Shown here: positions 1-64,000 of the stretch, piece by piece | Numbering within the stretch: position 1 is the stretch's first letter | Layout: each line of letters starts with the position of its first letter | NCBI GenBank assembly: GCA_022820725.1 | Contig: JAJEFA010000001.1 | Span: forward strand, 182,749 to 246,748 | Source of the DNA: Candidatus Binatia bacterium | GTDB lineage: Bacteria > Desulfobacterota > Binatia > Bin18 | Length of the DNA stretch: 64,000 nt | Reading direction: 5' to 3' | The notes under the pieces: generated by a model | What the model was told of the DNA's origin: nothing | Database searches by the model: none | The model's input: only the letters and a program-made list of their open reading frames with translations | Program-made: the position numbers and the translations under genes

Positions 1-1266
1 GTCACCCTGGGAGCGGTGACCAAACACGATGTGACTGCCGAGGCGGTGGACATTGTGCCCGATGTCCGGGCGGCCATGCATTTTTTTGGAGCCGAAAACG
101 GTCATGTCGTCGAACGGACGAACTGGACGCTGATTGCCGATGATGGGCGGAATTATCTGAAAGTCTCGCCCCATCGCTATGACGCGATTACCGCTGACGC
201 CACCCACCCGGCCGCGGCCGAGTCCTGGATGCTCTACACGCTGGAGTATTACCAACAGGTCTATGACAAACTGAACGACACCGGCGTCTACGTCCAGTGG
301 CTGCCTTTGCACAACATGGCGCCGACCGATTATCTGTCGGTGCTGTACACCTTTCGGCGCGTGTTCCGCGAAGAGACCTTGCTCCTGTTCACGAGCCGCT
401 ACACCCTGCTGGTGGGAGCCAAACAGCCCCTTGCCCTGTCTCCCGCGGTCCTGGACCAACGCCTCGGTCAGCTCAGCGCGGAGGTCCGCGCCGACCTGGA
501 AGAGATCGGTATCACCCGCGGGCAGGATATTCTCAAGTATATTATTTTTGACGGGCCGCGTATCGATGCCCTGGTCGGAGATGACTATCCGCTCCTGACC
601 GACGATCATACCTCGGTCGAGTTTGCCGAACTCAATCGGCTGGGCATAGCCGGCACCATGCCCTTTATCCTGGCTCGGCTCTTACCTCGTATTCATCCGG
701 ACCGGTTGGCCGAGCAGTACGGAGTTGAACCGACAACCATGCTCGCCCGCGCCCTCTTCATGCGCTCCAAGGCGGTGGGGACGGACGAGCCGCTCGAACG
801 TTCGTACATGGCCCTCAGCGAAGTGAACCAGGCCTCCCGCCTCACCCCGGACGATAAGGATATTGACTATTACCGCGAGATTACCACCCTGGAATTTCTG
901 GATCTGCTGAGTGCCCGCTATGCGGAGTTGCTCAACTCCTCGAATCCGGGCACGCTCCTTCCCAAAGCGAGGCTGGCCGCCCAACTGCGGCCGGACAATC
1001 CGTTTGTTCAGGAACTGCTCGGTGTGACTTTGCTGAAATTGGAGCAATACGAAGAAGCGCTTGCCCCGCTCGAAGCGGCCGTGCAGGTCAGACCGGGCGA
1101 TTTCAATTATTTGTCGAACCTGGCGTTTGCCTATGAGCAGGTCGGACGCTATGCGGACGCGCTGCGTATGCTCCAACGGGCCAAGGAGGCCAACCCCAAC
1201 GCGGCCCAAGTCCTGGACCAGGCCACTGCCCGCGTGGAACACAAGATGCGGGCCGCGGGGCAGTAG
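1..1266 (+). CDS. Spermidine/spermine synthase-like (PABS) domain protein with C-terminal TPR repeats; 5' end truncated by the window edge (reading frame is open from nt 1)
   Basis: Translation VDIVPDVRAAMHFF...DGRNYLKVSPHRYDAITADATHP resembles the C-terminal half of the PABS fold. The C-terminal region has TPR-like repeats (LKLEQYEEALAPLEAAVQVRPGDFNYLSNLAFAYEQVGRYADALRMLQRAKEANP). In-frame sense codons run to position 1, so the gene starts upstream of the window. Confidence 0.55.
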   Translation, partial: VTLGAVTKHDVTAEAVDIVPDVRAAMHFFGAENGHVVERTNWTLIADDGRNYLKVSPHRYDAITADATHPAAAESWMLYTLEYYQQVYDKLNDTGVYVQWLPLHNMAPTDYLSVLYTFRRVFREETLLLFTSRYTLLVGAKQPLALSPAVLDQRLGQLSAEVRADLEEIGITRGQDILKYIIFDGPRIDALVGDDYPLLTDDHTSVEFAELNRLGIAGTMPFILARLLPRIHPDRLAEQYGVEPTTMLARALFMRSKAVGTDEPLERSYMALSEVNQASRLTPDDKDIDYYREITTLEFLDLLSARYAELLNSSNPGTLLPKARLAAQLRPDNPFVQELLGVTLLKLEQYEEALAPLEAAVQVRPGDFNYLSNLAFAYEQVGRYADALRMLQRAKEANPNAAQVLDQATARVEHKMRAAGQ

Positions 1267-1398
1267 CGGCACAGCCCAGGACCCGACCCTTCCCGAGACG
1301 TGGGATGCATATTGTGTCGATTGCTCCCTCCGGGCCGGCCGGTCGCGCCCTCACCCGGCCCTGCGGGCCACCCTCTCCCAGGGGGCGAGGGTAAAAGA

Positions 1399-1426
1399 GT
1401 AGGGACGACCGGCCGGTCGCCCCTAC
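1399..1426. repeat. REP-like 28-bp palindrome GTAGGGaCGACCGG|CCGGTCGCCCCTAC (one arm mismatch), between the convergent PABS/TPR gene and ispG
   Basis: Seen directly in the sequence. Belongs to the GTAGGGGC...GCCCCTAC palindrome family also found at 3800-3882, 10706-10733, 55000-55027, 57250-57277 and 57317-57344. Confidence 0.6.
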
Positions 1427-1476
1427 CGCAGCGTGATTTGCGCGAGTGGCGGGGTGGGTTTCCTTTGACCGTGCCC

Positions 1477-2637
1477 CTAGGACGGCGGTGTATGGCCGGT
1501 GGTCGCTTCCAACTGACGCTCGGCAATCAACCGGTCAATCTCGTCTTTGAGGCGGTCCAGAACAACGTCGTACTTGAAGTGACCGAGCTTGACGCTCTTC
1601 TTCTTGAGATTCACCGTGGTCGGTCCACACCACAGCCCCAGGTCCGCATCGTCGGTTTCTCCGGGACCGTTGACCCGGCAGCCCATGACGGCAATGGTGA
1701 TGTCGTGCTGCTTGGCGTAGGCGGACATGGCCTTGACCTCCTGCGCCAGCTCGACGAATTTCTCATTTTCAACCCGCGAGCAGCTTGGACAGGAGATGAT
1801 ATTCAGGCCCTTTCCGAAGTCGGGGACTGAGATGAAACGGCCGTTCTGCGTGTCGTTGAGAATGGAGAAGCCGGCGCTGACTTCCTCGTGTTTGCGCTCG
1901 TTGGGCAGGGTCAGGGACACGCGAATCGTATCGCCCACACCATTGGCCAACAGCTTCTCAAAAGCAATCCGGCTCTTGATCACGCCGTCCGGCGGCAGGC
2001 CGGCCTCCGTCACGCCCAGATGAAGGGGCACATCCGGTCGCGCTTGGGAAAACCGCGTATTGGCTTCAACGACCTTGGCCGGGTCGGAGTCCTTAAGCGA
2101 CACCACAAAGCGCTCGTATTGCAGGTCTTCCATGAGCTGGCAGTGATACAGAGTTGACTGGACCAGAGCTTCCATCTGATCGCCGGGATATTTTTCAAGA
2201 AACGCGGGGGCCACCGAACCGCAGTTGACGCCAATCCGAATGGCGACATCATGTTCCCGGGCGACATCAACCAGCCAGGCCACCTTCTCCGGAATGGTTT
2301 TCCGTTTTTCAATATGGTGCAGATGGCCGGGGTTGTAGCGGATTTTGTCAACATGGGGTGCGACCTGGTTCGCAACTTTATAATTCTCCTGAAGGTCTAC
2401 GGAGAGAGTTGCCGTGGTTTGGGCCCGGATCTCTTTGAGGGCCGCGGCCTCTTTGGGATTGTCCACCGCAATACGGACAACACCCGCTCCGGCTTCTTCG
2501 AGTTGATGCACCTGAGCGACGGTGGCATCGATGTCCGTTGTTTTGGTCGCGCACATACTCTGCACAACGATGGGGGCGCCCGCCCCAACCTGGACTTTGC
2601 CAATCCGGACCGCACGAGTAGGTTTTCTTTTCGACAT
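1477..2637 (-). CDS. ispG: 4-hydroxy-3-methylbut-2-enyl diphosphate synthase (IspG/GcpE)
   Basis: 386-aa ORF. N-terminus [35 protein letters not shown] and overall length are typical of bacterial IspG. C-terminal region has a CxxC...C cluster ([12 protein letters not shown]...[12 protein letters not shown]). Confidence 0.9.
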
Positions 2638-2658
2638 GCTTTCAACCAGTTCTCAGGT

Positions 2659-2829
2659 CTAATGTTTCACCGGCATTTGAACAATGGGAGCATTGGGGTG
2701 CTGTTCGGCGTGTTCCTCCAGCCGCTGCTGGACCTCGGCTATCCATTGCCGGGCCTTTTCCTCGTCGATTTCTCCGGCGTCTCTCTTGCGGGCGACCTCA
2801 TCCACAAACCGCTCGAAAAATGTTTTCAT
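2659..2829 (-). CDS. Small hypothetical protein, 56 aa (MKTFFERFVDEVARKRDAGEIDEEKARQWIAEVQQRLEEHAEQHPNAPIVQMPVKH); not in the supplied ORF track because it is shorter than 60 aa
   Basis: Hand translation of the minus strand between ispG (start at 2637) and folD. ATG start, TAG stop, charged helical composition, GC-rich third positions. No recognisable homology. Confidence 0.3.
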   Translation of the reverse strand: MKTFFERFVDEVARKRDAGEIDEEKARQWIAEVQQRLEEHAEQHPNAPIVQMPVKH

Positions 2830-2924
2830 ACACCACCTTTTTCCGTCCTTCGCCTATCACGAAATCGACGGATGAGCTAGGCGGCCCGCTTCCGTCCGTT
2901 TGTGTCAAATGATACCGTCTCCGC

Positions 2925-3803
2925 ATGGGTGCCCAGATCGTCAAAGGCAGGGTCATCGCCCAGTCAGTGTATACGGAACTTGAAGCGGAAATTTCAGGGT
3001 TGATCCAGCGCACCGGACGAAGACCCGTCCTGGTCAGTATTTATATCGGCTCGAACCCGGCTATCGAAGTCTATATTCGATCCATGAATCGGATTGCCCG
3101 GGGGTTGGGGATTGAGTATCGCTGGTACCATCTCCCGGACAATGCCCAAGAGGCTGAGGTGCTGCGTCGTTTGGAGCAGCTGAACCAGGACCCTGAAGTC
3201 ACCGGCGTGATTATTCAGCTCCCCCTGCCTGAACATGTCCGCCGCTCGGTTCTGGTCAACCATATTGCCCCACAAAAAGATGTGGACGGCACCCATCCGG
3301 AAAATGTCGGGGCCGCCGTCACCGGAGAGATACGGATTGGCTCCTGTACCGCCCTGGCCGTCATGCGCCTTTTGGACGCAACCGGGATCGACATGGAAGG
3401 GAAAGAGGCGGTTATTGTCGGACACAGCGACCTGGTGGGGAAGCCGCTCAGCCTGATGCTGGTCGATCGCTTAGCCACCGTGACCATCTGCCATATCGCG
3501 ACCGCTCAGCGGGGGCTGTTAGCCGACCATGTCCGTCGGGCAGAGGTCCTCGTTGTGGCCGTCGGTTCTCCTGGGTTGATCAAGGGCGACTGGGTTCGCC
3601 CTGGGGCAGCCGTGATCGATGTTGGCATCAATCAGGTGGGCTCACGCCTCGTCGGCGATGTGGAATTTGACACGGCCAAAGAACGCGCCGCATTTATTAC
3701 GCCGGTTCCGGGCGGTGTCGGACCGGTGACAGTGTCGATGCTCATGAACAATACCGTCAACGCCTTCCGTACCCAGGTGGGACATCTGTCCGAAGCGAAG
3801 TAG
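2925..3803 (+). CDS. folD: Bifunctional methylenetetrahydrofolate dehydrogenase / methenyltetrahydrofolate cyclohydrolase (FolD)
   Basis: 292-aa ORF with ...VLVSIYIGSNPAIEVYIRSMNRIARGLGIEY..., GHSDLVGKPLSLMLV and VTICHIATAQ motifs typical of FolD. The stop codon TAG (3801-3803) is supplied by the left arm of a REP palindrome. Confidence 0.9.
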   Translation: MGAQIVKGRVIAQSVYTELEAEISGLIQRTGRRPVLVSIYIGSNPAIEVYIRSMNRIARGLGIEYRWYHLPDNAQEAEVLRRLEQLNQDPEVTGVIIQLPLPEHVRRSVLVNHIAPQKDVDGTHPENVGAAVTGEIRIGSCTALAVMRLLDATGIDMEGKEAVIVGHSDLVGKPLSLMLVDRLATVTICHIATAQRGLLADHVRRAEVLVVAVGSPGLIKGDWVRPGAAVIDVGINQVGSRLVGDVEFDTAKERAAFITPVPGGVGPVTVSMLMNNTVNAFRTQVGHLSEAK

Positions 3804-3882
3804 GGGCGGCCCTTGTGGCCGCCCAGGGCATGGCACATAGGGTCAACCTTCCAAGCCGGGCAACCACAAGGGTTGCCCCTAC
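3800..3882. repeat. Composite REP-like element GTAGGGGC-[GGCCcttgtGGCCGCCC ... GGGCAACCacaaGGGTTGCCC]-CTAC between the convergent folD and PDZ genes; likely bidirectional terminator/insulator
   Basis: Outer arms match the GTAGGGGC/GCCCCTAC family. Two internal hairpins (8-bp stems). A half-site ACGTCGCCCCTAC follows at about 3913-3927. Confidence 0.5.
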
Positions 3883-3971
3883 CGCGAATAATCTGTGACC
3901 CGCATCCTCGACAACGTCGCCCCTACACGGCCTTCACAATCTCAAATCCCATACTGCCTATAAGGACGGAT

Positions 3972-4691
3972 TTACGGCCCCAGCGGTTCTTCTTCGAGCG
4001 TCACCGTGATTTGGAGGGGCTGGTTCCTGCGCAGGACGGAAAAGGCGACCTGATCTCCGGGGCTGTAGCGCTGCATGATTTCCGTAAAGTCCTGGGCGGT
4101 CCGAACCGGAATGTTTTCGATCGCGACAATCAGATCGCCGGCCGGATGGCGCTCCCGCGTGAGATGATCGTGCGCGGCAACAAGCGGCATGACAAACGGA
4201 CCGGCCGGTGACATGGCCAGCGCAATGATGGCGGCCTTCTTCACTAAATCGTTCCGGTCGTGCTGCGTGGGTGCATTCACACCCTCGAAACCGGAACGAT
4301 GCGCCGGACTGCCCTCAATCACGCTTAAGACCAGGACGCCCTCCGGTCCCTCCTCAGCTGTGGCATACAGGACGCCGAGATAGGTTCGTTTGGACTCGGT
4401 GACAGATGGGTCGGGCCATTCCGGGAATTGACCGTCCGTTGCAGCGGAGGACCAGTCTTCGTGCGGCTGCCAGTCTTCGAAATCAGACGCCGAGGGTGCG
4501 ACCGGGACGGCCGGTTGGGTCAGGCTGCCCTGGACAGGAATCTCCAGCACTTGCGGGGCGCCAACCGGCTGAGGATGCTGGGCCGCCTCAGCCGGAGCGC
4601 TCTGCGCCCGGATGAGGCCCGGCGAGGTCCAGAGACCGGCGGTCAGCACACCGGCCAGAATAACTGGAAACCAGAGGACACGCGCCTGCAT
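3972..4691 (-). CDS. Secreted PDZ-domain protein (signal peptide plus C-terminal PDZ)
   Basis: PDZ-like segment VLVLSVIEGSPAHRSGFEG...GDLIVAIENIPVRTAQDFTEIMQRYSPGDQVAFSVLRRNQPLQITV. Start placed at Met17 (MQARVLWFPVILAGVLTAGLW, a signal-peptide-like sequence preceded by AAAGGGGG). The ORF track starts at 4739. Confidence 0.65.
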   Translation of the reverse strand: MQARVLWFPVILAGVLTAGLWTSPGLIRAQSAPAEAAQHPQPVGAPQVLEIPVQGSLTQPAVPVAPSASDFEDWQPHEDWSSAATDGQFPEWPDPSVTESKRTYLGVLYATAEEGPEGVLVLSVIEGSPAHRSGFEGVNAPTQHDRNDLVKKAAIIALAMSPAGPFVMPLVAAHDHLTRERHPAGDLIVAIENIPVRTAQDFTEIMQRYSPGDQVAFSVLRRNQPLQITVTLEEEPLGP

Positions 4692-4770
4692 TATCGGACC
4701 CCCTTTTACCGTCCTCGCTCTTGACCGCTCATTATTCATCCCTCGCTCTCAAAGCGCAAGCAGGCGCGTA

Positions 4771-5325
4771 TTACCGGGCCGATTTGAGCTTGGCCAGCTC
4801 AGCCTCCAGCTCGCTGACCGGAAGAACCTCCCCGGGGTTCTGCATGACGCGGACAAAGCGCACGATCCCGTCCGTATCGATCAGCACATAGGCTCTCTGG
4901 CTGAGCCGCTTTTCCCGGTCCAGCCAGCCGACATAGTTTTCAACCACCTCGGGGGCGTCAAACGCGCTCAACAACGGATAGCTGAGGGCCAGTTGTTCGC
5001 GAAATATACGCTGGGAAGCCGTGTGATTCGTACTGATTCCCAGGACCACCGCGTCGAGTTGCTTTTCCTGCCGAGCATCCTGCCCGGTTGCTAACTGAAG
5101 GGTTCAGCCTGGGGTAAAGTCCAGAATATAAAACAGCAGCAGGACATTCCGTTTGCCCGCAAACTCCGAGAGACAGACCGTCTCACCGTCCTGTGCGGGC
5201 AAACAGAAGGCGGGCGCGGGGCTCCCGACCTCAACCGCGGCACCGACGGGATGACCCCACAGCAGCAGACCGGCGACGAGGACTACGCACCAATTCCAGT
5301 TCGATTTGCTCATACCCATTCTCAT
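4771..5325 (-). CDS. Bcp/PrxQ-type peroxiredoxin with signal peptide, interrupted by an in-frame TGA (5104-5106) exactly at the peroxidatic Cys position: candidate selenocysteine peroxiredoxin, otherwise a pseudogene
   Basis: Track ORFs 5104..5451 and 4771..5049 are in the same frame, separated by a TGA plus 18 sense codons. The joined protein ...LLLFYILDFTPG-[TGA]-TLQLATGQDARQEKQLDAVVLGISTN...PLLSAFD...RAYVLIDTDGIVRFV aligns block by block with E. coli Bcp (FYPKAMTPGC-TVQACGLRD / VDVLGISTD / TLLSDED / SFLIDADGKIEHVF). Start at the MRMGM (5325) behind GGGGGAGGGGGG; a signal peptide follows. Confidence 0.6.
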
Positions 5326-5336
5326 CCCCCCTCCCC

Positions 5337-5801
5337 CTAGCGTACGGCATACACATCGTAGCGCACTGCGCCCCGTTCCAGATACGCTTCTCCGACCCCG
5401 ACACACAGGCAACGATTCATCCAGAGATAGTCGGGGTGAGCGGTCTGACACCAGGGATTCGTCCGAATCGGCGTTCCGCTCGGCGGAAGCGCGCCGTCCA
5501 GAAACTGCTGATAGCCGTCCGCACCCAAATCCAACACGCCATTATAGGTCACATAAATCAACGCGCCGTCGTTCGCCTCAACAGTCGCCCGCACATCGAG
5601 ATACGCCACCCCATCGGTCCGGACGGTCAGCCAGTCCGCGCCAACCGGGCGCAGCCGGCCTTGCAGTTTGGGACCTTCAACTTCGCCGCCCGTGATGTAG
5701 ACATTGACCCGGGCACCGCCGGGTACCGGCCCTATTGTTTCAGGCGGCATCTCCAGGGTGGCGGTATAGGAAAAGAGGTGCTCCATAGTATACTCGAACA
5801 T
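5337..5801 (-). CDS. DUF3237-family protein (hypothetical), immediately upstream of the peroxiredoxin gene
   Basis: Start placed at MFEYTMEHLFSYTATLEMPPETIGPVPGGARVNVYITGGEVEGPKLQGRL..., typical of DUF3237 proteins. The longer track ORF (to 5870) adds a low-complexity N-terminal extension. Confidence 0.55.
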   Translation of the reverse strand: MFEYTMEHLFSYTATLEMPPETIGPVPGGARVNVYITGGEVEGPKLQGRLRPVGADWLTVRTDGVAYLDVRATVEANDGALIYVTYNGVLDLGADGYQQFLDGALPPSGTPIRTNPWCQTAHPDYLWMNRCLCVGVGEAYLERGAVRYDVYAVR

Positions 5802-5892
5802 GTCATCTCCTTGTTGTGGCGGCGGCGACCGGACAAGAGCAGACCTACCCCGTCCTCCCCGGAGCGTCAAGACAAGGGAAAGGAGTCAGCCT

Positions 5893-6114
5893 ATGGCAAA
5901 AGCCCAATACTGTCTCATGTGTGCCGACGAACTCTACCAGATGAGCAACTACGGAGAGCCGGCGGACGGCAAGTGGCCGCCCATGGTTGAAGACGACACA
6001 TACGGGACGCTGATTATCTGTCCCGCGTGCGAGGCGGAGCACCTCACCTTTATTGACGACACCCCCGGCCATCCGCCGGTGCGGCGTATTCGGATGCTCA
6101 AGCCCCGCGAATAG
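5893..6114 (+). CDS. Small zinc-ribbon protein (73 aa, two CxxC pairs: CLMC ... CPAC)
   Basis: Start placed at MAKAQYCLMCADELYQ, preceded by AAGGAG. Divergent from the DUF3237/Prx operon and convergent with the KamA-like gene. Confidence 0.45.
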   Translation: MAKAQYCLMCADELYQMSNYGEPADGKWPPMVEDDTYGTLIICPACEAEHLTFIDDTPGHPPVRRIRMLKPRE

Positions 6115-6116
6115 CC

Positions 6117-7511
6117 TCAGTGTCCGGCTGAAGCCTGCGCCTGTATGGCCCGGTATTCGGGCTCAAAGAAAAACTGGGATTCCCCGCCGGCAGGTTTGAG
6201 GTGGTCGAGCCAGGTCGCGTTGGGGTCAAACTTGGCAAAGAACGGCCGCTGGACCCAATCGGCATTACGCCCCTGGATAAAGCGCAGGACAAAGACCTTT
6301 TCGCCGTTTATTTCGGTGATGCCCTGCACCTCGACCTTGCCCGGCCCCGCACTCATCGACGGACCACGGGCGGTACGCGCCAGGCCGGAGACCTGGGAAA
6401 TGGCCTCGCGGTAAATCTCCCAGGCCCGAGCCAGCGGCACCTCAAAATAGTGCCGCGCCCCGGTATCGCGTTCAACAAACATATAGTACGGAATGATGCC
6501 CAAGCGGACCTGTGTCCGCCACATCCGGGTCCACACCGCGGCATCATCGTTGATATGGGCCAGCAGCGGCCCCTGACCGCGAATGACCGCGCCGGTCGAG
6601 CGCAGACGCCGGATGGCTGCACGGACCTGTGGCTGTTCCAATTCTCTCCAGTGGTTATAGTGCGCCATGAACGCCACGTGTTTACCAGCGGCGACAAGCT
6701 GCTCACACAGGCGCATGAGGTCGTCGGCATCCGCATCGCTCGTAAAACGGAAAGGCCAGTAGGTCAGCGCTTTCGTACCGATCCGAATGGTTTGGACGTG
6801 CTCGAACTCCGGTTGGATCAAAGGACGCAGGTATTCGGCCAAATGGTGGGTCTTCATGACCATCGGGTCTCCGCCGGTCATGAGCAGATCACTCACCTGC
6901 GGCTGTGAGGCCAGATAGCTATGCAGCTGACCGGCGTCGTTTGAATTAAACCGCAGCTCCTGAATGCCCACGAACTGCGCCCAGCGAAAGCAGAAGGTGC
7001 AATAGGTATGACATGTCTGGCCCTGGCTCGGAAAAAAGAGGACGGTTTCGCGATACTTGTGCTGCATGCCGGGCAGCGATTCGCCGTCCATGTGCGGGAC
7101 ATTCATCTGCTGCTGGCCGGCGGGATGCGGGTTCAGCCGGATGCGGATCTCATCTGCGGCGGCTTTGATTGCGATCCGATCCGCCCCTTTCCTGAGCAGG
7201 TCAGCCACATGCTCAAAGTCTTCCGGCTGCAACATGCCCGGCTGCGGAAAAGTCAACTGGAACATGGGGTCATCGGGGATATTGTCCCAATCAATGAGAT
7301 TCTCGATGACGTACGGATTTATGCGAAAGGGCAGGACAGTGGCGACAACCCGCATCTGAAAACGTTGCTCATCAGATAAGCGTTGCAGTTGCGGAATCTG
7401 GTCGAGGTGACGCTCATTGTACACCTTGAAGCGCGGAGCGGAGGATTCGGACGTGACGGCAATGGACGATCCGTTTGCAGTACCAGGGCCATGAGTGGTT
7501 TCGTTCAGCAT
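6117..7511 (-). CDS. KamA-family radical SAM protein (lysine 2,3-aminomutase-like)
   Basis: Radical SAM CxxxCxxC motif (TCHTYCTFCFRW). Family-typical length and conserved blocks (PSQGQTCHTYC..., GGDPMVM..., RIGTKALTYWP). Start at MLNETTHGP (Met13), preceded by GGAGG. Confidence 0.8.
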   Translation of the reverse strand: MLNETTHGPGTANGSSIAVTSESSAPRFKVYNERHLDQIPQLQRLSDEQRFQMRVVATVLPFRINPYVIENLIDWDNIPDDPMFQLTFPQPGMLQPEDFEHVADLLRKGADRIAIKAAADEIRIRLNPHPAGQQQMNVPHMDGESLPGMQHKYRETVLFFPSQGQTCHTYCTFCFRWAQFVGIQELRFNSNDAGQLHSYLASQPQVSDLLMTGGDPMVMKTHHLAEYLRPLIQPEFEHVQTIRIGTKALTYWPFRFTSDADADDLMRLCEQLVAAGKHVAFMAHYNHWRELEQPQVRAAIRRLRSTGAVIRGQGPLLAHINDDAAVWTRMWRTQVRLGIIPYYMFVERDTGARHYFEVPLARAWEIYREAISQVSGLARTARGPSMSAGPGKVEVQGITEINGEKVFVLRFIQGRNADWVQRPFFAKFDPNATWLDHLKPAGGESQFFFEPEYRAIQAQASAGH

Positions 7512-7548
7512 AGAGATACCTCCTCCGAGGAGTCTCCTCTTTCCCACT

Positions 7549-7627
7549 CACACCGCTTCGTACCCACCCACACCGCTTCATATCAACTCACACCGCTTTA
7601 CCAACGCATACCGCTTCATACATTGCG
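7549..7627. repeat. Four imperfect direct repeats of about 20 bp (CACACCGCTTCgtacccacc / CACACCGCTTCatatcaact / CACACCGCTTtaccaacg / CAtACCGCTTCatacattgcg) in the promoter region of the KamA-like gene
   Basis: Seen directly in the sequence; periods of 20, 20, 18 and 20 nt; 38 nt upstream of the kamA-like start codon. Confidence 0.5.
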
Positions 7628-7699
7628 AGCCTGAGAAAAGAGGGCAGCTCTCCCTTCTGGAGAGCGGAGGGAGACTGTAGAAAGAAACAGGCGAAAAGT

Positions 7700-7763
7700 C
7701 AAATAAAAAAGGGCGCTTATAAGAACAAGGTTTTATTCCAGACCAAGGAGAGAGGGCGCCCTT
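7700..7763 (-). terminator. Putative intrinsic terminator of clpB (stem AAGGGCGC/GCGCCCTT followed on the minus strand by a TTTTTTATTT run)
   Basis: Inverted repeat at 7709-7716 / 7756-7763 with an A-run at 7701-7710 on the plus strand (a T-run on the minus strand), about 55 nt downstream of the clpB stop. The loop is unusually long (about 39 nt), which lowers confidence. Confidence 0.45.
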
Positions 7764-7816
7764 CTACCCCCCTGGTCTGAATACGCAGCCACCTCGTGAG
7801 CATGATGAGGAAGCAT

Positions 7817-10438
7817 TTACGCCACCTCAGCCACCGGTGCGGTCGTGAAGGTGAGGTCGTGGTGGTCGTAGTCGACGATCACGTGGGCGTTCTCCGCCAC
7901 CTCGCCAGCGATGATTTTCCGGCCAAGATTGGTCTCTATCTCTTTCTGGAGGAGGCGTTTGAGGGGCCGCGCCCCATAGGTCGGGTCATAGCCGGTGTGG
8001 GCGAAGTATTCCTTAGCGCTTTCCGTCAGTTCAAGCGTGATGTGTCGCTCGGCCAGCCGCTCCCGCAAGTGCGCAAGCTGAATCTCGACGATCTGTTTGA
8101 GGTGGTCCCGGTTCAGGCTGTGGAATACCACAATCTCGTCGACCCGATTCAGAAATTCCGGCCGGAATTCGTTCCGCAGGGCATCCAGCACATCTCTCTT
8201 CATGCGCTCATACGCCTCGGCGTCATCACCGCCCCGATAGCCCAGGATCAACTGGCTGCCGACATTCGAGGTCATGATGATAACGGTGTTCTTAAAATCA
8301 ACCGTCCGGCCGTGCCCATCGGTTAACCGTCCGTCGTCCAGAATCTGGAGTAAGGCATTGAAGACATCGGGGTGGGCCTTTTCGATCTCGTCGAACAGGA
8401 TGACCGAATAGGGTTTCCGCCGGACCGCTTCGGTCAGTTGTCCGCCTTCGTCATAGCCGACATACCCCGGAGGCGCACCAATGAGACGCGCGACCGTATG
8501 CTTCTCCATATATTCCGACATATCGAGCCGGACCATATTCGTCTCATCGTCAAACAAAAACTCGGCCAGCGCACGGGCCAGTTCGGTTTTGCCCACCCCG
8601 GTCGGCCCCAGAAAGATGAACGACCCAATCGGCCGGTGCGGGTCCTTGAGTCCCGAGCGGGCCCGAATCACCGCGTCGGCCACCGCCTGGACGGCCTCTT
8701 CCTGACCGATCAGCCGGTGGTGCAACAACTCGCCGAGTTGCAACAATTTTTCCCGTTCGCCTTCGAGCAGCTTTGCGACGGGAATACCCGTCCAGCGCGA
8801 GATAATGGCGGCAATATCGTCCTCGTCAACCTCCTCCTTGAGGAGGCGACTCGGACCCTGTTCGCTCTGGAGCTTGGCTTCTCCATCCGCCAGGTCGCGC
8901 TCAAGCTGGGCCAGCTTGCCGTATTTCAGTTCGGCGACCCGGTTGAGATCGTAGTCGCGTTCGGCCTTTTCAATGGCGCGCCGGGTCTGTTCAATGTCCT
9001 CTTTGAGACTGCGGAGCTGACCGATGCTGTTCTTCTCCATCTCCCACCGGGCAGTCAGCGCCCCGGCCTCAGCCTGGCAATCCGCCAGCTCCTTTTCCAG
9101 CTTCTCCAGCCGGAGCCGCGAGGCCTGGTCGGTCTCCTTGCGCAGGGCCTCGCGCTCAATTTCAAGCTGCAAGACCCGCCTGGACACCTCGTCCAGTTCG
9201 GTCGGCATGGAGTCGATTTCGGTGCGGAGCCGGGCCGCGGCTTCGTCCATCAGATCAATAGCCTTGTCCGGCAAAAAGCGATCGCTGATGTAGCGGTGCG
9301 ACAAGACCGCCGCGGTCACCAGCGCCGCATCCTTGATGCGAACCCCGTGGTGGATTTCGTAGCGTTCGCGCAGCCCGCGCAGAATGGAAATCGTGTCTTC
9401 CACGGACGGCTGGTCAACCGTGACCGGCTGAAAGCGCCGTTCCAGCGCCCGGTCCTTTTCCACATATTGACGATACTCGTCCAGCGTCGTCGCCCCGATG
9501 CAGTGCAGCTCGCCACGGGCCAGCATCGGTTTCAGCAGATTGGACGCGTCCATGGCGCCCTCCGACGCTCCCGCGCCGACCACCGTATGCAACTCGTCTA
9601 TAAACAGCACCACCTCGCCCTCGGACTCCTGGATCTCTTTGAGCACGGCTTTGAGCCGCTCTTCGAACTCACCCCGAAATTTTGCACCGGCAACCAGCGC
9701 GCCCATATCCAGGACGATCACGCGGCGATTCTGCAAACTTTCCGGCACATCGCCGCTGACGATGCGCTGGGCCAGCCCTTCCACAATGGCGGTCTTGCCC
9801 ACACCTGGGTCACCGATCAGCACCGGATTATTCTTGGTGCGGCGAGAGAGCACCTGTACGATCCGACGGATTTCATCATCCCGGCCAATCACCGGGTCAA
9901 GCTTGCCCAGGCTCGCCGCCTGCGTCAGGTCCCGACCATAACGTTCCAGGGCCTGATAGGTGCCCTCCGGATTTTGACTGGTCACACGCTGGTGGCCGCG
10001 TACTTTCCGGAGCGCCGCAAGCAGACGCTCTCGGCTCAGGCCGTGGTCGCGCAGCAAACGGCCCGTCACGCCCTCGTCTTCCAGCATGGCCAGCAGCAGG
10101 TGCTCAACGCTGACGTAGTCGTCTTTCAGTTCCTTGGCTTCATCTTCAGCGCGGGTGAGCACCTGGGACAAGCGCTGAGTGACATAAACATGGTCCGGAC
10201 CACTGGCCGGGCCGGAAACCTGCGGAATGCGATCCAGCAACTTTTCAAGCTCAGCGGTCAGCGCGTCGAGGGACACTCCGGCCTGAATAATCAGCGCCGG
10301 GACGATTCCGTCGGGAGATTCCGTGAGTGCGGCCAATACATGTTCAATATCAACTCCCTGGTGATTCCGTCGGGTTGCCAGCGCCTGGGCCTGGCGTAGA
10401 GCTTCCTGCGATTTTTCCGTCAAGCGGTTGAGATCCAC
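7817..10438 (-). CDS. clpB: ATP-dependent chaperone/disaggregase ClpB
   Basis: Two AAA+ modules ([13 protein letters not shown]... and [12 protein letters not shown]...), a coiled-coil middle domain and a C-terminal D2-small domain. Canonical N-terminus (V)[17 protein letters not shown] at a GTG (10438) preceded by GGAGGAAGGAGG. The track ORF extends 36 codons further upstream to an ATG at 10546. Confidence 0.9.
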
Positions 10439-10439
10439 G

Positions 10440-10530
10440 CTGCCCTCCTTCCTCCAGCCATTCGAGTTTGTCGTTTTTAACTGACTGTGACTTTTGACTG
10501 TCAAAAAGGTAAGGCTGATTTGGGGCGTGT
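10440..10530 (-). promoter_or_regulatory. clpB upstream region with TTGACAGTCAAAAGTCACAGTCAG (direct ACAGTCA repeat); putative promoter/operator
   Basis: TTGACA-like hexamer and repeated ACAGTCA motif about 55-30 nt upstream of the GTG start; no CIRCE consensus seen. Confidence 0.2.
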
Positions 10531-10705
10531 CAAGGAGAAATGACACAATACGCCATCCCCTCCACGCCCGTCTCTCTCAGCGGGAAGGTCGACTCCCTCT
10601 CCTCTGAAGGGCTGAGGACCCGCCAGTTTTGGAGAGAGCGGGAATCCGGGGTGCGGGAAATCGCCGGTGCGACACCGGGCAGGCGCTTTGGTATCACACG
10701 TCTCC

Positions 10706-10733
10706 GTAGGGGCAATTCATGAATTGCCCCTAC
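10706..10733. repeat. REP-like 28-bp perfect palindrome GTAGGGGCAATTCATGAATTGCCCCTAC
   Basis: Seen directly in the sequence, 23 nt downstream of the aminotransferase stop. Same outer arms as the family; different palindromic core. Confidence 0.6.
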
Positions 10734-10755
10734 CGCATCGTATGCCCGTGATCGT

Positions 10756-12123
10756 TTACCCGGCGGCTCTTTCTTTTCGATCCATCAGATCCACGACTTT
10801 GGGCGACTTCGTTTCCGCCACCCAACTCGTCAGACGCTGCACGGCTTCAATCATATCTCCGCACCAGCGCTCAATGAAATCGGCCGGGAGGTCGTGGTCG
10901 AGCGGAATCGCCTCGCTCGCGGTGAGGGCTCTCGCGCCGTCAAAGCCGACATAGGCAACCCGGGCGGTGAGTTCCTCCCGCGGGCGCTGAAACGCCGAGC
11001 CGGGCAGGACGGCAACACCGGTATCGCGCAGGAGCGCCTCGCACAGAGAGTCGCTGTCCATAATACCGCGCTGCGCCAGCCGCTCGGCAAAAGGGGAAAA
11101 ATCCGGAAAGAGATAAAAAGCGCCAACCGGCGCGTGCACCCGGACGCCGGCCGCCTGAAGAATCTGCGTACAGCGTTGGCCCAGGTCCGACAGAATGCGG
11201 CGGACGTGTGAGAGATAGCGCTCAATCCCGATGCTCGCCTGAAACGCCCGGGTCGCCGCATATTGAATCGGGGCGCTGACCGACGTATAGGTCTCACTGG
11301 CCACGGCCGCCATCGCTTCCATCAGCCAGCTCAAATCCGGTGGAAAGGTAAACGTCCCGAGCCGCCACCCGCCGGCTCCGCACCATTTGGACAGCCCGGA
11401 ACTGATGATGGTGCCTTCCGGATAGAAGCGGGCAACAGACACATGTGCTCCCCGGTGGTGCAGTTGACCATAAATTTCATCGGACAGCAGAATCACCCCG
11501 AACTGCCGGGCGACCGCGGCCAACTCTTCAAGCTCGTGCGCCGTATAGCTGCCCCCTTCGGGGTTCCCAGGATAATTCAATACGAGAATACGCGGCCGGT
11601 CCGGATCGGCTTTACAGATGGCCTCCAGGCGCTGTGGGGAGACGCGCCAGTTCTCTTCGAAGGTCGTCGGTATGAGATTGACGGTGCGACCGATGATACG
11701 AGCCTGGGGGATATAGGACACCCAGGCTGGAGACGGCACGAGCAATTCGCCGTAAAAGGTCAACTGCAGGAGGAACAGCAGCTCTTTTGAGCCGGGTCCG
11801 ACCAGGACACCCTCGGGGCGGGCCTGCACGCGATCTTTCTGTCGATGAAACTCCGCCACTGCTTCCCGCAGGGCGGGCAGACCGGTGACCGGCAGGTAAT
11901 CGTCTTCGTGGGCGTGCAGCCTGAGCGCGTTCACCACTTCGGACGGAATGGGAAACGGCGATTGGCCCAGCCCGAGTTTATAGACGCGGTGCCCTTCGCG
12001 GCGGAGCGCGTTGCTCCGCTCATTGATCGCTAAGGTTGCTGATTGTCCAAGCCCCCGCACGTTGAGGTTGAGGCTACCACATCGGTGATGACCCTGAGGT
12101 TCCACTGCATCCACCTCCCCCAC
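10756..12123 (-). CDS. Class I/II PLP-dependent aminotransferase (AspC-like)
   Basis: N-terminal block ...RGLGQSATLAINERSNALRREGHRVYKLGLGQSPFP and SKWCGAGGWRLG (PLP-lysine region) are typical of fold-type I aminotransferases. GTG start per ORF track. Confidence 0.75.
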   Translation of the reverse strand: MGEVDAVEPQGHHRCGSLNLNVRGLGQSATLAINERSNALRREGHRVYKLGLGQSPFPIPSEVVNALRLHAHEDDYLPVTGLPALREAVAEFHRQKDRVQARPEGVLVGPGSKELLFLLQLTFYGELLVPSPAWVSYIPQARIIGRTVNLIPTTFEENWRVSPQRLEAICKADPDRPRILVLNYPGNPEGGSYTAHELEELAAVARQFGVILLSDEIYGQLHHRGAHVSVARFYPEGTIISSGLSKWCGAGGWRLGTFTFPPDLSWLMEAMAAVASETYTSVSAPIQYAATRAFQASIGIERYLSHVRRILSDLGQRCTQILQAAGVRVHAPVGAFYLFPDFSPFAERLAQRGIMDSDSLCEALLRDTGVAVLPGSAFQRPREELTARVAYVGFDGARALTASEAIPLDHDLPADFIERWCGDMIEAVQRLTSWVAETKSPKVVDLMDRKERAAG

Positions 12124-12267
12124 CGGCCCCTGTTGTTGTCTTCACGGCCGGTGCGCTCTGCGCGCCACCCTCCCAGAATACCGCATGTCTCGGAGAGACA
12201 CAAACACAAACGAGTTTTCAGCCGCGCAGCGGTGCAAAACGGGGGAATGACGGAAACACCGAACCCA

Positions 12268-15200
12268 TCAATATTTCTTCTGCCAGAGAATATGGGCTTC
12301 GCTGGCACCGCCCGAACTGGAGGACGTATCGATCTGCCAGTTCGGACCGAGCTGATATTCCAGGGAGACTTTCCGCTCACCCTTCTTCGTCAGGTCATGA
12401 GCGACGGATACCTGTAACCCCTTGGGCAAAGAGAAACCAAAGCCGACCGTCCCGCCGGCGATATCCAGATTCGAGAGTTTGAGGCCGGCCCCAAGCCTCT
12501 CCAGCCCAAGCGCTTGAGAGACCGACTCGCCGATCTTGGTCGCGGCGTAACCGCTCGTGATCGCCAGCGCCTGTTTCTCAAGGTCAAGCTTTTCGCCTTG
12601 ATCCAGCGCGCTGGCCGGCTTCCCAAACAGGAGAACGGCCAGGATATCGGCATGCTCCAGTTCCGGCTGGCTGCGTAAGACGAGGCTGGGTTCGTCTGCG
12701 GTTCCCCGGACCACGGCTTCAACGACATGGTCGGGCGCCTGGTATTGCGCCACAATGTCCAGACTCGGATTGATTTTTCTCCCCCCGGTAAACTGGACTG
12801 TGCCCCCGTCCAGGGTGAAACGCCGCCCCTGGAAACCCGCCCAGCCTTGAACCACTTTGATATCCCCGACCAGGCGGGGCTCCGCCCCGCGTTCTTTCGT
12901 CACCGTGACCGCCCCAGTCAGATCAACTGCCGTGTTCGCGTGTTCGATCCGGGTATTGCGGTGGACTCGGACAGTCAGATCCATGGTCGCATTACGGGCG
13001 GCCCTGCCCTCGGCCCTTTGTTCTCTGACCGCGGCGTGCTCGGCCAGAGAGCGAGCGGTCTCACCCACCGGGATAACGAGAATGGTTTCGTCCCGATTGA
13101 CCGGCCTGCTATCGAGAAAGGCCAGGTCCGGGTGAAGGGTGGCCCGCAGAACTTCCACCGTACCGCTCAGATGTGGTGCGGTGAGGGCTCCGGATATGTT
13201 GACAGCCGCACCGACCTCGGCCTGGTACTGCCTGGTATGAATCGCCGGCCATTGATGAGCGGTCAGGGTCATATCTATGCCCTGTGGCGCGTAATTGGAT
13301 AAGCTGATGACCCCTTGCCCTGTCATCTTGCCTTTTCCGGAGACCGCAGAGATTTCCTCAATGCGCAGCGTCTCGGGCTGGGCGACCAGTACAAGAGTCG
13401 CATCGGAGATCGTCGTTCCGAGTGGAGCGACCGTCACCTGACCATTGCGGAGCGTGATTGTTCCTCGCGGGAACAGGTCCGTGAGCGGTCCGTGCAAGGC
13501 CATGTCAACATGCAGTTCCCCGGCAATATCGCTGGCTCCTTTGCCACTCAGAGCGTTCAGAAAGGCCAGGTTCAATCCGCTGGAGCGCGCGCGGGCGTCG
13601 AGGTCTCCCAGGATTCCGGTTGTGAGCCCGTTGTGCCAGTGCAGGGCAAGCGGCAGCGCCCCGGAGACCTGCAAGGCATGCTGCCCATCCTGCTCAAAGG
13701 TCAGGTCGAGCGTGGCCTGCCCGTCCCGATAGGTAAACGAAGACGACAGCCCTTTATATGGCTGTTCAGCGATGCGTAACGGATCGATAGCCAGGTTTCC
13801 CTCGATAATCGGGGTCTCGGCAGTCCCGGAGAGCCGGATATGCGTAGACAGCGCGCCGGCAACGGTCGGCATATCCGGTACGAGCGGGCGCAGCCCGGCT
13901 ACGGCCAACTCCTCGACCCATACCTGAAAATCCTGCGCGCCATGCGTTGAGACACGTCCCTCTATGGAAATACGTTGCTCCCCGTTCCTCAGTTGCAGGG
14001 CCTCAATCGCTATGGCCCCGGGCTGCTGTGTCACCGTAGCAGGTGCTTCCAATTCCCAGACGCCGTCGGGCAGTGCCAGTGCAAGCGCGTTCACGGACGC
14101 GCTCAACCGGTCGGGCCGCCGGACAATCTGCGTATCCAGATACTGCTTCCGAGACGCGCTATCCGTCGCGTGAACCGTCAACTGTCCCCCGAGAGCCTCT
14201 GTGTGCGTCAACTCCAGTTGGGCAGCAACAGATTGCAGTTCAACCCCGGCATGCAGTCCGGACAATTCAACCCCTATCCTCCCCGTCGGCCACAGTTCGC
14301 CTCCGGTCAGACGATACTCGATCATTCCTTGAGTGAGCGTCCCCCCTTGCAGCGCAACAGCGCGTGTCTGCCCGGTACCAGAGACGGCAAGTCTGGTCAG
14401 ATTGCCCTCAGCTTCACCCGCCAGTGTGAGCTGGCCTGTCCCCTTTTGGCCGGCCAGAGCCAGCCACGGGGCCAGGTCGGAGACGTTGAGCTGATACGAC
14501 AGTTTCCCCATCTCCGCTAACGTCGTCCCCAGTTCCCCCCGCATCGCCAGGCTGGCACTCCGGGCTTTGAGTTGAACATCAGCGATTTCCACCCTGCCCT
14601 CGGCCACCGAGGCATCAAGCCGTCCACTCCGTATCGATATGGGGCCAAGACGCGAAGGAGCAAGCGTAAACAAGGCCCGGGCATCCATGCCGGACAGGTC
14701 CATCCCTCTGCCCCGCACCGTACCGGACAGGTTGAGATCGCTCGTCATGACCGGGTGGGTACCGGCTTTTGCCTGCGTTCCGTTTTCTGCTCCCGCACCC
14801 GGAACCATTTTTTGCAAGTCAAGGTGGTCAACCGCAAGCGTGAACGTGTACGCAAGCTCGTCCGCAAGCCGGATTTCGGCCTTCCAATCTGCCCGACCCG
14901 AGCTCGCGGCAATCGTCCCTGCGACCTCGCCGACCTGCTGCGTGACGCTACCGGCCAGCCCCACCTCGCCGACCCGCCACTCCCCAATACGAAAGTCCCG
15001 ACCTTGAGCCACGGCATTGCCGCTCAGGCCGGCCAGATCGGCCCCCTGCCCCGCCAATTCCAGGCTCCCCTCAAAGATACCGCCCAGGGCGGCGCTGCCG
15101 CGCAGCTTTGTGAGGTCAAAGCGAGAGAAAGCCACCGTGCCGGTGTATCTGGGCTCGCTCTGACTCAGGTCGGTCCACACCTGCCCCGTGAGTTCCGCGT

Positions 15201-16143
15201 CGGCGACTGCCAGCCGGATGTCGGTGTGCAGGTCGGCGAGTTCGCCCGCAACGCGGACTTCTCCCAATATCGCTTCATGGATTGGCCAGCCGGGAACCAT
15301 CGCAGCCAGGTCAGCCCCAGCCAGCTTTTGAATGGAAAGTGTTCCGTCCAGTGTCAGCGTGTCCAGGTCTGCGACTCGGCCGCTCAACCGCATCCGGGAC
15401 TGTGCGGAAGTGAGATCAATATGAGGGATGTCAATGGAGAGATGTTCCAGGTCTCCGTACACCGACGCCGCAGCGGCGAGGCTTAGCCGTGGAGCCGGAG
15501 CCGCGGCAATACTGGTCGTCAATCTGTTGCATACGACCTGCCATTGATCGCCCTCCAGCGCGGCCCTGGCCTCAAGGGTCATCTCGTGCAAACGATACGG
15601 AGCATGGCCGGCAGAAACGACCTCGACCGCCCCGTTGTGGATAGTGACGGCACCGAGAACAATACCCGGACCGATTCCCGGCGAGGGGTCTGCGCCCCGG
15701 TCCGGGTTCGGAACCAGGGCTTGAACCAGATCCCAATTGCCCGCCCCGTCTTGGGCCAGTCGAACGACAGGCTCATACACGTCAACCCGCGTCAGGCTCA
15801 CCCGACCGCTGAGCAGCGGACGGAGCGCATACCGGACGGTCAACCGAGGAATATGCACGACCTCTTTTTTATCATACCGAACGGTCAGATCGGTGAGTTG
15901 CAGACCCCGCCACACCGACCCGCCCAGACCGCCCAGGCTGACCTCTCCGGGCAGGGCGGTGTTCAGGGTCGAGACGATCCGGCCGTGCAGGAATTTCTGG
16001 AACGGCGCAGTCCGCAGGAAAAGGAGCGCCCCAATAACGAGAACAACGCCCAGGCCTCCGACAATCAGCAGCGTCCGCCACACGTACCGCACCCGTTCTC
16101 CCTCCCTCAAAACGATTGTCCGATGCCGAAATGGACGCGCCAC
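12268..16143 (-). CDS. tamB: Translocation and assembly module protein TamB (AsmA-like / DUF490)
   Basis: 1291 aa with an N-terminal TM anchor (LLIVGGLGVVLVIGALLFL), a long beta-rich body and a DUF490-like C-terminus. Directly downstream of, and overlapping, the Omp85-family gene. Confidence 0.8.
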   Translation of the reverse strand: MARPFRHRTIVLREGERVRYVWRTLLIVGGLGVVLVIGALLFLRTAPFQKFLHGRIVSTLNTALPGEVSLGGLGGSVWRGLQLTDLTVRYDKKEVVHIPRLTVRYALRPLLSGRVSLTRVDVYEPVVRLAQDGAGNWDLVQALVPNPDRGADPSPGIGPGIVLGAVTIHNGAVEVVSAGHAPYRLHEMTLEARAALEGDQWQVVCNRLTTSIAAAPAPRLSLAAAASVYGDLEHLSIDIPHIDLTSAQSRMRLSGRVADLDTLTLDGTLSIQKLAGADLAAMVPGWPIHEAILGEVRVAGELADLHTDIRLAVADAELTGQVWTDLSQSEPRYTGTVAFSRFDLTKLRGSAALGGIFEGSLELAGQGADLAGLSGNAVAQGRDFRIGEWRVGEVGLAGSVTQQVGEVAGTIAASSGRADWKAEIRLADELAYTFTLAVDHLDLQKMVPGAGAENGTQAKAGTHPVMTSDLNLSGTVRGRGMDLSGMDARALFTLAPSRLGPISIRSGRLDASVAEGRVEIADVQLKARSASLAMRGELGTTLAEMGKLSYQLNVSDLAPWLALAGQKGTGQLTLAGEAEGNLTRLAVSGTGQTRAVALQGGTLTQGMIEYRLTGGELWPTGRIGVELSGLHAGVELQSVAAQLELTHTEALGGQLTVHATDSASRKQYLDTQIVRRPDRLSASVNALALALPDGVWELEAPATVTQQPGAIAIEALQLRNGEQRISIEGRVSTHGAQDFQVWVEELAVAGLRPLVPDMPTVAGALSTHIRLSGTAETPIIEGNLAIDPLRIAEQPYKGLSSSFTYRDGQATLDLTFEQDGQHALQVSGALPLALHWHNGLTTGILGDLDARARSSGLNLAFLNALSGKGASDIAGELHVDMALHGPLTDLFPRGTITLRNGQVTVAPLGTTISDATLVLVAQPETLRIEEISAVSGKGKMTGQGVISLSNYAPQGIDMTLTAHQWPAIHTRQYQAEVGAAVNISGALTAPHLSGTVEVLRATLHPDLAFLDSRPVNRDETILVIPVGETARSLAEHAAVREQRAEGRAARNATMDLTVRVHRNTRIEHANTAVDLTGAVTVTKERGAEPRLVGDIKVVQGWAGFQGRRFTLDGGTVQFTGGRKINPSLDIVAQYQAPDHVVEAVVRGTADEPSLVLRSQPELEHADILAVLLFGKPASALDQGEKLDLEKQALAITSGYAATKIGESVSQALGLERLGAGLKLSNLDIAGGTVGFGFSLPKGLQVSVAHDLTKKGERKVSLEYQLGPNWQIDTSSSSGGASEAHILWQKKY

Positions 16144-17966
16144 GGCTCATCATCGTCCGCAGGATCGATGGGGAAACCCACATCGAACCGCAGCGGCCCG
16201 ATACGTGTGGCGTAGCTCAGCCCAAAGCCGGGCGCAAATTGAAGATCATCAACCGGAATATCGTAGCTCTCAAGCGAGAGCTGACCAAAATCGAGGAAGA
16301 CCGCCCCGGCCAGTTCACGCCATAACGGTCGCCGCAGTTCGACCGACCCTTCGATCATACTCAGTCCTCCGAGCGGGTCGTCCGCCGCGTTCAGGGCACC
16401 AAGTTTACGTCGGCCATAGCCCCGCACACTCCCATCGCCTCCGGCATAAAAGCGCTCCGACAGGGGGATATTACGCGGTGAGCCGAAAAAGTCGCTCAGG
16501 CCCATTTTCAGGCGAGAGGCAAGGACAACTCCCCATCCGAGACGCTGATAGTGCTTCGCCTCAGCCGTCAGGTTAAAGAACCGATAATCGCCACCCCAGA
16601 CTGTCCCGGCTTGGTTGGCAACCACGGACAGCATCCCACCCTGGGTCGGATTCAGGGGGTCTTCAGTCGTATCCCAGACCAGCCCAAGAGTCGGGCCGGA
16701 CAATAGACCCTCGCGCCGCAGGCCCTCCAGAGCCCGGATGGTGGAACCGCCGACTTCGTTGAACTTCAGAAACTCGACCCGATAGCCAATAAAGCCGGAG
16801 AAGGTCGGAGAGAAATAGCGCTCGATGCGCGGACGCAGACGGGAATAATTGAGGAGATACGTATCTTCATCTTCCTGCCCTTGCTGGATGTCGCTGCGCA
16901 GCAGCGTGTCATGGTCGAGGAAGTAGGGCTGCACGAAGGTGGCTCCTATAGAGCGCTGGATGGCGGACAAACGCAGTTCCGCAGACAGGCGGCGACCGCC
17001 CCCCAACCAATTCCGGTGCTGCCAGGCCGCTCGACCGATAAACTCCTCGTCCGTACTATAGCCGGCCCCAAGCCGAATGCTGCGTGGCTCTTTCTCGGCC
17101 ACACGGATACGGATGGGGACCTGACGCGGTTTCTCGCCCTCCTGCCGGAATTCCATCTGGACCGAGTGAAACAGGTCCAGATTCAGCAGATTCCGGCGCG
17201 ACTGCTCTATAGCTGCCAGAGCAAACGGCTCGCCGGGCGCATAGGTCAGTTCTCTGAGTACGAGGTGCGGATCAACCTTCCGCGTCCCGGCAATATCGGT
17301 TGCTCCAAATGTGGTCGGCGGTCCCGGCGAGATGGAGTACGTCACCCGCGCCTGCCGGGTATTCAGGTCAACCTCGGCTTTGCGCTCGATTTCAACCCAG
17401 GAATGACCATGCTGAAGAAAAACCTGACGCAGCGCCTGATCGGTCTGTACGTAGGCCGCCTCAGTGAAGAGCGCCCCGGACTCAAGCGGGAGACGCTCGG
17501 GAAGCGCCACACCGGTCCGGGCTTTTGTTCGGACATCGACGCTCAGCGCTCCAACCGTAACCGGCTCGTTTTCTTGAATCCGCACCACCAGGGAAACGCG
17601 CCCCCGTGCGTCATCGGTGTGCAGGTCATACGTCACCTGAGCCTGATAATAGCCCCGAGTTTCATAATAGTGCCGAACCCGTTCGAGATCCCGCGTAAAT
17701 GTGACGGGATCAAAGAGCGGCTGCTGTTTCCACGGCATATACCAGGGCCGGATTGTGGTTTGCAGCTCAGCCAGCAGGGTCTCGGTATCGAACTGCTCGT
17801 TGCCGGAAAGCGCAATCGACTCGACCCGCCAGGCACGCTCCGGGTCGAGCTGTTCGAGCGAACGGGCAAAAACGACCGCCCCTCCCCAACCCAGCAGCCA
17901 GACGAAGCAAAAAAGGACTATGCCGGACACGGACCAGCAACCCTTTTTATCTCGCGGCTTTGTCAT
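16107..17966 (-). CDS. tamA: Omp85-family outer membrane protein TamA (POTRA domains plus C-terminal beta-barrel)
   Basis: Signal peptide MTKPRDKKGCWSVSGIVLFCFVWLLGWGGAVVFA; C-terminal barrel ending ...DDDEPWRVHFGIGQSF (aromatic terminal residue). Start moved to Met53 (17966) to avoid overlap with yihY. Confidence 0.8.
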   Translation of the reverse strand: MTKPRDKKGCWSVSGIVLFCFVWLLGWGGAVVFARSLEQLDPERAWRVESIALSGNEQFDTETLLAELQTTIRPWYMPWKQQPLFDPVTFTRDLERVRHYYETRGYYQAQVTYDLHTDDARGRVSLVVRIQENEPVTVGALSVDVRTKARTGVALPERLPLESGALFTEAAYVQTDQALRQVFLQHGHSWVEIERKAEVDLNTRQARVTYSISPGPPTTFGATDIAGTRKVDPHLVLRELTYAPGEPFALAAIEQSRRNLLNLDLFHSVQMEFRQEGEKPRQVPIRIRVAEKEPRSIRLGAGYSTDEEFIGRAAWQHRNWLGGGRRLSAELRLSAIQRSIGATFVQPYFLDHDTLLRSDIQQGQEDEDTYLLNYSRLRPRIERYFSPTFSGFIGYRVEFLKFNEVGGSTIRALEGLRREGLLSGPTLGLVWDTTEDPLNPTQGGMLSVVANQAGTVWGGDYRFFNLTAEAKHYQRLGWGVVLASRLKMGLSDFFGSPRNIPLSERFYAGGDGSVRGYGRRKLGALNAADDPLGGLSMIEGSVELRRPLWRELAGAVFLDFGQLSLESYDIPVDDLQFAPGFGLSYATRIGPLRFDVGFPIDPADDDEPWRVHFGIGQSF

Positions 17967-18000
17967 ATGAGGCACCAGAAAAAATAGGGGAAAAGAGCGG

Positions 18001-19314
18001 TCAAGGCCGTTCATACTCCAAGGGATCGTCGGTGGCCAGAGAGCGGAGCGTGATGCCGTCAAGGGCCTGCTCAACCGCCCGATTCCGCCGGTCGAGCAGA
18101 GTCGAGATGACATCTCCGCCATCCATTACGGCAGGCTCGCCCCCAGGCGTACGCAGGATATCCAGCACGCTCGCGACCGCAATCTGCTCGGGCGGACGGC
18201 CAGGGACTATACCTTCCGGCTCAACGGTCTGCAAGAGCACGCCTTTTGCCAGCAGTGTTTCAATCAGCGGCTCCAGCGCAGAGAGCTGAACGCGGATATT
18301 TTTGGCAAGAGCGGCAACCGACCACGGCGTTTGTTCGGCAAGATAGCGCCGCGTAATGGCGACCAGGGCAGTCAGCGCGAGCCGTTCCTGCGACAGCGGG
18401 GTTTTGCCATCCAGTTCGGCTCGATAGGAGTTCGGATGTTGATGAAAACAGGCGACTTCGGCACCCATCAAAATAATCAGCCAACTGGCGTACACCCAGA
18501 TAAAAAAGAAAACCAGGATGGCAAAACTCGAATAGATGGCCGCATAGCGTGCGGAACCGGCAATAAAGGCGGCAAAGCCGACCCCGGCCAACTGCCATAA
18601 AACGGCCGCGACCACCCCGCCTAATAAGGCGGAGCCAAAGCGTACGGCAGTATTGGGAACAAAGACGTACAAAAACGTGAAGGCAATACACAAAAAGGCG
18701 AACGGCATCAGTTGCGTCGCCACAATAATGAGCGGACCAAGCAACTCGTTCGCAATCATATACTGCACCACGGTGTGACTCTGGGCCGAGGCGATAACGG
18801 TCAATGCCGTAAAGACCAGCACCGGACCGACCAGGACCACACTCAGATAGTCACTGCATTTCTTGCCCCAGGTACGAGAGTGCCGCACTTGCCAGATATA
18901 GTTGAACGAGTCTTCAATTTTGCTGATCAGCGAGACCACGGTATAGAACAGGGTCGCCACCCCGACCGCGCCCAGCACCCCCACACGCAAGTTGCTGACA
19001 AACTCCAAGGCCCACCGGGTAATTTCAGTCCCCTGCTCGCCCAACGGCTCCAGGGCTTGAGCCAGAGACGGCTCAATGAGATTGTGCACCCCGAATGCCT
19101 TGAGCACGGCAAACATGACCGCCAAGAGCGGCACCAGGGACAGCAGGGTGACATAGGTGAGCCCCATGGCCCGCAGGCTGAGCGCGTCGTCCTGAACTTT
19201 TTTGCGGACCGCAGAAAAAAAGGAATAACCCCGTGGCAGCCACTGTGTTAGCGCTGCCCACAGGTGCTGGAGAGCGAAACTCTGTACCTTTTTGACGCGA
19301 TACTCCTGGTTCAT
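18001..19314 (-). CDS. YihY/BrkB-family inner membrane protein with a C-terminal soluble extension
   Basis: Multi-TM N-terminal region (LTYVTLLSLVPLLAVMFAVL...) characteristic of YihY/virulence factor BrkB, plus a C-terminal extension of about 140 aa. Confidence 0.7.
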   Translation of the reverse strand: MNQEYRVKKVQSFALQHLWAALTQWLPRGYSFFSAVRKKVQDDALSLRAMGLTYVTLLSLVPLLAVMFAVLKAFGVHNLIEPSLAQALEPLGEQGTEITRWALEFVSNLRVGVLGAVGVATLFYTVVSLISKIEDSFNYIWQVRHSRTWGKKCSDYLSVVLVGPVLVFTALTVIASAQSHTVVQYMIANELLGPLIIVATQLMPFAFLCIAFTFLYVFVPNTAVRFGSALLGGVVAAVLWQLAGVGFAAFIAGSARYAAIYSSFAILVFFFIWVYASWLIILMGAEVACFHQHPNSYRAELDGKTPLSQERLALTALVAITRRYLAEQTPWSVAALAKNIRVQLSALEPLIETLLAKGVLLQTVEPEGIVPGRPPEQIAVASVLDILRTPGGEPAVMDGGDVISTLLDRRNRAVEQALDGITLRSLATDDPLEYERP

Positions 19315-19463
19315 GCCGCAGTCTATCCTATAGCTTAAAAAACAACCTTTTCTTTAGGCGGAGGTATTTGAATGTTTGTGGCCCATTCCATTCTCAAACA
19401 ATATGAAAATCAAGAGCGAACGGCCCAACGCTCAACATCGGTTCCTCTTGAGGGAAACATTGA

Positions 19464-20747
19464 ATGACCGGCTCCGGCACAACTGCGCGGTTGCTTCTCT
19501 TGTTCGGTGTTTTCTCCTGTGTATTGACGGCGCCTCCCCGTACCGCCCATGGTGTTACTTCGCTCTGGCAGCGTGAAACGCTGACCGGAGATTGGGGGAC
19601 ACTCCGCACAAGGCTCGAAGAGAGAGGCGTGAGTTTTGAGGGAGTGTACACGGGCGAGACCTTTTCTAATATTGGCGGTATCCGGCAGAAAACCGTCTAT
19701 CTCGACAATGTTGCCTTGACGCTGACCTTGGATGGCAAAGTATTACTCGGCTGGCCTGGGGTACGGCTGTTTGTCCATGGCCTGGGCAATCAGGGTGGAG
19801 ACCCGAGTCGCCATATCGGCGACGTGCAAATCGTTAGCAATATTGAAACGTTTGATACCTGGAGGCTGTACGAAGCATGGGTCGAACAACAGCTTTTTGA
19901 GGAAAGGCTTTCCCTCCTGGCTGGCCTGTATGACCTGAATAGCGAGTTTGATTACATCCGGACCGCTCAACTCTTTCTCAATAGTTCCTTTGGTATTGGC
20001 CCTGAGTTCTCCCTGAGTGGTGAAAACGGTCCCTCAGTTTTCCCCACGACATCTTTAGGATTCAGGGTCCGCCTCCAACCCTCTCCCCAGATATATTTCC
20101 AAACGGCTATTCTGGATGGCATTCCAGGAGACCCGCATGACCCCAAAGGGACGCAGATTATCTTAGATGATGATGACGGGATACTGGTGGCAACCGAAAT
20201 GGCCTATCTCGTTGGAGTAGAAGAGACCTCTCCATTCCCGTACGGAAAATACGCTCTGGGCGGATGGACGTATACGACGGATTTTAACGATGCTGTCTCC
20301 ACCGATAGAGCTGGTCAGCCGATTCGTCGAGGGGGGACGTTTGGCCTGTATGGCTTCGCCGAGCAGACAATTCTTCGTGAACAACAAGACCCGTCCCAGG
20401 GGCTGGCACTGTTTATACGCCTCGGTATCGCAGACTCACGGGTCAATCGTTTTGGCTTGTATACTGGAGTGGGTGTGGTTTATACGGGCCTATTGCCACA
20501 ACGTCCTGATGACCAGCTAGGCTTTGGGATAGCTGCCCTGCACAACAGTCATCGATTTAGACGGGCACGGAGCATTGCAGGACAGCCAACGGCGCATGCG
20601 GAGATCGAAGGTGAGGTGACTTATCGAGCAGGAATCCTGCCGTGGCTGACAGTGCAGCCTTCGTTCCAGTATGTCATCAATCCCGGTACGGAAAAGGCTA
20701 TTCCGGATGCCTTCGTCATGGGATTACGATTTGAAATTCTCCTTTAA
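19464..20747 (+). CDS. Carbohydrate-selective porin, OprB family
   Basis: Signal peptide, beta-barrel composition and conserved OprB-like N-terminal region (SLWQRETLTGDWGTLRTRLEERGVSFEGVYTGE...NVALTLTLDG); C-terminal F. Confidence 0.7.
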   Translation: MTGSGTTARLLLLFGVFSCVLTAPPRTAHGVTSLWQRETLTGDWGTLRTRLEERGVSFEGVYTGETFSNIGGIRQKTVYLDNVALTLTLDGKVLLGWPGVRLFVHGLGNQGGDPSRHIGDVQIVSNIETFDTWRLYEAWVEQQLFEERLSLLAGLYDLNSEFDYIRTAQLFLNSSFGIGPEFSLSGENGPSVFPTTSLGFRVRLQPSPQIYFQTAILDGIPGDPHDPKGTQIILDDDDGILVATEMAYLVGVEETSPFPYGKYALGGWTYTTDFNDAVSTDRAGQPIRRGGTFGLYGFAEQTILREQQDPSQGLALFIRLGIADSRVNRFGLYTGVGVVYTGLLPQRPDDQLGFGIAALHNSHRFRRARSIAGQPTAHAEIEGEVTYRAGILPWLTVQPSFQYVINPGTEKAIPDAFVMGLRFEILL

Positions 20748-20927
20748 AATATTGCGTATATTTATGTATGATGGGGGGAAATCCACGAGGGGGGATCATC
20801 AGGCACTCTGATCGAAGGCGCCTTGCTGAAGCGCACTGAGAAACCCGGTCCAACGAAGCTGGGGCAAAAGTCCTTGAATACCCCCACTGTGGCGCTGCCA
20901 CTCTTTGGCCGAAGGTAAGGATATTGC

Positions 20928-21719
20928 GTGTTACTGTCTGTTATTATCCCCGCCTATAATGAAGCGACGACGATCCGGGTTATTCTTGAGCGCGTTGCCC
21001 GTACCCCGTTTGCCAAAGAGCTGATTGTGGTGGACGACGGGTCGAGCGACGGGACACGAGACATCCTGCGCACCATCCAAGCCGAGTTTGCCCCACCTGC
21101 TCAGTCCCTCGGCCTCCCCCCGGACGCGCCGGCGTGTACCCTCACCGTCCTCTTCCACCCCCACAACCGGGGCAAAGGCGCGGCCATCCGCACCGGCCTT
21201 CGGGCGGTCACGGGCGACATCGTGCTCATTCAAGACGCCGACCTGGAATACGACCCGGCGGACTACGTCTCCCTGCTCAGTCCCATCCTGGACGGCAAAG
21301 CCGAAGTGGTCTACGGTTCACGCTTTGCGGGTTCTCCCCGGCGGGTGCTGTTTTTCTGGCACTCGATCGGCAATAAGTTTCTGACCCTGCTGTCGAATCT
21401 GTTCACCAGTCTGCATCTGACCGATATGGAGACCGGCTATAAAGTCTTTCGGACAGAGGTCATCCAGGGGCTCCCTCTGCGCTCGGACCGGTTTGGCTTT
21501 GAACCGGAGATTACCGCCAAAATTGCCCAGCGGGGGGCCCGGCTCTATGAAGTCCCCATCTCGTATGCCGGGCGAACCTATGCCGAGGGGAAAAAAATCA
21601 ACTGGAAAGACGGGCTGGCGGCCGTGTGGGCGATCATGCGCTATAACCTGATCGACGAAATCAGTGCGGCTGGCGAGAAAACGCTCTCCCGCATGGATAC
21701 ATGTCTTAGGCAAAGGTAA
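20928..21719 (+). CDS. GT2 glycosyltransferase, polyprenol-phosphate sugar transferase-like (DPM1/ArnC-like)
   Basis: LSVIIPAYNEATTI...LIVVDDGSSDGT...IQDADLEYDP motifs. GTG start behind AAGGTAAGGA. Confidence 0.8.
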   Translation: MLLSVIIPAYNEATTIRVILERVARTPFAKELIVVDDGSSDGTRDILRTIQAEFAPPAQSLGLPPDAPACTLTVLFHPHNRGKGAAIRTGLRAVTGDIVLIQDADLEYDPADYVSLLSPILDGKAEVVYGSRFAGSPRRVLFFWHSIGNKFLTLLSNLFTSLHLTDMETGYKVFRTEVIQGLPLRSDRFGFEPEITAKIAQRGARLYEVPISYAGRTYAEGKKINWKDGLAAVWAIMRYNLIDEISAAGEKTLSRMDTCLRQR

Positions 21720-22166
21720 GGACGGTTCGGCGAAGATCAAGATGTAGAACGGAGAATAGCCGACCTGTCCCGAAGCATTTTTTATAATGAGAGAGCTGAG
21801 GTGACAGCTATACTATCCGGAGAGGGTTAGGCACTTGTGGATCAGGGAGCTATGGTCGGGGATGGAACACAAAATCTATCTCGGGGATGCCGGTGAGGAG
21901 GAGTAGGCGGTAGTCGCGTTGTATAGGGGGTAGAGAGCCGGCGTAGCGGAATCTTTAGCGATGACATGTGACGAAACGGCCTCCGCGGGAGCACTAGCAG
22001 CGAGCCACCATATACCAATTCCCCACGGGACCAATAGTCCCACTCCCGCTGGCGCTGGTACACTTCGAAGCCAACTGGTACAGTTCGACCCGCCAAGTGC
22101 TGCACTTTGAACTTCAAAGTGGGGTCATTGTCCTGGTACCCGACCTTTCACCCGGGGAGGAGGCCC

Positions 22167-23105
22167 ATGAAGATTCTGATTGCCTATGACGGTTCGAGCT
22201 GTGCCGACGCGGCCTTAAACGACCTCCGCCGAGCAGGACTACCGGCCGAGGTGAAGGCGAGAATTCTCTCGGTCGCCGATGTCTGGGTCGCCCCAAGGCC
22301 AGACAAAGAAGTGTGTCTCCAGCCAGTCATAACAGTACGGGAAAAGCGGGTTATTGCGGCTCGGAATCAGGCTCACGAAAAGGCGATGCACGCGGTAGAG
22401 GAGGCTCGGGCGCTTGCAGTCCGGGCTTGCAGACGGGTACAAGCGAACTCTCCGAGCTGGGAAGTTTCAGCCGAAGCCGGTGCCGATTCCCCCGCCTGGG
22501 CAGTGCTCAAAGAGGCACATGACTGGAAGCCAGACCTGATTGTTCTTGGTTCGCACGGTCGTTCTCCTCTAGACCGTCTCATGCTGGGCAGTGTCTCTCA
22601 GAAAGTCGTGACGGAAGCACGGTGTTCAGTACGAGTGTCACGGGGTCAAAATAAACAAGCCGACTCTCCCATACGAATTGTTCTTGGCGTCGATGGCTCA
22701 CCTGGGGCGGACGCTGCGGTGCGTACACTGACCCAACGGTCCTGGCCTTCGGACACGAGGGTCTATGTCGTTGCGGTCATTAACCCTGTTTTGGCCACAG
22801 CCATACTCTGGCGCGAAACGTATGAGCAAACACAAGACGTCCAAGAACGGGTCCAAGCCTTGGTTGAAGCGGTGGTCGAGCAGTTACGGGGGGCAGGGCT
22901 CGCCGCCTCTCCCCATATCCTCAGCGGCAACCCAAAGCAGGTTCTTGTAGAAGCAACTGAGCGTTGGGATGCAGACTGCATTTTTGTCGGGGCACGGGGG
23001 CTACGCGGAATCGGGAGATTCTTTCTCGGCAGCGTGTCAGCCGCGATCTCCTCGCGGTCACACTGTTCGGTTGAGGTCGTACGGACAGACAGCGAAAATG
23101 AATAA
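22167..23105 (+). CDS. Universal stress protein with tandem UspA domains
   Basis: Two USP modules (MKILIAYDGSSCADAAL...DLIVLGSHGRSPLDRLMLGSVSQKVV and IRIVLGVDGSPGAD...DCIFVGARGLRGIGRFFLGSVSAAISSRSHCSVEVVR). Start at MKIL behind GGGGAGGAGG. Confidence 0.8.
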   Translation: MKILIAYDGSSCADAALNDLRRAGLPAEVKARILSVADVWVAPRPDKEVCLQPVITVREKRVIAARNQAHEKAMHAVEEARALAVRACRRVQANSPSWEVSAEAGADSPAWAVLKEAHDWKPDLIVLGSHGRSPLDRLMLGSVSQKVVTEARCSVRVSRGQNKQADSPIRIVLGVDGSPGADAAVRTLTQRSWPSDTRVYVVAVINPVLATAILWRETYEQTQDVQERVQALVEAVVEQLRGAGLAASPHILSGNPKQVLVEATERWDADCIFVGARGLRGIGRFFLGSVSAAISSRSHCSVEVVRTDSENE

Positions 23106-23109
23106 TTAG

Positions 23110-23340
23110 ATATGAGAGCTTTGTCACCAGCACCGGACACGGAGCATGGCGGATCACCCGCTCGGCTACGCTGCCGATAAACACATGGGCGAGTCCGATC
23201 CGCCCGTGTGAACCCATCACAATCAGGTCTACTTGTTGCGTTAATGCCTCATCGCAAATCGCCCGAAACCGGCCCCCGCGTCTCCCATCTGCTAAACTCT
23301 CTACGCTCATGTCTGCTATTCTCGTGGGAGAAGCATCCAT
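23110..23340 (-). pseudogene. Remnant of a universal stress protein gene (C-terminal half only: ...VDLIVMGSHGRIGLAHVFIGSVAERVIRHAPCPVLVT), convergent with the tandem USP gene
   Basis: Only the C-terminal ATP-binding half of a USP domain is present. The N-terminal half is missing because kef starts at 23359. The reading frame then runs antisense into the neighbouring USP gene (the track ORF 22921..23793 is an artefactual extension). Confidence 0.4.
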
Positions 23341-23358
23341 TTCTGCTACACTGCGCGT

Positions 23359-25008
23359 ATGCCTGAAGTCGCATATCTCAAAGACTTGGTCATTGTGTTG
23401 GGGGTGGCGGTGGCGGTCGTCACCCTCCTGAGGCGCGCGCACTTTCCCTCGATTGCCGGGTTCATCCTGACCGGGGCGCTCGTCGGGCCGACCGGCCTCG
23501 GGCTCATCAACGACGCCCATCATGTCGAGGTCCTGGCCGAGGTGGGCGTCGTCCTCCTGCTCTTCGGGATCGGGCTGGAACTCTCGCTCGACCGGCTCCA
23601 GCGTCTGTGGAAAGTCATCCTGCTGGGCGGGGGGCTGCAGATCGCCCTCACGGTTGCGTGCACGGCAGTGTTGGCCATGTGGTTCGGACTGTCGCTCGGC
23701 CCCGCGCTCTTCCTGGGCTGTGTCGTCGCGGTCTCCAGCACGGCCATCGTCTTGCGTGCGCTTTCCACGAGCGGCGAACTCGAAGCGCCGCACGGCCGCC
23801 TGGCGGTTGGCATCCTCGTCTTCCAGGACCTGTGTGTGGTGCCGATGATGTTGGCCGTGCCCTACCTGGCTGGAGAAGGGGGCGCCATCGGGGACATTGC
23901 CATGACGGTCGGCACGGCCCTCATGGTCCTCGTGGGGGTGTTGCTCGCTGCGCGCCGTGTCGTCCCCCGCTTGCTCGCGTTCGTGGCCCGGACCCGCGAG
24001 CGCGAACTCTTCATTCTGAGCGTCTTTCTCGTCTGCTTCGGCACGGCCTGGGCATTATCGGTGGCGGGCATCTCCCTGGCCCTCGGGGCGTTTCTGGCCG
24101 GCCTGGTCGTCGCGGGCAGCGAGTTTCGGCACCAGGCGATGTCAGAGGTAATCCCGGCCCGCGAGGTCCTGGCCAGTCTGTTCTTCGTGTCTGTCGGCAT
24201 GTTGCTGAATGTGGCGGACATCGGTGCGCACCTGCTAGCGACCGTCGGGCTCCTGGGCGTCATCCTCATCGGCAAGTTCGCGATTATTCTCGGCACCGCG
24301 CTGCTCCTCCGCCTGCCCTTGCGGGTGGGCATCCTGTCCGCCGCCACGCTGTGCCAGATTGGGGAATTCTCCTTCGTGCTCTTGAACGCCGCTTACGGAA
24401 CCGACCTCCTCACAGCCGCGCTGGCCCACAATCTGCTGATGGCCATTGTCCTCTCCATGCTGCTGACACCGCTGACCATTGCGTTTGGGCCCAGCCTAGT
24501 CGGCGGTGCGGCGTATGTGCCCTGGCTGAACCGACTCTTGGGGGCAGAACCACCCGGCATCGATCTGCCCGAGCCGCCCAGCGGCCATGTCATCGTGGCC
24601 GGCTATGGTCTGACGGGCCAGCGCGTCTGTCGGGCTGTGCGAGGGATGGGGTTGACCTATGTCGCGGTTGACCGGAACCCGGACAAGGTCCGCGCGGCCC
24701 ACGCCGCCGGCGACCGGGCCGTCCTCGGAGACGTTGCGCAACAGGAGGTGCTGGAGGAGTTGGGCTGCCGGCAGGCCCGTCTGGTGGTCGTGAATATCAA
24801 CGACACGAGTGCCGCCGAATCCGCCGTCCGTACAATTCGGGCGACCGCCCCGCACGTCGCGGTGATCGCCCGAGCCCCGTACGAGATGGACAAGGACTCG
24901 CTGCAATCCGCCGGTGCCGCCGAGGTCATTACGGCCGAAGCCACGGCCAGCGAGGCGATCGTGGCAACCTGTCTGGCGGCTCTCCGCACGACGCAGCCAC
25001 CGGCCTAA
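23359..25008 (+). CDS. Kef-type monovalent cation:proton antiporter (CPA2) with C-terminal RCK/TrkA-N domain
   Basis: 12-13 TM N-terminal region with ...ILTGALVGPTGLGLI...LLLFGIGLELSL... and a C-terminal NAD-binding-like GYGLTGQRVCRAV...VAVDRNPD domain. Confidence 0.85.
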   Translation: MPEVAYLKDLVIVLGVAVAVVTLLRRAHFPSIAGFILTGALVGPTGLGLINDAHHVEVLAEVGVVLLLFGIGLELSLDRLQRLWKVILLGGGLQIALTVACTAVLAMWFGLSLGPALFLGCVVAVSSTAIVLRALSTSGELEAPHGRLAVGILVFQDLCVVPMMLAVPYLAGEGGAIGDIAMTVGTALMVLVGVLLAARRVVPRLLAFVARTRERELFILSVFLVCFGTAWALSVAGISLALGAFLAGLVVAGSEFRHQAMSEVIPAREVLASLFFVSVGMLLNVADIGAHLLATVGLLGVILIGKFAIILGTALLLRLPLRVGILSAATLCQIGEFSFVLLNAAYGTDLLTAALAHNLLMAIVLSMLLTPLTIAFGPSLVGGAAYVPWLNRLLGAEPPGIDLPEPPSGHVIVAGYGLTGQRVCRAVRGMGLTYVAVDRNPDKVRAAHAAGDRAVLGDVAQQEVLEELGCRQARLVVVNINDTSAAESAVRTIRATAPHVAVIARAPYEMDKDSLQSAGAAEVITAEATASEAIVATCLAALRTTQPPA

Positions 25009-25309
25009 GCATGCCAGACACGCCCGCGGTAGCCTCCCGAGCGTTGCCCACCCACGGCCGAGGCCACGGGCGGCCGTCCCGCTCTTTGCCTTCTGTCTGA
25101 AGATTTTTCGGCAGGGCGATCCTTTTCCCTAAGTCGTTCACCCGCGCGTGCCCAGCCTCGGCCCGTAAGTCCCTGATGTTCTTACACTTGCCCACGACCG
25201 CGCCACCCGCCGTGTTGGCGTGTATGAATATCCTTTCTCAAAAAAGACAATTCTGTGAGTGGGGGAAATACGTTTACCTAGCGCAAATTACGATGCCGTG
25301 TAGCGCGTC

Positions 25310-25380
25310 TCTCTCCTCCTTAAGGAGTGCGGGCTTCCAGCCCGCAAGCGGCCAAGATGGCCGCTCTCCCAGGCGGGGAG
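25310..25380. repeat. Copy of the three-hairpin repeat family (CTCCTTAAGGAG / GCGGGCTTCCAGCCCGC / GCGGCCAAGATGGCCGC / CTCCCAGG) in the kef-hydrolase intergenic region
   Basis: Same hairpin 1 as the copies at 63061-63200 and 63861-64000. Hairpin 2 carries compensatory GGGC/GCCC to GGCC/GGCC changes that preserve the stem. 3' CTCCCAGG motif conserved. Confidence 0.5.
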
Positions 25381-25560
25381 CCACACCCCCCCCGACCGCT
25401 TAGGGCAGGCCCGTATCCTTCCCGACGAGCGCGGACTGGCACGGCTACAACGTATCGTAAACCGCTCTAGCGTTCTTCTTTCACCACTACCGTTGCGCGT
25501 CCCACTTGTGTTCCACAGTATTTTCGCCTACCCGAGTGAGACAACAAAAAGGAGGAAGAT

Positions 25561-26205
25561 ATGGAAGAGCACATCACCTTTCCGGTTGGCGAGGGCGATA
25601 ACACCATCACCCTGGAAGGGCTCCTTTCGACCTCACACCAGGCTCCCGCGCTTGGAGCGGTGCTGTGTCATCCCCATCCGCTGTATGGGGGCGAAATGCA
25701 CAACAACGTAGTGTCAGCGTTGGCCCACGCCTTCCAAAAGGAGAATATCGCCACGCTGCGATTCAATTTCCGTGGGGTGGGACGCAGTGAAGGCACCCAC
25801 GACGAAGGCGAGGCCGAGCGCGAGGATGTGAAAGCGGCGGTCACGGCTCTGCTGGACCGGCAGCCCGTCTCGACCGTCGTGGTTGCCGGCTATTCGTTTG
25901 GCTCGATGGTCGGCCTGCAAGCCGGGGCGGAAGACGACCGCGTCCACCGCCTGATTGGCGTCGCGTTCCCGCTTGGCTTTCGCGACCCGGCATTTCTTGT
26001 CAACGTGACCAAACCGATCCTGCTCATCAGCGGCGACCGGGACAGCTACTCCCCCATCCCCGACCTGACCGAGCTGGTTGCAAAAATATCAGCCCCCAAG
26101 CAGCTCGAAACCCTGAGCGGCGCGGACCATTTCTTTATGGCCAGAGAGGGCGAAGTCGCCCAGGCCGCAGTCTCGTTTCTTCAGCAGACCGAGAGCAAAT
26201 CATGA
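25561..26205 (+). CDS. Alpha/beta-fold hydrolase (COG2945-like)
   Basis: GYSFGSMVG nucleophile elbow, N-terminal HPHPLYGG motif; AAAAAGGAGG Shine-Dalgarno 6 nt upstream of the ATG. Confidence 0.7.
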   Translation: MEEHITFPVGEGDNTITLEGLLSTSHQAPALGAVLCHPHPLYGGEMHNNVVSALAHAFQKENIATLRFNFRGVGRSEGTHDEGEAEREDVKAAVTALLDRQPVSTVVVAGYSFGSMVGLQAGAEDDRVHRLIGVAFPLGFRDPAFLVNVTKPILLISGDRDSYSPIPDLTELVAKISAPKQLETLSGADHFFMAREGEVAQAAVSFLQQTESKS

Positions 26206-26332
26206 TGCTGCTACACAGCATCATGATTTGCTCCAGCGATGCTCCGCCAGTCCGCTCTATGTGTCTGATTTTTCAGGCGATAGCTCCTCGCCTGCATCGC
26301 CCTCCCCCGGTGGGGAGACGGGGGTCGTGGGG

Positions 26333-26746
26333 TCAGTTCACCATCTCCAGCAGGGCCTTCATGACCTTCTGCAAAAACTCTTCAACTTCTTCCAATACCT
26401 GGGTATGACTGGCGGATTGTTTATGGCTGACGGATGGTTCTAGCTTCTCATGGTGCATGACCCACCACGGCACACCATCCCTCGGACCGCCCTCTCGGAG
26501 TCTCAGCTCTATCGCCTTCCCCACAAGCTCTTCAGCGGCCAAAACAATGTGGTCAGAATGGAGGGTGACAGAGCAAACCCGGTCGAATCTAGGCAATTCA
26601 CACCCGGTTTCCGTACGGGGAGGACCCTCATTTGACAAGTCTGCAAGATGTAACGTCTTATCTGATTTGACCACCTCAAGATGAATCTTGCGTAACCGGT
26701 CCTTGATCTCTTCATACATCATGTCCAGTTGCTTCTCCTTGTCCAT
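26333..26746 (-). CDS. Hypothetical protein (about 137 aa), in a lower-GC patch downstream of corC
   Basis: ORF without recognisable motifs. Local GC is visibly lower than its surroundings. Start placed at the MDKEKQLDMMYEE Met. Confidence 0.35.
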   Translation of the reverse strand: MDKEKQLDMMYEEIKDRLRKIHLEVVKSDKTLHLADLSNEGPPRTETGCELPRFDRVCSVTLHSDHIVLAAEELVGKAIELRLREGGPRDGVPWWVMHHEKLEPSVSHKQSASHTQVLEEVEEFLQKVMKALLEMVN

Positions 26747-26821
26747 GTCTGCTTCTCCCTGGCTCCTGGAGTGTGCATCCATTTCCCGAGCGCTTCCATG
26801 AGGGCGGCAAGGGTATGAGAG

Positions 26822-28087
26822 TCAGTGTTTGCTCTCTTCAGGAGGTAGCTCCTCGCCTGCATCGCCCTGGGCAATGCGCATCCGCACCTGGACCGCCCGG
26901 CCGCCTTGCTCCTCAACCACCTCGGCAACCGCGTTTCGGAGGCGGACCTGGTCGCCGACCTTGAGCAGCCGATTCAAGCGGCTGACCAGCAGCCCCGACA
27001 GCGTATCCACATCGGGCGCATACAGATCAAGCCCCAGCTCCCGGTTCACTCGCTCGATCGGCAACTGCCCGCTCACCTTGAAGATATCGGCACCTTCGGG
27101 CACGATTTCCGGCGGCTCGCTGTCAAACTCGTCCTGCACGTCGCCGACAATCTGCTCAACCACGTTCTCCATGGTAATGACACCGACAACCGAACCGAAC
27201 TCATCGTCAACCAGGGCCATCTGCTGGTGGGTGCTCTGCATCTCTCGCAAGAGCCGGCTGATCGGCAGGGTCTCGGGGATATGTCGGATAGGCCGCGCGA
27301 CCGACCTGAGAACGCCATCGTCGTCGCCCGTCAGGCCCAGCAGGTCCTTGACGTGAACCAGCCCGATCACCTCGTCCAGTGACCCGATACACAGCGGAAA
27401 GCGCGTGTGGCGCGTGTCCTTGGCGATTTCCAGGCATTTTTCAAGCGACCAGTGCACATCGAAGAACACCACATCCCGGCGGGCAACCATCACCTGGCGC
27501 GCCAGCATATCGTCAAAATGAAAAACCGCGTTGAGGAGTTGCAGTTCCGAGGCGGACAACTCGCCCGCCTTCCGTCCCAGATGGATATCGGCCCGAATCT
27601 CATCCTCCGTGACGGCGGGCACACCCAGGCCGCCGGTAAAGAAGCCGGTAAACGCCTGCGTGACCCGAATGAGAGGTGCAAGACCTCTCTGCATCAGCGT
27701 CAGCGGCCAGACGATCAGATGCCAGATGGTGCGCCAGTGGGTTGCCCCGTACGTCTTGGGAAGAATCTCGCCCACAAACAGGATGGCAACGGTCAAACCG
27801 ATGGAAAACGCCGGCACCCAGACTGCGCCCAGCATCTGCGCGGCGTACATTCCGCAGAGTGTTGCCCCGGCCGTGTTCGCAATCGTGTTGAGTATCAGGA
27901 TCGCCGAGGTCGGGCGGGCGATGTTCGCCTTCATGGCGATGAACCGCTCGGCCAGGCGGGCGTGTTTCCCCTCTGCCCGCTCGGCCTCAAGCGACCCGAT
28001 ACGGGTCGAGTACAGTGTGGCTTCGAACAGCGAGCACATGCTCGATATCAGAACCGTCAACCCGGCAACGACAAGCAGCATCGTCAT
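26822..28087 (-). CDS. corC: CNNM/CorC-HlyC family Mg2+/Co2+ efflux protein (DUF21, CBS pair, CorC_HlyC)
   Basis: N-terminal DUF21 TM domain, central CBS pair (...VVFFDVHWSLEKCLEIAK...IGLVHVKDLLGL...) and C-terminal CorC_HlyC domain. Start at MTMLLVV behind GGAGGGG. Confidence 0.8.
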   Translation of the reverse strand: MTMLLVVAGLTVLISSMCSLFEATLYSTRIGSLEAERAEGKHARLAERFIAMKANIARPTSAILILNTIANTAGATLCGMYAAQMLGAVWVPAFSIGLTVAILFVGEILPKTYGATHWRTIWHLIVWPLTLMQRGLAPLIRVTQAFTGFFTGGLGVPAVTEDEIRADIHLGRKAGELSASELQLLNAVFHFDDMLARQVMVARRDVVFFDVHWSLEKCLEIAKDTRHTRFPLCIGSLDEVIGLVHVKDLLGLTGDDDGVLRSVARPIRHIPETLPISRLLREMQSTHQQMALVDDEFGSVVGVITMENVVEQIVGDVQDEFDSEPPEIVPEGADIFKVSGQLPIERVNRELGLDLYAPDVDTLSGLLVSRLNRLLKVGDQVRLRNAVAEVVEEQGGRAVQVRMRIAQGDAGEELPPEESKH

Positions 28088-28115
28088 CTTTGCCCCTCCG
28101 CTCTGTGAACCCGAT

Positions 28116-29426
28116 TCATAACAGCGATGAAAACACGGTCGCCAGCCCAAGAAAACTGAAGAAGCCAAAGACATCGGTGACCGTGGTCAGCACGATGGAG
28201 GAGGACTGCGCCGGGTCCTGCCCCATTCTCGCCAGGAGCACGGGGATCAGCGCTCCGGCAACGCCGGCAATGGCCATCGCCAGCACCATCGCCAGGCCGA
28301 TGACGAGCACCAGTCCGGGCGACCCGCTCCACACGTAGACACCGGCACAAGTGACAAGGGCGACGCCCAGACCGTTCACCAGGCCGGCAGCAAATTCCTT
28401 GGTCACGACCTGGGGCCAGTGGCGCAGGGTGATCTCACGCAGGGCCAGCCCGCGCAGAACGACGGCCAGGGCCTGCGCGCCGGTGTTGCCCGATTGACCG
28501 GCCACAACCGGCAACAGGACGGCGAGCGCGGTGAACCGGGAGATCGTATCCTCGAAGACTCCAACCACAGCCGCCGCCAGGAATGCGGTGGCCAGGTTGA
28601 TCTGCAACCAGGGCAGGCGCTTGCGAATGGCGAAGCTCACTTTCGAAAGGGCGCGCTCTTCCTTGCTCGCGCCCGTCATGCTGACGAGGTCGGCGCTGAG
28701 TTCTTCTTCGACCGCGGACACCATTTCGTTGAGCCGGATGATCCCCAGCGGCTTGTTGTCATAGTCGACCACCGGAATGCTGGTCAGCTTGTGGCGCTCC
28801 ATAGTCTCGACGATCTCTTCACGGGTGGTGAATGCGGAGACGGCCACCGGTACCCCGGTGACCAGGGACAGCAGGGTCGTTTCCGCCTCGGCCAGCACCA
28901 CCTCTTGAATGGGAACAGTCCCGGACAGACGCCCGTCGCGGTCCACAATCAACAGATCAAGCACGCGCCGTCGCTGTCGTATCGACCGCAGCCGTTCCAG
29001 GGCCTCCTCGACTGTCATATCAGGCTGAAAAACCGTAATGCGGGGGTCCATGAGCCGGCCGGCACTGTCCGCGGGATGCTGCATGAGAGTGTGCAACTCC
29101 TTCGCCTCTGCCCGCGCCAAACCCGCCAGGAGGTCGTCACAGCGTTGTGTCCCGAGTCCGCCCAACAATGCGCCGGCCTGGGGAGGGTCCAAATTGCGGA
29201 TCAGTTGTCTGCCGTGATCGAGATCGATCTCCGCGAGAATATCCAGGGCCTTTGCCGGCGACAGACGGCGGAATGCTTCGATACACGTTTCCGGCGCCAC
29301 GTGGGAGAGCATCTCATCCGCCTCGGATGGCGTCGAGGTTTCGAGGTGATCCGCCGCTTCCTCCGGATGGCGTTCAAAAAAGTCCCGGGCGAGCAATCGT
29401 TCGACTGCAAGGCTAGCGGTTGGCAT
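28116..29426 (-). CDS. mgtE: Magnesium transporter MgtE
   Basis: MgtE_N domain, CBS pair and a 5-TM C-terminal channel domain (...ALAVLLPVVAGQSGNTGAQALAVVLRGLA...). Confidence 0.85.
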   Translation of the reverse strand: MPTASLAVERLLARDFFERHPEEAADHLETSTPSEADEMLSHVAPETCIEAFRRLSPAKALDILAEIDLDHGRQLIRNLDPPQAGALLGGLGTQRCDDLLAGLARAEAKELHTLMQHPADSAGRLMDPRITVFQPDMTVEEALERLRSIRQRRRVLDLLIVDRDGRLSGTVPIQEVVLAEAETTLLSLVTGVPVAVSAFTTREEIVETMERHKLTSIPVVDYDNKPLGIIRLNEMVSAVEEELSADLVSMTGASKEERALSKVSFAIRKRLPWLQINLATAFLAAAVVGVFEDTISRFTALAVLLPVVAGQSGNTGAQALAVVLRGLALREITLRHWPQVVTKEFAAGLVNGLGVALVTCAGVYVWSGSPGLVLVIGLAMVLAMAIAGVAGALIPVLLARMGQDPAQSSSIVLTTVTDVFGFFSFLGLATVFSSLL

Positions 29427-30255
29427 GGCGCGTCTCTCCCGGCTGATTGGTCACAGGGGAACCGGCACTCGACCCTCCGAACATCTCACTGAGTCCGAGT
29501 GAGTAGAACTCACTGAGGGAGGCCAGCAGGTGCATGGCCGGGGGGCGACTCTTCCGGGTCTCCAGATGTTTGAGGGTATCGGCTCCAATAGTCCCCAGGA
29601 ATGTTCCCTGCGAATCCACAACCGCAATGGGTTCCGGCGCCGCGTGCCTGGCACCCAGCGTCTGGGCGCTGGCATGGGAAGGCATCCCCGGCGTCGTGTC
29701 CAGTTCCAAAGACTCGACAGGCGTATCACGTCTGCTACCAAGCAACTGGCCCGGTGTCACAGCACCCACAAGACGCTGGGAGCGGTCAAGCACGAAGACC
29801 CGAGAGGCGACCGGACCGCCGCTTTCGCTGAGACGGGTCAGCGCTTCTCCTGCCGTGAGGTCGGAGTGGAGCGTGAGCGCCGACGGGTCGGCGAGCGCCC
29901 CGGCCGACTGGGCCGGATACTTCAGCGCTTGATCGAGCGACACCCGAGCAGTGGCCGAAAGACCACCGAGCGCATCTTCCCGGACCGCCGGTTCCAGGTG
30001 GCGCAACAGCGCGGCGGCAATCGACACTGGCACCTGCTCCACGACCCGCGAACGCTCTCCCTCCGGCCAGTGGGCGAGGCATGAACCGGCCAGGACGGGA
30101 GCAAAGCAGGCAAGCACACCGGCAGCGCTCTCGACGGGCGCTGCCTGCAAGGCGGCCACGATTTCACTCGGCGAGAATCCTTCCAACACCCGTGCCGCTT
30201 CCTCGGGGTGACGGTTCATATGCACATATGCCGCCCTTTGCGTAGCCGTCTGCAT
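29413..30255 (-). CDS. Soluble MgtE_N-like plus CBS-domain protein (no membrane domain), translationally coupled to mgtE
   Basis: N-terminal resemblance to the MgtE cytosolic domain followed by a CBS-like segment (VFVLDRSQRLVGAVTPGQLL). Overlaps the mgtE start by 14 nt. Confidence 0.5.
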   Translation of the reverse strand: MQTATQRAAYVHMNRHPEEAARVLEGFSPSEIVAALQAAPVESAAGVLACFAPVLAGSCLAHWPEGERSRVVEQVPVSIAAALLRHLEPAVREDALGGLSATARVSLDQALKYPAQSAGALADPSALTLHSDLTAGEALTRLSESGGPVASRVFVLDRSQRLVGAVTPGQLLGSRRDTPVESLELDTTPGMPSHASAQTLGARHAAPEPIAVVDSQGTFLGTIGADTLKHLETRKSRPPAMHLLASLSEFYSLGLSEMFGGSSAGSPVTNQPGETRHANR

Positions 30256-31070
30256 CAGTCCCTCCTCAGTACTACCGATATTTCGTCACAATACTTTCTT
30301 GCCGGGAGATGCACCTGACCGTCAGCCGCATCAAGCACAATGGACGTGGGGGTGATTTCTCGCACGATGCCTTCAATGCCGGCTACACGCACGACATCGC
30401 CGACCCGGTATGCCTTTGCCGCGTAGTACGAGGCCATGATGTTACTCACAATCGGGCCTGAGCCCAGGCTGAGCGAGAGCGCTACTCCCCCCAGGGTTGC
30501 GGCAATAATGATGAGAATCGTCGTTGTGAAGAGTCCGCTCTCCAGGCCGATTTCCTGCGCCCCAACGAGGAGGGCAACCACAAGGACGGCTATCTGGGCG
30601 ACCCGTCCGAGAACTGACGCATACTCGACGCCGGCCGCCGCCGCCACCCGTGTCGTCCACCGATTGACCAGAATTCCTGCGCCCAGTCCCATAAAGACCA
30701 GCACGACCGCTAACAGGACGCGGGGCAGGTAATAGGCGATACTCTGCAACAGGTCCGTCACGACCGGCAGGGGCAGCTTGTCGATCGCAGCAGCCACGAA
30801 GAACAACAGCACGACCCAGTACACGAGCGTTCCGATGATCCGTGGGGCATCCTCGGCGAGTCTCGTTCCGCTGAGACTTTCAGCCAGACGGAACTGTGTG
30901 TTGATGCGGGCGACAGCCGCCACGATAATCTTTCTCGTGAGGAAACGGGCAATAATCGCCGCAATCCAGCCCACCAACAGCAGGCCGCCCGCGCCCAGGG
31001 CCGCAGGCAGCATCGGAGCGAGACGCTCTGATATGTGCTCCAGGACGTTCGTCCAACTGGAAAAATTCAT
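30255..31070 (-). CDS. Small-conductance mechanosensitive channel (MscS family)
   Basis: 3-TM N-terminus plus MscS beta-domain signature ...YRVGDVVRVAGIEGIVREITPTSIVLDAADGQVHLP. Start at MNFSSW behind AGGAGGAG. Confidence 0.7.
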   Translation of the reverse strand: MNFSSWTNVLEHISERLAPMLPAALGAGGLLLVGWIAAIIARFLTRKIIVAAVARINTQFRLAESLSGTRLAEDAPRIIGTLVYWVVLLFFVAAAIDKLPLPVVTDLLQSIAYYLPRVLLAVVLVFMGLGAGILVNRWTTRVAAAAGVEYASVLGRVAQIAVLVVALLVGAQEIGLESGLFTTTILIIIAATLGGVALSLSLGSGPIVSNIMASYYAAKAYRVGDVVRVAGIEGIVREITPTSIVLDAADGQVHLPARKYCDEISVVLRRD

Positions 31071-31175
31071 GGCTCCTCCTGAAAGGTTTGTCACAGGAAT
31101 CAGGGATTCCGACTACAAAGGTGAAGCAGCAACGCTCATGAAAACAGGAAGTAAGAAAATCCACACATGATGGTA

Positions 31176-31943
31176 TCATGCGGATTCAAAGAAAAGGGTG
31201 AGAGCCCTCTCGAAGCGGCGCTTCAATTCGCTCAGCCGTTTGGAGTCCATAGCCAGGGTTTCCCGCTCAAACCAGGGCGCTGCCAAATAGAGCGAACGGT
31301 TCATCTCAACCTGAATCCAGGGCAGGGGCCTGCCGCCGTAGGTACGCGTAATATAGCCACCCGAAAACGGCTGATTGAGCGTCACTTCGTGTTCTTGCAG
31401 CTCAAAGGCCCGCCGTAAGCAGTCGGCCAGGCGCCGGGCGGTCTCCGGCGGACAGGCCTGACCCCGGGCGTTGCCCAAACAGAAGAGGGGACGGGGTTGG
31501 CCCACGTCGGGCGAAATCTGCGGCCCGACCGCCTGCATGGAATGACAATCAAGGGCCAGCTTGATTGTCGAGTTGTGGACGGCGGCGCGAAGCCGCTGGT
31601 GATACGGTGCATAGTATCGTTCCAGCAGGGTGTCGATTAACGCGGCATCAAGTTCTTGCCCACGCGCGTAAATCTTCTTGCCCACACAGGTCAGCGTCTT
31701 GACCACACCGTCCGGGTTCCGGGGCGGCCGGTCGTCGCGGGCGCGGTTCAGGTCCACGAAGGTACGAGGAATATGCGTGGCGACCACCGCGGCGACTTTT
31801 TGGCCGAGGTCGTATATCTCCCGCACAAAAGGATCGATATCGTCGTGAATATCGAGCGGGTCGAGACACACCCTGTCCTTCACCTCGGCAGGCACCCCCA
31901 TGCCGCCGTGCGGGATGGAAAGCAAGACGGGCAGCGTGTCCAT
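31176..31943 (-). CDS. N-formylglutamate amidohydrolase (FGase)-family protein
   Basis: LSIPHGGMGVPAEV...DLNRARDD... blocks typical of the FGase/zinc-carboxypeptidase-like fold. Start codon overlaps the ggt stop (TAATG). Confidence 0.6.
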   Translation of the reverse strand: MDTLPVLLSIPHGGMGVPAEVKDRVCLDPLDIHDDIDPFVREIYDLGQKVAAVVATHIPRTFVDLNRARDDRPPRNPDGVVKTLTCVGKKIYARGQELDAALIDTLLERYYAPYHQRLRAAVHNSTIKLALDCHSMQAVGPQISPDVGQPRPLFCLGNARGQACPPETARRLADCLRRAFELQEHEVTLNQPFSGGYITRTYGGRPLPWIQVEMNRSLYLAAPWFERETLAMDSKRLSELKRRFERALTLFFESA

Positions 31944-33568
31944 TACAGGCCCCCTGCCGTCCCGTCCCGACGGACTTCGGCCACCCCCTGAAAGCCGTTC
32001 CGCGTCTGGCATTTCAGGACTGCATGAATCGCGCCAAGGTAGAAGGCGTAGGGCTTGCGCCGGTCAATCTTATAGCCCATGTTTTCAAGATAACTGACCA
32101 CGCTGGGATCAAAGCGGTCGGCCTCAATGCTGAGCTTGCCCCCAATAGAACAGTGAAAGCGGGGATGCCGCATGGCTTCATCCATGGACAGCCTGCCATC
32201 ACCGCAGTGGACCAGAAACTGGCCGACCGTTGAAAAGATGCGTTCACTCCCCGGACTGCCCGTCACCATCCAGAGTTTGTCGTCATGAAAAATCAGGGCC
32301 GGCGCAACCGAAGTCCAGGGAACCCCGTTGGGTCTGAGATAAAAGGGATGAGCCGGATTCTTGACCTCAAAGGCATCCATATAATTGTTATAGAGAAAAC
32401 CAAGCTCCGCGGCGGCAGCCTTTGAGCCATAAACCAGCTCTATTGACTGCGTAATCCCAACGGCGTTGCCTTCCGCATCCATAACGGACAGGTGAGTGGT
32501 CTCACTCGGTCCCTCAGGCGGGTCAATCAATGGGAGATGGATATCCATATCGTCCCGAATCGACTTTGCCAGTTCTTTGGCAAACTTCCGGTTGATCATC
32601 TTTTTATCGGGAAACTGGGGGTAGGTATTCGGATCAAACGGACGCTCACGACGTTGCAAAAACGCCTTACGAAAGGTTTCGGCGATAAAGTGATAGGACT
32701 CCTTTGAGCGGCTCCGCAGAAACCTGGACGGCAGGTGGCTGAGCATCAACAGCACGAGCAGCAGCGTGCGCCCGGCGGCAGGCGGAGGAAGGGTGACAAT
32801 AGACAGGTCCCGGTACCGTCTTCTGAGGGCCGGCCGCTCAACCGGCCACGGTATGAGCGCCAGGTCATCCGCGCGCAAAAACCCGTCATTGGCCCGCATG
32901 TCCGCATCAATTTGCTGAGCGATCCTGCCCTGATAAAACGACCGGGGCCCATGAGCGGCGATATGTTCCAGGGTGGCCGCCAGTTCAGGCTGCTTGAAAA
33001 TCTCCCCGGCACCGTACGGCACCTTGCCTTCCTTGAGAAAATAGCGCGCTCCGGAACGTGCCGGGATGGCCAGGAACTGTTCCAGCGAGCGGTCCTGGAG
33101 GTCATGCTGAAGCGGCGTGATCGCATAGCCGTCCTGGGCGATCCGGATGGCCGGTTGTACGACGGTTGACCAATCCAGTTTGCCGTACCGAAAATTGAGA
33201 TAGCCCAGGACGGCCACGGTGCTGGGGACCGTGGTGGCTCGATAGCCAACCGCGTGATCGCCCTTGTCGAACTGACTGATATGGGCGAGCGAGGGCGCGC
33301 GGGTCGAGCCATCGATGGTGATGGTTTTCCCCCGGAGGTGCAGAATGGCCATCGTCTGCCCGCCAATTCCACTGGCCTGCGGTTCGCACACCCCGACCGC
33401 GAGAGCGGCGGCGCAGGCCGCATCGACGGCATTGCCGCCCTGCCGGAGCATTTCGACGCCAGCCTGGGTGGCATCGGGAAAGGCAGTGGCGACCATGCCG
33501 TTTTCGGCAGCCGCCGCTTTTTGATCTGCGGTTGGGGCGAAACGGCCCTCCGAGGTGGCGATCTTCAT
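31943..33568 (-). CDS. ggt: Gamma-glutamyltranspeptidase
   Basis: MVATAFPDATQAGVEMLRQGGNAVDAA... N-terminus and the autoprocessing/catalytic region ...GSETTHLSVMDAEGNAVGITQSIE... (Thr nucleophile motif), about 540 aa. Confidence 0.85.
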   Translation of the reverse strand: MKIATSEGRFAPTADQKAAAAENGMVATAFPDATQAGVEMLRQGGNAVDAACAAALAVGVCEPQASGIGGQTMAILHLRGKTITIDGSTRAPSLAHISQFDKGDHAVGYRATTVPSTVAVLGYLNFRYGKLDWSTVVQPAIRIAQDGYAITPLQHDLQDRSLEQFLAIPARSGARYFLKEGKVPYGAGEIFKQPELAATLEHIAAHGPRSFYQGRIAQQIDADMRANDGFLRADDLALIPWPVERPALRRRYRDLSIVTLPPPAAGRTLLLVLLMLSHLPSRFLRSRSKESYHFIAETFRKAFLQRRERPFDPNTYPQFPDKKMINRKFAKELAKSIRDDMDIHLPLIDPPEGPSETTHLSVMDAEGNAVGITQSIELVYGSKAAAAELGFLYNNYMDAFEVKNPAHPFYLRPNGVPWTSVAPALIFHDDKLWMVTGSPGSERIFSTVGQFLVHCGDGRLSMDEAMRHPRFHCSIGGKLSIEADRFDPSVVSYLENMGYKIDRRKPYAFYLGAIHAVLKCQTRNGFQGVAEVRRDGTAGGL

Positions 33569-35754
33569 GCCTGGAATCCCTCTGCGGCAAGGCGAATGGT
33601 CATCGCCAGGACGGCAGCACGGTCGATTAAGCTGTCGCGCAGAATATACTCGTTGGGGGTCTGCGTCGCGCCGCCGATCGGGCCAAATCCGTCCAGGGCG
33701 GGAATCCGGTCCGGGACGTGACAGATATCAGACGAAGTGTCCCGATGCGCCTGGCAGACTTTGACTTCTAATCGTTTGGCCACCTGTTCGACATGGTCGT
33801 AGAATTCCTGATCCTTTTCGTTATCGACAACAGGAAGCCGCGATACCCGCCTGGACACCCGGACCTGACAGCGCGGCGGGAGATTTCTCCGCGCAATCCC
33901 CCGGATCTGCTCTTCGAGTCGTTCCCCCTGGTCCGGCTCACGAAATTGTACGGAAAGCGCAGTACTCGCAAAGTCGGGAGCCAGGCCATACAGCGTGCGC
34001 CCTTCGAGCTGGGTCGGCTTGATAAAGATGCCGCTCTCTTCGGATGTCAGTCTGTCCCAGGCGGTCAGCTTTTGACACAGGATTTTGATCACGTCAGGAA
34101 ACTTCCCGTTCTCGCCGGTCTTGCTGTTCGATACTTCAATCTGAAAATCACTCCGACCCGAACACGAGGTCACAATGCCACCCTCAAGACTGCCGCTCTT
34201 GAGACCGACGACATAGTGAGAGTTCAGGGCGAGTTCTTCAACGATCTTCCGGCTGAAGCGGCCGCCCAGGGCGTCATCCGTGGTCAGCAGGACACCGCAG
34301 CGGATGCGGTGCAGGCGGCGAGTGAAACGCAGCGCCCGCAGGGCCGCCAGCATGACCGCCAGACCGCCCTTGCTCTCGGTAACTCCCGAACCGTAGAACC
34401 GCCCGCGCTCCTCGCGAAAGGAGACAAAGTCGCGATAGGAATAGAGGGTGTCGAGGTGGGACAGCAGCAGGATATCGTTGCGTTTACTATCGTGATTGGA
34501 GAAGTACAGGACGTTGCCCACTTCGGTCTGCGGATAGACCTGTCTTTTGAATCGCAACTGGCTCAGGACCTTGGAGAGCCAACTGCCGAATTCGTTGACC
34601 CCTTCGGAATTATAGACGTAGGTATCCATTCCAACCATGGAACGCAGGTCGTCTTCCATAGTGGTCAGGTTGCTGCGGATGTGAGACCGCACCTGGACAC
34701 GCAAGGGTTGCGTCTCATCAGGCTTCTTTTCCCGGTTCGGGAGACTGATGACGTTTGGGTCGGGCCGGCCAAAATACCGGACGGCAGCAACATCAAGCAT
34801 GCGGTTGACCAGCGTTTCATAAGTGTAGCCGGCGGTCTGGGCGGCATGCACGTACGACCCGGTTCTCCCCAGACTGGCCATCGAGTTGATTTCCAGGACG
34901 TAGGGCTTGCCGTCAGCGTCCATACGCACATCAATGCGGGAGAAGTCGTACAGCCCCAGCGCATCGAATGAGGCCCGGGCCAACTGACGGAGTTCTTCCG
35001 TCATGGTGTCGGACAGCTTGGCCGGACAGATTTTCTGTACCGGCTGCTGGAGTTTATTGTCCTGGGTCTGAATCGCGTTGGGGTCGCCGCCAAAGTCGAA
35101 TTCAACAATAGGCAGCACCTCCAGGTCCGGGCCGTTGCCGAGCAGGCCCACCGCGAACTCGCGGCCGGCAATAAAGGCTTCGACCAGCGCCTGCTGATGA
35201 TAGTTGTCGATAATCTCCTTAACGGCCTCCCGCAGGTCGTCCTTGTTGTCAACGATCTTGAGACCCATGGAGACGGCTTCCATCTTGGGTTTGACAATGA
35301 CGGGATAGGTGACGCCGTCCATATCGTCGTCCGGCCTGGCAAAAAACCAGAATCCCGGAGTTGCCACACCGTGTTGCTGAAACACGATCTTGGCCATGAT
35401 TTTGTCCAGCGCGACGGCGTGCGCCTGGGGGCCGGAGCCCACATAGGGAACGCCCAGCATTTCCAGCATGGCCGGCATATGGGTGTAACGGCTCTGCCCC
35501 TGGATGCCGTAGGCCATATTAAAGACCATGCCCGGCCGTTCCCCGGCCAACACGCGCGGCATGAAGTCCCGCAACTCATCCGCGACATCGATATTGCCCT
35601 CAACCACGCGGACGTTATGACCGCCCTTTTCCAGGGACGAGGCCACGAGTTCTACGGTATGTGGATTATAGGTTTCCTTGGTCTGCGGGCCGAAGGTGTT
35701 AATCACGTCCGAGGGATGGACTTCCCGCTTGTTGTAGATCACTGCCACTTTCAT
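33565..35754 (-). CDS. Fusion protein: N-terminal D-Ala-D-Ala-ligase-like ATP-grasp domain plus C-terminal M20-family metallopeptidase (ArgE/DapE/CPG2-like) domain
   Basis: N-terminal MKVAVIYNKREV...MLEMLGVPYVGSGPQAHAVALDKIMAKIVFQQHGVATPGF...VIVKPKMEAVSMGLKIV (Ddl-like). C-terminal ...GVTESKGGLAVMLAALRAL... (M20 signature). 4-nt overlap with ggt. Confidence 0.75.
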   Translation of the reverse strand: MKVAVIYNKREVHPSDVINTFGPQTKETYNPHTVELVASSLEKGGHNVRVVEGNIDVADELRDFMPRVLAGERPGMVFNMAYGIQGQSRYTHMPAMLEMLGVPYVGSGPQAHAVALDKIMAKIVFQQHGVATPGFWFFARPDDDMDGVTYPVIVKPKMEAVSMGLKIVDNKDDLREAVKEIIDNYHQQALVEAFIAGREFAVGLLGNGPDLEVLPIVEFDFGGDPNAIQTQDNKLQQPVQKICPAKLSDTMTEELRQLARASFDALGLYDFSRIDVRMDADGKPYVLEINSMASLGRTGSYVHAAQTAGYTYETLVNRMLDVAAVRYFGRPDPNVISLPNREKKPDETQPLRVQVRSHIRSNLTTMEDDLRSMVGMDTYVYNSEGVNEFGSWLSKVLSQLRFKRQVYPQTEVGNVLYFSNHDSKRNDILLLSHLDTLYSYRDFVSFREERGRFYGSGVTESKGGLAVMLAALRALRFTRRLHRIRCGVLLTTDDALGGRFSRKIVEELALNSHYVVGLKSGSLEGGIVTSCSGRSDFQIEVSNSKTGENGKFPDVIKILCQKLTAWDRLTSEESGIFIKPTQLEGRTLYGLAPDFASTALSVQFREPDQGERLEEQIRGIARRNLPPRCQVRVSRRVSRLPVVDNEKDQEFYDHVEQVAKRLEVKVCQAHRDTSSDICHVPDRIPALDGFGPIGGATQTPNEYILRDSLIDRAAVLAMTIRLAAEGFQA

Positions 35755-35901
35755 GGACCTGCTTCTTCTCCTCTGGGAGCGAAAAAACAGGCTTCAGGAG
35801 CCTACCTCAGGTTCGCTCCGCCTTGGCTCCCGCGAAGAAGCGTGACGAACCAAACGCGGCCGGTAGAGCAGCGATTACGACCATAGATATCAGCTTTATT
35901 T

Positions 35902-36939
35902 TTAATAGGCTACTCTTCTCACCGCCTCAAACGGCTGCTCTGCATCCTCGGCCGTGGCGGTGATGGCGTCCAGTGTCTGCCGCAGGTCGTGATTGTTTTG
36001 CTCGTACACCCGCTCGAAGACGCGCAGGTCTTGGAGATAGGTCAGATAGTGCAGGATGACCGCGTTATTGAGCTGCACGGAGGCAAAATCGGAGGTTTGC
36101 GCAACAGCCCCGGGCAGTTGGCGAAATTCTTCCTGGAGCTGGGTGAATACGTCTTTGCGCTGCGCCAGCTTTCCCGCTTCGGGCAAGGCCGAGTCGTATA
36201 ACGCGGTCAGCCGCTGCCGGGCCTGTTCGAGAAAGTGGGAAACGGCCAACTCCTTTTCCCAGGTGGCTCGCAGGTGTCGGGTCAGAGCGTGGGTCTCCCC
36301 GTGCGCTTTGACAAAAAAGGCGATGGCGCCGCGATACCCGGCAAAATTGGCGAGCGATTCGTTAAAGGCCGTCTGCCCGGACAGATAAAACGTATTGTGA
36401 AACAGCTCGTGCAGCACGATATTGGCCAGGGTGACCCCATCATATCCCAGCAGTTGCGGCAGAAGCGGGTCGGCAAACCAGCCCAGAGTACTGAAGGCGG
36501 CCGCGGTCCGAATATAGGTGTCAAACCCCTGCGTCTCCAAACGCCGGGCCTCCGCGTCGGCCTGCGCGCTCTCAAAAAACCCCTTGTAGGAGACCCGGCC
36601 GACAATGGGAAACCACCAGGTATAGGCTTCCAAACGCGTCCGGTGGGCCGCGGTGACCACGTAAATGGTCGGTGGCGAGGGGAGTTCGGACACGCTGCCA
36701 TAACTCCCCCCGACCCGGAAGCCGAGGTCCTGCTCGGCAAAGTCCCGGACGCGTAGGACGAGCCGGAGCTTTTCCTGGGTGGACAGGTCGAGCTGGCCGG
36801 GCTGCCGCAAGATGTCGGCAATCGGTCTGCGGTACCACAGAATTTTTGCCTCTTCATAGCCGGCCCGCAGAATATACAAGGGCGTGCAGGCCGGCAGCAC
36901 GCACAGGCAAGTCAATAGGACCCAATGCCGCACCCGCAT
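35902..36939 (-). CDS. Predicted zinc aminopeptidase lipoprotein (COG4324/DUF2268-like, HExxH)
   Basis: Signal peptide with Cys (LLTCLCVLPACT) and HELFH zinc-binding motif (NIVLHELFHNTFY). Confidence 0.55.
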   Translation of the reverse strand: MRVRHWVLLTCLCVLPACTPLYILRAGYEEAKILWYRRPIADILRQPGQLDLSTQEKLRLVLRVRDFAEQDLGFRVGGSYGSVSELPSPPTIYVVTAAHRTRLEAYTWWFPIVGRVSYKGFFESAQADAEARRLETQGFDTYIRTAAAFSTLGWFADPLLPQLLGYDGVTLANIVLHELFHNTFYLSGQTAFNESLANFAGYRGAIAFFVKAHGETHALTRHLRATWEKELAVSHFLEQARQRLTALYDSALPEAGKLAQRKDVFTQLQEEFRQLPGAVAQTSDFASVQLNNAVILHYLTYLQDLRVFERVYEQNNHDLRQTLDAITATAEDAEQPFEAVRRVAY

Positions 36940-36949
36940 AGCCGCCTCG

Positions 36950-38767
36950 CTATATTTCTTCCAGAACGGGTCCGTCCGTGTGGGCTGGTGCGGTGCCGGC
37001 GGCGTGGGCGTACTGCAATTGGTAGAGGCGCCAGTAAATGCCGCGCTGCGCTATCAATGCCTGATGGGTGCCGACTTCCCGCAGCCGGCCCTTGTGCAGA
37101 ACGATGATGCGGTCGGCATTCTGAATGGTGGAGAAGCGATGCGCAATCACCAGGGTGGTCCGGTTCTGCATCAGCTTGGTCAGCGCATCCTGAATGAGCA
37201 CCTCGGTCTCCGGGTCAACGCTTGAGGTGGCTTCGTCCAAAACCAGAATGGCCGGGTCATAGGCCAAGGCGCGGGCAAACGACAGGAGCTGGCGCTGGCC
37301 GGCGGACAGGTTGGCGCCCCGCTCGTGCAGGTGTTCGTGGTAGCCGCCCGGCAGCTCCCGAATAAAGCCCTCCGCATTCACATGCCGGGCGGCCTGCCGC
37401 AGGTCGTCCGGCGTCAGGTCGGTCCGGCCCAAACTCAGATTGGTGGCCACATCGCCGACAAACAGGAAGACATCCTGCAGCACCACGCCAACCCGGCGGC
37501 GCAGGGCGTGCATATCCCACTCGCGAATATCGACGCCGTCCACCAGGATGCGGCCGCGCTGAATATCATAAAAGCGGTTGAGCAGCTTGCTGATCGTGGT
37601 CTTGCCCGCGCCGGTCGCGCCGACCAGGGCAATGCTCTCACCAGGGGCGACCGAAAAGGACACGTCCCGCAGCACCCATTCCTCCTCGTTGTACGCAAAC
37701 CAGACATGCTCGAAGTCAATCCGGCCCGCCACCTCGTGCGGCCGATGTGCCGCAGGCGGAGAGGTGATCGTGACCGGCGTGTCCAGCAGTTGAAACACGC
37801 GCTCAACCGCGGTCATGGCCGTCTGCATGGTGGTGTATTTGGTACTGAATTCCCGGATCGGCACAAAGAACTTCTGCAGATACTCGATAAAAGCCACCAG
37901 CGTCCCCAGGGCGACCAGACCCTGGCCGACCTGGCCCGCGCCATACCACAGCATAAGCGCAATCGAGATGATGCTCAGCGCCTCGACAATGGAGAACAGA
38001 CTGGCCTCATACATATTGGAGAGGTGGTTGGCGTCGCGGTGGGCGCGATTGCGCTGCTCAAACTCGGCAAACATTTTTCGTTCCTGGGCAAACACCTGTA
38101 CCACCATAATCCCGGACAGGGTTTCCTGCAGAAAGGCGTTGATCCGCGCCAGGCGTTCCCGGATGGTCCGGTAGGTCACCCGCGTCCGGGTCCGAAAAAA
38201 ATTCAGGATGAGCAATAACGGGGGCAGGAGGGCCAGCGTCACGACCGCCAGGTGAAAATCGATGGACAGCATAATCACGACAATGCCCACCAGGGTCAGG
38301 ATGTCCATGAAGATGGTCAGCGTCCCGGCGGAGAACGCCTCGTTAATGGCATCGACATCCGTGGTCAGACGGGTGACCAGGCGCCCGACCGGCGTACGCT
38401 CAAAAAAGCTCGCCGGCAGTTCCTGCACGTGGGTGAACAAGTCGCGCCGCAGATCGGCCAGACTGCGCTGGGCGACCAGCATCGTGGCCTGGAACTGCGC
38501 ATAGAAAAACAGAAACTCGCCGAGCAGGGCGGCGGCAAACAGCAGACCAATGCGCGTCAGCCCCGCAGCGTCCCCCTGCTCAATATACCAATCCACGCCC
38601 AACTTGAGCAGATACGGCTGGGCCAGGAGACAGGCGGAGGTCAGCGGCAGACAGACCACGGCCACGATAAAGGTCGCGCGGTACGGCCGGATATAGACCC
38701 ACAGACGGCGCAGGAGCGCCAGGTCATAGGTTTTGCCGAGGGCGGCTTCGTCTTGTCCCTGGTTCAC
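36950..38767 (-). CDS. ABC exporter, fused permease/ATPase half-transporter (MsbA/multidrug-like), subunit 2
   Basis: 6-TM domain followed by a nucleotide-binding domain with Walker A GATGAGKTT, signature LSAGQRQLL and Walker B ILVLDEATS. Confidence 0.85.
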   Translation of the reverse strand: MNQGQDEAALGKTYDLALLRRLWVYIRPYRATFIVAVVCLPLTSACLLAQPYLLKLGVDWYIEQGDAAGLTRIGLLFAAALLGEFLFFYAQFQATMLVAQRSLADLRRDLFTHVQELPASFFERTPVGRLVTRLTTDVDAINEAFSAGTLTIFMDILTLVGIVVIMLSIDFHLAVVTLALLPPLLLILNFFRTRTRVTYRTIRERLARINAFLQETLSGIMVVQVFAQERKMFAEFEQRNRAHRDANHLSNMYEASLFSIVEALSIISIALMLWYGAGQVGQGLVALGTLVAFIEYLQKFFVPIREFSTKYTTMQTAMTAVERVFQLLDTPVTITSPPAAHRPHEVAGRIDFEHVWFAYNEEEWVLRDVSFSVAPGESIALVGATGAGKTTISKLLNRFYDIQRGRILVDGVDIREWDMHALRRRVGVVLQDVFLFVGDVATNLSLGRTDLTPDDLRQAARHVNAEGFIRELPGGYHEHLHERGANLSAGQRQLLSFARALAYDPAILVLDEATSSVDPETEVLIQDALTKLMQNRTTLVIAHRFSTIQNADRIIVLHKGRLREVGTHQALIAQRGIYWRLYQLQYAHAAGTAPAHTDGPVLEEI

Positions 38768-40551
38768 AGTTCCGCCAGTTCCTCTTCGAGCGCCTGATCC
38801 TGAAAGAGTTCCGTATACATGCTCCCCCGCTCGACCAACTCCGTGTGCGTTCCCATCTCGACGATCCGTCCCGCATCCAGGACAACGATGAAGTCGGCGT
38901 CCCTGATGGCCGACACCCGGTGGGAAATGATCAGCACGGTCTTTTCCGTGGTGCTCGTCCGCAGCGCCTGGAGAATCTTCCCCTCCGTGGTCACATCAAC
39001 GCTGGACAGCGCGCAGTCCAGGACGAGGATGGGCGTGTCGGCCAGCAAGGCCCGGGACAGCGTCAGGCGCTGCTTTTGCCCGCCCGAGAGCGTCATCCCC
39101 CGCTCACCGATGACGGTCTCATACCCTTTGGGAAAATCCTCAATCTCACCGTCAACACTGGCCAGGACGGCCGTCCGGCGCACATCGCCGCCGTCCACCT
39201 CGGGCTGAGAAAAGGCGATATTGTCTTCAATGCGGGCCGAAAAGAGAAACGGATCCTGGGGCACAAAACCGATGCAGCGCCGGAGCTCGGCCAGTGAAAA
39301 AAGCCGAATATCCCGTCCGTCAATGGTGATGGCACCGCGTGTGACATCGAACAGACGCGGCAGCAGATGGACCAGGGTACTCTTGCCCGCGCCCATACGC
39401 CCGACAATGCCGACGGTTTTTCCGGCCGGGACCGTAAACGTAATATCGTGCAGGACCGTCCGTCCGTCAGGGACATGCCCATTACCCGCCTCGCCGCCCG
39501 GCCTCCGGTCATCAAGCGGATAGGCAAAATCCACGTGCCGAAACCCAATCTCGCCCCGCACCGTTTGCCCGCTCCGGCTCGCGCCGTTCTCCCGACCGTC
39601 AACGATATCGGGCCGGGTCTGCCAGATCACCTCCAGCCGTTGCATGGCCGCTTTGCCACGCTGATACAGGGAGATCAGCCAGCCCATGGCCATGGTCGGC
39701 CAGGCCAGCAGGTGGAGGTAACCCATAAACGCCACCAGGTCGCCCAAACTGAGCCGGCCGGCAATGACCTGTGAGCCGCCGTACCACAACACGACCAGCA
39801 GCCCGGTTCCGGATATGCCCTTCATCAGCGGCGGGAACAGGCCGCGCAGGCGGGCCAGGGCAATATTCTCGGTCTTGAAGCGCTCATTCAGCCCGCCAAA
39901 GACGCCGTTCTGCCAGGCCTCACGCACATAGGCACGAATGACCGGCATACCGCTGACGCTCTCCTGGACGCGACTCGACAGGTCGGCCAGACCGGCCTGC
40001 ACGTTGAGTGTACGCTCCATGAGCTGGCGGCTCATCGCCCTGACCACCAGAAACATGAAGGGATACGGAGCGATCGCCAACAGGGTCAGGATCGGGTCCA
40101 TGGCCAGCATGGCCGCCATGGCATACACGTAATACAGCGGGGTGTTGAGGATATTAATGATGCCCAGGCCGAGCAGCAGACGCACCGCGGTCACGTCGTT
40201 GACCAGGCGTGACATCAGGTCGCCGATGGGCTGGCGCTGGTAATAGCTCAGGGAGAGGGTCTGTAGATGGGCAAACAACTCGTTGCGGAGTTGGTACTCG
40301 ATATCCCGCCCGACGTTGAAGATCAGAAAGCGCGAAAAAGAGCGGACAACCCCCTGGAGCAGGGCGATCCCGATAATGAGCAGGACCGTAGACACGATCT
40401 CGCGGACCGGGCGGCCGTGCTCGATCCCTTCAACCGCCTGCTTGAGCAGCCACGGGATGGACATCGCCAGGGTCGCCGTCATCACCAGACAGGCGATGCC
40501 GCGCATATACCGATACCGGTATTGATAAATATAGCCCCACAGACGTTGCAT
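38764..40551 (-). CDS. ABC exporter, fused permease/ATPase half-transporter, subunit 1 (heterodimer partner)
   Basis: TM domain plus NBD (GRMGAGKSTL, LSGGQKQRL, ILVLDCALS); 4-nt overlap with the downstream subunit. Confidence 0.85.
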   Translation of the reverse strand: MQRLWGYIYQYRYRYMRGIACLVMTATLAMSIPWLLKQAVEGIEHGRPVREIVSTVLLIIGIALLQGVVRSFSRFLIFNVGRDIEYQLRNELFAHLQTLSLSYYQRQPIGDLMSRLVNDVTAVRLLLGLGIINILNTPLYYVYAMAAMLAMDPILTLLAIAPYPFMFLVVRAMSRQLMERTLNVQAGLADLSSRVQESVSGMPVIRAYVREAWQNGVFGGLNERFKTENIALARLRGLFPPLMKGISGTGLLVVLWYGGSQVIAGRLSLGDLVAFMGYLHLLAWPTMAMGWLISLYQRGKAAMQRLEVIWQTRPDIVDGRENGASRSGQTVRGEIGFRHVDFAYPLDDRRPGGEAGNGHVPDGRTVLHDITFTVPAGKTVGIVGRMGAGKSTLVHLLPRLFDVTRGAITIDGRDIRLFSLAELRRCIGFVPQDPFLFSARIEDNIAFSQPEVDGGDVRRTAVLASVDGEIEDFPKGYETVIGERGMTLSGGQKQRLTLSRALLADTPILVLDCALSSVDVTTEGKILQALRTSTTEKTVLIISHRVSAIRDADFIVVLDAGRIVEMGTHTELVERGSMYTELFQDQALEEELAEL

Positions 40552-40560
40552 GCGTTCCGC

Positions 40561-41856
40561 TCAGTTTACCGGGGCTTCCATCGCTGACACGGCCCTTGAG
40601 TCCCTCCCCTCCAAACCGCTCGCGACCCGCATCATCAGCCCCACCGTGGCCCACCACACCAGCGCGACTTCCGCGTCCCCCCAGTTATACTGGGTCAGAC
40701 CGCCGATCAGAAACCCGACCAGGCCGAGCCAGCAGCCCAGGGTCAGGCTTTTCAGTGGCTCGGTCCGCTGTCTCGCATAGGCACGCCAGCCCGTCATGAT
40801 AATCGAGCCGACCAGGAAGAGAAAGGCCGCCAGGCCCAGCAGGCCGGTATCCACCCACATCTGGAGGAAATTATTGTGCGCGTGCGCATCGGTGTCGGCC
40901 TGGGGATAGCGCTGATAAAACGCCTCCCGAAACTGCTTATAGTTCCCAAACCCCCAGCCGGTCAGGGGCCGCTCTGTGATCATATCGATATTGGCCAGCC
41001 AGATCTGGCTGCGCCCGATATTGGCCTCAAAGTCAAAGATCGACAGGCCCCGTTCGCGCACCCCCGGCCCGGCACTGACAAAGAGCAGACCGCACACCGC
41101 CACCCCTCCAACCACGGCCAGCACGGCGCGACGGCCCTGTATCAGCCCATACAGGACCAGCACCACGCCATAGGCGACCCAGACCCCGCGCGTGAGGGAG
41201 AAAAACAGGGCCAACAGCATACACACCCACCCGCCGACCAGCAGGAGACGCTGCGTTTTCAACCGCCCGGGAGACAACCCCCGGGCGGTGATCAGACACA
41301 GCGGAAAGAGCAGGGCATGGGCGTAGGTAATCCCGGACGGATGCAGCCCTTTGACCCGGTAGCCCTCCTGGCGGCCAAACCAGAACGGGTCAAGGTTGGA
41401 CTCCTTGCCGACCAGAGTCTTGGCCAGATCGAGCCCGGTAAAATGCTGCACGATGCTGTACACCGCAACCGCTCCGGCGACCCAGAGCGCCACGGTCAGC
41501 AGTTTTTCGACCTCCCGCCCACTCCGGACGAGCACAAAGACCGCCAGACAGCCGCCCATGAGCCACATTTTCCGATAGCCGATGAAGGACTGAAGCGGAT
41601 CGGGGCTCAGAACGCTTGAGACCAGGAGCGCGGCAAAAAAAGCGCCAAAGGGCCACCACAGCGGCGTTCGGGGCAGAGCGCGGGTCCGCCACAGCGTATA
41701 GCCGAGGCAGGCCAGCAGACAGCCCAGCGCGGTTTGCTGAAAGGCGATGGGGAGATTCCAGACGGCAAAAAACAGCACCAGCAGGCTGACCCGCAGAGCA
41801 TCCTCCCACCGCTGAGGCTGTATCAGGGCCGGCACCATCCGCATCCTATACGCCAC
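40561..41856 (-). CDS. O-antigen ligase / polymerase-like membrane protein (Wzy_C / WaaL family)
   Basis: About 11 TM helices with a large periplasmic loop near the C-terminus (...RSQIWLANIDMITERPLTGWGFGNYKQ...AHNNFLQMWVDTGLLG...), typical of O-antigen ligase family proteins. Confidence 0.65.
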   Translation of the reverse strand: MAYRMRMVPALIQPQRWEDALRVSLLVLFFAVWNLPIAFQQTALGCLLACLGYTLWRTRALPRTPLWWPFGAFFAALLVSSVLSPDPLQSFIGYRKMWLMGGCLAVFVLVRSGREVEKLLTVALWVAGAVAVYSIVQHFTGLDLAKTLVGKESNLDPFWFGRQEGYRVKGLHPSGITYAHALLFPLCLITARGLSPGRLKTQRLLLVGGWVCMLLALFFSLTRGVWVAYGVVLVLYGLIQGRRAVLAVVGGVAVCGLLFVSAGPGVRERGLSIFDFEANIGRSQIWLANIDMITERPLTGWGFGNYKQFREAFYQRYPQADTDAHAHNNFLQMWVDTGLLGLAAFLFLVGSIIMTGWRAYARQRTEPLKSLTLGCWLGLVGFLIGGLTQYNWGDAEVALVWWATVGLMMRVASGLEGRDSRAVSAMEAPVN

Positions 41857-43324
41857 GCCGGGTCAGGATGACCTTGACCGTCTCGGTCAAGACACGGACG
41901 TCCAGCCACAGCGAATAATTATAGATATAGGCCAGGTCGTATTTCAGCTTGTACTCGGGCGAGGTGTGGTATTCGCCGTTGACCTGGGCCAGGCCGGTCA
42001 GGCCGGGTTTGACCTGAAGACGTTCCGCATAACCGGGAATCGTCTGCTGAAACTCGGCCACAAACTCGGGCCGCTCCGGGCGGGGCCCAACCAGACTCAT
42101 GGAGCCGTTGAGGACGTTGAAGAGCTGCGGGATTTCGTCAATCCGGGTGGCCCGCAGCAGGCGGCCGACCGGCGTCACCCGGCTGTCGTCCGAGCGGGCC
42201 AGCACCGGACCGGTTCGGGCCTCGGCCTCATTGACCATGGTGCGCAGTTTATACAGGGTGAATTCCTTTCCGTGCCGGCCCACCCGACGCTGCCGGTACA
42301 GCACCGGCCCTGACGACGAGAGTTTGATCAGGCAGGCGGCCACGCACACCAGCGGCAAACACACGACCAGCAAGACGCCGGCAATCAGGCGATCACCGAG
42401 ACTTTTCATCACAAAGGCCAGTTCTTCACGCGGATTTTTCAGCACCTCGACCAGGGGCACATCGTGCAGACGCACGGACGACACCCGTCCCACCAGAATG
42501 TCATAGACGGAGGGGACCACGAGGACGCGCGGCCGTTCGGACGCCATGTGGCCGCTGGGCAGATTCAACAGCCGGTCAACAAACGTGTCTTTCCAACTGG
42601 CGGACGACAGGAGAATCACCTCATCGATCTCGACCCGTTCAAGGACCTGGGGCAGACCGTCTATCCTGCCCAGCCACGGGACACCCACCTCTTCCGGTGT
42701 CTGACAGGCGGATTCCTCCAACCCGATTGCGCCGACGACATCGAGACCGGGAGACGGATGGAGGTCCGTCAGGCTGGAGAGAAACATCCGCACATCCTGC
42801 GCCAGACCGATCAGCAGGACACGCACCGGGCTGGAGTGTCCGAGGCGATGGTTCGCCCACAGCCGCACGCCAATAATGCCCAGGGTATTAAACACCCAAA
42901 AGACGACCAGCACGGAGCGCGGGAAGGACAAGTCGCCCCGAAAGAAATACCACGCCGCGGTGGCCAGCAGTTGGATGCCGAGGGCCGTCGCCACCCGCGT
43001 CACCAAACGGACACGCCGGTGCAGTGCCGGCTGGTCGTACAAGCCGAAGAAATAGAGCAGTGCCACCTGCGTCCCCAAGAGCAACAGCAGGGGATGGACC
43101 ACTTCCGCGAAACGCGAAGCCGGCAGGAAATCCGCCGTCAGGGGAAAGGGCAGATAAACACGCAGGGAAAAGGCACTCCCATACGCAATGCCGGCCCACA
43201 CCAGGTCGGCCAGCATCAGCAGGAGAACGGTCTGATCGCTTCTGCGGGGTGACCGTCTTCCGGAGTCGCGTGTTCTTCCTGGCGTTTGAGACCCTGGCGT
43301 TTGAGACGGAAACACGGGCTTCAC
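41846..43324 (-). CDS. Polyprenyl-phosphate sugar phosphotransferase (WbaP/exopolysaccharide 'bacterial sugar transferase' family), initiating enzyme
   Basis: C-terminal catalytic domain ...LYRQRRVGRHGKEFTLYKLRTM...IDEIPQLFNVLNGSMSLVGPRP..., N-terminal TM segments. Start placed at the GTG overlapping the upstream GT2 stop (GTGA). The track ORF runs to 43540 but would overlap the GT2 gene by 220 nt. Confidence 0.75.
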   Translation of the reverse strand: MKPVFPSQTPGSQTPGRTRDSGRRSPRRSDQTVLLLMLADLVWAGIAYGSAFSLRVYLPFPLTADFLPASRFAEVVHPLLLLLGTQVALLYFFGLYDQPALHRRVRLVTRVATALGIQLLATAAWYFFRGDLSFPRSVLVVFWVFNTLGIIGVRLWANHRLGHSSPVRVLLIGLAQDVRMFLSSLTDLHPSPGLDVVGAIGLEESACQTPEEVGVPWLGRIDGLPQVLERVEIDEVILLSSASWKDTFVDRLLNLPSGHMASERPRVLVVPSVYDILVGRVSSVRLHDVPLVEVLKNPREELAFVMKSLGDRLIAGVLLVVCLPLVCVAACLIKLSSSGPVLYRQRRVGRHGKEFTLYKLRTMVNEAEARTGPVLARSDDSRVTPVGRLLRATRIDEIPQLFNVLNGSMSLVGPRPERPEFVAEFQQTIPGYAERLQVKPGLTGLAQVNGEYHTSPEYKLKYDLAYIYNYSLWLDVRVLTETVKVILTRRGV

Positions 43325-44139
43325 AACGTATTGCTCTCCCTCGGGGCGTTTGGAAATCGTGCGTACAGCGCCCGACGAGAGACTATATACCGATGCTTCC
43401 AAAAGTAGTAGGCAAGGCCACGCAGGTGTTTCCAGCCAATGCGCGAGAAGGCCGAACGGGCGATGCGTTGCTCGGCATGCGTCACCACCGCGGCCGGCTG
43501 GTAGACCACCTGCCAACCCGCCTGGTGCAGGCGCAGACACAGATCGACATCTTCCGGACCGTAGAAAATCCGTTCGTCCAGCAGGCCGACCTCATCCAGC
43601 GCCCGCCGGCGGATGAGCTGGCAGGCACCGATCACATAGTCCACCGGCCGGAGCGTATCGTGCGCCCAGTCCGCCAACTCGGCCCGCCGGGCGGCGCGGC
43701 GCGTGAGCGCCGACGGAAAACGACGCCCGAGTTTGTCCAGGAGGGTCGGAAACAAACGGCACGACAGACACAGTTGTCCCTCGGCATCTACGAGCTTGGG
43801 CCCGCACAGGCCAACCTCCGGCCTGGCGTCAAGCAACTGCACGAGTTGATCCAGCGCGCCGGGATGCACGATCGTATCATCATCCAGGATGAGGATATAT
43901 TCTCCGCGCGCACACCGGATGCCCTGATTCCGCGCGGGTGCAACCCCGAGGTTTTTCCGATTCGCAATAATACGAACCTGGGGAAAGCGGTCTCTCAACA
44001 CCGCCACCGTCCGATCCCGCGAGCCGTTGTCCACCACAATCACCTCGTGGCTGGCCGTCAAACCGGCGGGCAGCGAGGCCAGACAGGCTTCAATCTTCCG
44101 GGCGGAATTCCAGGCCAGAATGACGACTGAAACCTTCAT
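43321..44139 (-). CDS. GT2 glycosyltransferase
   Basis: MKVSVVILAWNSARKIEACL...VIVVDNGSRD...ILILDDDT (DxD) motifs. Confidence 0.8.
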   Translation of the reverse strand: MKVSVVILAWNSARKIEACLASLPAGLTASHEVIVVDNGSRDRTVAVLRDRFPQVRIIANRKNLGVAPARNQGIRCARGEYILILDDDTIVHPGALDQLVQLLDARPEVGLCGPKLVDAEGQLCLSCRLFPTLLDKLGRRFPSALTRRAARRAELADWAHDTLRPVDYVIGACQLIRRRALDEVGLLDERIFYGPEDVDLCLRLHQAGWQVVYQPAAVVTHAEQRIARSAFSRIGWKHLRGLAYYFWKHRYIVSRRALYARFPNAPRESNTL

Positions 44140-44162
44140 TGTTGTGTCCCAGATTGATTAGA

Positions 44163-45185
44163 TTACCCGGACCGTCTTGACTCTACCGAAGCCGCGGTAT
44201 CCCACCGTTTGGTCGACACAAAAGGCCGGTACAAACTGTAGAAGCCGGCCCGTTTGAGGCGTCTCCGGGCCCACAGCCCGGCCAGACCACGAATGCCCAG
44301 GGCCAGGAGGACCAGCCCATATTCATGTATCCGAATAGTACGCAAAAACTCGGCCCAGGGATACGCCGCGACCGGGCCGTTTGCGAGCAGATTGGCGTGC
44401 TGGCGGCGAATCTGCATTTTGCCGCCCTCGGCCCGCACCCGCTCGGCAAAATAATCGCGCCACGTCTGCGGCAGGACAAAAAACACCTGGGCCTGAACGG
44501 CTTTACGCACGTGCTGTTTGCCGACCGCAACCGTCAGCCAGGCATCTTCCAACAGCAGGTCTTCCGGCATGGGCCCGCTCAGCACATCCTTGCGTATCAG
44601 GAAGAGGCGCCCCCCGGCATTGCCGAAGTTGAATCGGTACGGCAGCGCGCCCATCCGGCTCCAGATACTCGCCTCGGCCTCCAGCATCGGGACTTCACGC
44701 GCGGCAACCAGCCCCACCTGCGGCTCCGCCCGCATACGCGCGTATAAATAGGCGATAGCCTGTGGATCAATGCGGACATCGGCGTCACAGAACAGAAGCA
44801 GGTCGCCGCACGCCCATTGCCACAAGGTATTCATGGCTCGGGGTTTCCCCCGCCAGGCCGCCAGCAGCACGCGGCACGTCAATGCGCCCTGCCCCTCAGC
44901 CCCCGGAGAGGACTGATACTGTTCATGCGTTTGAGCCGGCCCCGTGGAGGAGAGCGCAATCTCCCGGAGCGATATCGCGTGACGCGCACAAAAAGCCCGG
45001 ACCGCCAGCAACGGCGGACAGGGCCGGTCCGAGCCGACCCCGTTAAGGCAGATGAGCAGTTCCCGCACACAGCCGGCCGGAAGCTGTGAAGACAGACCGG
45101 CCGCCAACAGACTCTCCAGCGTGCTGCCCAGGTCCGGTTCATCCGCCCGGCACGGGACGACGAGAGAGAGCGTTTCGTCAATCAT
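44163..45185 (-). CDS. GT2-like glycosyltransferase (divergent)
   Basis: LSLVVPCRADEPDLGSTLESLL... and LFCDADV (DxD-like) motifs. The start among several in-frame ATGs (45185-45350) is uncertain. Confidence 0.5.
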   Translation of the reverse strand: MIDETLSLVVPCRADEPDLGSTLESLLAAGLSSQLPAGCVRELLICLNGVGSDRPCPPLLAVRAFCARHAISLREIALSSTGPAQTHEQYQSSPGAEGQGALTCRVLLAAWRGKPRAMNTLWQWACGDLLLFCDADVRIDPQAIAYLYARMRAEPQVGLVAAREVPMLEAEASIWSRMGALPYRFNFGNAGGRLFLIRKDVLSGPMPEDLLLEDAWLTVAVGKQHVRKAVQAQVFFVLPQTWRDYFAERVRAEGGKMQIRRQHANLLANGPVAAYPWAEFLRTIRIHEYGLVLLALGIRGLAGLWARRRLKRAGFYSLYRPFVSTKRWDTAASVESRRSG

Positions 45186-45409
45186 AGAGGTCTTGTCGGG
45201 AGGTTTGGGGAGTAGAGGATATCCCCGTCCGGGTAATACTGGAGCTTCATGTCTACCTCCTGCCCTATTATGGTTTGAAACTCCGATCAAAGAAAGCGTT
45301 GAAGATTGTCTCATTATCGGATGAAATTTCATCCTGGGCGATTCCTCCATCCCGCGGAGAGATTATACATGAGTTTGTCTGGATTCTCAGCGGTTTGGCG
45401 AGCGGCCCC

Positions 45410-46765
45410 TCAGGGCAAAAGACGCCGATAGTGCTGTGCGAGCAGAGCGGCGTCTGCGCTGATTGATCTGACGGCAGGGAATGCGTGTGAGAGTCGATCG
45501 ACCAAATCCGGTTCGGTAAGAAAACGGTTCATCTTTTGACGCAGGTCATCGATATCACGCGGCTGAAACAGGAGGCCGTTCACGCCGTCCCTTACCCATT
45601 CGCGCATGCCGCCAAAGTCGGCCGTAATCACGGGGGTATGGGCCAGAAAGGCCTCCCGAATCACCAGCGGAGCATTTTCATACCAGATCGAGGGCACGAC
45701 GACAACATCCACCTCAGCCAGAATACGACCGAGTTCATGCTGCTCGTAGCGGCCCATGCACCGGATATGGGGTGAGCTGGCCAACTGGGAGCGGAAGCGT
45801 TTCTCGTCCGGATAGGGCGCATAGGCCGCCTCGCCGCCGTAGATATGCAATTCCGCCTGGGGCAGGGTCTGAAAGGCCTCGACCAGCAGATGGACGCCTT
45901 TCACCGGGTCAACAACCCCAATATAGCCAAAGGTGAGGGGCCGCTTGCCCCCGTTTTTCTGAGGAATAAGGGCTTTCTGAGCGGGCTGAATCGTGCCGGT
46001 CTGCAAGCCACACTCGTGAAACAGAATTTTCTCCGGCGGTACGCCAAAAGCCACAAACTGCTCGCGCAGAAAGCGCGACGGCGCCAGAAACAGTGAAACC
46101 GACGCACACAGCGCCCGGATATGGGCCATGCGAGCCTGAATCTGTTGCTGGGCCGCGAGCGAGACGGACTGGGACCCGGCGCGTTGACCGTACCAGCGCC
46201 GGGCCTGCTCTCTGAGCCGGGATTGTCGGCCAAGGAGCGGTTTCAGCCAGCGGTAGAGGACCGACATCTTTGTATCGAGCACATGGTGAAAACACTGGGC
46301 ACAGCCGGTGTCGGTCTGGCCGGGACAGACCGATAGATCGGGTTTCAGAAACCGGCCGCGCTGGCAGATCAGCCAGTAGTCGTGCAGCGTCATGACCACC
46401 GGAATCCGGCGCCGGACCGCTTCACGTACACACGTTGTGGACAGGTATACCAGGTGCTGAAAATGGACGATGTCGGGCTGGAAACGATCCAGCACTGCCC
46501 CAAAACGGGCGGCAATGGCGTCGTTTTGATAACTGTCGGCAAAGCTCGTGCTCTGCCGCAGGGTATTGTTGACTCGCACAATCTCAACATTCTCAACGCT
46601 CGTTGTTTCCACCGCGTACTCAGGCTGCCGGACGTTCTCACGCCGCGCAAAAACCGAGACGGCGTGACCCTGCCGCGCCAGTTCCTGGGCAAGAGCGGCC
46701 GCGTAGGTTTCGGTCCCTCCCAGATATTCCGGCGGTAAGCCGTTGACGACCTGGACAATACGCAT
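45410..46765 (-). CDS. GT4 glycosyltransferase (glycosyl transferase group 1)
   Basis: MRIVQVVNGLPPEYLGGTETYAAALAQELARQGH... N-terminal domain and the C-terminal EX7E-type region ...VVVPSIWYENAPLVIREAFLAHTPVITADFGGMRE.... Confidence 0.8.
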   Translation of the reverse strand: MRIVQVVNGLPPEYLGGTETYAAALAQELARQGHAVSVFARRENVRQPEYAVETTSVENVEIVRVNNTLRQSTSFADSYQNDAIAARFGAVLDRFQPDIVHFQHLVYLSTTCVREAVRRRIPVVMTLHDYWLICQRGRFLKPDLSVCPGQTDTGCAQCFHHVLDTKMSVLYRWLKPLLGRQSRLREQARRWYGQRAGSQSVSLAAQQQIQARMAHIRALCASVSLFLAPSRFLREQFVAFGVPPEKILFHECGLQTGTIQPAQKALIPQKNGGKRPLTFGYIGVVDPVKGVHLLVEAFQTLPQAELHIYGGEAAYAPYPDEKRFRSQLASSPHIRCMGRYEQHELGRILAEVDVVVVPSIWYENAPLVIREAFLAHTPVITADFGGMREWVRDGVNGLLFQPRDIDDLRQKMNRFLTEPDLVDRLSHAFPAVRSISADAALLAQHYRRLLP

Positions 46766-46792
46766 GGGTCTGTCCTGTCTCAACCCAGCCCC

Positions 46793-48511
46793 TTACGGCC
46801 CTAGTGCATAGGCCTCAAGTCGCGAGGGACCATCATCGTGCTTACAGGTCGGTATATACAGAACATTGTCATGAATGAGCGGCAGCAGATTGCGCGACCT
46901 CCAACCGAGCATCTTTTGTCGCGCAATAATATGCCCATCCCGAACACGAACGCCCAGAGCAAAGTTCATGTCACCAACCCAGGCGTATTCCTCGCCGGTC
47001 TCTCCAAATGGTGCAACAACGACCCGGGTGGGATGATAACGAAAACGAACCCGTGACTCCTGGGTTGAAAAATCCGGTGCCTGCCAGAACCGTTCAAAAC
47101 GCGGCTTCCCGTTTGCCAGGGTGATTTTCAATGCCACCAGACCGGCGGAGTGGGTGGAATCGGGCATAAAGGTCGGAATGATAACAACCGGCGTTCCGTC
47201 CACTTCAGTCAGCGTCGGTTTCGTTACGATCATCCCGGCCCAGTCAATCTTACAGGTGTCTTCAGCGGTCCCACACACCTCAACGAGCTGGTGTCGATCA
47301 TACAGCAGCCCCATATGCTCAGCATCAACAAGATAAGCGCTGCCATCCTTGCCGGCTTGTACGTAAACGGTTGGACCATCCGGGACTTCAACTTTGACCG
47401 GTGAGTTTGCTCCGAGGTCATAATCCATCCAGGCAATGCACTCCCAGAACGTTTTGTCGTCACACACGCCAGAAGCGGGCCGGAGAGCGTCGTCACCGGC
47501 TGGTAGCCGGGGAAGAAAGAGATTCTTGCATGACTCAAGACAGGCCAGAGCCGGTTCGCTGGGGTCAAATCCGGCGCATAATTGCACGTCACAGCCAGAT
47601 TCAAACGCGAGTCCGGGGCCAACTCGCATCAGCGTGTTCGCATAATTTTGACGGGGTGGATCAAGCTGACCATTCCCGGTCGGAATAAGTAACTCGAAAC
47701 CGTCCCCTACAGGAAACACCTGCGGTCCTGCAGGAGCCCATACCCCGCCGCCGCAAATCGTATGCCGTGCGCCTGACTTCCCTTCCTGAGGGCATGAGTC
47801 CTCCGGTGTGGTCAACAAGACCCCGGAAATGGCTGCCTGTGCCCCCCTGTCCAGCCAGGCACTCAAGTCAAGCTCGAAGACCCAGCCATGCCAGGGCTGA
47901 ATATCCATATAATTCCCGAACGACACATAGGCATAGCCGAGGTGGTCATCTCCTCCAGGAGCATACACAAGGGCGGAGCGCGAGAGGGCAGTGGCCGGGT
48001 TGAAGCGGACAACTCCCGTCCCATTGCTGCTTGTCTTTTGGGCCTGTAATTCGACTATGGGGAAGGCCGGGTCGAGCCGGCGCTGATCCAGATCAATGAC
48101 CGCCACCCTATGGCTGATGCGCTCATACGAACGAAGTGCACGGACTTGATAGGCGACAACAAGTTTATTTTGGAATTGAACGGGAGTCGCCAACAGCCAG
48201 GGCCGGTAGCCCTCGGGCACCGGAAGACGCAGCTCCCAGACGCGCTGGCCGGTCTTGGGCTGCACCCCGGCAAGCAGTCCGTCGGAGGCGGCGACTAAAA
48301 TAAACGCAGAGTCTTGGGACGCGACGGGTAAAGGAGAGGCCGAAATACAGCCGGCAAACGAGTGTTTTTGATCTGTATCCTCTGGAAATATCCGTGTGAG
48401 TTGCGGAACAGCGGCCGCATCCTGCCTTGTGTCGTCCCCTGAAGCACACGCCACAAATCCGTACAACGTCACGAACAGGAGTATCTTTGGGATGATCTTG
48501 CCGAAGTGCAT
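46793..48511 (-). CDS. Secreted/lipoprotein beta-propeller protein (PQQ/BamB-like repeats), in a lower-GC patch
   Basis: Signal peptide MHFGKIIPKILLFVTLYGFVACASG (start behind AAGAGGA). Repeated DG.L.A...TG...W-type blades, many Cys pairs. Function unknown. Confidence 0.5.
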   Translation of the reverse strand: MHFGKIIPKILLFVTLYGFVACASGDDTRQDAAAVPQLTRIFPEDTDQKHSFAGCISASPLPVASQDSAFILVAASDGLLAGVQPKTGQRVWELRLPVPEGYRPWLLATPVQFQNKLVVAYQVRALRSYERISHRVAVIDLDQRRLDPAFPIVELQAQKTSSNGTGVVRFNPATALSRSALVYAPGGDDHLGYAYVSFGNYMDIQPWHGWVFELDLSAWLDRGAQAAISGVLLTTPEDSCPQEGKSGARHTICGGGVWAPAGPQVFPVGDGFELLIPTGNGQLDPPRQNYANTLMRVGPGLAFESGCDVQLCAGFDPSEPALACLESCKNLFLPRLPAGDDALRPASGVCDDKTFWECIAWMDYDLGANSPVKVEVPDGPTVYVQAGKDGSAYLVDAEHMGLLYDRHQLVEVCGTAEDTCKIDWAGMIVTKPTLTEVDGTPVVIIPTFMPDSTHSAGLVALKITLANGKPRFERFWQAPDFSTQESRVRFRYHPTRVVVAPFGETGEEYAWVGDMNFALGVRVRDGHIIARQKMLGWRSRNLLPLIHDNVLYIPTCKHDDGPSRLEAYALGP

Positions 48512-48711
48512 ACGAGACAATCCTCTTCCAAATTTATACACACGAGGATGACTTGTGTTGTATCTTCTACGCCATTGGAACCAACGTCGAAGAGGTTGAA
48601 GGGTCTGTCTGAACGTTATACCTACGCTAAAGCTGAGGCGGGATACAGGGCCGTCTTATTCCGCTCCCTTTGATCCCGTTGCACCCCCCACTCTGCTGTA
48701 CGCTGACGTTG

Positions 48712-49788
48712 CTATTCATGGTCGCCACCCGCCTCTCCCTTCTCGAGAATGACAACCGTGAAGTCCTCAGTCTGAGCCACAATCTCTCGCAAGAAGAGCC
48801 CTATCCCGTCGGGGATGAGTGGGCGAGGCATGCCCCGTTGTGTCTGGCAGACGAGTTGCTTCTTCTCGTCTACATATAAATCGAATTGATGCAACTGTTC
48901 CCACCCCTGGCGGCTCCCCTCTCTGGTGTGGAAATCGAGTACCAGAATGCCACCGGAGCGCAAACACGCCCCGGCCTGCCCGACAACCGCTATCGGGTCT
49001 TCAACGTGATCAATCGCATTGCGGGTATGAATAATATCGAAGGTCTCTGGAGGGAGCACTGACGTCAACTCTTCAGCATAGATATTCAGTTCGCGATGGC
49101 ACGCCACGGCCGGCAGGCCAGAAAGTCCGTGTCGCTCCAAGATGATCCGATACATATCAAGCAAAGGATCAACGCCGGTGACATGCAACAATCCCTGGAG
49201 AACACCCCAGCGCAATACGGAAATTGGGCCACAGCCGATGTCAAGCGTATCGACCGGCTTCGTAGCCTGTCCTTGGAAACGCCGAATATAGGGGAGAAGA
49301 AATTGAGGAAAGAGTCGCTCACAGTGGGTACGACTGAGATGTTGGAGAATATACTGAGTCCAGCGGGTTGGTTGTCCGTCCCATTCATTGACGCCACCAA
49401 TTTCAAAGTCATGATGAGCCACCTCCTGACACAGCGCGCTTTCCCGGACGGCTGAGGGAGGAGGATAGGCACTATGCGTATAGGCGCATCCGAGCGCTTG
49501 GCACTCGCGTTGTACTGAGGCGGTAAAATCAGCCCGATCCGTTATGACTCCTACGACCCGGCAAGCACCAGACGCTTCCTCCGTAAGGGTCCCCGGTTCC
49601 AGGGGGGCAGAACGGACCAACATCGCATCCACACTCAGCCAGTCCCGCCAGACCAGAAGGAGACGGCGCGCTTCATCAGGAGCAACGCCGGTCTGTTCAT
49701 CAATGACCAGGGTAAGACCACGCCTGCTTCCTCCATTGGTCTCGCGGACCTGACGAAGATTAAACAAAAAACGCATAAGAATATGCAT
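48712..49788 (-). CDS. Class I SAM-dependent methyltransferase with an N-terminal extra domain
   Basis: Motif I LDIGCGPISVL, post-I and motif II/III region ...IIHTRNAIDHVEDP...GGILVLDFH. Confidence 0.6.
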   Translation of the reverse strand: MHILMRFLFNLRQVRETNGGSRRGLTLVIDEQTGVAPDEARRLLLVWRDWLSVDAMLVRSAPLEPGTLTEEASGACRVVGVITDRADFTASVQRECQALGCAYTHSAYPPPSAVRESALCQEVAHHDFEIGGVNEWDGQPTRWTQYILQHLSRTHCERLFPQFLLPYIRRFQGQATKPVDTLDIGCGPISVLRWGVLQGLLHVTGVDPLLDMYRIILERHGLSGLPAVACHRELNIYAEELTSVLPPETFDIIHTRNAIDHVEDPIAVVGQAGACLRSGGILVLDFHTREGSRQGWEQLHQFDLYVDEKKQLVCQTQRGMPRPLIPDGIGLFLREIVAQTEDFTVVILEKGEAGGDHE

Positions 49789-49838
49789 ACGATACTCACC
49801 TTGGCCGACCCGGCGTTCCGCTCAATGTTGACCGTATC

Positions 49839-50528
49839 CTACGACCGGACGGACAGCCGCAAGGTATGCGCATTGCCGTTCCAGCTCGGCGCTCCGGCCT
49901 CATAGCGGAACCCGGCCACTTCACACATGGCTCTGAGCGCCTCAGCCGTCGGCAGCCACCACCAGGGGCCGAAATCCTCAAAGCGCCACTCCGCCACCTC
50001 CTGCGTGATGCCGAACGCCCCGTCTCCGACAATGGCCTGCCAATACGCCTGGACAATCTCACGCTCGCGGCCCTGGAGAGCCGGAATACACAGCATGGCC
50101 GCGGCGGGCAGCTCAAGCACCCCTTTTGCTCCTTCAATCCGAGTTGCGGTAACGGCCGAGGTCAGAACGAGAGCCTCACGCGTTATCCTGCGTAAGGCGC
50201 GTAAGAACTGCATCGGCTCGGGCATGTGATACAGCACCCCGGAGCAGTGCACGACATCGAACTGCGGGCAGGGGTCCGCCGCGGCCAAGGTCAGGATGTC
50301 GGCGCTCACGCACTCAACGGCCGGCAGCCGGAGCGTGCGCCGCCGCTCGTCAAATAACGCCCACAGCTCGCTGTCTACAGGCGAGACATCAATCATGGCC
50401 AGCGTGCGCGCACCGTGCGCATGGGCAACGGAGACCTTCTCATTGACCGTCCCCCACAGCCCGCCGACATCGGCAAACGATTTTCCGGCCACAACCTGGC
50501 GAATATAGGTATCCCGCACATCCCTCAT
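49839..50528 (-). CDS. Class I SAM-dependent methyltransferase
   Basis: ...FADVGGLWG... motif I-like and ...VVHCSGVLYHMPEPMQFL... region. Confidence 0.6.
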   Translation of the reverse strand: MRDVRDTYIRQVVAGKSFADVGGLWGTVNEKVSVAHAHGARTLAMIDVSPVDSELWALFDERRRTLRLPAVECVSADILTLAAADPCPQFDVVHCSGVLYHMPEPMQFLRALRRITREALVLTSAVTATRIEGAKGVLELPAAAMLCIPALQGREREIVQAYWQAIVGDGAFGITQEVAEWRFEDFGPWWWLPTAEALRAMCEVAGFRYEAGAPSWNGNAHTLRLSVRS

Positions 50529-50760
50529 GGGGTTCCCTCACACAGCAGTGCAGCCACCGCCTGATTCTACTGTCCTAACGCTCGGACGAATTCTAATAAG
50601 ACGGAAGCATGCACCGAAGCAATACCCCCCACATCACATCATCCACCAAGCTGGGATGGTAAAAGGCAAGTTGCTCTACTCCGCCCTGTCACCCGCGACG
50701 ATCCCATTGACCTTGATCCCTGTGACGCTATGGTGAGCTACCCCTGAGGAGATCGGCCCC

Positions 50761-51018
50761 ATGCGTACGGATACCGTTGTACGAGCCCGCATTGATCCTG
50801 ATATAAAGGCACGAGCGGCTGAAGCACTGGAAGTGCTGGGACTGTCCGTATCGGACGCCATTCGCCTCCTGCTGATACACATAGCGGAGGAAAAGCGCCT
50901 GCCGTTCACAGACCGAGAACCCAATGCCGTCACCGCCAAGGCGATAAACCAGTTGGAAAGCGGTAAGGGAAAACGCTTCGACACACCGGACGACCTGTTT
51001 CAAGACTTGGGTATCTGA
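50761..51018 (+). CDS. dinJ: DinJ/RelB-family type II antitoxin (ribbon-helix-helix); no cognate toxin gene adjacent
   Basis: MRTDTVVRARIDPDIKARAAEALEVLGLSVSDAIRLLLIHIAEEKRLPF is a close match to DinJ N-termini. GAGGAG Shine-Dalgarno. The downstream space is occupied by the convergent HigA-like gene. Confidence 0.7.
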   Translation: MRTDTVVRARIDPDIKARAAEALEVLGLSVSDAIRLLLIHIAEEKRLPFTDREPNAVTAKAINQLESGKGKRFDTPDDLFQDLGI

Positions 51019-51028
51019 CTGAACGTGC

Positions 51029-51316
51029 TCACGCCGGGCGAATGACTTCAATCTTTAACCCCGTCGCCCGCACGACCGGAGCTAGCGTCGACCACCGGGG
51101 GTTCCCCTTGGCCGACAGTACGCGGTACAGACTCTCCCGGGGAATCCCCGCCCGTTTGGCGACCACCGCCATGCCTTGTGCTTCAGCGACTTTCCGCAGC
51201 GCTTGCAGGAAGACGGCCGGCTCCTCGTCCTCTGCCGCTGCCGTCAGATATTCGGCGCTAAAACCGGGATCTTTGAGCTGTTCCCGCAGCCACTCGTTAT
51301 GCTTCACCTGTTTCAT
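51029..51316 (-). CDS. HigA-family 'addiction module antidote' protein (COG3636-like HTH); no killer gene upstream
   Basis: ...FSAEYLTAAAEDEEPAVFLQALRKVAEAQGMAVVAKRAGIPRESLYRVLSAKGNPRWSTLAPVVRATGLKIEV matches the antidote family consensus. Start placed at Met35. Confidence 0.6.
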   Translation of the reverse strand: MKQVKHNEWLREQLKDPGFSAEYLTAAAEDEEPAVFLQALRKVAEAQGMAVVAKRAGIPRESLYRVLSAKGNPRWSTLAPVVRATGLKIEVIRPA

Positions 51317-51421
51317 GATCCCCTCGCTTGCGGCTGACCCCGAGTGTGTCACGGTCTTGACCGCCAATTCTTCAACCGCGCCTTCGCTTCGGCAATATAC
51401 CTTGCGGGCCTCATACATTCT

Positions 51422-53746
51422 TCAGAGTGCCCTCTCACGCAGCAAGCGCCGTTTGAGACGATTTTTCAGGGAAAGCAGCCACGGACGGTTGGTCTTGAGC
51501 AGGGCGGTATAGAGCGGCAAGAACATCCGGCGGACCGAAAAATACAGCACCGTCCGCCAGGAGTGGCCGTACGCGGCCACAAGATGGGCCGGAATCAAAC
51601 GCGTTCCTTGCTCTTGCCCGGCGCCCTGCTCCCGTTCCTGCCACAGCCAGTCCGTCACCGTCGTGATCCGCAGATACTCCACCGCCTGCGTTGCACAGGC
51701 GCGTCCGAGACCGAGACCGGGAACCGGCGCGGTGGCCGCTGCCCGCTCCTGCCGTGCGGCTTCACAGGCCGCCAGAACGGTATCGGTCATCTGCTCCAGC
51801 CGGAAGTAATCCTCAATACGCTGGCGCCCCTGTTGGCCCATGCTCTTGCGCTGCTCCGGCTCGTCCAGCAGTCGGGCCAGAACGGTCGAATACTGCCGGG
51901 CTTCGTCTTCTTCCGATCCACGGCCGATCAACACCCCGCATTCAGGCGTGACCAGCTCACGCTGTCCGCCCACGTCAGCCCCCACCACCGGCACTCCGCA
52001 GGCCAGGGCCTCATAGACCGAAAGCGCGATCCCCTCCCACTCCGAGGGCAGAAAGAAAATATCCGCCGCGGCCAACAGGTCCCGAATATCCGTATTGGAC
52101 AACTCCCCGACAAGACGGACCCGCCGTTCCAGCCGGTGCTTGCGGACAAAGGACTTGAGCCAGGCAAAATCCGGCCCGTCGCCGGCAACCACTAACACGA
52201 AATCAGTGTCGCCCCGGGCAAGGCGCAGCGCGGTCTGCGCCAGAACCTTCGGTTGCTTTTGGGCGCACACGCGCCCGACAAACACAATCAGCGGCGTTGA
52301 TTCGGCAATGTCGTAGTGCCGGCGGGCACGGCGGCCCCGCTCGGCGTCGGGCCGCCAGGAGTCGGCGTCGATATTCGTATGACACACCTGGATCGCATCC
52401 GGGTTGGCGCCGCGGGCCGCCATCCAGGCTTTCAGATGCTCCGACGACACCAGGCTGCGGTCAAGCGTTTCCTGATAGGTGACCGACATCTGCGGATAGC
52501 CGCCGTTCTTCCACGCCTCTTCCTCAATATGGCAAAAATCGAGCAGGGGCAGCTTTGGAAAATGCGCCCGCAGATAGGGCAGGAGCTGGTAGCCGAACTC
52601 GCTGTGCGAGACGAGCACCGCGTCCATCTCCCGGCTGTGGATGAGAGAGCGCACAAAGCGCGGATAATCCGCGGGCCGCAGAAAACGGTGCAGGAGAAAA
52701 ATATCGGGGGTCAGGCGGGCAAACTGGGCCAGCCAGGGATGATCGCTACTGAGCGTCGTCGCTATGCTCACCTCCCAGCCGCGCCGGACAAGCTGGCCGA
52801 GCAGATCCAGGTTGAACTTGTCCGACCCGCCCATAGCCAGCCACGGCACGATCAGCAGCAGACGCGGCTTTTCCTTGTGGAGTTTGTTCTCCCACGGGAG
52901 GGTATCGGACACGGTTTCATACGGCGCGAGCGGCGCGGCCTGGGGAGTGGGAAAATCCTCCCAGAGGCGCGGGTAGCGCTGGCGCATTTTTTTCCGAAAG
53001 GCATCCTCGCGCTTCCCGCCATCCCAGTTGTCCCAGCGGTCGCCGTGATTCTCGCGGCGGCGGTACCAGTCGAGATATTCCGGCAGCGTCGTGCCCCAAT
53101 GGCCCTCACTGGCGCAGTGCAGCCAGAAGTCCCAGTCTTCCAGCCCGCCCCGGATCGTTTCGTCATAGCCGCCGACGGCGGTATGCACGCTGCGGCGCAC
53201 CGCGCCGGTGATGTCCACCAGGTTCTGCTCCAGGAAGACCCCCCCGTTGTGGAAGCCCTGCTCCCACAGGTACTCGCTGGCGTCAAAGCCGACCGAGTAG
53301 CCCTTCACAAAGGCGAATTCGGGATAGGACTCCAACAGCCAGACCCATTTTTCTATGGCGGTCGGCTCCAGCAGATTATCCGTATCGAGCTGGACGACGT
53401 ACTCCGCACGCGCGGCCCGGTACGCGGTATTGCGTCCGGCGCTGGGCCCCTGGTTGACCTCGTGGTCAATTACCCGAATCCGGGGGTCCGTGTTGCGGTA
53501 GGAGTCGAGAATAGCCAGGGCCTCCGGGTTGGTCGAGCCGTCGTTGACGATAATCCACTCCCACTGCTGGAAGGACTGCCGCAGGACGGACCGCGCCGTG
53601 TCATGAAAAATCGCGCCGGTGTTGTAATACGGCGTCACGATGGTCACCGCCGGCGGGACGCTCGGGTCAATCGGACGATAAGCATAGACCGGACGCCGGT
53701 CCGAGGCCGGCGTATTCGTATAATCGGGACTGTTGGGATCAATCAT
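51422..53746 (-). CDS. Bifunctional glycosyltransferase, N-terminal GT2 plus C-terminal GT4 domains
   Basis: GT2 domain: VTIVTPYYNTGAIF...IIVNDGSTNPE...VQLDTDN. GT4 domain: ...LIVFVGRVCAQKQPKVL...IFFLPSEWEGIALSVYEALACGVPVVGADVGGQRELV. Confidence 0.8.
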   Translation of the reverse strand: MIDPNSPDYTNTPASDRRPVYAYRPIDPSVPPAVTIVTPYYNTGAIFHDTARSVLRQSFQQWEWIIVNDGSTNPEALAILDSYRNTDPRIRVIDHEVNQGPSAGRNTAYRAARAEYVVQLDTDNLLEPTAIEKWVWLLESYPEFAFVKGYSVGFDASEYLWEQGFHNGGVFLEQNLVDITGAVRRSVHTAVGGYDETIRGGLEDWDFWLHCASEGHWGTTLPEYLDWYRRRENHGDRWDNWDGGKREDAFRKKMRQRYPRLWEDFPTPQAAPLAPYETVSDTLPWENKLHKEKPRLLLIVPWLAMGGSDKFNLDLLGQLVRRGWEVSIATTLSSDHPWLAQFARLTPDIFLLHRFLRPADYPRFVRSLIHSREMDAVLVSHSEFGYQLLPYLRAHFPKLPLLDFCHIEEEAWKNGGYPQMSVTYQETLDRSLVSSEHLKAWMAARGANPDAIQVCHTNIDADSWRPDAERGRRARRHYDIAESTPLIVFVGRVCAQKQPKVLAQTALRLARGDTDFVLVVAGDGPDFAWLKSFVRKHRLERRVRLVGELSNTDIRDLLAAADIFFLPSEWEGIALSVYEALACGVPVVGADVGGQRELVTPECGVLIGRGSEEDEARQYSTVLARLLDEPEQRKSMGQQGRQRIEDYFRLEQMTDTVLAACEAARQERAAATAPVPGLGLGRACATQAVEYLRITTVTDWLWQEREQGAGQEQGTRLIPAHLVAAYGHSWRTVLYFSVRRMFLPLYTALLKTNRPWLLSLKNRLKRRLLRERAL

Positions 53747-56267
53747 TTTTTCTACTCTGGCCGGCTACTTTGGCCGGAAATTCCTGAACCGGCTTGACCA
53801 GTTTCAAGCGGGTGCCCAGGCGGCCCCACCAGCTCTGCTGCCAGTGGCGTGTCTGCGCCTGCCAGTGTTCAGTCTGTTCTTCGTGCTGCCGGGCAATCTT
53901 CTCCCAGTTGTTGCGCTGTTCTTCCATCCACGCCCTGGCTTTCTCCAGCTCGCCGATCCACGCCTGCTGCTCCTGCACCATACGTTCTCGTTCCTCCGCC
54001 TGGGTCTGCCAGTTCGTCCGCTGCGCTTCCAACCACGTTCTGCCTGTTTCGAGCTCCTCTATCCAGCCCTTGAGTTCCCGAATGAAGGTATTCTGGGTCT
54101 CGACCACGTTGCGCCAACTGGCCTGCTGGCCTTCCAGCCAGACTTTCCCGCGCCGGAGTTCCGCGGTCCACTGCCGCAGCCTGACCAGCGCGTCGAACGC
54201 TTCTTCAAGGACCGGGCCGTCGGCGTGCGGTCCCCGCTCCCGGTACAACCGGAGGCCGCGGCGGGCGGCGGTGGTTATTTCCTCCACCCCGCGCTCGAAT
54301 TGGTAGGCGTGCGAGGCATTAGCGCCGTGCCAGCGATAGCGCACCAGGGGACGCGCCAGAAAGCCCACCCGATACCTCAGGCACAGCCGGAGCCACATGG
54401 CATAGTCACAGGCAAAGCCCAGGTCCCGGTCGAACCCGCCCTGTTCGATGAGCGCGCGGCGGCGGGCCAGGACGGTCGGCGCGCACACCCGGTTGCCGTT
54501 GAAGAGCAGGGTCCGAAAATACTCCGGCCCGTCCCAGACCGTGTCGTCGGTCGCGTCCTCAATCCAGTCGGCAAACGCGCTTGGCGCCGACTCCTCGACC
54601 AGCGTTTCCACCCCGGAATGGACGAAACCGACGGTTTCGTCCGCGCTCAACACCTGGACCTTGCACTCCAGATTTTCGGGCAGCATCACATCGTCCTGAT
54701 GAAAGAGACACACAAACGCTCCACCGGCGAGTTCGAGACAGCGGTTCCAATTGGCCGGGATACCCAGCCGCTCCGGGTTGCGGTGCAGCTGTATTCTCGG
54801 GTCGGAAAAGGATTGAACAATATCGAGCGTGGCGTCGGTTGAGCCGTCGTCAACAACCAGGAGTTCAAAATCCTGATAGGTCTGGTGCAGGATGCTGCGC
54901 AGCGCCGCTTCAATATACTTCGCCCCGTTATACGTGGGCAGACAGACGCTCACCGCGCGGGCCGATGTCGGTCGCGGCCTCTCCTCACCCGCCGGGAGAG
55001 TAGGGGCGACCGGCCGGTCGCCCCTACTTGCTTCCGTTGGTCTATCCCGCACGGCCTCATACACGGCCTCCATATCCTGCGCGTACGCCTGCGGGTCTCG
55101 GATGGGTGTCGAGGCTGGCGTGAGCTGTTGACGCAACCGGGTATCGGTCCGCAGCCGCTCCAGGCAGCGCCCCAGGTCGTCGGCGTTCTCGGGTTCAAAC
55201 AGCAGGCCGTTCACCCCGTCCCGAATGACTTCGGGCAGGGCGCCGCGCCGGGCGGCAATGACCGGCAGGCCGGCCTGAAGGGCCTCTCGCGTGACCAGCG
55301 AAAAGGTTTCCTCGCACACGCTGGGCACAACCAGCACGTCGTGCCGGGCCAGAATCGCACTCAATTCGTCGTGGGCATAGGTGCCGCAAAAACGAATGGG
55401 CAGGCCGGCCGCGTCCGCCTCCAGTCGGTCGGCATAGGCGCGCCGGTCCGCGGCCCGCTCACCGTACAGGGAGGCGGCAAAACTGCCGGCCGGCACACCG
55501 TGTACGGCCTGGATCAACAGATGCGGGCCTTTATGCGGCACCAGCGCACCGATATACAACACCCGCATGGGCTGCCGGTCGTCCCGGCGTCCATATGGGA
55601 TAGGCACGACACCGGGGGCCAGGACCTGGAGACGCGGTTCCACAAAAGGAAAAATCTCCTGCATCCTCTCGGCCAGAAATCGGGACGGAACAATGACCCG
55701 CTGTGGCATATGCAGGAGTTGTTCAAAATAGGCAAAGCGCCGGCGGGCCTCCTCCGCAGTCGTCTCCGCCTGGAGGCAGGCAATACAGCGCTCGCCCCGG
55801 TCCGGTCCCGGACACAGCCGGGTGTGGTTGTCTATCAGGTGGATGCGGGCGCAGGCAAAAAAGAAGTCGTGCAGGCTGAGCACGACCGGATAGCCGAGCC
55901 GGGCCGAGGTCCGGAGTACGCTCCCGGACAGATGGATGACGTGCTGAACGTGCACGACATCGGGACGCGAGTCGGTCAGTATCCGGTGGAACGCCTCGTC
56001 GAGAAACGGATGGTCATACTCCAGGCGAAAATGTGAGGCATGGCTGAGAGTGTTGACCACCCGCACGACGCGCACCCCTTTGTGTCCGCTGACAGCCGGC
56101 GCATCCTCCCGCACCGAGCATTCCTCGGCAGCGGGGTCGGTGGTCCGGGCAAAGACCGTCACCGCATGGCCTCTCTGGGCGAGCGCCTGAGCCAGGGTTG
56201 CGGTAACGAGTTCCGCCCCACCCCACTTCTCGGGCGGATAGCCGTGCACGACCTGGAGAATACGCAT
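53739..56267 (-). CDS. Trifunctional-architecture glycosyltransferase: GT4 domain - linker containing a REP palindrome - GT2 domain - C-terminal W-rich coiled-coil repeats
   Basis: GT4 domain: MRILQVVHGYPPEKWGGAEL...CGTYAHDELSAILARHDVLVVPSVCEETFSLVTREALQAGLPVIAARRGALPEV. GT2 domain: VSVCLPTYNGAKYIEAAL...LLVVDDGSTD. C-terminal region: about 35-aa repeats WLEGQQASW...WIEELETGR / WLEAQRTNW...WIGELEKAR / WMEEQRNNW.... 8-nt overlap with the downstream GT2-GT4 gene. Confidence 0.8.
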   Translation of the reverse strand: MRILQVVHGYPPEKWGGAELVTATLAQALAQRGHAVTVFARTTDPAAEECSVREDAPAVSGHKGVRVVRVVNTLSHASHFRLEYDHPFLDEAFHRILTDSRPDVVHVQHVIHLSGSVLRTSARLGYPVVLSLHDFFFACARIHLIDNHTRLCPGPDRGERCIACLQAETTAEEARRRFAYFEQLLHMPQRVIVPSRFLAERMQEIFPFVEPRLQVLAPGVVPIPYGRRDDRQPMRVLYIGALVPHKGPHLLIQAVHGVPAGSFAASLYGERAADRRAYADRLEADAAGLPIRFCGTYAHDELSAILARHDVLVVPSVCEETFSLVTREALQAGLPVIAARRGALPEVIRDGVNGLLFEPENADDLGRCLERLRTDTRLRQQLTPASTPIRDPQAYAQDMEAVYEAVRDRPTEASRGDRPVAPTLPAGEERPRPTSARAVSVCLPTYNGAKYIEAALRSILHQTYQDFELLVVDDGSTDATLDIVQSFSDPRIQLHRNPERLGIPANWNRCLELAGGAFVCLFHQDDVMLPENLECKVQVLSADETVGFVHSGVETLVEESAPSAFADWIEDATDDTVWDGPEYFRTLLFNGNRVCAPTVLARRRALIEQGGFDRDLGFACDYAMWLRLCLRYRVGFLARPLVRYRWHGANASHAYQFERGVEEITTAARRGLRLYRERGPHADGPVLEEAFDALVRLRQWTAELRRGKVWLEGQQASWRNVVETQNTFIRELKGWIEELETGRTWLEAQRTNWQTQAEERERMVQEQQAWIGELEKARAWMEEQRNNWEKIARQHEEQTEHWQAQTRHWQQSWWGRLGTRLKLVKPVQEFPAKVAGQSRKND
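55000..55027. repeat. REP-like 28-bp perfect palindrome GTAGGGGCGACCGGCCGGTCGCCCCTAC located in-frame inside the GT4-GT2 linker (encodes SRGDRPVAPT)
   Basis: Seen directly in the sequence; identical to the copy at 57317-57344 and nearly identical to 1399-1426. Confidence 0.6.
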
Positions 56268-56274
56268 AGGCCGT

Positions 56275-57264
56275 TTATTTCTGTTTTATGCTCTCCTGTA
56301 AAGAAATCCGCCGTACCAGGGAGGGCGCCAGGCTCTGCTTGCGTTCGCCGAGCCAGGTGCCCCATAGTGCCGCAAGATGCCAGGCCAGGGCCAGGGCCCC
56401 CCAGCGCAGCCCGACCCGCAGCCGTCCCCGGTGTGTGAGCCAGCGCCAGAACGACAGGTCCCGGCGGGCGGCGCGCCAGGCTGTTGACGGCGTACGGCCC
56501 AGGCACAGACTGGAGGCCGCATCCAGATCGCTCAGCGCGCGGGCATGATCGAAATGCCGCCGGAAATTGGGCCAGGGGCCATACCCGTGGGAATGGTACA
56601 CCAGCGAATCGGCCCGATAGGCGGTCTGATAGCCGGCCTCAAGCACCCGCCTGGCCCACAGCTGGTCCTCGGCGAATTCCACCTCGGGGAAAGGGTGTTG
56701 CTGCCATACGCTGCGGCGCAACACCGAACTGACGTTCGAGAAAAAAGAAAAAGGAGCCGGATTGTCGGCATAATCGGGGGCGGCGCTGCTGTTCAGGCAG
56801 GATTCCGCCCGGCCCGACAGCTCGTCTTCAACAATGCGCCGCCACTCCATGGGGTGACAGTGCGGGCGGGGGAGATGGCGGCTATACGCCCCGGCAATGG
56901 ACGAATCGGCCCGGAGGGGGGCCAGCAGCGCGTCCAGCCAGTCGGCATTGGCGGGAGTCGCGTCCTGGGTCAGAAACACCAGATAGTCGCCCCGCGCGTA
57001 GCTTGCGGCCAGATTGCGGGTTTTGCCGTGGCCGAACTCCTGGGGCGGGATCCGTATGACGCGCACCGTGTGGGCCGCAAGAATGGCCAGGGTGTGATCG
57101 CGCGAACCGGAATCCACGGCAATGATCTCGTCGAGTTGAAAGCGGCCCCGTTGTTGACCGATACGGTCCAGCACTTCGGCCAGATAGCGCGCGCCGTTTT
57201 TTGTGACCAGGAGAACGGATATACTTGGCAGATCGGTCATAGCGTCTGGGTAGGGGCGACGCAT
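56275..57264 (-). CDS. GT2 glycosyltransferase (rhamnosyl/galactosyl-transferase-like)
   Basis: ISVLLVTKNGARYLAEVL...IIAVDSGSRD...VFLTQDA motifs. Track start ATG (57264) is the centre (GCATGC) of a REP palindrome whose left arm (AGGGG) lies at Shine-Dalgarno distance. An alternative start is the MTDLPS Met at 57240. Confidence 0.75.
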   Translation of the reverse strand: MRRPYPDAMTDLPSISVLLVTKNGARYLAEVLDRIGQQRGRFQLDEIIAVDSGSRDHTLAILAAHTVRVIRIPPQEFGHGKTRNLAASYARGDYLVFLTQDATPANADWLDALLAPLRADSSIAGAYSRHLPRPHCHPMEWRRIVEDELSGRAESCLNSSAAPDYADNPAPFSFFSNVSSVLRRSVWQQHPFPEVEFAEDQLWARRVLEAGYQTAYRADSLVYHSHGYGPWPNFRRHFDHARALSDLDAASSLCLGRTPSTAWRAARRDLSFWRWLTHRGRLRVGLRWGALALAWHLAALWGTWLGERKQSLAPSLVRRISLQESIKQK

Positions 57265-57277
57265 GCGTCGCCCCTAC
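57250..57277. repeat. REP-like 28-bp perfect palindrome GTAGGGGCGACGCATGCGTCGCCCCTAC
   Basis: Seen directly in the sequence; overlaps the 5' end of the GT2 gene. Confidence 0.6.
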
Positions 57278-57316
57278 ATCCCCTCTCGGGCTGGGTGATG
57301 TTCATTGTGTCGTGAG

Positions 57317-57344
57317 GTAGGGGCGACCGGCCGGTCGCCCCTAC
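57317..57344. repeat. REP-like 28-bp perfect palindrome GTAGGGGCGACCGGCCGGTCGCCCCTAC
   Basis: Seen directly in the sequence; 40 nt from the previous copy, between the GT2 start and the methyltransferase stop. Confidence 0.6.
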
Positions 57345-57354
57345 TCCCCAGCCG

Positions 57355-58188
57355 TCAGGCTTTTGTCTTGCGGCACACAATCGCGGCATTGTCGGGCCGT
57401 GCCCACATGCTGTTGATGGCCTCATTGGCTCCCTCCGCCCAAGTGGTCACTGCTTTTTGCTGCGCTTCCATCTGCTGCCGGAGGCGTGCTTCCAGGGCCG
57501 GCAGGTCCGCAGCAGGCACGAGTCGCAACCGGCGCAGGAGTCGAAAATACCCGGCCCGGAGTTTCTCTTTCAGCCAGCCTCTGGGCCGTGGGGGCCGGTC
57601 CCGGCCCGCCTCCACGGCCTGCGGCAGGACGAGCGGCGCCAGCAGATGGGGCACGTCCTCACGGTTGGTGTGTATCACCTCAAGGCCGGCGTGCCGGCAG
57701 ACCGCCTCAAGCAGCTCGGGATGATAGAAACGGACGTGCTCGGGGTCACGCCAGAAGCCCAACAACTGCATGCGGATGGATTCGGGGTTGGGTACGACGA
57801 TCACCACGGTGCCCGCAACGCTGACGCGAGGCGCAAGGAGTTCAAAAAACCGCAGCACCTGCTCAAAGGGCAGATGCTCCAGAAAATGCGAGCAAAAGAC
57901 CCCGTCATAGGTCTCGGTCGTCTGCTCCAGAAAGGCGAAGACATCCTGCTCGACAATATCCCAGCCGTGCTGTTTCACCCAGGCCACCACCGTGGGATTG
58001 CGTTCAACCCCGAGCGCGGGAATGCCGTGCTCGGCCAACAGTTCCAGGAAAATGCCCGAGCCGCAGGCCAGGTCCAGCACCTTGTGACACCCCCGAAAAT
58101 GGGCCACATAGCCGCTCTGCATCTCCCGGTTCCGCTGCCGGTCGCGCAGCGTGAATTCATACTCGGCGTAGTCGAAGCGAGCGGCCAC
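57355..58188 (-). CDS. Class I SAM-dependent methyltransferase (candidate O-polysaccharide terminal methyltransferase)
   Basis: Motif I VLDLACGSGIFLELL and ...VFCSHFLEHLP...GTVVIVVPN. Start placed at GTG (58188) behind AGAGGA, 11 nt after the wzm stop. The upstream part of the 470-aa track ORF lies in a different frame over wzm and is rejected. Confidence 0.6.
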   Translation of the reverse strand: MAARFDYAEYEFTLRDRQRNREMQSGYVAHFRGCHKVLDLACGSGIFLELLAEHGIPALGVERNPTVVAWVKQHGWDIVEQDVFAFLEQTTETYDGVFCSHFLEHLPFEQVLRFFELLAPRVSVAGTVVIVVPNPESIRMQLLGFWRDPEHVRFYHPELLEAVCRHAGLEVIHTNREDVPHLLAPLVLPQAVEAGRDRPPRPRGWLKEKLRAGYFRLLRRLRLVPAADLPALEARLRQQMEAQQKAVTTWAEGANEAINSMWARPDNAAIVCRKTKA

Positions 58189-58199
58189 CGCGTATCCTC

Positions 58200-58982
58200 T
58201 TAGAGATAATCGGCAAAAAATCCCCGGCAGCGTCCAAAGGCATACCGGCCAAACCAGAAGAGCCCGACCGCCCAGCAGACGCTGTACGCCAGCGCGCCGC
58301 CCAGGTTCAGACTGCCCGACAGGATAATCGAGCGATAGCCATCGGTAATCGCCACCATCGGGTTCAGGAGAAACAGCACACCGATGGATTCCGGGATGAG
58401 GCTGGCCGGATACAGAATCGGGGTCAGAAAAAACCACAGCGTAAACCCGGCGGTGGCGAGCTGTTCGACATCCCGAAAGAAGACATTGCCGCAGGCGAGC
58501 AGCATGCCCAGCCCGGTCGCCAGGAGCAGCGCCAGACCCAGGGGCAGGCACAGCAACAGCCCGACCCCGCCGATGAACGTGCCTTTCCACACCATCAGCC
58601 CGAGCAGGAACAGCAGGAACCCGACGCCCTGCACCAGAAAGCTGGCCAGCACCACCGCCACGACCAGCAGTTCCGACGGAAATTGCAGCTTCTTCACCAC
58701 ATTGGCGTTGTTGGTGATGGCCGTCACCGAGCGCAGGCAGGCCTCCTGAAACGCCAGCCACGGCCACAGGCCACAGAACACAAACTCGGCAAAGCCGTGC
58801 CCGCCCTCAATCTCGCCCACCCGGTAAATCGCCGAGAACACCATGGTGTATAGCCCTAACAGGATGGCCGGCTGGATCAAGGACCACAGGCCGCCCAGAC
58901 TCGTACCGGCAAAACGCGCGCCGATCTCACGCCGGACCATGGTCACCAGGAGATAGCGATGGGTCGTCAGGGTGGTAAACAT
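58200..58982 (-). CDS. wzm: ABC-2 type polysaccharide export permease (Wzm/KpsM-like)
   Basis: 260 aa, 6 TM helices, N-terminal ...YLLVTMVRREIGARFAGTSLGGLWSLIQP... typical of ABC-2 permeases. Confidence 0.75.
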   Translation of the reverse strand: MFTTLTTHRYLLVTMVRREIGARFAGTSLGGLWSLIQPAILLGLYTMVFSAIYRVGEIEGGHGFAEFVFCGLWPWLAFQEACLRSVTAITNNANVVKKLQFPSELLVVAVVLASFLVQGVGFLLFLLGLMVWKGTFIGGVGLLLCLPLGLALLLATGLGMLLACGNVFFRDVEQLATAGFTLWFFLTPILYPASLIPESIGVLFLLNPMVAITDGYRSIILSGSLNLGGALAYSVCWAVGLFWFGRYAFGRCRGFFADYL

Positions 58983-59083
58983 ACGCTACAGCCGTCGGAT
59001 TACACTCCGCCCATCCGACCTACGGGCTGGCTCTCTTTCCTCCATCTTCTTCCTTCCAGGGGGGGACGCATGACAACGCCGGA

Positions 59084-60763
59084 CTAACGGGACACCAGGA
59101 AATCGCCGATGACGAGATGATCCATGCCCGTCTGCCGGAACATGGCAATGGCGTCATGCGGCGTGTTCACGATCGGGTCCCCCTTCAGATTGAACGACGT
59201 GTTGAGCAGCCCGTGAATCCCCGTCAGTTTGCCGAATTCGGTAATCAGCGCGTGGTAACGCGGGTTGGCCTCGGGGGTCACGACCTGCGCGCGGGCCGTG
59301 GCATCGACGTGCATGGCGGCGCTCAGGTCGCGCCGGCCGGCCGGGGTCGTCGGCAGCGCCATGGTCATATAGGGGGCCGACATGGACGTGGGGAAATAGC
59401 GCCCGCGCTGCTCCACCACCACCGAGGGTCCGAAGGGCCGCCAGTCCTCGCGGTGCTTGACCCGGTTGTTCACCCGATCCTTCATGGCCGTATCAGCGGG
59501 GTTGGCCAGGATGGAGCGGTTCCCCAGGGCGCGCGGTCCCATTTCCATGCGGCCCTGAAACCAGCCCAGGATATTGCCGTCGGCCAAAAGCTCGGCCCCG
59601 CGGGTGGTCACGTCCGAGCAGGCTTCATACGAGACACCCGTCTCCTCAAGGGCGGCTCTGATGTCCTGATTGCGCCATTCCGGGCCAAAATAAGCGTGGG
59701 GCAGGGGGACAGGGCGTTTGCCCGTTTCCCTGGCGTACAGCGCAAATGCCGCGCCGATGGCGCAACCCGGGTCGTTGGCCGCCGGCGGCACATAGAGGCG
59801 CTGCACCGCGGGATGGGCGGCCAGTTCGCCGTTCATCTTGGCGTTCAGGCCCACCCCGCCGGCCAGACAGAAGTCGTGCCAGCCGGTCTGCGCAAAGAGC
59901 AGATCAAACAGATGCGCCCCGATCCGCTCGGTCACCGCCTGGAGCGAGGCCGCAATATGCTCATCCGTGCCGTTGATCGGGTTTCTCCGATACGCCCGCG
60001 GCGGCCCGAAAAAACGACTCAGCCCCACCGGCACCTCGGACAACCAGCTCACGATTGCCTGCGACCAGTAATCGTACGGCCGGGTGACAAACCCCTCCGG
60101 CGTGGGGGTCACGATTTGATCGAACACCTCGGCAAAGCGGTCCTCGCCGTACGAGGCCAGGCCCATGACGCTGCCCTCGCCGTCCAGAAACGTAAACCCG
60201 AGAAAATTGGTCACCGCGGAGTAGAGCATGCCCAACGAGTGCGGCATGGGGATTTCGGCCAGGTGGGTGATCCGCGTGCCCTCGCCCTTTGCCAGTATCG
60301 CCGTGACCGCCTCTCCGCGCGCGTCCAGCGAGAGGATATTGGCTTTTTCAAATGGCGAGCACAGGAAGGCGGTCGCCAGATGGCAGTCGTGGTGGTCGAT
60401 CACTTCGAGCCGGACGCCGACAGTTTCGGCGAAGGTCTCGACATAGCTGCGGATCATTTGCAGGTTTCTGAAATAGCTGAGCAGGTCGTGCGGATGACGC
60501 TGGAAGTGCGAGAAAAACGGCTCGACCTTCCAGTCGTCGCACAGGCTGCGGGCACAGTCGTAATAAAACGCCAGAGCGTCGATGTCACGGAAATCGACCC
60601 CGGCCTTACGCAGGCAGAAGCGGATGGCCTGATGGGGGAATTTGCCGTGGGCGTGTTTTTGCCGGATCAGGCGTTCTTCCTCGGCATAGGCGACCAGCTC
60701 CCCGTCCCGGACCAGGGCCGCGGACGCATCGTGAAACAGCCCGGTCACACCCAGGACGATCAT
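59084..60763 (-). CDS. NodU/CmcH-family carbamoyltransferase
   Basis: MIVLGVTGLFHDASAALVRDGELVAYAEEERLIRQKHAHGKFP... N-terminal domain and the C-terminal YrdC-like half, about 560 aa. Confidence 0.85.
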   Translation of the reverse strand: MIVLGVTGLFHDASAALVRDGELVAYAEEERLIRQKHAHGKFPHQAIRFCLRKAGVDFRDIDALAFYYDCARSLCDDWKVEPFFSHFQRHPHDLLSYFRNLQMIRSYVETFAETVGVRLEVIDHHDCHLATAFLCSPFEKANILSLDARGEAVTAILAKGEGTRITHLAEIPMPHSLGMLYSAVTNFLGFTFLDGEGSVMGLASYGEDRFAEVFDQIVTPTPEGFVTRPYDYWSQAIVSWLSEVPVGLSRFFGPPRAYRRNPINGTDEHIAASLQAVTERIGAHLFDLLFAQTGWHDFCLAGGVGLNAKMNGELAAHPAVQRLYVPPAANDPGCAIGAAFALYARETGKRPVPLPHAYFGPEWRNQDIRAALEETGVSYEACSDVTTRGAELLADGNILGWFQGRMEMGPRALGNRSILANPADTAMKDRVNNRVKHREDWRPFGPSVVVEQRGRYFPTSMSAPYMTMALPTTPAGRRDLSAAMHVDATARAQVVTPEANPRYHALITEFGKLTGIHGLLNTSFNLKGDPIVNTPHDAIAMFRQTGMDHLVIGDFLVSR

Positions 60764-60969
60764 GCCTCCCCCTCGGCGGCAAGCTGGCTGCGGACCGCGT
60801 GGGCGATGGCGGCCGGATCGGTCAGGGCCGAGGATGAGACAATGCTCAGGAACAGCCGCGCGGCCTGGAACACCTGCGCCTCGGTCAGGGTCGTGGCGAA
60901 CTCGTCCTCAAGCGCGCGCAGGGCCGCCGCGCGCTGCGTCTCGTCCAGGAAACGTCCGTTCTCCGGCAT
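60760..60969 (-). CDS. Small hypothetical protein (69 aa), translationally coupled (4-nt overlap) to the carbamoyltransferase
   Basis: ATG behind CAGGAGGAG; acidic/helical sequence; no recognisable homology. Confidence 0.4.
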   Translation of the reverse strand: MPENGRFLDETQRAAALRALEDEFATTLTEAQVFQAARLFLSIVSSSALTDPAAIAHAVRSQLAAEGEA

Positions 60970-60985
60970 GTGGTCTCTCCTCCTG

Positions 60986-61022
60986 CTTTCCCTTCTCCTG
61001 GGAGCGCGGGCATCTTGCCTGC
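60986..61022. repeat. Truncated copy of the three-hairpin/TIR element (…CTCCTGGGAGCGCGGGCATCTTGCCtGC…) between the hicB stop and the small ORF
   Basis: About 30-nt near-identity with the left end of the 61505-61582 copy. Confidence 0.4.
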
Positions 61023-61027
61023 TTCTC

Positions 61028-61273
61028 CTATTGATTCATCACGCCCAGCATCTTATTGGCGTAGTCTTTGCCGCACGTAATGGGAGGTAGCGGTTTGCCG
61101 TCGTTCTTGTACAGGGCAATCGTTTCGTCCACAATTTCGCATAATTCCGCAAAGACTGCTTTTTCGTCTTTCCCGTGACAGCCGCCATAGAACAGTCCCG
61201 GACAGCTCCCAACAAAGCACTGATCTTCGTCGGACCATTCAACAATCTTGACGTACCGGGCGCTCTCTTTCAT
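61028..61273 (-). CDS. hicB: HicB-family type II antitoxin
   Basis: ...YVKIVEWSDEDQCFVGSCPGLFYGGCHGKDEKAVFAELCEIVDETIALY matches the HicB N-domain pattern (Y.V..E...G.Y.A.VPDLPGC..-G-T.EEA..). 4-nt overlap with hicA. Confidence 0.6.
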   Translation of the reverse strand: MKESARYVKIVEWSDEDQCFVGSCPGLFYGGCHGKDEKAVFAELCEIVDETIALYKNDGKPLPPITCGKDYANKMLGVMNQ

Positions 61274-61485
61274 CGCTTGGACTCCTCAATCGCGGCCTTT
61301 ACAGCTTTCTCCTGATAGTGCTTTGCATCTGCCCCAAGTTTACCGGCGATAGTGACGGATTTAGTCACCCTGGGATGCACGAAATTTCTATGACTTCCTT
61401 TTCCGCCCCGATCCACAAACCCTGCTGCTTCGAGGTCTCTGATAAGGGCTCTGATTTTTCGAGGCATCCGTATTATAGCGGACAC
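61270..61485 (-). CDS. hicA: HicA-family type II toxin (mRNA interferase)
   Basis: KIRALIRDLEAAGFVDRGGKGSHRNFVHP... contains the HicA GSH...HP signature; 71 aa. Confidence 0.65.
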   Translation of the reverse strand: MSAIIRMPRKIRALIRDLEAAGFVDRGGKGSHRNFVHPRVTKSVTIAGKLGADAKHYQEKAVKAAIEESKR

Positions 61486-61504
61486 GCAGGGCGGCCCCTA
61501 TATG

Positions 61505-61582
61505 TTCCTTCTTCTCTCCTGGGAGCGCGGGCATCTTGCCCGCCTTGCCTTTGCGGGCTGGAAGCCCGCACTCCCAGGGGGG
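61505..61582. repeat. Inverted-orientation copy of the three-hairpin element with terminal inverted repeats CCTGGGAG ... CTCCCAGG (MITE-like), abutting the wzt stop codon
   Basis: CTCCTGGGAG-CGCGGGCATCTTGCCCGC-cttgccttt-GCGGGCTGGAAGCCCGC-aCTCCCAGGGGGG. This is the reverse complement of the hairpin 1 / hairpin 2 core of the copies at 63061 and 63861, with an 8-nt insert between the hairpins. Confidence 0.55.
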
Positions 61583-61583
61583 A

Positions 61584-62789
61584 TCACGTCCAGCGGTGCG
61601 GCAGGCGGCACACGCCCAGCTCGCGGCTCTCGCCCCGCACCGAAAAGTCCTTTTCCACGGTATCAAACATGCGCAGGCCGGACGGGTCAAGAACATGGGT
61701 CCGAAAGGTGTAGTTGCCGGGCAACAGGCTGAGGCTGACCTCATACCCGATCCGAAAGGTGTGCGTGTCCACGCGCTGGGGTTCGACCCGGTCCATGTCG
61801 CTGAAAATACCGTACACGCCGAACTTGTCGTTCCGCCGGACATGGCCGACCGCAAAGACGGGCGGCTGGCCGTCCGGCACCTCGGCGATCATTTCGATCC
61901 GGGCGGTCTCGCCCAGGTCAAACACGTCGGTTTCCCGGTTGTCGGTGTCCAGCAGGCGGACCTGGCGCAATCGGCTGGGCCGGGCCGCATCGGCCACGGG
62001 CTGCGCCTCCGCCTGCTGCTCTTCCCGGGCCTCCAGCTCACGCAGATAGTCCTCAAACGCCAGCGTCACCTCGGCCGCCCCTCCCCAGGCGCGAACCCGG
62101 CCGTGGTCGAGCCACAAGGCTTTCTGGCACAGCTTCTGGACGTGGTACATGCTGTGGGAGCAGAACAGGAGCGTTTTGCCCTCATCCAGAAACGCCTCCA
62201 TGCGGCGGATACACTTCTTCTGAAACGCCTCGTCGCCGACCGACAGGACCTCATCCGTAATCAGGATATCGGGCCGGATGCTGGTGGCCACGGCAAAACC
62301 CAGGCGCATATACATACCCGAGGAATAGGTTTTGACCGGCTGGTCGATAAAGTCGTCCAGTTCGGCAAAGGCGATAATCTCCGGCACCAGGGCCTCGGTT
62401 TCCGCGCCCTCCAGGCCCAGCATGGCCGCGGAAAAATAGATATTCTCCCGCCCGGTATATTCCGGGTGAAAGCCCGTGCCCAGCTCCAGCAGCGCCCCCA
62501 CCCGGCCGGCCACCTCAATCGTGCCGGACGAGGGCCGGGTCACGCCGGAGATGAGCTTGAGCAGGGTGGATTTGCCCGAGCCGTTGCGCCCGATAATGCC
62601 GCACGACTGGCCGGCTTCCAGGTGCAGGTTCACGTCCTGCAGGGCCCAGAAGTCCTGGTGATAGCGGCGGGACGAGACAAACAGTTCCTTGAGCCGGTCG
62701 AACGGCCTGGTGTACAGCTTATAGCATTTGCCCAGATGCTGCGTGCGGACAACCCAGTCGGACGAGGCAGAGCGAGACACAACCGACAT
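61584..62789 (-). CDS. wzt: Polysaccharide-export ABC transporter ATP-binding protein Wzt with C-terminal substrate-binding extension
   Basis: Walker A GIIGRNGSGKSTLLK, signature YSSGMYMRLGFA, Walker B ILITDEVLSVGD, plus an extension of about 150 aa (beta-rich) as in Wzt_C domains that recognise modified O-polysaccharide termini. Confidence 0.8.
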   Translation of the reverse strand: MSVVSRSASSDWVVRTQHLGKCYKLYTRPFDRLKELFVSSRRYHQDFWALQDVNLHLEAGQSCGIIGRNGSGKSTLLKLISGVTRPSSGTIEVAGRVGALLELGTGFHPEYTGRENIYFSAAMLGLEGAETEALVPEIIAFAELDDFIDQPVKTYSSGMYMRLGFAVATSIRPDILITDEVLSVGDEAFQKKCIRRMEAFLDEGKTLLFCSHSMYHVQKLCQKALWLDHGRVRAWGGAAEVTLAFEDYLRELEAREEQQAEAQPVADAARPSRLRQVRLLDTDNRETDVFDLGETARIEMIAEVPDGQPPVFAVGHVRRNDKFGVYGIFSDMDRVEPQRVDTHTFRIGYEVSLSLLPGNYTFRTHVLDPSGLRMFDTVEKDFSVRGESRELGVCRLPHRWT

Positions 62790-63059
62790 TTACAATAGTT
62801 TCACAATCGCCGCGACCGCCGTTACGATGCCCAGCCCCATCAACCAGAGATGCTTGTATAAAGCCTCAAAACGCTCCGCCATCCACGTTTCCAGGGCCGC
62901 GATTTCAGCCTTCACCTCAGCGATATCGGCCTTGGTCGCCACACTCTCGGTAAACGCCTCCCGGATCGTGTCCGTGATCGCCTCGGCCTGTTGCGCCTCA
63001 AAGCCCGCCGCGGTCAGCGCCTTGGCCGCGTGTAAGGTATCAAACGTTGCGCTCGCCAT
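62790..63059 (-). CDS. DUF1640-like small coiled-coil protein with C-terminal membrane anchor
   Basis: MASATFDTLHAAKALTAAGFEAQQAEAITDTIREAF...ATKADIAEVKAEIAALETWM...LWLMGLGIVTAVAAIVKLL; start codon directly abuts the repeat copy. Confidence 0.45.
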   Translation of the reverse strand: MASATFDTLHAAKALTAAGFEAQQAEAITDTIREAFTESVATKADIAEVKAEIAALETWMAERFEALYKHLWLMGLGIVTAVAAIVKLL

Positions 63060-63060
63060 A

Positions 63061-63200
63061 GGGCCCCCAGCCTACCAACTTGCCCGGCAAAACGCAAAGC
63101 TCCCGCCCTCCTGTTCCTGGAGGGAGGGGGCTCCGGGAGGGCGGGCTTCCAGCCCGCAGGCGGGCAAGATGCCCGCGCTCCCAGGGGGGAAAGAGGAAAT
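63061..63200. repeat. Full-length copy 1 of the three-hairpin element (140 bp)
   Basis: ...CCCTCCtgttcctGGAGGG...GCGGGCTTCCAGCCCGC-ag-GCGGGCAAGATGCCCGC-gCTCCCAGGGGGG-aaagaggaaat; 97% identical (4 mismatches in 140) to the copy at 63861-64000, exactly 800 bp away. Confidence 0.6.
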
Positions 63201-63207
63201 CTGCCTT

Positions 63208-63441
63208 TTAATCAAAGATGTCCGGGGGAAGCTGGAACACATGGATAATGTTCCTGAGCATCCGCACGGGAATTTCCGTCTTATTCCCGTGGTAGGGAAT
63301 TGTACTATGGATTTCCCTGCCATCAATGTCGGGATGATAAATCATGCGGTGGCTTCCCTTCCCGCGTGTCACATGAATGAAAAAACGGCGATCATACGCA
63401 CGGAGACGGCGAACAACGTCTGCATATTCCCGAGACCGCAT
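63208..63441 (-). CDS. hicA: HicA-family type II toxin (divergent)
   Basis: ...FFIHVTRGKGSHRMIYHPDIDGREIHSTIPYHGNKTEIPVRMLRNII... contains the GSH....HP core and a C-terminal region resembling the dsRBD-like HicA fold. Confidence 0.5.
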   Translation of the reverse strand: MRSREYADVVRRLRAYDRRFFIHVTRGKGSHRMIYHPDIDGREIHSTIPYHGNKTEIPVRMLRNIIHVFQLPPDIFD

Positions 63442-63453
63442 GGCGGGTCCAGG

Positions 63454-63810
63454 CTAGGCGGTGACCGGCTCGAACGTTTCTGACCGTGGTTCCGGGAGGG
63501 GGATGTTCCCGACCCGCAGATGGGTCAACGACCCCTCCCGATGAGCGAGCTGCCCTTTCAACGCCTCTCGTTTGGCCTCCGCATACATCGTGAAATACTG
63601 GGGTTCCGCAGGGATGAAGATATTATCCAGGGTGTCATGCTGGACCGCGAATGTCACCTGCGTCACAATGGCGTCATACAAGTCCTCCAGGGCTTTCTCG
63701 AAGGTCTCTCCGTACCCCATCAGACTCATTTCCAGGGCAATCGCGCACCAGGAAGCATCGTCTTCCTGTATGCCAAGCACGTTGAGGTTCAGTTCCAGTT
63801 TCAGGTCCAT
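63454..63810 (-). CDS. hicB: HicB-like antitoxin (118 aa)
   Basis: Located immediately upstream of the HicA-like gene with a 12-nt spacer. N-terminal half ...WCAIALEMSLMGYGETFEKALEDLYDAIVTQV... is compatible with the HicB RNase-H-like antitoxin domain. Weaker assignment than for the 61028 cassette. Confidence 0.45.
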   Translation of the reverse strand: MDLKLELNLNVLGIQEDDASWCAIALEMSLMGYGETFEKALEDLYDAIVTQVTFAVQHDTLDNIFIPAEPQYFTMYAEAKREALKGQLAHREGSLTHLRVGNIPLPEPRSETFEPVTA

Positions 63811-63860
63811 TACGCATCCCCCTGCTCGCTCGTGATGCTATTCAGGACAGGTCGGCCATA

Positions 63861-64000
63861 GGGCCCCCAGCCTACCAACTTGCCGGGCAAAACGCAAAGC
63901 TCCCGCCCTCCTGTCCCTGGAGGGAGGGGGCTCCGGGAGGGCGGGCTTCCAGCCCGCAGGCGGCCAAGATGCCCGCGCTCCCAGGAGGGAAAGAGGAAAT
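63861..64000. repeat. Full-length copy 2 of the three-hairpin element, truncated by the window end
   Basis: Direct repeat of 63061-63200; with copy 1 it brackets the hicBA cassette. Confidence 0.6.

Follow-up and report, generated by a model that had tools for sequence, protein, structure and literature searches.

The window, a 64,000-nt stretch of a contig from a Candidatus Binatia bacterium, contains near its end a probable hotspot of toxin-antitoxin (TA) genes and REPINs, which occupy gaps within an ABC-transporter-dependent operon for cell-surface polysaccharide export and the region directly upstream of it. We examined ~74 kb of the window genome and 6–21 kb of each relative. Pfam searches confirmed the identities of wzm, wzt, and the carbamoyltransferase gene in the window, with ABC2_membrane at 57.9 bits and ABC_tran at 78.8 bits identifying the Wzm/Wzt pair and Wzt_C at 29.1 bits, slightly below its cutoff of 30.4. 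Genes for GT2 and GT4 glycosyltransferases and a methyltransferase adjoin Wzm/Wzt, wzt orthologues in complete Binatia genomes are 87–97% identical, and every relative retains the CCDC90-like gene upstream of wzt, which has as many as 5 paralogues in tandem. The genes, the repeat copies, their 800-bp spacing, and their opposite orientations all lie where the original prediction had placed them; the features are as follows.

25324–25378, forward strand: REPIN copy between cation/proton antiporter and hydrolase genes, with no TA nearby
61000–61022 (extended match 60987–61029), reverse strand: single REP unit, a direct repeat of the unit at 61521–61543
61028–61273, reverse strand: hicB antitoxin gene of cassette A, 81 aa, overlapping hicA by 4 nt
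61270–61467, reverse strand: hicA toxin gene of cassette A (PF07927, 34.4 bits); the longest ORF reaches a GTG at 61485
61507–61582, reverse strand: REPIN with units GGGAGTGCGGGCTTCCAGCCCGC and GGGAGCGCGGGCATCTTGCCCGC and a purine-rich tail, 1 nt after the wzt stop codon
61583–61594, reverse strand: wzt 3′ end, GCTGGACGTGAT, repeated at 61038–61049 inside the hicB 3′ end
61584–62789, reverse strand: wzt, ABC-transporter ATPase with a Wzt C-terminal domain (Pfam)
62790–63059, reverse strand: CCDC90-like (DUF1640-type) small membrane coiled-coil gene (Pfam), directly upstream of wzt
63055–63134, forward strand: hairpin 3 together with the CCDC90-like gene's leader and its initial five bases (ATGGC), native sequence
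63135–63200, forward strand: REPIN doublet (units 63135–63157 and 63160–63182) with a pyrimidine-rich tail, downstream of hicA′
63208–63441, reverse strand: hicA′ toxin gene of cassette B (PF07927, 29.6 bits)
63454–63810, reverse strand: hicB′ antitoxin gene of cassette B, 118 aa, upstream of hicA′, HicB fold predicted by modelling
63855–64000, continuing to ~64044, forward strand: upstream duplicate block with ATGGC, CCDC90 leader, hairpin 3, REPIN, and hicA′ 3′ end

Both loci are hicAB-type pairs, as had been proposed, with two HicA domains (PF07927 gathering cutoff, 27 bits) and adjoining putative HicB-type partners. The true start of hicA in cassette A is probably the ATG at 61467 (MPRKIRALI...), the exact point at which 80 other hicAB loci start to match at the DNA level; across those loci the homology extends to just before the hicB stop. 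A TATAAT box is found 4 nt upstream of this ATG, and each cassette seems to bring a promoter with it. The 81-aa hicB product returned no matches in Pfam, NCBIfam, or PDB sequence searches, and its AlphaFold model (pLDDT 72) has a β3-α core with no significant fold match; NCBI and JGI annotate its 3241 homologues, which are 80–91% identical and include proteins at 84–86% identity, as HicB-family antitoxins. The final ~20 nt of hicB (GCTGGGCGTGATGAATCAATAG) are absent from the widespread hicB gene and repeat the wzt 3′ end, and the shared GCTGGACGTGAT is presumed to be the microhomology junction of the original hicAB insertion. The relative L125, which lacks the cassettes, reads GCTGGACGCGATGAA and then directly the ribosome-binding site of the next gene.

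In cassette B, the 118-aa hicB′ product had no sequence-family match, and its AlphaFold model (pLDDT 83.7) is predicted to have the HicB (partial RNase H-like) fold: its top 13 Foldseek matches in the PDB are HicB antitoxins, with probabilities of ~1 over ranks one to nine that drop to 0.5 at rank 13, E of ~5e-3, and TM of 0.43–0.64. The gene is 94–96% identical in the relatives L126 and L124, where it survives beside an internally deleted hicA′; hicA′ is intact in the window genome only. In the unrelated genome L207 a hicB′ homologue is followed by a HicA homologue, and the pair is conserved there. Both cassettes resemble the HicAB systems of E. coli, Yersinia pestis (HicA3B3), and Burkholderia pseudomallei (6HPB, 4P78, 6G26) in having a HicA toxin of ~65–77 aa and an adjoining small partner with a predicted HicB β3-α core, to which cassette A adds the hicA-hicB order and 4-nt overlap. 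They differ in that the antitoxin comes first in cassette B and in that neither partner matched an RHH/HTH family. The 81-aa HicB lies outside current Pfam and NCBIfam models and is too short for the full-length HicB architecture (~135–150 aa), whereas the 118-aa protein has just one additional helix and strand after the HicB core.

The hairpin element that recurs at these genes consists of two 23-nt GGAG-tagged REP units in inverted orientation, which makes it a REPIN. Each unit is a perfect palindrome that occurs singly, in doublets, or in tandem arrays, and copies differ by compensatory stem variants (GCGGGC/GCCCGC, GCGGCC/GGCCGC, and GCAGGC/GCCTGC). The core hairpin motif is present 11–13 times in the window versus 0.7 expected, and 132 REP units were found in 11 Binatia loci. 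The REPIN at 61507–61582 folds as a single long hairpin (−52 to −57 kcal/mol, z ~ −7). The supposed truncated copy at 60986–61022 is a genuine repeat that consists of one REP unit, and the resulting pair (60994–61029 and 61515–61550) spans 36 nt at 89% identity, 521 bp apart. The copies flanking cassette A are inverted relative to those flanking cassette B. The element had been described as having three hairpins; the hairpin repeats are real, but only the REPIN part belongs to it. Judged from its sequence distribution, hairpin 3 lies outside the repeat element and is native, forming the leader of the CCDC90-like gene: it occurs nowhere except upstream of CCDC90-like genes, and it does so also in L122 and L210, which have no REPIN there.

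The same operon is present in eight sister genomes, giving nine with the window genome. L125 is clean and reads wzt-orf-carbamoyltransferase-wzm, so the proposal that insertions had split wzm from wzt was half right: the two genes are already separated in the relative without cassettes. In the other sisters both hicAB pairs persist at orthologous sites as remnants in decay, most often with the antitoxin kept and the toxin lost. In L124, L210, and L211, hicA is lost and hicB kept, in L210 without any REP unit; in L122 the hicA promoter region and first 13 codons remain; and in L123 a segment of REPIN plus 73 nt of hicB is repeated 5–6 times. REPIN insertions are themselves polymorphic. The gap after wzt holds a REP unit or doublet in L121, L122, L123, L124, and L211, directly after the stop codon only in L123, L124, and L211 among these five; L122 has none after wzt at the L001 position, and L210 has none there. 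In the carbamoyltransferase-wzm gap, the window genome has an empty site (CCCCCCCTGG/AAGGAAGAAG) versus a 66-nt core in L121 and L126. Other TA families (BrnTA, HigBA, and RelB/YafQ) occupy neighbouring gaps; in that same carbamoyltransferase-wzm gap some genomes have BrnTA and another has HigBA, L124 has the two together, and the window has nothing. L124 displays a regular array in one orientation, wzt–REPIN–hicB–REPIN–...–REPIN–brnA–REPIN–higA–REP–wzm. The presence/absence polymorphism anticipated for repeat-TA units was seen across related genomes.

A gene for a REP-associated tyrosine transposase (RAYT) was identified in L123 (NF047646, 96.4 bits against a cutoff of 80), with the E. coli TnpA-REP structure 4ER8 as its sole PDB match, and it is bracketed on both sides by REP units of this family. 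RAYT genes flanked by these units were also found in L049, L068, and L098, and none was seen in the ~74 kb of the window genome. The exact GGAG-tagged unit is present in at least 14 phyla. As a separate observation, REP units occur in frame within a glycosyltransferase linker.

We consider it likely that TA genes and REPINs have accumulated here in a hotspot that microhomology and repeat-mediated recombination then reshaped, in which the hicAB pairs are ordinary and the elements general. REPINs are non-autonomous partners of RAYT that settle in intergenic gaps generally, and both hicAB pairs would be ordinary type II TA modules, acquired horizontally without an element of their own. Cassette A may have entered the tight wzt-orf69 junction by illegitimate recombination at ~12 nt of similarity between the hicB and wzt 3′ ends, with REP units settling later at both new junctions. 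Cassette B may have taken the place of the toxin gene yafQ in an older relB/yafQ pair and then been tandemly duplicated via the ATGGC microhomology, one copy being largely deleted afterwards; such a duplication and partial deletion would leave matching 140–190-nt blocks 800 bp apart. The direct repeats would now predispose the modules to deletion and amplification, every stage of which appears in the sister genomes. We infer this order of events, and the origin of the junctions by recombination and slippage rather than by a dedicated enzyme, from only a few genomes and with no species tree.

Around cassette B, positions 63055–63200 and 63855–64000 match over 146 nt at 97% identity, 800 bp apart; the original prediction had the spacing right, but its 140-bp copies are part of a 182–190-nt tandem duplication that passes the window end, and past ~64044 lie a deleted hicA′ remnant and a relB-like antitoxin gene. 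The repeats hold local sequence (the hicA′ 3′ end, the leader, and ATGGC), which fits duplication and not element ends. The duplication junction, ccctATGGC/CGACCTGTCCTGAATAGCAT, is common to the window genome and L126.

The original prediction had likened the repeat-TA-repeat pattern to a mobile or recombining cassette unit, and the corresponding alternative is that a TA pair plus one REPIN excises as a circle, through RAYT or homologous recombination, re-integrates at another REPIN, and builds arrays. Several observations agree with it: the array-like layout of L124, the flanking of each cassette by direct repeats of one REP unit, the empty sites in the window genome and L125, and the fact that one gap holds differing TA families from genome to genome, each with REP units on either side, which a cassette mechanism would neatly account for. 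REP units are also modestly enriched in TA-adjacent gaps, being found in 20 of 32 (63%) versus 21 of 54 non-TA gaps (39%; odds ratio 2.6, p = 0.045, for loci that are non-independent). However, differential presence is equally explained by loss from an ancestral array, REPIN orientation is unlike between the two cassettes, the L210 hicB persists at a site without REP units, and the repeats of cassette B and of the L122 HigBA include unique local sequence (gene ends and leader), those of cassette B being a local duplication. The element was absent from all 80 other, unrelated contigs with this hicAB (266 kb searched), and no TA was found at two non-orthologous REPIN sites in the stretches examined. 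Among the 8 relatives the cassettes occupy only orthologous sites, with none found at non-orthologous sites with the same ends, whereas a composite or IS200/IS605-like element would be expected to carry one cargo between constant ends at multiple unrelated positions. REPINs also lie away from TAs, a distribution that had been named in advance as contrary to a cassette unit: at 25324–25378 in the window, on both sides of RAYT, after a secretin gene, and in the non-TA gaps counted above. On balance we regard mobile cassettes as improbable, and slightly more so the broader proposition that Binatia REPINs are the recombination sites of a cassette platform for HicAB, BrnTA, HigBA, and RelB/YafQ modules, dependent on RAYT or on REPIN-REPIN exchange. 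If true, such a platform would amount to an integron-like system based on REP elements, by which TAs are captured, arrayed, amplified, and excised.

An assembly artefact, in which two strain variants were stitched in tandem to create the 800-bp repeat, is suggested by the source being a metagenome scaffold and by one copy resembling a deleted variant of the other; we judge it very improbable, since the junction between leader-ATGGC and the relB-like 3′ end is impossible from either variant alone and recurs in the independent assembly L126, and an identical protein has the same neighbours on each of three contigs.

Chromosomal integrons commonly contain TA cassettes. Like such integrons, the locus has small TA modules that each precede a similar structured repeat and that form co-oriented arrays in an accessory region, and the likeness and co-orientation of the repeats within each cassette at 520–800 bp spacing would suit attC-like sites of a chromosomal integron or CALIN with the TA pairs as its cassettes. 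That reading is scarcely credible and effectively refuted: as originally predicted, the repeats are not attC, with no GTTRRRY in 60900–64000 and one RYYYAAC (inside hicB) versus 4.5 such sites expected, hence element borders that lack core sites; the 74 kb showed no integrase, and no integrase or tyrosine recombinase appeared among the Pfam-labelled genes of the window end and L001; the repeat is a 23-nt palindrome, found as a single unit, doublet, or array, that flanks a RAYT gene and is a member of a REP family spread genome-wide; duplicated local sequence makes up part of the flanking repeats; and the cassettes appear to be self-promoted. An integron-like cassette system here is unlikely.

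Under the preferred reading of a hotspot reshaped by recombination, the closest known system is that of REP/REPIN elements with RAYT (Nunvar 2010; Bertels & Rainey 2011, PMC3116915; E. coli TnpA-REP, 4ER8). The likeness covers the short palindrome bearing a conserved 5′ tag, its inverted doublets, which form one long hairpin, intergenic placement often just past stop codons, compensatory stem variants, clusters and tandem arrays, and a single-tyrosine (HUH) transposase gene flanked by units, here in a sister genome. The tag differs, being GGAG-like rather than the GTAG or CGTC tags of Di Nocera et al. 2013 (PMC3733652), as do the host, Candidatus Binatia, and the multi-phylum spread of the exact unit. 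As in E. coli BIMEs, gaps are filled by mosaics (here of GGAG-REP, GTAG-REP, and a 145-nt MITE), and duplications and deletions end at or near repeats; unlike in BIMEs, the tandem units carry fragments of the hicB 5′ end, wzt 3′ end, and hicA′ 3′ end.

The nine-genome series, which starts at the clean operon and includes cassettes that are intact, antitoxins left as orphans, and fragments that have been amplified, provides a well-resolved view of gap colonisation and erosion by TA genes and REP elements. It cautions genome scans that repeat-gene-repeat patterns can come from REPIN colonisation and microhomology duplication, without cassette machinery. The side results, namely the spread of the REP unit across phyla and its in-frame occurrence in a glycosyltransferase linker, may matter more: described REPIN-RAYT systems have been treated as lineage-specific and vertically inherited (PMC5581495), and a GGAG-tagged unit with an adjacent RAYT in so many phyla is awkward for that lineage-bound view.

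Every gene at the window end lies on the minus strand. The operon end comprises the following features, in transcription order, and the methyltransferase and glycosyltransferase genes come last, after wzm.

63810-63454, minus strand: hicB' (cassette B), first in transcription order at the window end
63441-63208, minus strand: hicA' (cassette B), HicA toxin (Pfam)
63059-62790, minus strand: small CCDC90-like gene, DUF1640-type
62789-61584, minus strand: wzt (Pfam)
61485/61467-61270, minus strand: hicA (cassette A), HicA toxin (Pfam)
61273-61028, minus strand: hicB (cassette A), 81 aa, after hicA
60969-60760, minus strand: 69-aa ORF (orf69), after hicB
60763-59084, minus strand: carbamoyltransferase (Pfam)
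58982-58200, minus strand: wzm (Pfam)

Pfam bears out the identities originally predicted: two HicA toxins, a carbamoyltransferase, Wzt and Wzm. The repeats noted around both toxin-antitoxin (TA) cassettes are real, and the two sets are indeed inverted relative to each other: those of cassette B measure 146 nt in the window, with 97% identity and a spacing of 800 bp, and those of cassette A measure 36 nt, with 89% identity and a spacing of 521 bp. The source is a metagenome scaffold (L001) that reads as the reverse complement of the window, a window position being 73811 minus the L001 position, and its Wzt homologues assign the organism to Candidatus Binatia. Outward past position 64000, L001 carries, in order, the remainder of the upstream repeat, a hicA' remnant with an internal deletion, a relB-like antitoxin gene (76 aa), additional CCDC90-like paralogues, a gene for a conserved protein with an IS1595-type Zn-ribbon and numerous further repeat copies. 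The CCDC90-like (DUF1640-type) proteins, small coiled-coil membrane proteins, are expanded directly upstream of wzt (window 62790-63059; L001:7554-7811 and 9177-9416; L125:4120-6000), share a conserved structured leader and reach up to five tandem paralogues in L125, one of eight Binatia sister loci with an orthologous polysaccharide export operon (L121-L126, L210 and L211). The Zn-ribbon protein (256 aa; L001:8168-8938) carries only the Zn-ribbon part of the IS1595 transposase; its identical position in L121, L122, L124 and L126 suggests a fixed gene, possibly a domesticated one, and speaks against an active insertion sequence. A candidate extra hicA at window 16545, a weak DNA match inside a BamA-like gene, was rejected as chance.

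The 118-aa product of hicB', encoded upstream of hicA', gave no family match; the 13 best PDB folds for its AlphaFold model (pLDDT 83.7) were HicB antitoxins, and in an unrelated 3.5-Mb genome a hicB' homologue again precedes a hicA' homologue (54% identical). The 81-aa hicB product had no match in Pfam, NCBIfam or PDB, the Kunitz-type PDB sequence matches being spurious products of its cysteine pattern, and a fold search with its model was uninformative. Its family comprises 3241 matches in Planctomycetota, Proteobacteria, Acidobacteria and other phyla, with members 80-91% identical that are named HicB family antitoxin by NCBI and JGI. The hicAB module (window 61028-61467) recurs at 73-91% protein identity across many phyla, in hundreds of contigs, and because the conserved DNA consists of the two coding sequences and nothing beyond, this pattern indicates that the bare gene pair is transferred horizontally very frequently.

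Two inverted copies of a 23-nt unit, GGGAG[C/T]GCGGGC[ATCTT/TTCCA]GCCCGC, form the core repeated element, a doublet with pyrimidine- or purine-rich tails that folds into two small hairpins or a single long hairpin (z of about -7 for the copy after wzt). Compensatory stem variants (GGGC/GCCC, GGCC/GGCC and AGGC/GCCT) occur among 132 copies in Binatia loci, and the window contains 11-13 hairpin motifs versus approximately 0.7 expected. In L123, clusters of 23-nt REP units lie on both sides of a 205-aa gene, whose product scores 96.4 bits against NCBIfam NF047646, REP-associated tyrosine transposase (RAYT; cutoff 80), and has E. coli TnpA-REP (4ER8) as its sole PDB relative. Two Acidobacteriota genomes and one further Binatia genome likewise have RAYT homologues adjoining 23-nt REP units. 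The doublet structure and the RAYT gene flanked by units in L123 identify the element as a REPIN accompanied by its RAYT; non-autonomous repeats of this kind are already known (PMC3116915, PMC5581495). The three-hairpin element of the original prediction does not hold together as one unit: its third hairpin, with the 60 nt that follow, is confined to the upstream side of CCDC90-like genes, also in genomes that lack a REPIN there, and is the native leader of the CCDC90-like gene, separate from the REPIN. Rfam at the gathering threshold returned no match in the entire window, and no publication containing the literal REP sequence turned up in a literature search. Scanning for promoters and terminators revealed no convincing promoter, and the REPINs have no T-tract with the one exception of a terminator-like match in the copy after wzt, which is on the strand opposite to the genes; scan matches were fewer than in shuffles. 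That copy begins 1 nt past the wzt stop codon (window 61582-61584), and a REP doublet also lies close behind the wzt stop in L123, L124 and L211. Ribosome stalling and reduced expression of the preceding gene have been reported in E. coli for REPs lying within approximately 15 nt of a stop codon.

The full cassette B repeat spans 182 nt with 97.8% identity, or 190 nt ungapped. It is built from the hicA' 3' end (~36 nt, or ~44 nt if the 190 nt are taken ungapped), the REPIN, the native leader and the first five bases, ATGGC, of the CCDC90-like gene; a 25-nt stretch repeating the 3' end of the relB-like gene precedes its downstream copy. Together, these pieces are the signature of an 800-bp tandem duplication of cassette B, probably via ATGGC microhomology, after which the upstream copy would have eroded; hicB' and the middle of hicA' are lost from it. 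The hicA' breakpoint of the upstream copy, between ATGCGGTC and CAGCT, is identical in L126, as is the duplication junction, so the duplication is real and old, and not an element insertion; since L126 is an independent assembly, an assembly artefact was rejected as its source.

For cassette A, DNA homology to 80 hicAB reference loci (unrelated metagenome contigs, 266 kb) extends from the hicA ATG to ~15 nt before the hicB stop. Because the last hicB codons, GCTGGGCGTGATGAATCAATAG, lie beyond this widespread homology and repeat the wzt terminus, GCTGGACGTGAT, the comparison points to a probable entry of hicAB at the wzt stop via microhomology-mediated recombination; REP units, we infer, would have been inserted at both hicAB junctions later. 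In the clean genome L125, ATGAA and the ribosome-binding site of the next gene come immediately after the wzt terminus.

Presence/absence polymorphism, as predicted, exists in the eight related loci, in which the wzt-orf69 gaps, too rearranged for a readable MAFFT alignment, were compared by pairwise BLAST blocks. The L125 operon reads wzt-orf87-carbamoyltransferase-wzm, its gaps measuring 15 and 49 bp, and has no TA gene and no REP unit inside it, so a carbamoyltransferase between wzt and wzm is the native state in the clade; of the insertions originally held to part wzm from wzt, that of the TA genes stands and that of the carbamoyltransferase does not. At the cassette A site, L124 and L211 have kept hicB (95% and 91% identical) and lost hicA; L210, with no REP units in the 6.3 kb examined, has the hicB start fused to the wzt stop (gacgTGATGAAAGAAAGC); L122 retains the hicA promoter and 13 codons; and nothing is left in L121 and L126. 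In L123 the site holds the REPIN and the first 73 nt of hicB as five or six tandem units. This 1.1-kb array (L123:11260-12358), between wzt and wzm in a locus with no carbamoyltransferase, has units of ~166-182 bp, each ending in GACGTGATGAATCAATAG; tandem amplifications of a repeat with a neighbour-gene fragment recur in L123, L121 and L211. The hicB' gene is 94-96% identical in L126 and L124, with hicA' internally deleted in both, and the 76-aa gene beyond the window encodes the antitoxin of a relB/yafQ pair, of which L122 has an intact version. Among the window and sister genomes, both toxins are intact in the window genome only; hicA is lost and hicB kept in three genomes, and hicA' is deleted and hicB' kept in two (L124, L126, L210 and L211 between them). 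The breakpoints of toxin loss vary between genomes, and toxin-first decay has occurred repeatedly. Other operon gaps hold further TA families, namely BrnTA (L121, L124 and L126), HigBA (L122 and L124) and DUF433 (L121 and L126), and the carbamoyltransferase-wzm gap of the window genome is an empty REPIN site (CCCCCCCTGG|AAGGAAGAAG).

Across seven orthologous Binatia loci, REP units were present in 20 of 32 TA-adjacent gaps versus 21 of 54 other gaps (odds ratio 2.6, p = 0.045, the loci not being independent), and the first 57 kb of the window contain one REPIN, with no TA adjoining. A cassette-like mechanism for REPIN-TA units retains a slim chance because of the regular and suggestive REPIN-TA-REPIN-TA-REPIN layout of L124; however, no REP unit was found in the 80 other hicAB loci, and the cassette B repeats are attributed to tandem duplication. 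The original reading of repeat-TA-repeat as a mobile cassette is not supported: essentially both observations that were to count against it were made, namely the arrangement without repeats in a related genome and repeats away from TA genes. An integron reading was rejected, the absence of attC-like core sites being confirmed. No paper connecting REPINs or RAYTs with TA cassettes was found in the literature. The locus combines a Binatia REPIN/RAYT system with hicAB modules, both of known kinds.

Two other repeat families were observed. A second REP type, GTAGGGGCGACCGGCCGGTCGCCCCTAC, occurs at window 54997-55027, 1396-1426, 57247-57277 and 57314-57344; the copy at 54997 is in frame in the inter-domain linker of an 842-aa GT4-GT2 fusion ORF (reading ...SRGDRPVAPT...), and L121 also has a GGAG-type unit within its GT4-GT2 fusion gene (18623-18645). 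The repeat in the linker may have helped gene fusion or may simply be tolerated there. The third family, a MITE ~145 nt long, has the terminal inverted repeats AACCCACCCCGCC...GGCGGGGTGGGTT; in L121 it forms three tandem units, each joined to the final 21 nt of wzt.

L121:11206-11724, 13610-13755 and 14440-14720: ~145-nt MITE
L124:1-140: ~145-nt MITE
L126:5030-5130: ~145-nt MITE

The exact 23-nt unit, GGGAG[CT]GCGGGC[AT]TC[CT][AT]GCCCGC, was found in at least 119 genome loci (L002-L120) and at least 14 phyla, and in the window at three sites.

25329-25364: site of the 23-nt unit
61527-61569: site of the 23-nt unit
63141-63176: site of the 23-nt unit

The phyla include Acidobacteriota, Verrucomicrobiota, Planctomycetota, Chloroflexota, Cyanobacteria, Proteobacteria, Bacteroidota, Binatia, Latescibacterota, Armatimonadota and Nitrospinota, and RAYT homologues adjoin the unit in Binatia as well as in Acidobacteriota, those of the latter being 53% identical. 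Unlike the published REP classes, whose tags are GTAG and CGTC (PMC3733652), the unit has neither tag. Aside from the main question, the exact REP unit shared by multiple phyla is the most unusual observation, as such a distribution would be unexpected if REPIN-RAYT systems are lineage-bound.

Follow-up and report, generated by a model that had tools for sequence, protein, structure and literature searches.

The repeats in the window, by which we mean the whole 64,000-nucleotide stretch analyzed here, are most probably REP (repetitive extragenic palindrome) units, largely arranged as REPIN-type inverted doublets, of a family tied to one clade of RAYT (TnpA_REP) proteins. We give this reading a probability of roughly 85%. 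RAYTs are domesticated, REP-associated tyrosine transposases, HUH-Y1 enzymes related to the IS200 transposase. In all likelihood the element is non-autonomous and, like a REPIN, is moved by a transposase encoded elsewhere. The repeats are best explained as a known kind of element, represented by a little-described, cross-phylum family. We recommend REP/REPIN as their annotation, in place of small-RNA gene, MITE or spurious ORF.

The repeat unit and its doublets

The repeat unit is 25 nucleotides long and consists of a seven-base-pair G+C stem, an RGA triloop (GGA or AGA) and a GCTCCCAG tail, with the consensus 5'-GC NNN C N-RGA-N' G N'N'N' GC-G(C/G)TCCC(A/G)G-3'. On the opposite strand the conserved tail reads as a foot, CTGGGAG(C/T) or CTGGGACC, whose core (GGAG/GGAC) lies one base off the stem. 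Tail variants in the family are GCTCCCAG and GGTCCCAG. There are two subtypes, hp1 (T-GGA-A) and hp2 (A-AGA-T), which differ chiefly in the loop-closing pair and in one loop base (TGGAA versus AAGAT). A doublet is composed of two units in inverted order with their tails pointing outward. Hairpins 1 and 2 of the original prediction are not unrelated; both are inverted copies of the one 25-nucleotide unit. The eight-base-pair terminal inverted repeats that it described (CCTGGGAG/CTCCCAGG) are confirmed, although the copies at 63.1 and 63.9 kb each show one mismatch; they appear because two inverted units carry outward tails.

All five copies originally reported exist where they had been placed. 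The window holds nine units, forming four inverted doublets (25321-25372, 61519-61577, 63133-63184 and 63933-63984) and one singlet (60998-61022). All nine are intergenic, and four match the consensus exactly in the consensus scan. They are listed below together with the local composite repeats, with scores from a covariance model, R1, that was built solely from units flanking metagenomic RAYT genes.

25321-25345, minus strand: REP unit hp1, GCGGGCT-GGA-AGCCCGC, with variant tail ACTCCTTA; left half of doublet 25321-25372; intergenic, between ORFs 23359-25008 and 25561-26205; R1 25.6 bits, E 0.0026; three mismatches in the consensus scan
25348-25372, plus strand: REP unit hp2 with compensated stem, GCGGCCA-AGA-TGGCCGC, tail TCTCCCAG; right half of the same doublet; R1 29.5 bits
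60998-61022, minus strand: REP singlet hp2, GCAGGCA-AGA-TGCCCGC, with one A.C mismatch; between a hicB-like gene (61028-61273) and a 69-aa ORF (60760-60969); R1 37.0 bits
61519-61543, minus strand: REP unit hp2, exact consensus; left half of doublet 61519-61577; R1 41.8 bits, E 1.5e-06
61553-61577, plus strand: REP unit hp1; right half of doublet 61519-61577; R1 32.2 bits
63055-63200, no strand assigned: local composite repeat, continuing to 63244 for a total of 190 nt; D1, 146 nt, 97% identical to 63855-64000
63133-63157, minus strand: REP unit hp1, tail CCTCCCGG; left half of doublet 63133-63184; R1 29.9 bits
63160-63184, plus strand: REP unit hp2, exact consensus; right half of doublet 63133-63184; R1 41.8 bits
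63855-64000, no strand assigned: second copy of the local composite repeat (to 64044, past the window end); 97% identity
63933-63957, minus strand: REP unit hp1; left half of doublet 63933-63984; R1 29.9 bits
63960-63984, plus strand: REP unit hp2 with uncompensated stem, GCGGCC / GCCCGC, C.C mismatch; R1 30.3 bits

The units translate into peptides such as AGKMPALPG and AGWKPALPG, and they lengthen several ORFs in six-frame ORF lists. The window also carries a separate GTAG...CTAC family, at 1396, 54997, 57247 and 57314.

The number of copies is far above chance. Each hairpin motif, with up to three mismatches allowed, has 11-13 matches versus 0.7 expected, a count that none of 100 shuffles equaled. 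Across 73.8 kb, made up of the window and 9.8 kb more of the same scaffold, the 25-nucleotide consensus scan found 20 units, with none in a reversed-sequence control; 18 of the 20 lie within one 13-kb stretch, a clustering that counts against the REPIN reading. Model R1 picks out the window's nine units and no others: they score 25.6-41.8 bits, the next match 13.3 bits.

Covariation of the stem

With three stem pairs unconstrained, a scan of genomes found unit matches in Acidobacteriota, Verrucomicrobiota, Chloroflexota, Binatia, Proteobacteria and others, and inverted doublets are common in these other genomes as well. The earlier claim of a repeat family with covarying stems holds up well in this collection: 119 of 146 matches (82%) are fully complementary at the three free pairs, versus 1.6% by chance, with at least 12 stem variants. 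Among 36 distinct sequences, 93% of cells are paired and 29 have changes on both sides, and such two-sided changes are present at all three free pairs. None of 500 shuffles matched the observed paired fraction, the count of cells changed on both sides, or the covariation score. The loop-closing pair covaries too (A-T, G-C and T-A), and the RGA loop and the tail are invariant. The compensatory stem noticed at 25348-25364 is real, and its GCGGCC/GGCCGC form recurs at window-equivalent position 66328 and in many other genomes; the unit at 63960 represents an uncompensated half-step. Further uncompensated mismatches occur at 60998 and at window-equivalent 64738. Selection acts on structure, as had been proposed, and most likely does so via recognition by a transposase.

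Folded as single-stranded DNA, the doublets reach -22.7 to -28.9 kcal/mol (z -3.6 to -7.2 versus shuffled sequence). In the doublet at 25321-25372 each unit forms its own hairpin and the terminal repeat closes the pair (-22.7 kcal/mol; z is -6.8), whereas the doublet at 61519-61577 forms a single long hairpin, with energies of -27 to -28.9 kcal/mol and z values of -6.5 and -7.2. Where both stems are identical, one long hairpin and two hairpins are both possible. The individual hairpins are favored as the conserved structure, because the two stems differ in the 25.3 kb and 66.3 kb copies and in those of loci L073, L208 and L210. A comparison of G.T with A.C stem mismatches was uninformative as to the functional strand, both kinds being present. 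Extended inverted flanks are not a general feature of the units (in-register test, mean of 4.7 versus 3.9 matches in 14). By eye, such flanks can be seen in a few genomes (L011/L040, L031, L100 and L121).

Association with RAYT genes

The RAYTs paired with this family belong to one clade, which numbers more than 4,000 proteins. RAYTs flanked by units score 88-99.5 bits on NCBIfam model NF047646 (cutoff 80), with five from the clade of L073 (Binatia) at 93-99.5 bits, and they fall below the IS200 model cutoff (18-26 bits versus 55). At locus L027, for example, a RAYT gene at 1724-2332 (NF047646 88.3 bits, with a Pfam Y1_Tnp match) is bracketed by inverted units at 1663-1687 (minus strand) and 2365-2389 (plus strand). 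The best solved structure for these RAYTs is 4ER8, E. coli TnpA_REP (E 3e-8).

We gathered 80 metagenomic RAYT loci by protein similarity alone. A unit lies within 400 nucleotides of the RAYT gene in 68 of them and on both sides in 58; the relaxed unit finder used here demands stem complementarity, and therefore these counts test location, not structure. Unit density is 4.2 per kb near the RAYT gene versus 0.28 per kb farther off and 0.20 per kb in a reversed control. Orientation is biased as well, with upstream units mostly on the minus strand (78 versus 35) and downstream units mostly on the plus strand (92 versus 43). At L208 the called RAYT gene contains units within its 3' end; at L073 the RAYT reading frame continues into the flanking units. 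The eight-nucleotide foot and the RGA triloop are kept across at least six phyla, which suggests that the enzyme reads both. The association further suggests that, beyond Proteobacteria, enzyme and repeat have moved or endured as a pair.

By analogy with the E. coli and Pseudomonas systems, each unit would fold into a hairpin in single-stranded DNA, and the RAYT would bind this hairpin and the conserved foot, then cut and rejoin the DNA. We infer the cutting and rejoining of a single-stranded unit from E. coli TnpA_REP (PMC3479197; PMC6006769). Units or doublets would be copied or moved to new intergenic sites, and the RAYT gene would stay single-copy.

Relatives of the window and the possibility of orphan REPs

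The original prediction had suggested a search for a cognate transposase elsewhere. RAYTs flanked by units occur in relatives and across the family. A tblastn search found no RAYT gene in the window or the further 9.8 kb of the same scaffold. One kilobase of this extension holds more units and a DUF1640-like gene, with no RAYT. It is unlikely, though it deserves weight before the other alternatives, that the repeats are orphans or relics, descended from RAYT-linked REPs in a genome that retains no active RAYT and spreading or shrinking by homologous recombination, duplication and replication slippage. The lack of a RAYT in 73.8 kb agrees with this, as do the uncompensated stem mismatches in several units (60998, 63960 and window-equivalent 64738). 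Moreover, the rearrangements are long direct repeats that include unique flanking sequence (the 190-nucleotide, 97% identical repeat; the duplicated wzt 3' end in L215), and they resemble recombination more than site-specific transposition. However, every close relative recovered via its RAYT gene has that gene flanked by near-identical units. Loci L073, L208, L209 and L210 have hp1+hp2 doublets on both sides of the RAYT, with few or no mismatches to the window consensus. In addition, L209 is syntenic with window-equivalent 70.7-72.5 kb, which suggests that the RAYT of this genome may sit just beyond 73.8 kb. The exact consensus of four of the nine window units argues against long decay. Six RAYTs share 84-86% identity with that of L073; the five that were traced all came from other samples.

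Units are gained, lost, inverted and changed in copy number between close relatives. Their presence varies at operon junctions. L216 has four tandem units at a site where the window has one, the block containing the 25.3-kb doublet is inverted in L218, and the 3' end of wzt is duplicated in L215. At the junction between wzt and the carbamoyltransferase gene, one relative has neither an inserted gene nor REP units, the window has hicAB with units, and a relative at 96% identity has an NYN gene with units.

A structured RNA as an unlikely alternative

The original prediction also raised a small-RNA family. A structured small RNA or cis-regulatory RNA, such as a protein-binding GGA-loop hairpin or an mRNA stabilizer, is a very unlikely explanation for the repeats. 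The covarying stem and conserved RGA triloop would suit it, and some units lie just upstream of ribosome-binding sites (the singlet at 60998 and a unit on the viral contig L004, for example). A GGA in a hairpin loop also resembles CsrA-type binding sites. This last idea was set aside as improbable from the loops themselves, since AGA loops lack GGA, and a doublet has its hp1 loop (GGA) on one strand and its hp2 loop (AGA) on the other. E. coli REPs are known to affect mRNA stability (PMC6006769).

The arrangement of the units gives the small-RNA reading no support. The order of hp1 and hp2 in the doublet at 61519-61577, which starts 2 nucleotides after the wzt stop codon, is reversed relative to the other window doublets, yet the flanking genes at 61.5 kb and 63.1 kb are all on the minus strand. 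The units also form inverted pairs around RAYT genes. Rfam 15 gave no match in the window at the gathering threshold, and only sub-threshold noise at E <=10 in 60.9-64 kb; tRNA and tmRNA scans gave nothing relevant. The T-run expected of an intrinsic terminator does not follow the hairpins, and the one terminator-like site (versus 2.9 expected) lies on the strand opposite to the flanking genes.

Local composite repeats and hicAB loci

The two copies that had been described as 97% identical, which span 63055-63200 and 63855-64000 in this analysis, are part of a repeat that reaches 190 nucleotides on the extended contig, and they are spaced 800 nucleotides apart. On the plus strand this composite repeat consists, in order, of the ATGGC start of a DUF1640-like gene (minus strand), a promoter-like stretch, 'hairpin 0' (63106-63124), the REPIN doublet and the last 37 nucleotides of hicA. 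The stretch, TTGCGT...TAGGCT, is promoter-like by eye; a sequence scan did not report it. Hairpin 0, counted earlier as part of a three-hairpin architecture, was rejected as a third conserved hairpin: it is found near only one of 146 units in other genomes and belongs to the local, longer repeat.

The composite repeats bracket a hicB-like/hicA pair at 63208-63810. Pfam HicA_toxin matches occur at 63208-63441 and 61270-61485, and each of the window's two hicAB pairs lies between unit-containing direct repeats; that at the singlet 60998-61022 (D12) pairs with 61515-61550 over 36 nucleotides at 89% identity, with a spacing of 521 nucleotides. The larger local repeats, with their 190-nucleotide length, 800-nucleotide period and duplicated gene ends, look like products of recombination or duplication and not of clean REPIN transposition.

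This bracketing is also what might be expected of an integron-like cassette array, in which the repeats would serve as attC-type sites between toxin-antitoxin and other small genes, an explanation we consider more doubtful still than an RNA. Across three relatives, the same operon junction is either empty or occupied by hicAB or by an NYN-domain gene. L208 and L210 share the neighboring gene order from RAYT to DNA ligase; between repeat clusters that are alike in composition, one of them has an AAA_14/DUF4143 gene, and the other has a PIN-domain (VapC-like) cassette. However, no tyrosine-recombinase domain occurs among the called genes and ORFs screened for domains, and GTTRRRY/RYYYAAC core sites were not seen on reading the element ends. 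Unit orientation is mixed, the 25.3 kb doublet stands alone between housekeeping-type genes, an inserted DUF433/DUF5615 cassette in L215 has no units, and the duplicated segments take in unique flanking DNA.

Within the REP/REPIN interpretation, it is conceivable, if improbable, that REP clusters and the RAYT mark or drive the exchange of small-gene cassettes, through HUH-Y1 chemistry or REP-to-REP recombination; such exchange would be a functional analogue of integron cassettes. It would fit with the direct repeats around both hicAB pairs, with the varying content of the wzt-carbamoyltransferase junction, and with the different genes found between similar repeat clusters in two genomes of shared gene order. 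The cassettes occupy intergenic junctions of conserved operons. Those seen are hicAB, a VapC-like PIN-domain gene accompanied by small partner ORFs, an NYN nuclease, HTH_3, AAA_14/DUF4143 and DUF1640-like genes. Whether REP clusters promote gene gain and loss can be asked at the polysaccharide-export operon, which is conserved apart from its polymorphic toxin-antitoxin cassettes bracketed by REPs.

Least probable of all is a classical MITE, which would derive by deletion from a DDE-type IS and be moved by its transposase with target-site duplications. The eight-base-pair terminal inverted repeats, the 55-65 nucleotide size and the several intergenic copies fit. However, the flanks of five doublets were read for direct repeats and none had any; the gene that inverted units enclose encodes an HUH-Y1 RAYT and not a DDE transposase; half-unit singlets and tandem direct arrays are common, as in REP clusters; and a nearby IS1595-type ORF shows a zinc ribbon only, without these ends. 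What survives of the MITE-like description is the non-autonomous behavior and a transposase encoded elsewhere.

Comparison with known systems

Six exact 17-mers of the unit returned no paper in a full-text literature search. The closest likeness is to the REP/BIME/REPIN and RAYT systems of E. coli and Pseudomonas fluorescens (PMC3116915, PMC3479197, PMC5581495, PMC6006769), which share a short G+C-rich extragenic palindrome with a conserved foot, inverted doublets able to form one long hairpin, and singlets and clusters. The alternating Y and Z units of E. coli BIMEs are comparable to the alternation of hp1 and hp2, and a single RAYT gene flanked by inverted units (L027, L073, L208-L210 and 68 of the 80 RAYT loci) resembles a REPtron. 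Canonical RAYT-linked REPs are marked by GT[AG]G (PMC3733652, PMC6006769). In contrast, the foot described here has a GGAG/GGAC core and no GT[AG]G, and we therefore do not file the units in the GTAG-tagged REP superfamily. Described REPs are also mostly lineage-specific and share only GTAG, whereas the RGA triloop and eight-nucleotide tail of this family extend across phyla.

Several other groups of elements share some of these features. Subterminal hairpins of IS200/IS605 are likewise single-stranded DNA hairpins recognized by a homologous HUH-Y1 enzyme (Pfam Y1_Tnp); however, the hairpins here are inverted, not direct, around the gene and far outnumber it. Correia/NEMIS and ERIC MITEs are similarly small, non-autonomous, intergenic and foldable, with terminal inverted repeats, but here no target-site duplication was seen, the partner is not a DDE enzyme, and half-units occur alone and in tandem. 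TIRYTs ('TIRtrons') are RAYT-like genes with terminal inverted repeats, including an Acidobacteria group (PMC3733652). They resemble the present system in occurring outside Gammaproteobacteria with flanking inverted repeats that lack GTAG, and, as here, some of their repeats (Koribacter ORF1552) show self-complementarity and recur in the genome. Compared by repeat motif, their reported shared GGGGWSAS does not match the foot.

By its motifs, the associated RAYT resembles subclass 2.4 (Bertels group 4). That subclass is characterized by NH[IFV]H, WQ and YIxNNP, a length of about 194 aa and REPs inserted in the gene (Table 1, PMC6006769); the RAYTs here have NHVH/NHTH, WQ/WM and YIENNP and are 201-254 aa long. 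The REP insertions reported in the gene recall the units in the RAYT 3' end of L208 and the read-through at L073. However, the REPs reported for subclass 2.4 carry GT[AG]G and are 'long' or 'double-foot', and its flanking repeats are of only modest abundance, unlike the family described here. Group 4/subclass 2.4, which this RAYT clade resembles, had not been linked by earlier surveys to abundant repeats of this type.

Repeat units in the window

The repeat in the window is most probably a REP hairpin of 25 nucleotides with a seven-base-pair stem, an RGA triloop, and a tail. All copies named in the original prediction are present by reading of the sequence and with a repeat finder (25310-25380, 60986-61022, 61505-61582, 63055-63200, and 63855-64000). 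Between the final two copies, which are spaced 800 nucleotides apart, identity is 97% (repeat finder). With up to three mismatches allowed, each hairpin motif has 11-13 matches in the window versus about 0.7 expected, a number reached by none of 100 shuffles. The element had been described as two unrelated hairpins with separate terminal repeats; it is instead one unit present twice, in inverted order. In tail orientation the unit is GCGGGC-W-RGA-W-GCCCGC-N-CTCCCAG. One subtype (hp2, loop AGA) is GCGGGCA-AGA-TGCCCGC-GCTCCCAG, and the other (hp1, loop GGA) is, as the reverse complement, GCGGGCT-GGA-AGCCCGC-ACTCCCAG. The 8-bp terminal inverted repeats CCTGGGAG/CTCCCAGG do exist, and result from the outward-pointing unit tails of such a doublet. 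All nine window units are situated between ORFs:

25321-25372, doublet (inverted unit pair)
60998-61022, singlet (single unit)
61519-61577, doublet (inverted unit pair)
63133-63184, doublet (inverted unit pair)
63933-63984, doublet (inverted unit pair)

A near-exact counterpart of the window (ENA ERZ23491296, KELL22-1 scaffold_116, 155,676 nucleotides; 2 mismatches in 12,417 overlapping bases) supplies 9.8 kb past the window end, where we carry the window numbering on. Scanned with the 25-nucleotide consensus, the combined 73,810 nucleotides contain 20 units. Of these, 18 fall within the final 13 kb; the reversed sequence, used as a control, has none.

The two hairpins are separated by 2 to 15 nucleotides among the copies of this scaffold. 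Doublets with identical stems fold as one long single-stranded DNA hairpin (-27 to -28.9 kcal/mol, z -6.5 to -7.2). The doublet at 25.3 kb, where the stems differ, forms two hairpins with the terminal repeat closing both, and the conserved structure is thus the individual hairpin. An additional hairpin ('hairpin 0', CCCTCC...GGAGGG) had been counted as part of the element, but it lies near only one of the 146 units listed from other genomes and is therefore outside the family; here it is carried by a longer local repeat of about 110-190 nucleotides, with three copies within 1.7 kb. Elements of this type (CCCCTCC-N(2-7)-GGAGGGG, often followed by TGSCGC...GCGGC-GGGGTGGGTT) make up a further small repeat family that accompanies REP clusters in this lineage and rarely does so elsewhere. 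They occur at window 63106-63124, at about 840-1050 of L127 (same scaffold, beyond the window end), and at 3470-3530 and 4400-4740 of the relative L215.

Distribution and covariation of the unit

Viral contigs scanned with the three inner stem pairs left free gave six matches, in five of which the free positions are perfectly complementary, with four different stems. A scan of one genome per species, with the loop base relaxed to R and the tail base fixed as G, identified at least 119 loci and at least 146 units. Among the matches listed, hosts include several Acidobacteriota classes, Verrucomicrobiota, Chloroflexota, Candidatus Binatia, Alpha- and Gammaproteobacteria (including the isolate Labrys miyagiensis and Rhodospirillaceae SYSU D60007), Myxococcales, Planctomycetales, Cloacimonadales, and Obscuribacter; these names come from record titles, and those of MAGs may include binning errors, for example 'Akkermansia' and 'Bifidobacteriaceae'. 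The usual arrangement elsewhere is CCTGGGAGCGC-hairpin, a variable spacer of a few tens of nucleotides, and hairpin-GCGCTCCCAGG, and singlets and tandem direct arrays are likewise found.

The structure of the unit is conserved with covariation. All three free pairs are Watson-Crick in 119 of the 146 listed units (82%, versus 1.6% by chance), which carry at least 12 stem variants. Across 36 distinct sequences 93% of cells are paired, and both-side changes occur at all three free pairs (29 cells). Because the genome scan fixed 18 of 25 positions, these three pairs alone test covariation there. None of 500 column shuffles matched the observed paired fraction, both-side-change count, or covariation score; sliding the partners out of register lowers pairing to 19-47%. 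Given this family-wide complementarity, the compensatory stem GCGGCC/GGCCGC noted at 25.3 kb is real, and is a common variant rather than a one-off. The foot (tail) and loop are invariant, as expected of a site recognized by a protein.

Association with RAYT genes

In a Pyrinomonadaceae locus (L027) two inverted units, tails outward, enclose a 202-amino-acid ORF that matches Pfam Y1_Tnp and the NCBIfam model NF047646, 'REP-associated tyrosine transposase' (RAYT; 88.3 bits, cutoff 80). A homologue with 54% identity (tblastn) is encoded on a Candidatus Binatia chromosome (L073), where hp1 and hp2 units with 0-2 mismatches to the window consensus lie on both sides of the gene.

We gathered further RAYT loci solely through the similarity of their proteins, with no regard to DNA repeats, and inspected the best 80 of 561 confirmed relatives, which are the top-scoring loci and not a random sample. 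Under a relaxed definition (seven-base-pair stem with at most one mismatch, loop of 3-8 nucleotides, then G[CG][TC]CC), a unit lies within 400 nucleotides of the RAYT gene in 68 of these 80 loci and on both sides in 58; since this finder demands complementarity, its counts test location and not structure. Units are thus located around RAYT genes, at 4.2 per kb nearby, 0.28 per kb farther off, and 0.20 per kb in a reversed-sequence control. Their tails mostly point outward from the gene, as the strands are mainly minus upstream (78 minus, 35 plus) and plus downstream (92 plus, 43 minus). On inspection, most of 23 loci that fail a stricter pattern have variants of this unit, with tails such as GGTCCCAG, GCTCCCGG, or GCTCCCAA, or four-nucleotide loops. 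GGA (101) and AGA (54) make up most of the loops in the 80 loci, and covariation extends to the loop-closing pair (A-T, G-C, or T-A).

A covariance model built from RAYT-flanking units only, with no window sequence, was run over the window with filters off. All nine window units were recovered, at 25.6-41.8 bits (E 1.5e-06 to 0.0026), and the best match besides them reached 13.3 bits (E 0.76); these E-values are rough, as the model was short-calibrated. This recovery is the strongest single tie between the window repeats and the RAYT family.

The enzyme clade and a possible RAYT of this genome

The RAYT clade comprises 4,408 proteins at E <= 1e-20, called 'REP-associated tyrosine transposase', 'REP element-mobilizing transposase RayT', or plain 'transposase' where a name is given. 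Organisms named include Binatia, Terriglobia, Pyrinomonadaceae, Blastocatellia, Labrys, Rhodocyclaceae, Armatimonadota, and Fimbriiglobus. Five members of the L073 (Binatia) clade score 93-99.5 bits with NF047646 and only 20-26 bits with the IS200 model (cutoff 55). Among solved structures, E. coli TnpA_REP (4ER8) is the top match by sequence (E 3e-8). By its motifs (NHVH/NHTH, WQ/WM, YIENNP) and lengths (201-254 amino acids) the clade fits, provisionally and by published description rather than by a tree, subclass 2.4 (Table 1, PMC6006769), which equals group 4 (PMC5581495). REP insertions within the gene are a reported trait of that subclass (PMC6006769); in the close relative L208 the called RAYT gene contains units at its 3' end, and in L073 the RAYT open reading frame continues into flanking units.

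In L208 (2698-3312) and a second close relative, L210 (2257-2871), the RAYT occupies one shared locus, in the order TPP enzyme, DUF4160/DUF2442 pair, acetyltransferase, RAYT, a gene of about 500 amino acids, and, further on, DNA ligase. This is consistent with vertical, single-copy inheritance. In L073 and in another relative, L209, the neighborhood of the RAYT is a different one.

No RAYT gene was found by tblastn in the window or its 9.8-kb extension. The units could be orphan REPs in a genome devoid of an active RAYT, a reading we consider very unlikely. L209 is syntenic with this scaffold at 70-90% amino-acid identity, and its RAYT is 86% identical to that of L073. With this synteny, and with homologues of named origin at about 70% identity, the organism is probably one of the Candidatus Binatia. 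Five of the six RAYTs 84-86% identical to the L073 protein were looked up; all are from other samples, and every contig long enough to judge has the same doublets around the gene. Positions 269-1951 of L209 are collinear with 70,673-72,529 here, and about 2 kb beyond this segment its RAYT directly follows a unit cluster. Our scaffold has a unit cluster at 73,649-73,770, at the edge of the sequence read, so from gene order the cognate RAYT may sit just beyond 73,770.

Alternative explanations

The structured small-RNA family of the original prediction, or a cis-regulatory RNA, is very unlikely: the window has no Rfam match, hp1 and hp2 have opposite orders at 61.5 kb and 63.1 kb although the neighboring genes are all on the minus strand, and within a doublet the GGA loop is on one strand and the AGA loop on the other. 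REPs are known to have secondary effects at the RNA level, and these units may have them as well. The MITE-like element that was also suggested is disfavored, since no target-site duplications were seen in the element flanks and the partner enzyme is HUH-Y1, not DDE. An integron attC array is very unlikely: unit orientation is mixed, the ends of the elements show no core sites on reading, and the genes screened include no recombinase. Against terminators speak the lack of T-runs after the hairpins and the single terminator-like match, on the non-transcribed strand, a count below shuffle expectation.

Proposed action and variation between relatives

In the systems studied (structure and activity of E. 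coli TnpA_REP, PMC3479197; REPIN concept, PMC3116915; background PMC6006769), REP hairpins in single-stranded DNA are bound by the RAYT, which recognizes a short conserved foot adjoining the stem and cuts and rejoins the strand; REPs and REPINs are thereby spread, with the RAYT gene kept at one copy. The units of this family most likely act in the same way. From this analogy we infer enzymatic activity on this family's foot, in one strand or the other, and the copies in this genome may still be mobile.

Unit populations differ between close relatives. One relative (L216) has four tandem hp2 units at a place where the window has a single unit, and another (L214, 83% amino-acid identity) has none throughout the same operon. 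The carbamoyltransferase-wzm junction contains a unit cluster in L215 and only a 'ghost' (CCCCCCCTGG-AAGGAAG) in the window. A block of about 105 nucleotides with the 25.3-kb doublet is inverted in L218 (94% identity) between collinear genes (window 25262-25385, L218 655-760). In the window an inverted duplication of about 20 nucleotides flanks this block (around 25285-25305 and 25441-25462), and L218 has a 4 x 20-nucleotide tandem repeat beside it.

In the last 13 kb, unit clusters are interspersed with small accessory genes. These comprise two hicA/hicB-like pairs, several DUF1640/CCDC90-like genes, one for an IS1595-type zinc-ribbon protein, and a 76-amino-acid ORF that is antitoxin-like by eye and has no Pfam match. 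The hicB-like/hicA pair at 61028-61485, within a polysaccharide-export operon between wzt and a carbamoyltransferase, has hp2-bearing direct repeats on both sides (60994-61029 and 61515-61550; 36 nucleotides, 89%, 521-nucleotide period). The other pair is flanked by a 190-nucleotide unit-bearing repeat (63055-63244 and 63855-64044, the second extending past the window end; 97%, 800-nucleotide period) that holds the last 37 nucleotides of hicA, a REPIN, hairpin 0, and the ATGGC with which the next gene starts. One copy is flanked by a doubled 25-nucleotide sequence, ATGGCCGACCTGTCCTGAATAGCAT (8709-8733 and 8931-8955 of L001, which extends this scaffold beyond the window), and the repeat looks like a templated insertion or duplication rather than clean transposition.

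The wzt-to-carbamoyltransferase junction is REP-free and 44 nucleotides long in L214 (4696-4740), REPIN-hicA-hicB-REP in the window (60970-61583), and in L215 (3369-4779; 96% identity) is occupied by an NYN-domain gene and a unit cluster, together with a second copy of the wzt 3' end. L215 further carries an HTH_3 gene between direct repeats of about 130 nucleotides with units, and a DUF433/DUF5615 pair without units. L208 and L210 share neighboring gene order and have repeat clusters of similar composition, but the genes between these clusters differ: one relative has an AAA_14/DUF4143 gene, the other a PIN-domain gene accompanied by small partner ORFs. Such arrangements could mean that cassettes are exchanged with the help of REP clusters, which nevertheless seems unlikely: the duplicated segments extend into unique sequence beside them, units are lacking from one inserted cassette, and REPs may just pile up in dispensable DNA.

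At L001 7147-7917 (64873-65643) a 256-amino-acid ORF has an IS1595-type transposase zinc ribbon as its sole confident domain and a sub-threshold DUF2158 match; no DDE catalytic domain was detected in it, and it may thus be a transposase remnant or domesticated fragment. A DUF1640/CCDC90-like gene at L127 330-665 (about 73146-73481) contains tandem repeats of about 60 nucleotides and is broken by an N run (scaffold gap), and the assembly is unreliable in this repeat-rich stretch.

Comparison with known systems

The window repeats are a system of the REP/BIME/REPIN-RAYT kind. The foot of this family is CTGGGAG(C/T), with its core GGAG/GGAC one base off the stem, whereas the main REP superfamily has GT[AG]G (PMC3733652, PMC6006769). 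Its foot and RGA triloop are kept across phyla, while described REPs are largely lineage-specific. Its RAYTs resemble those of group 4 / subclass 2.4, where no such abundant repeats had been reported. Acidobacteria 'TIRYT' genes are accompanied by non-GTAG inverted repeats with the motif GGGGWSAS (PMC3733652), which does not match this foot, a comparison of described motifs and not of proteins. A full-text literature search gave no match to the unit sequence.

Other palindromic repeats of this scaffold are headed by GTAG: GTAGGGGCAATGCATGAATTGCCCCTAC, within an 85-nucleotide repeat (L001 6270-6354 and 6830-6914, about 65876-66520), and GTAGGTCGGRTTAGCCGCAGGCGTAAKCCGACAT (L001 166-212 and 714-760). 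Each pair brackets a small gene, a DUF1640-like gene and a 120-amino-acid ORF, respectively. A second palindromic family, GTAGGGGCGACCGGCCGGTCGCCCCTAC, has GTAG and CTAC at its opposite ends (window 1396-1426, 54997-55027, 57247-57277, and 57314-57344). REPs of this 'double-foot' type have been described for RAYT subclass 2.4, and a second REP-RAYT pair may therefore exist in this genome.
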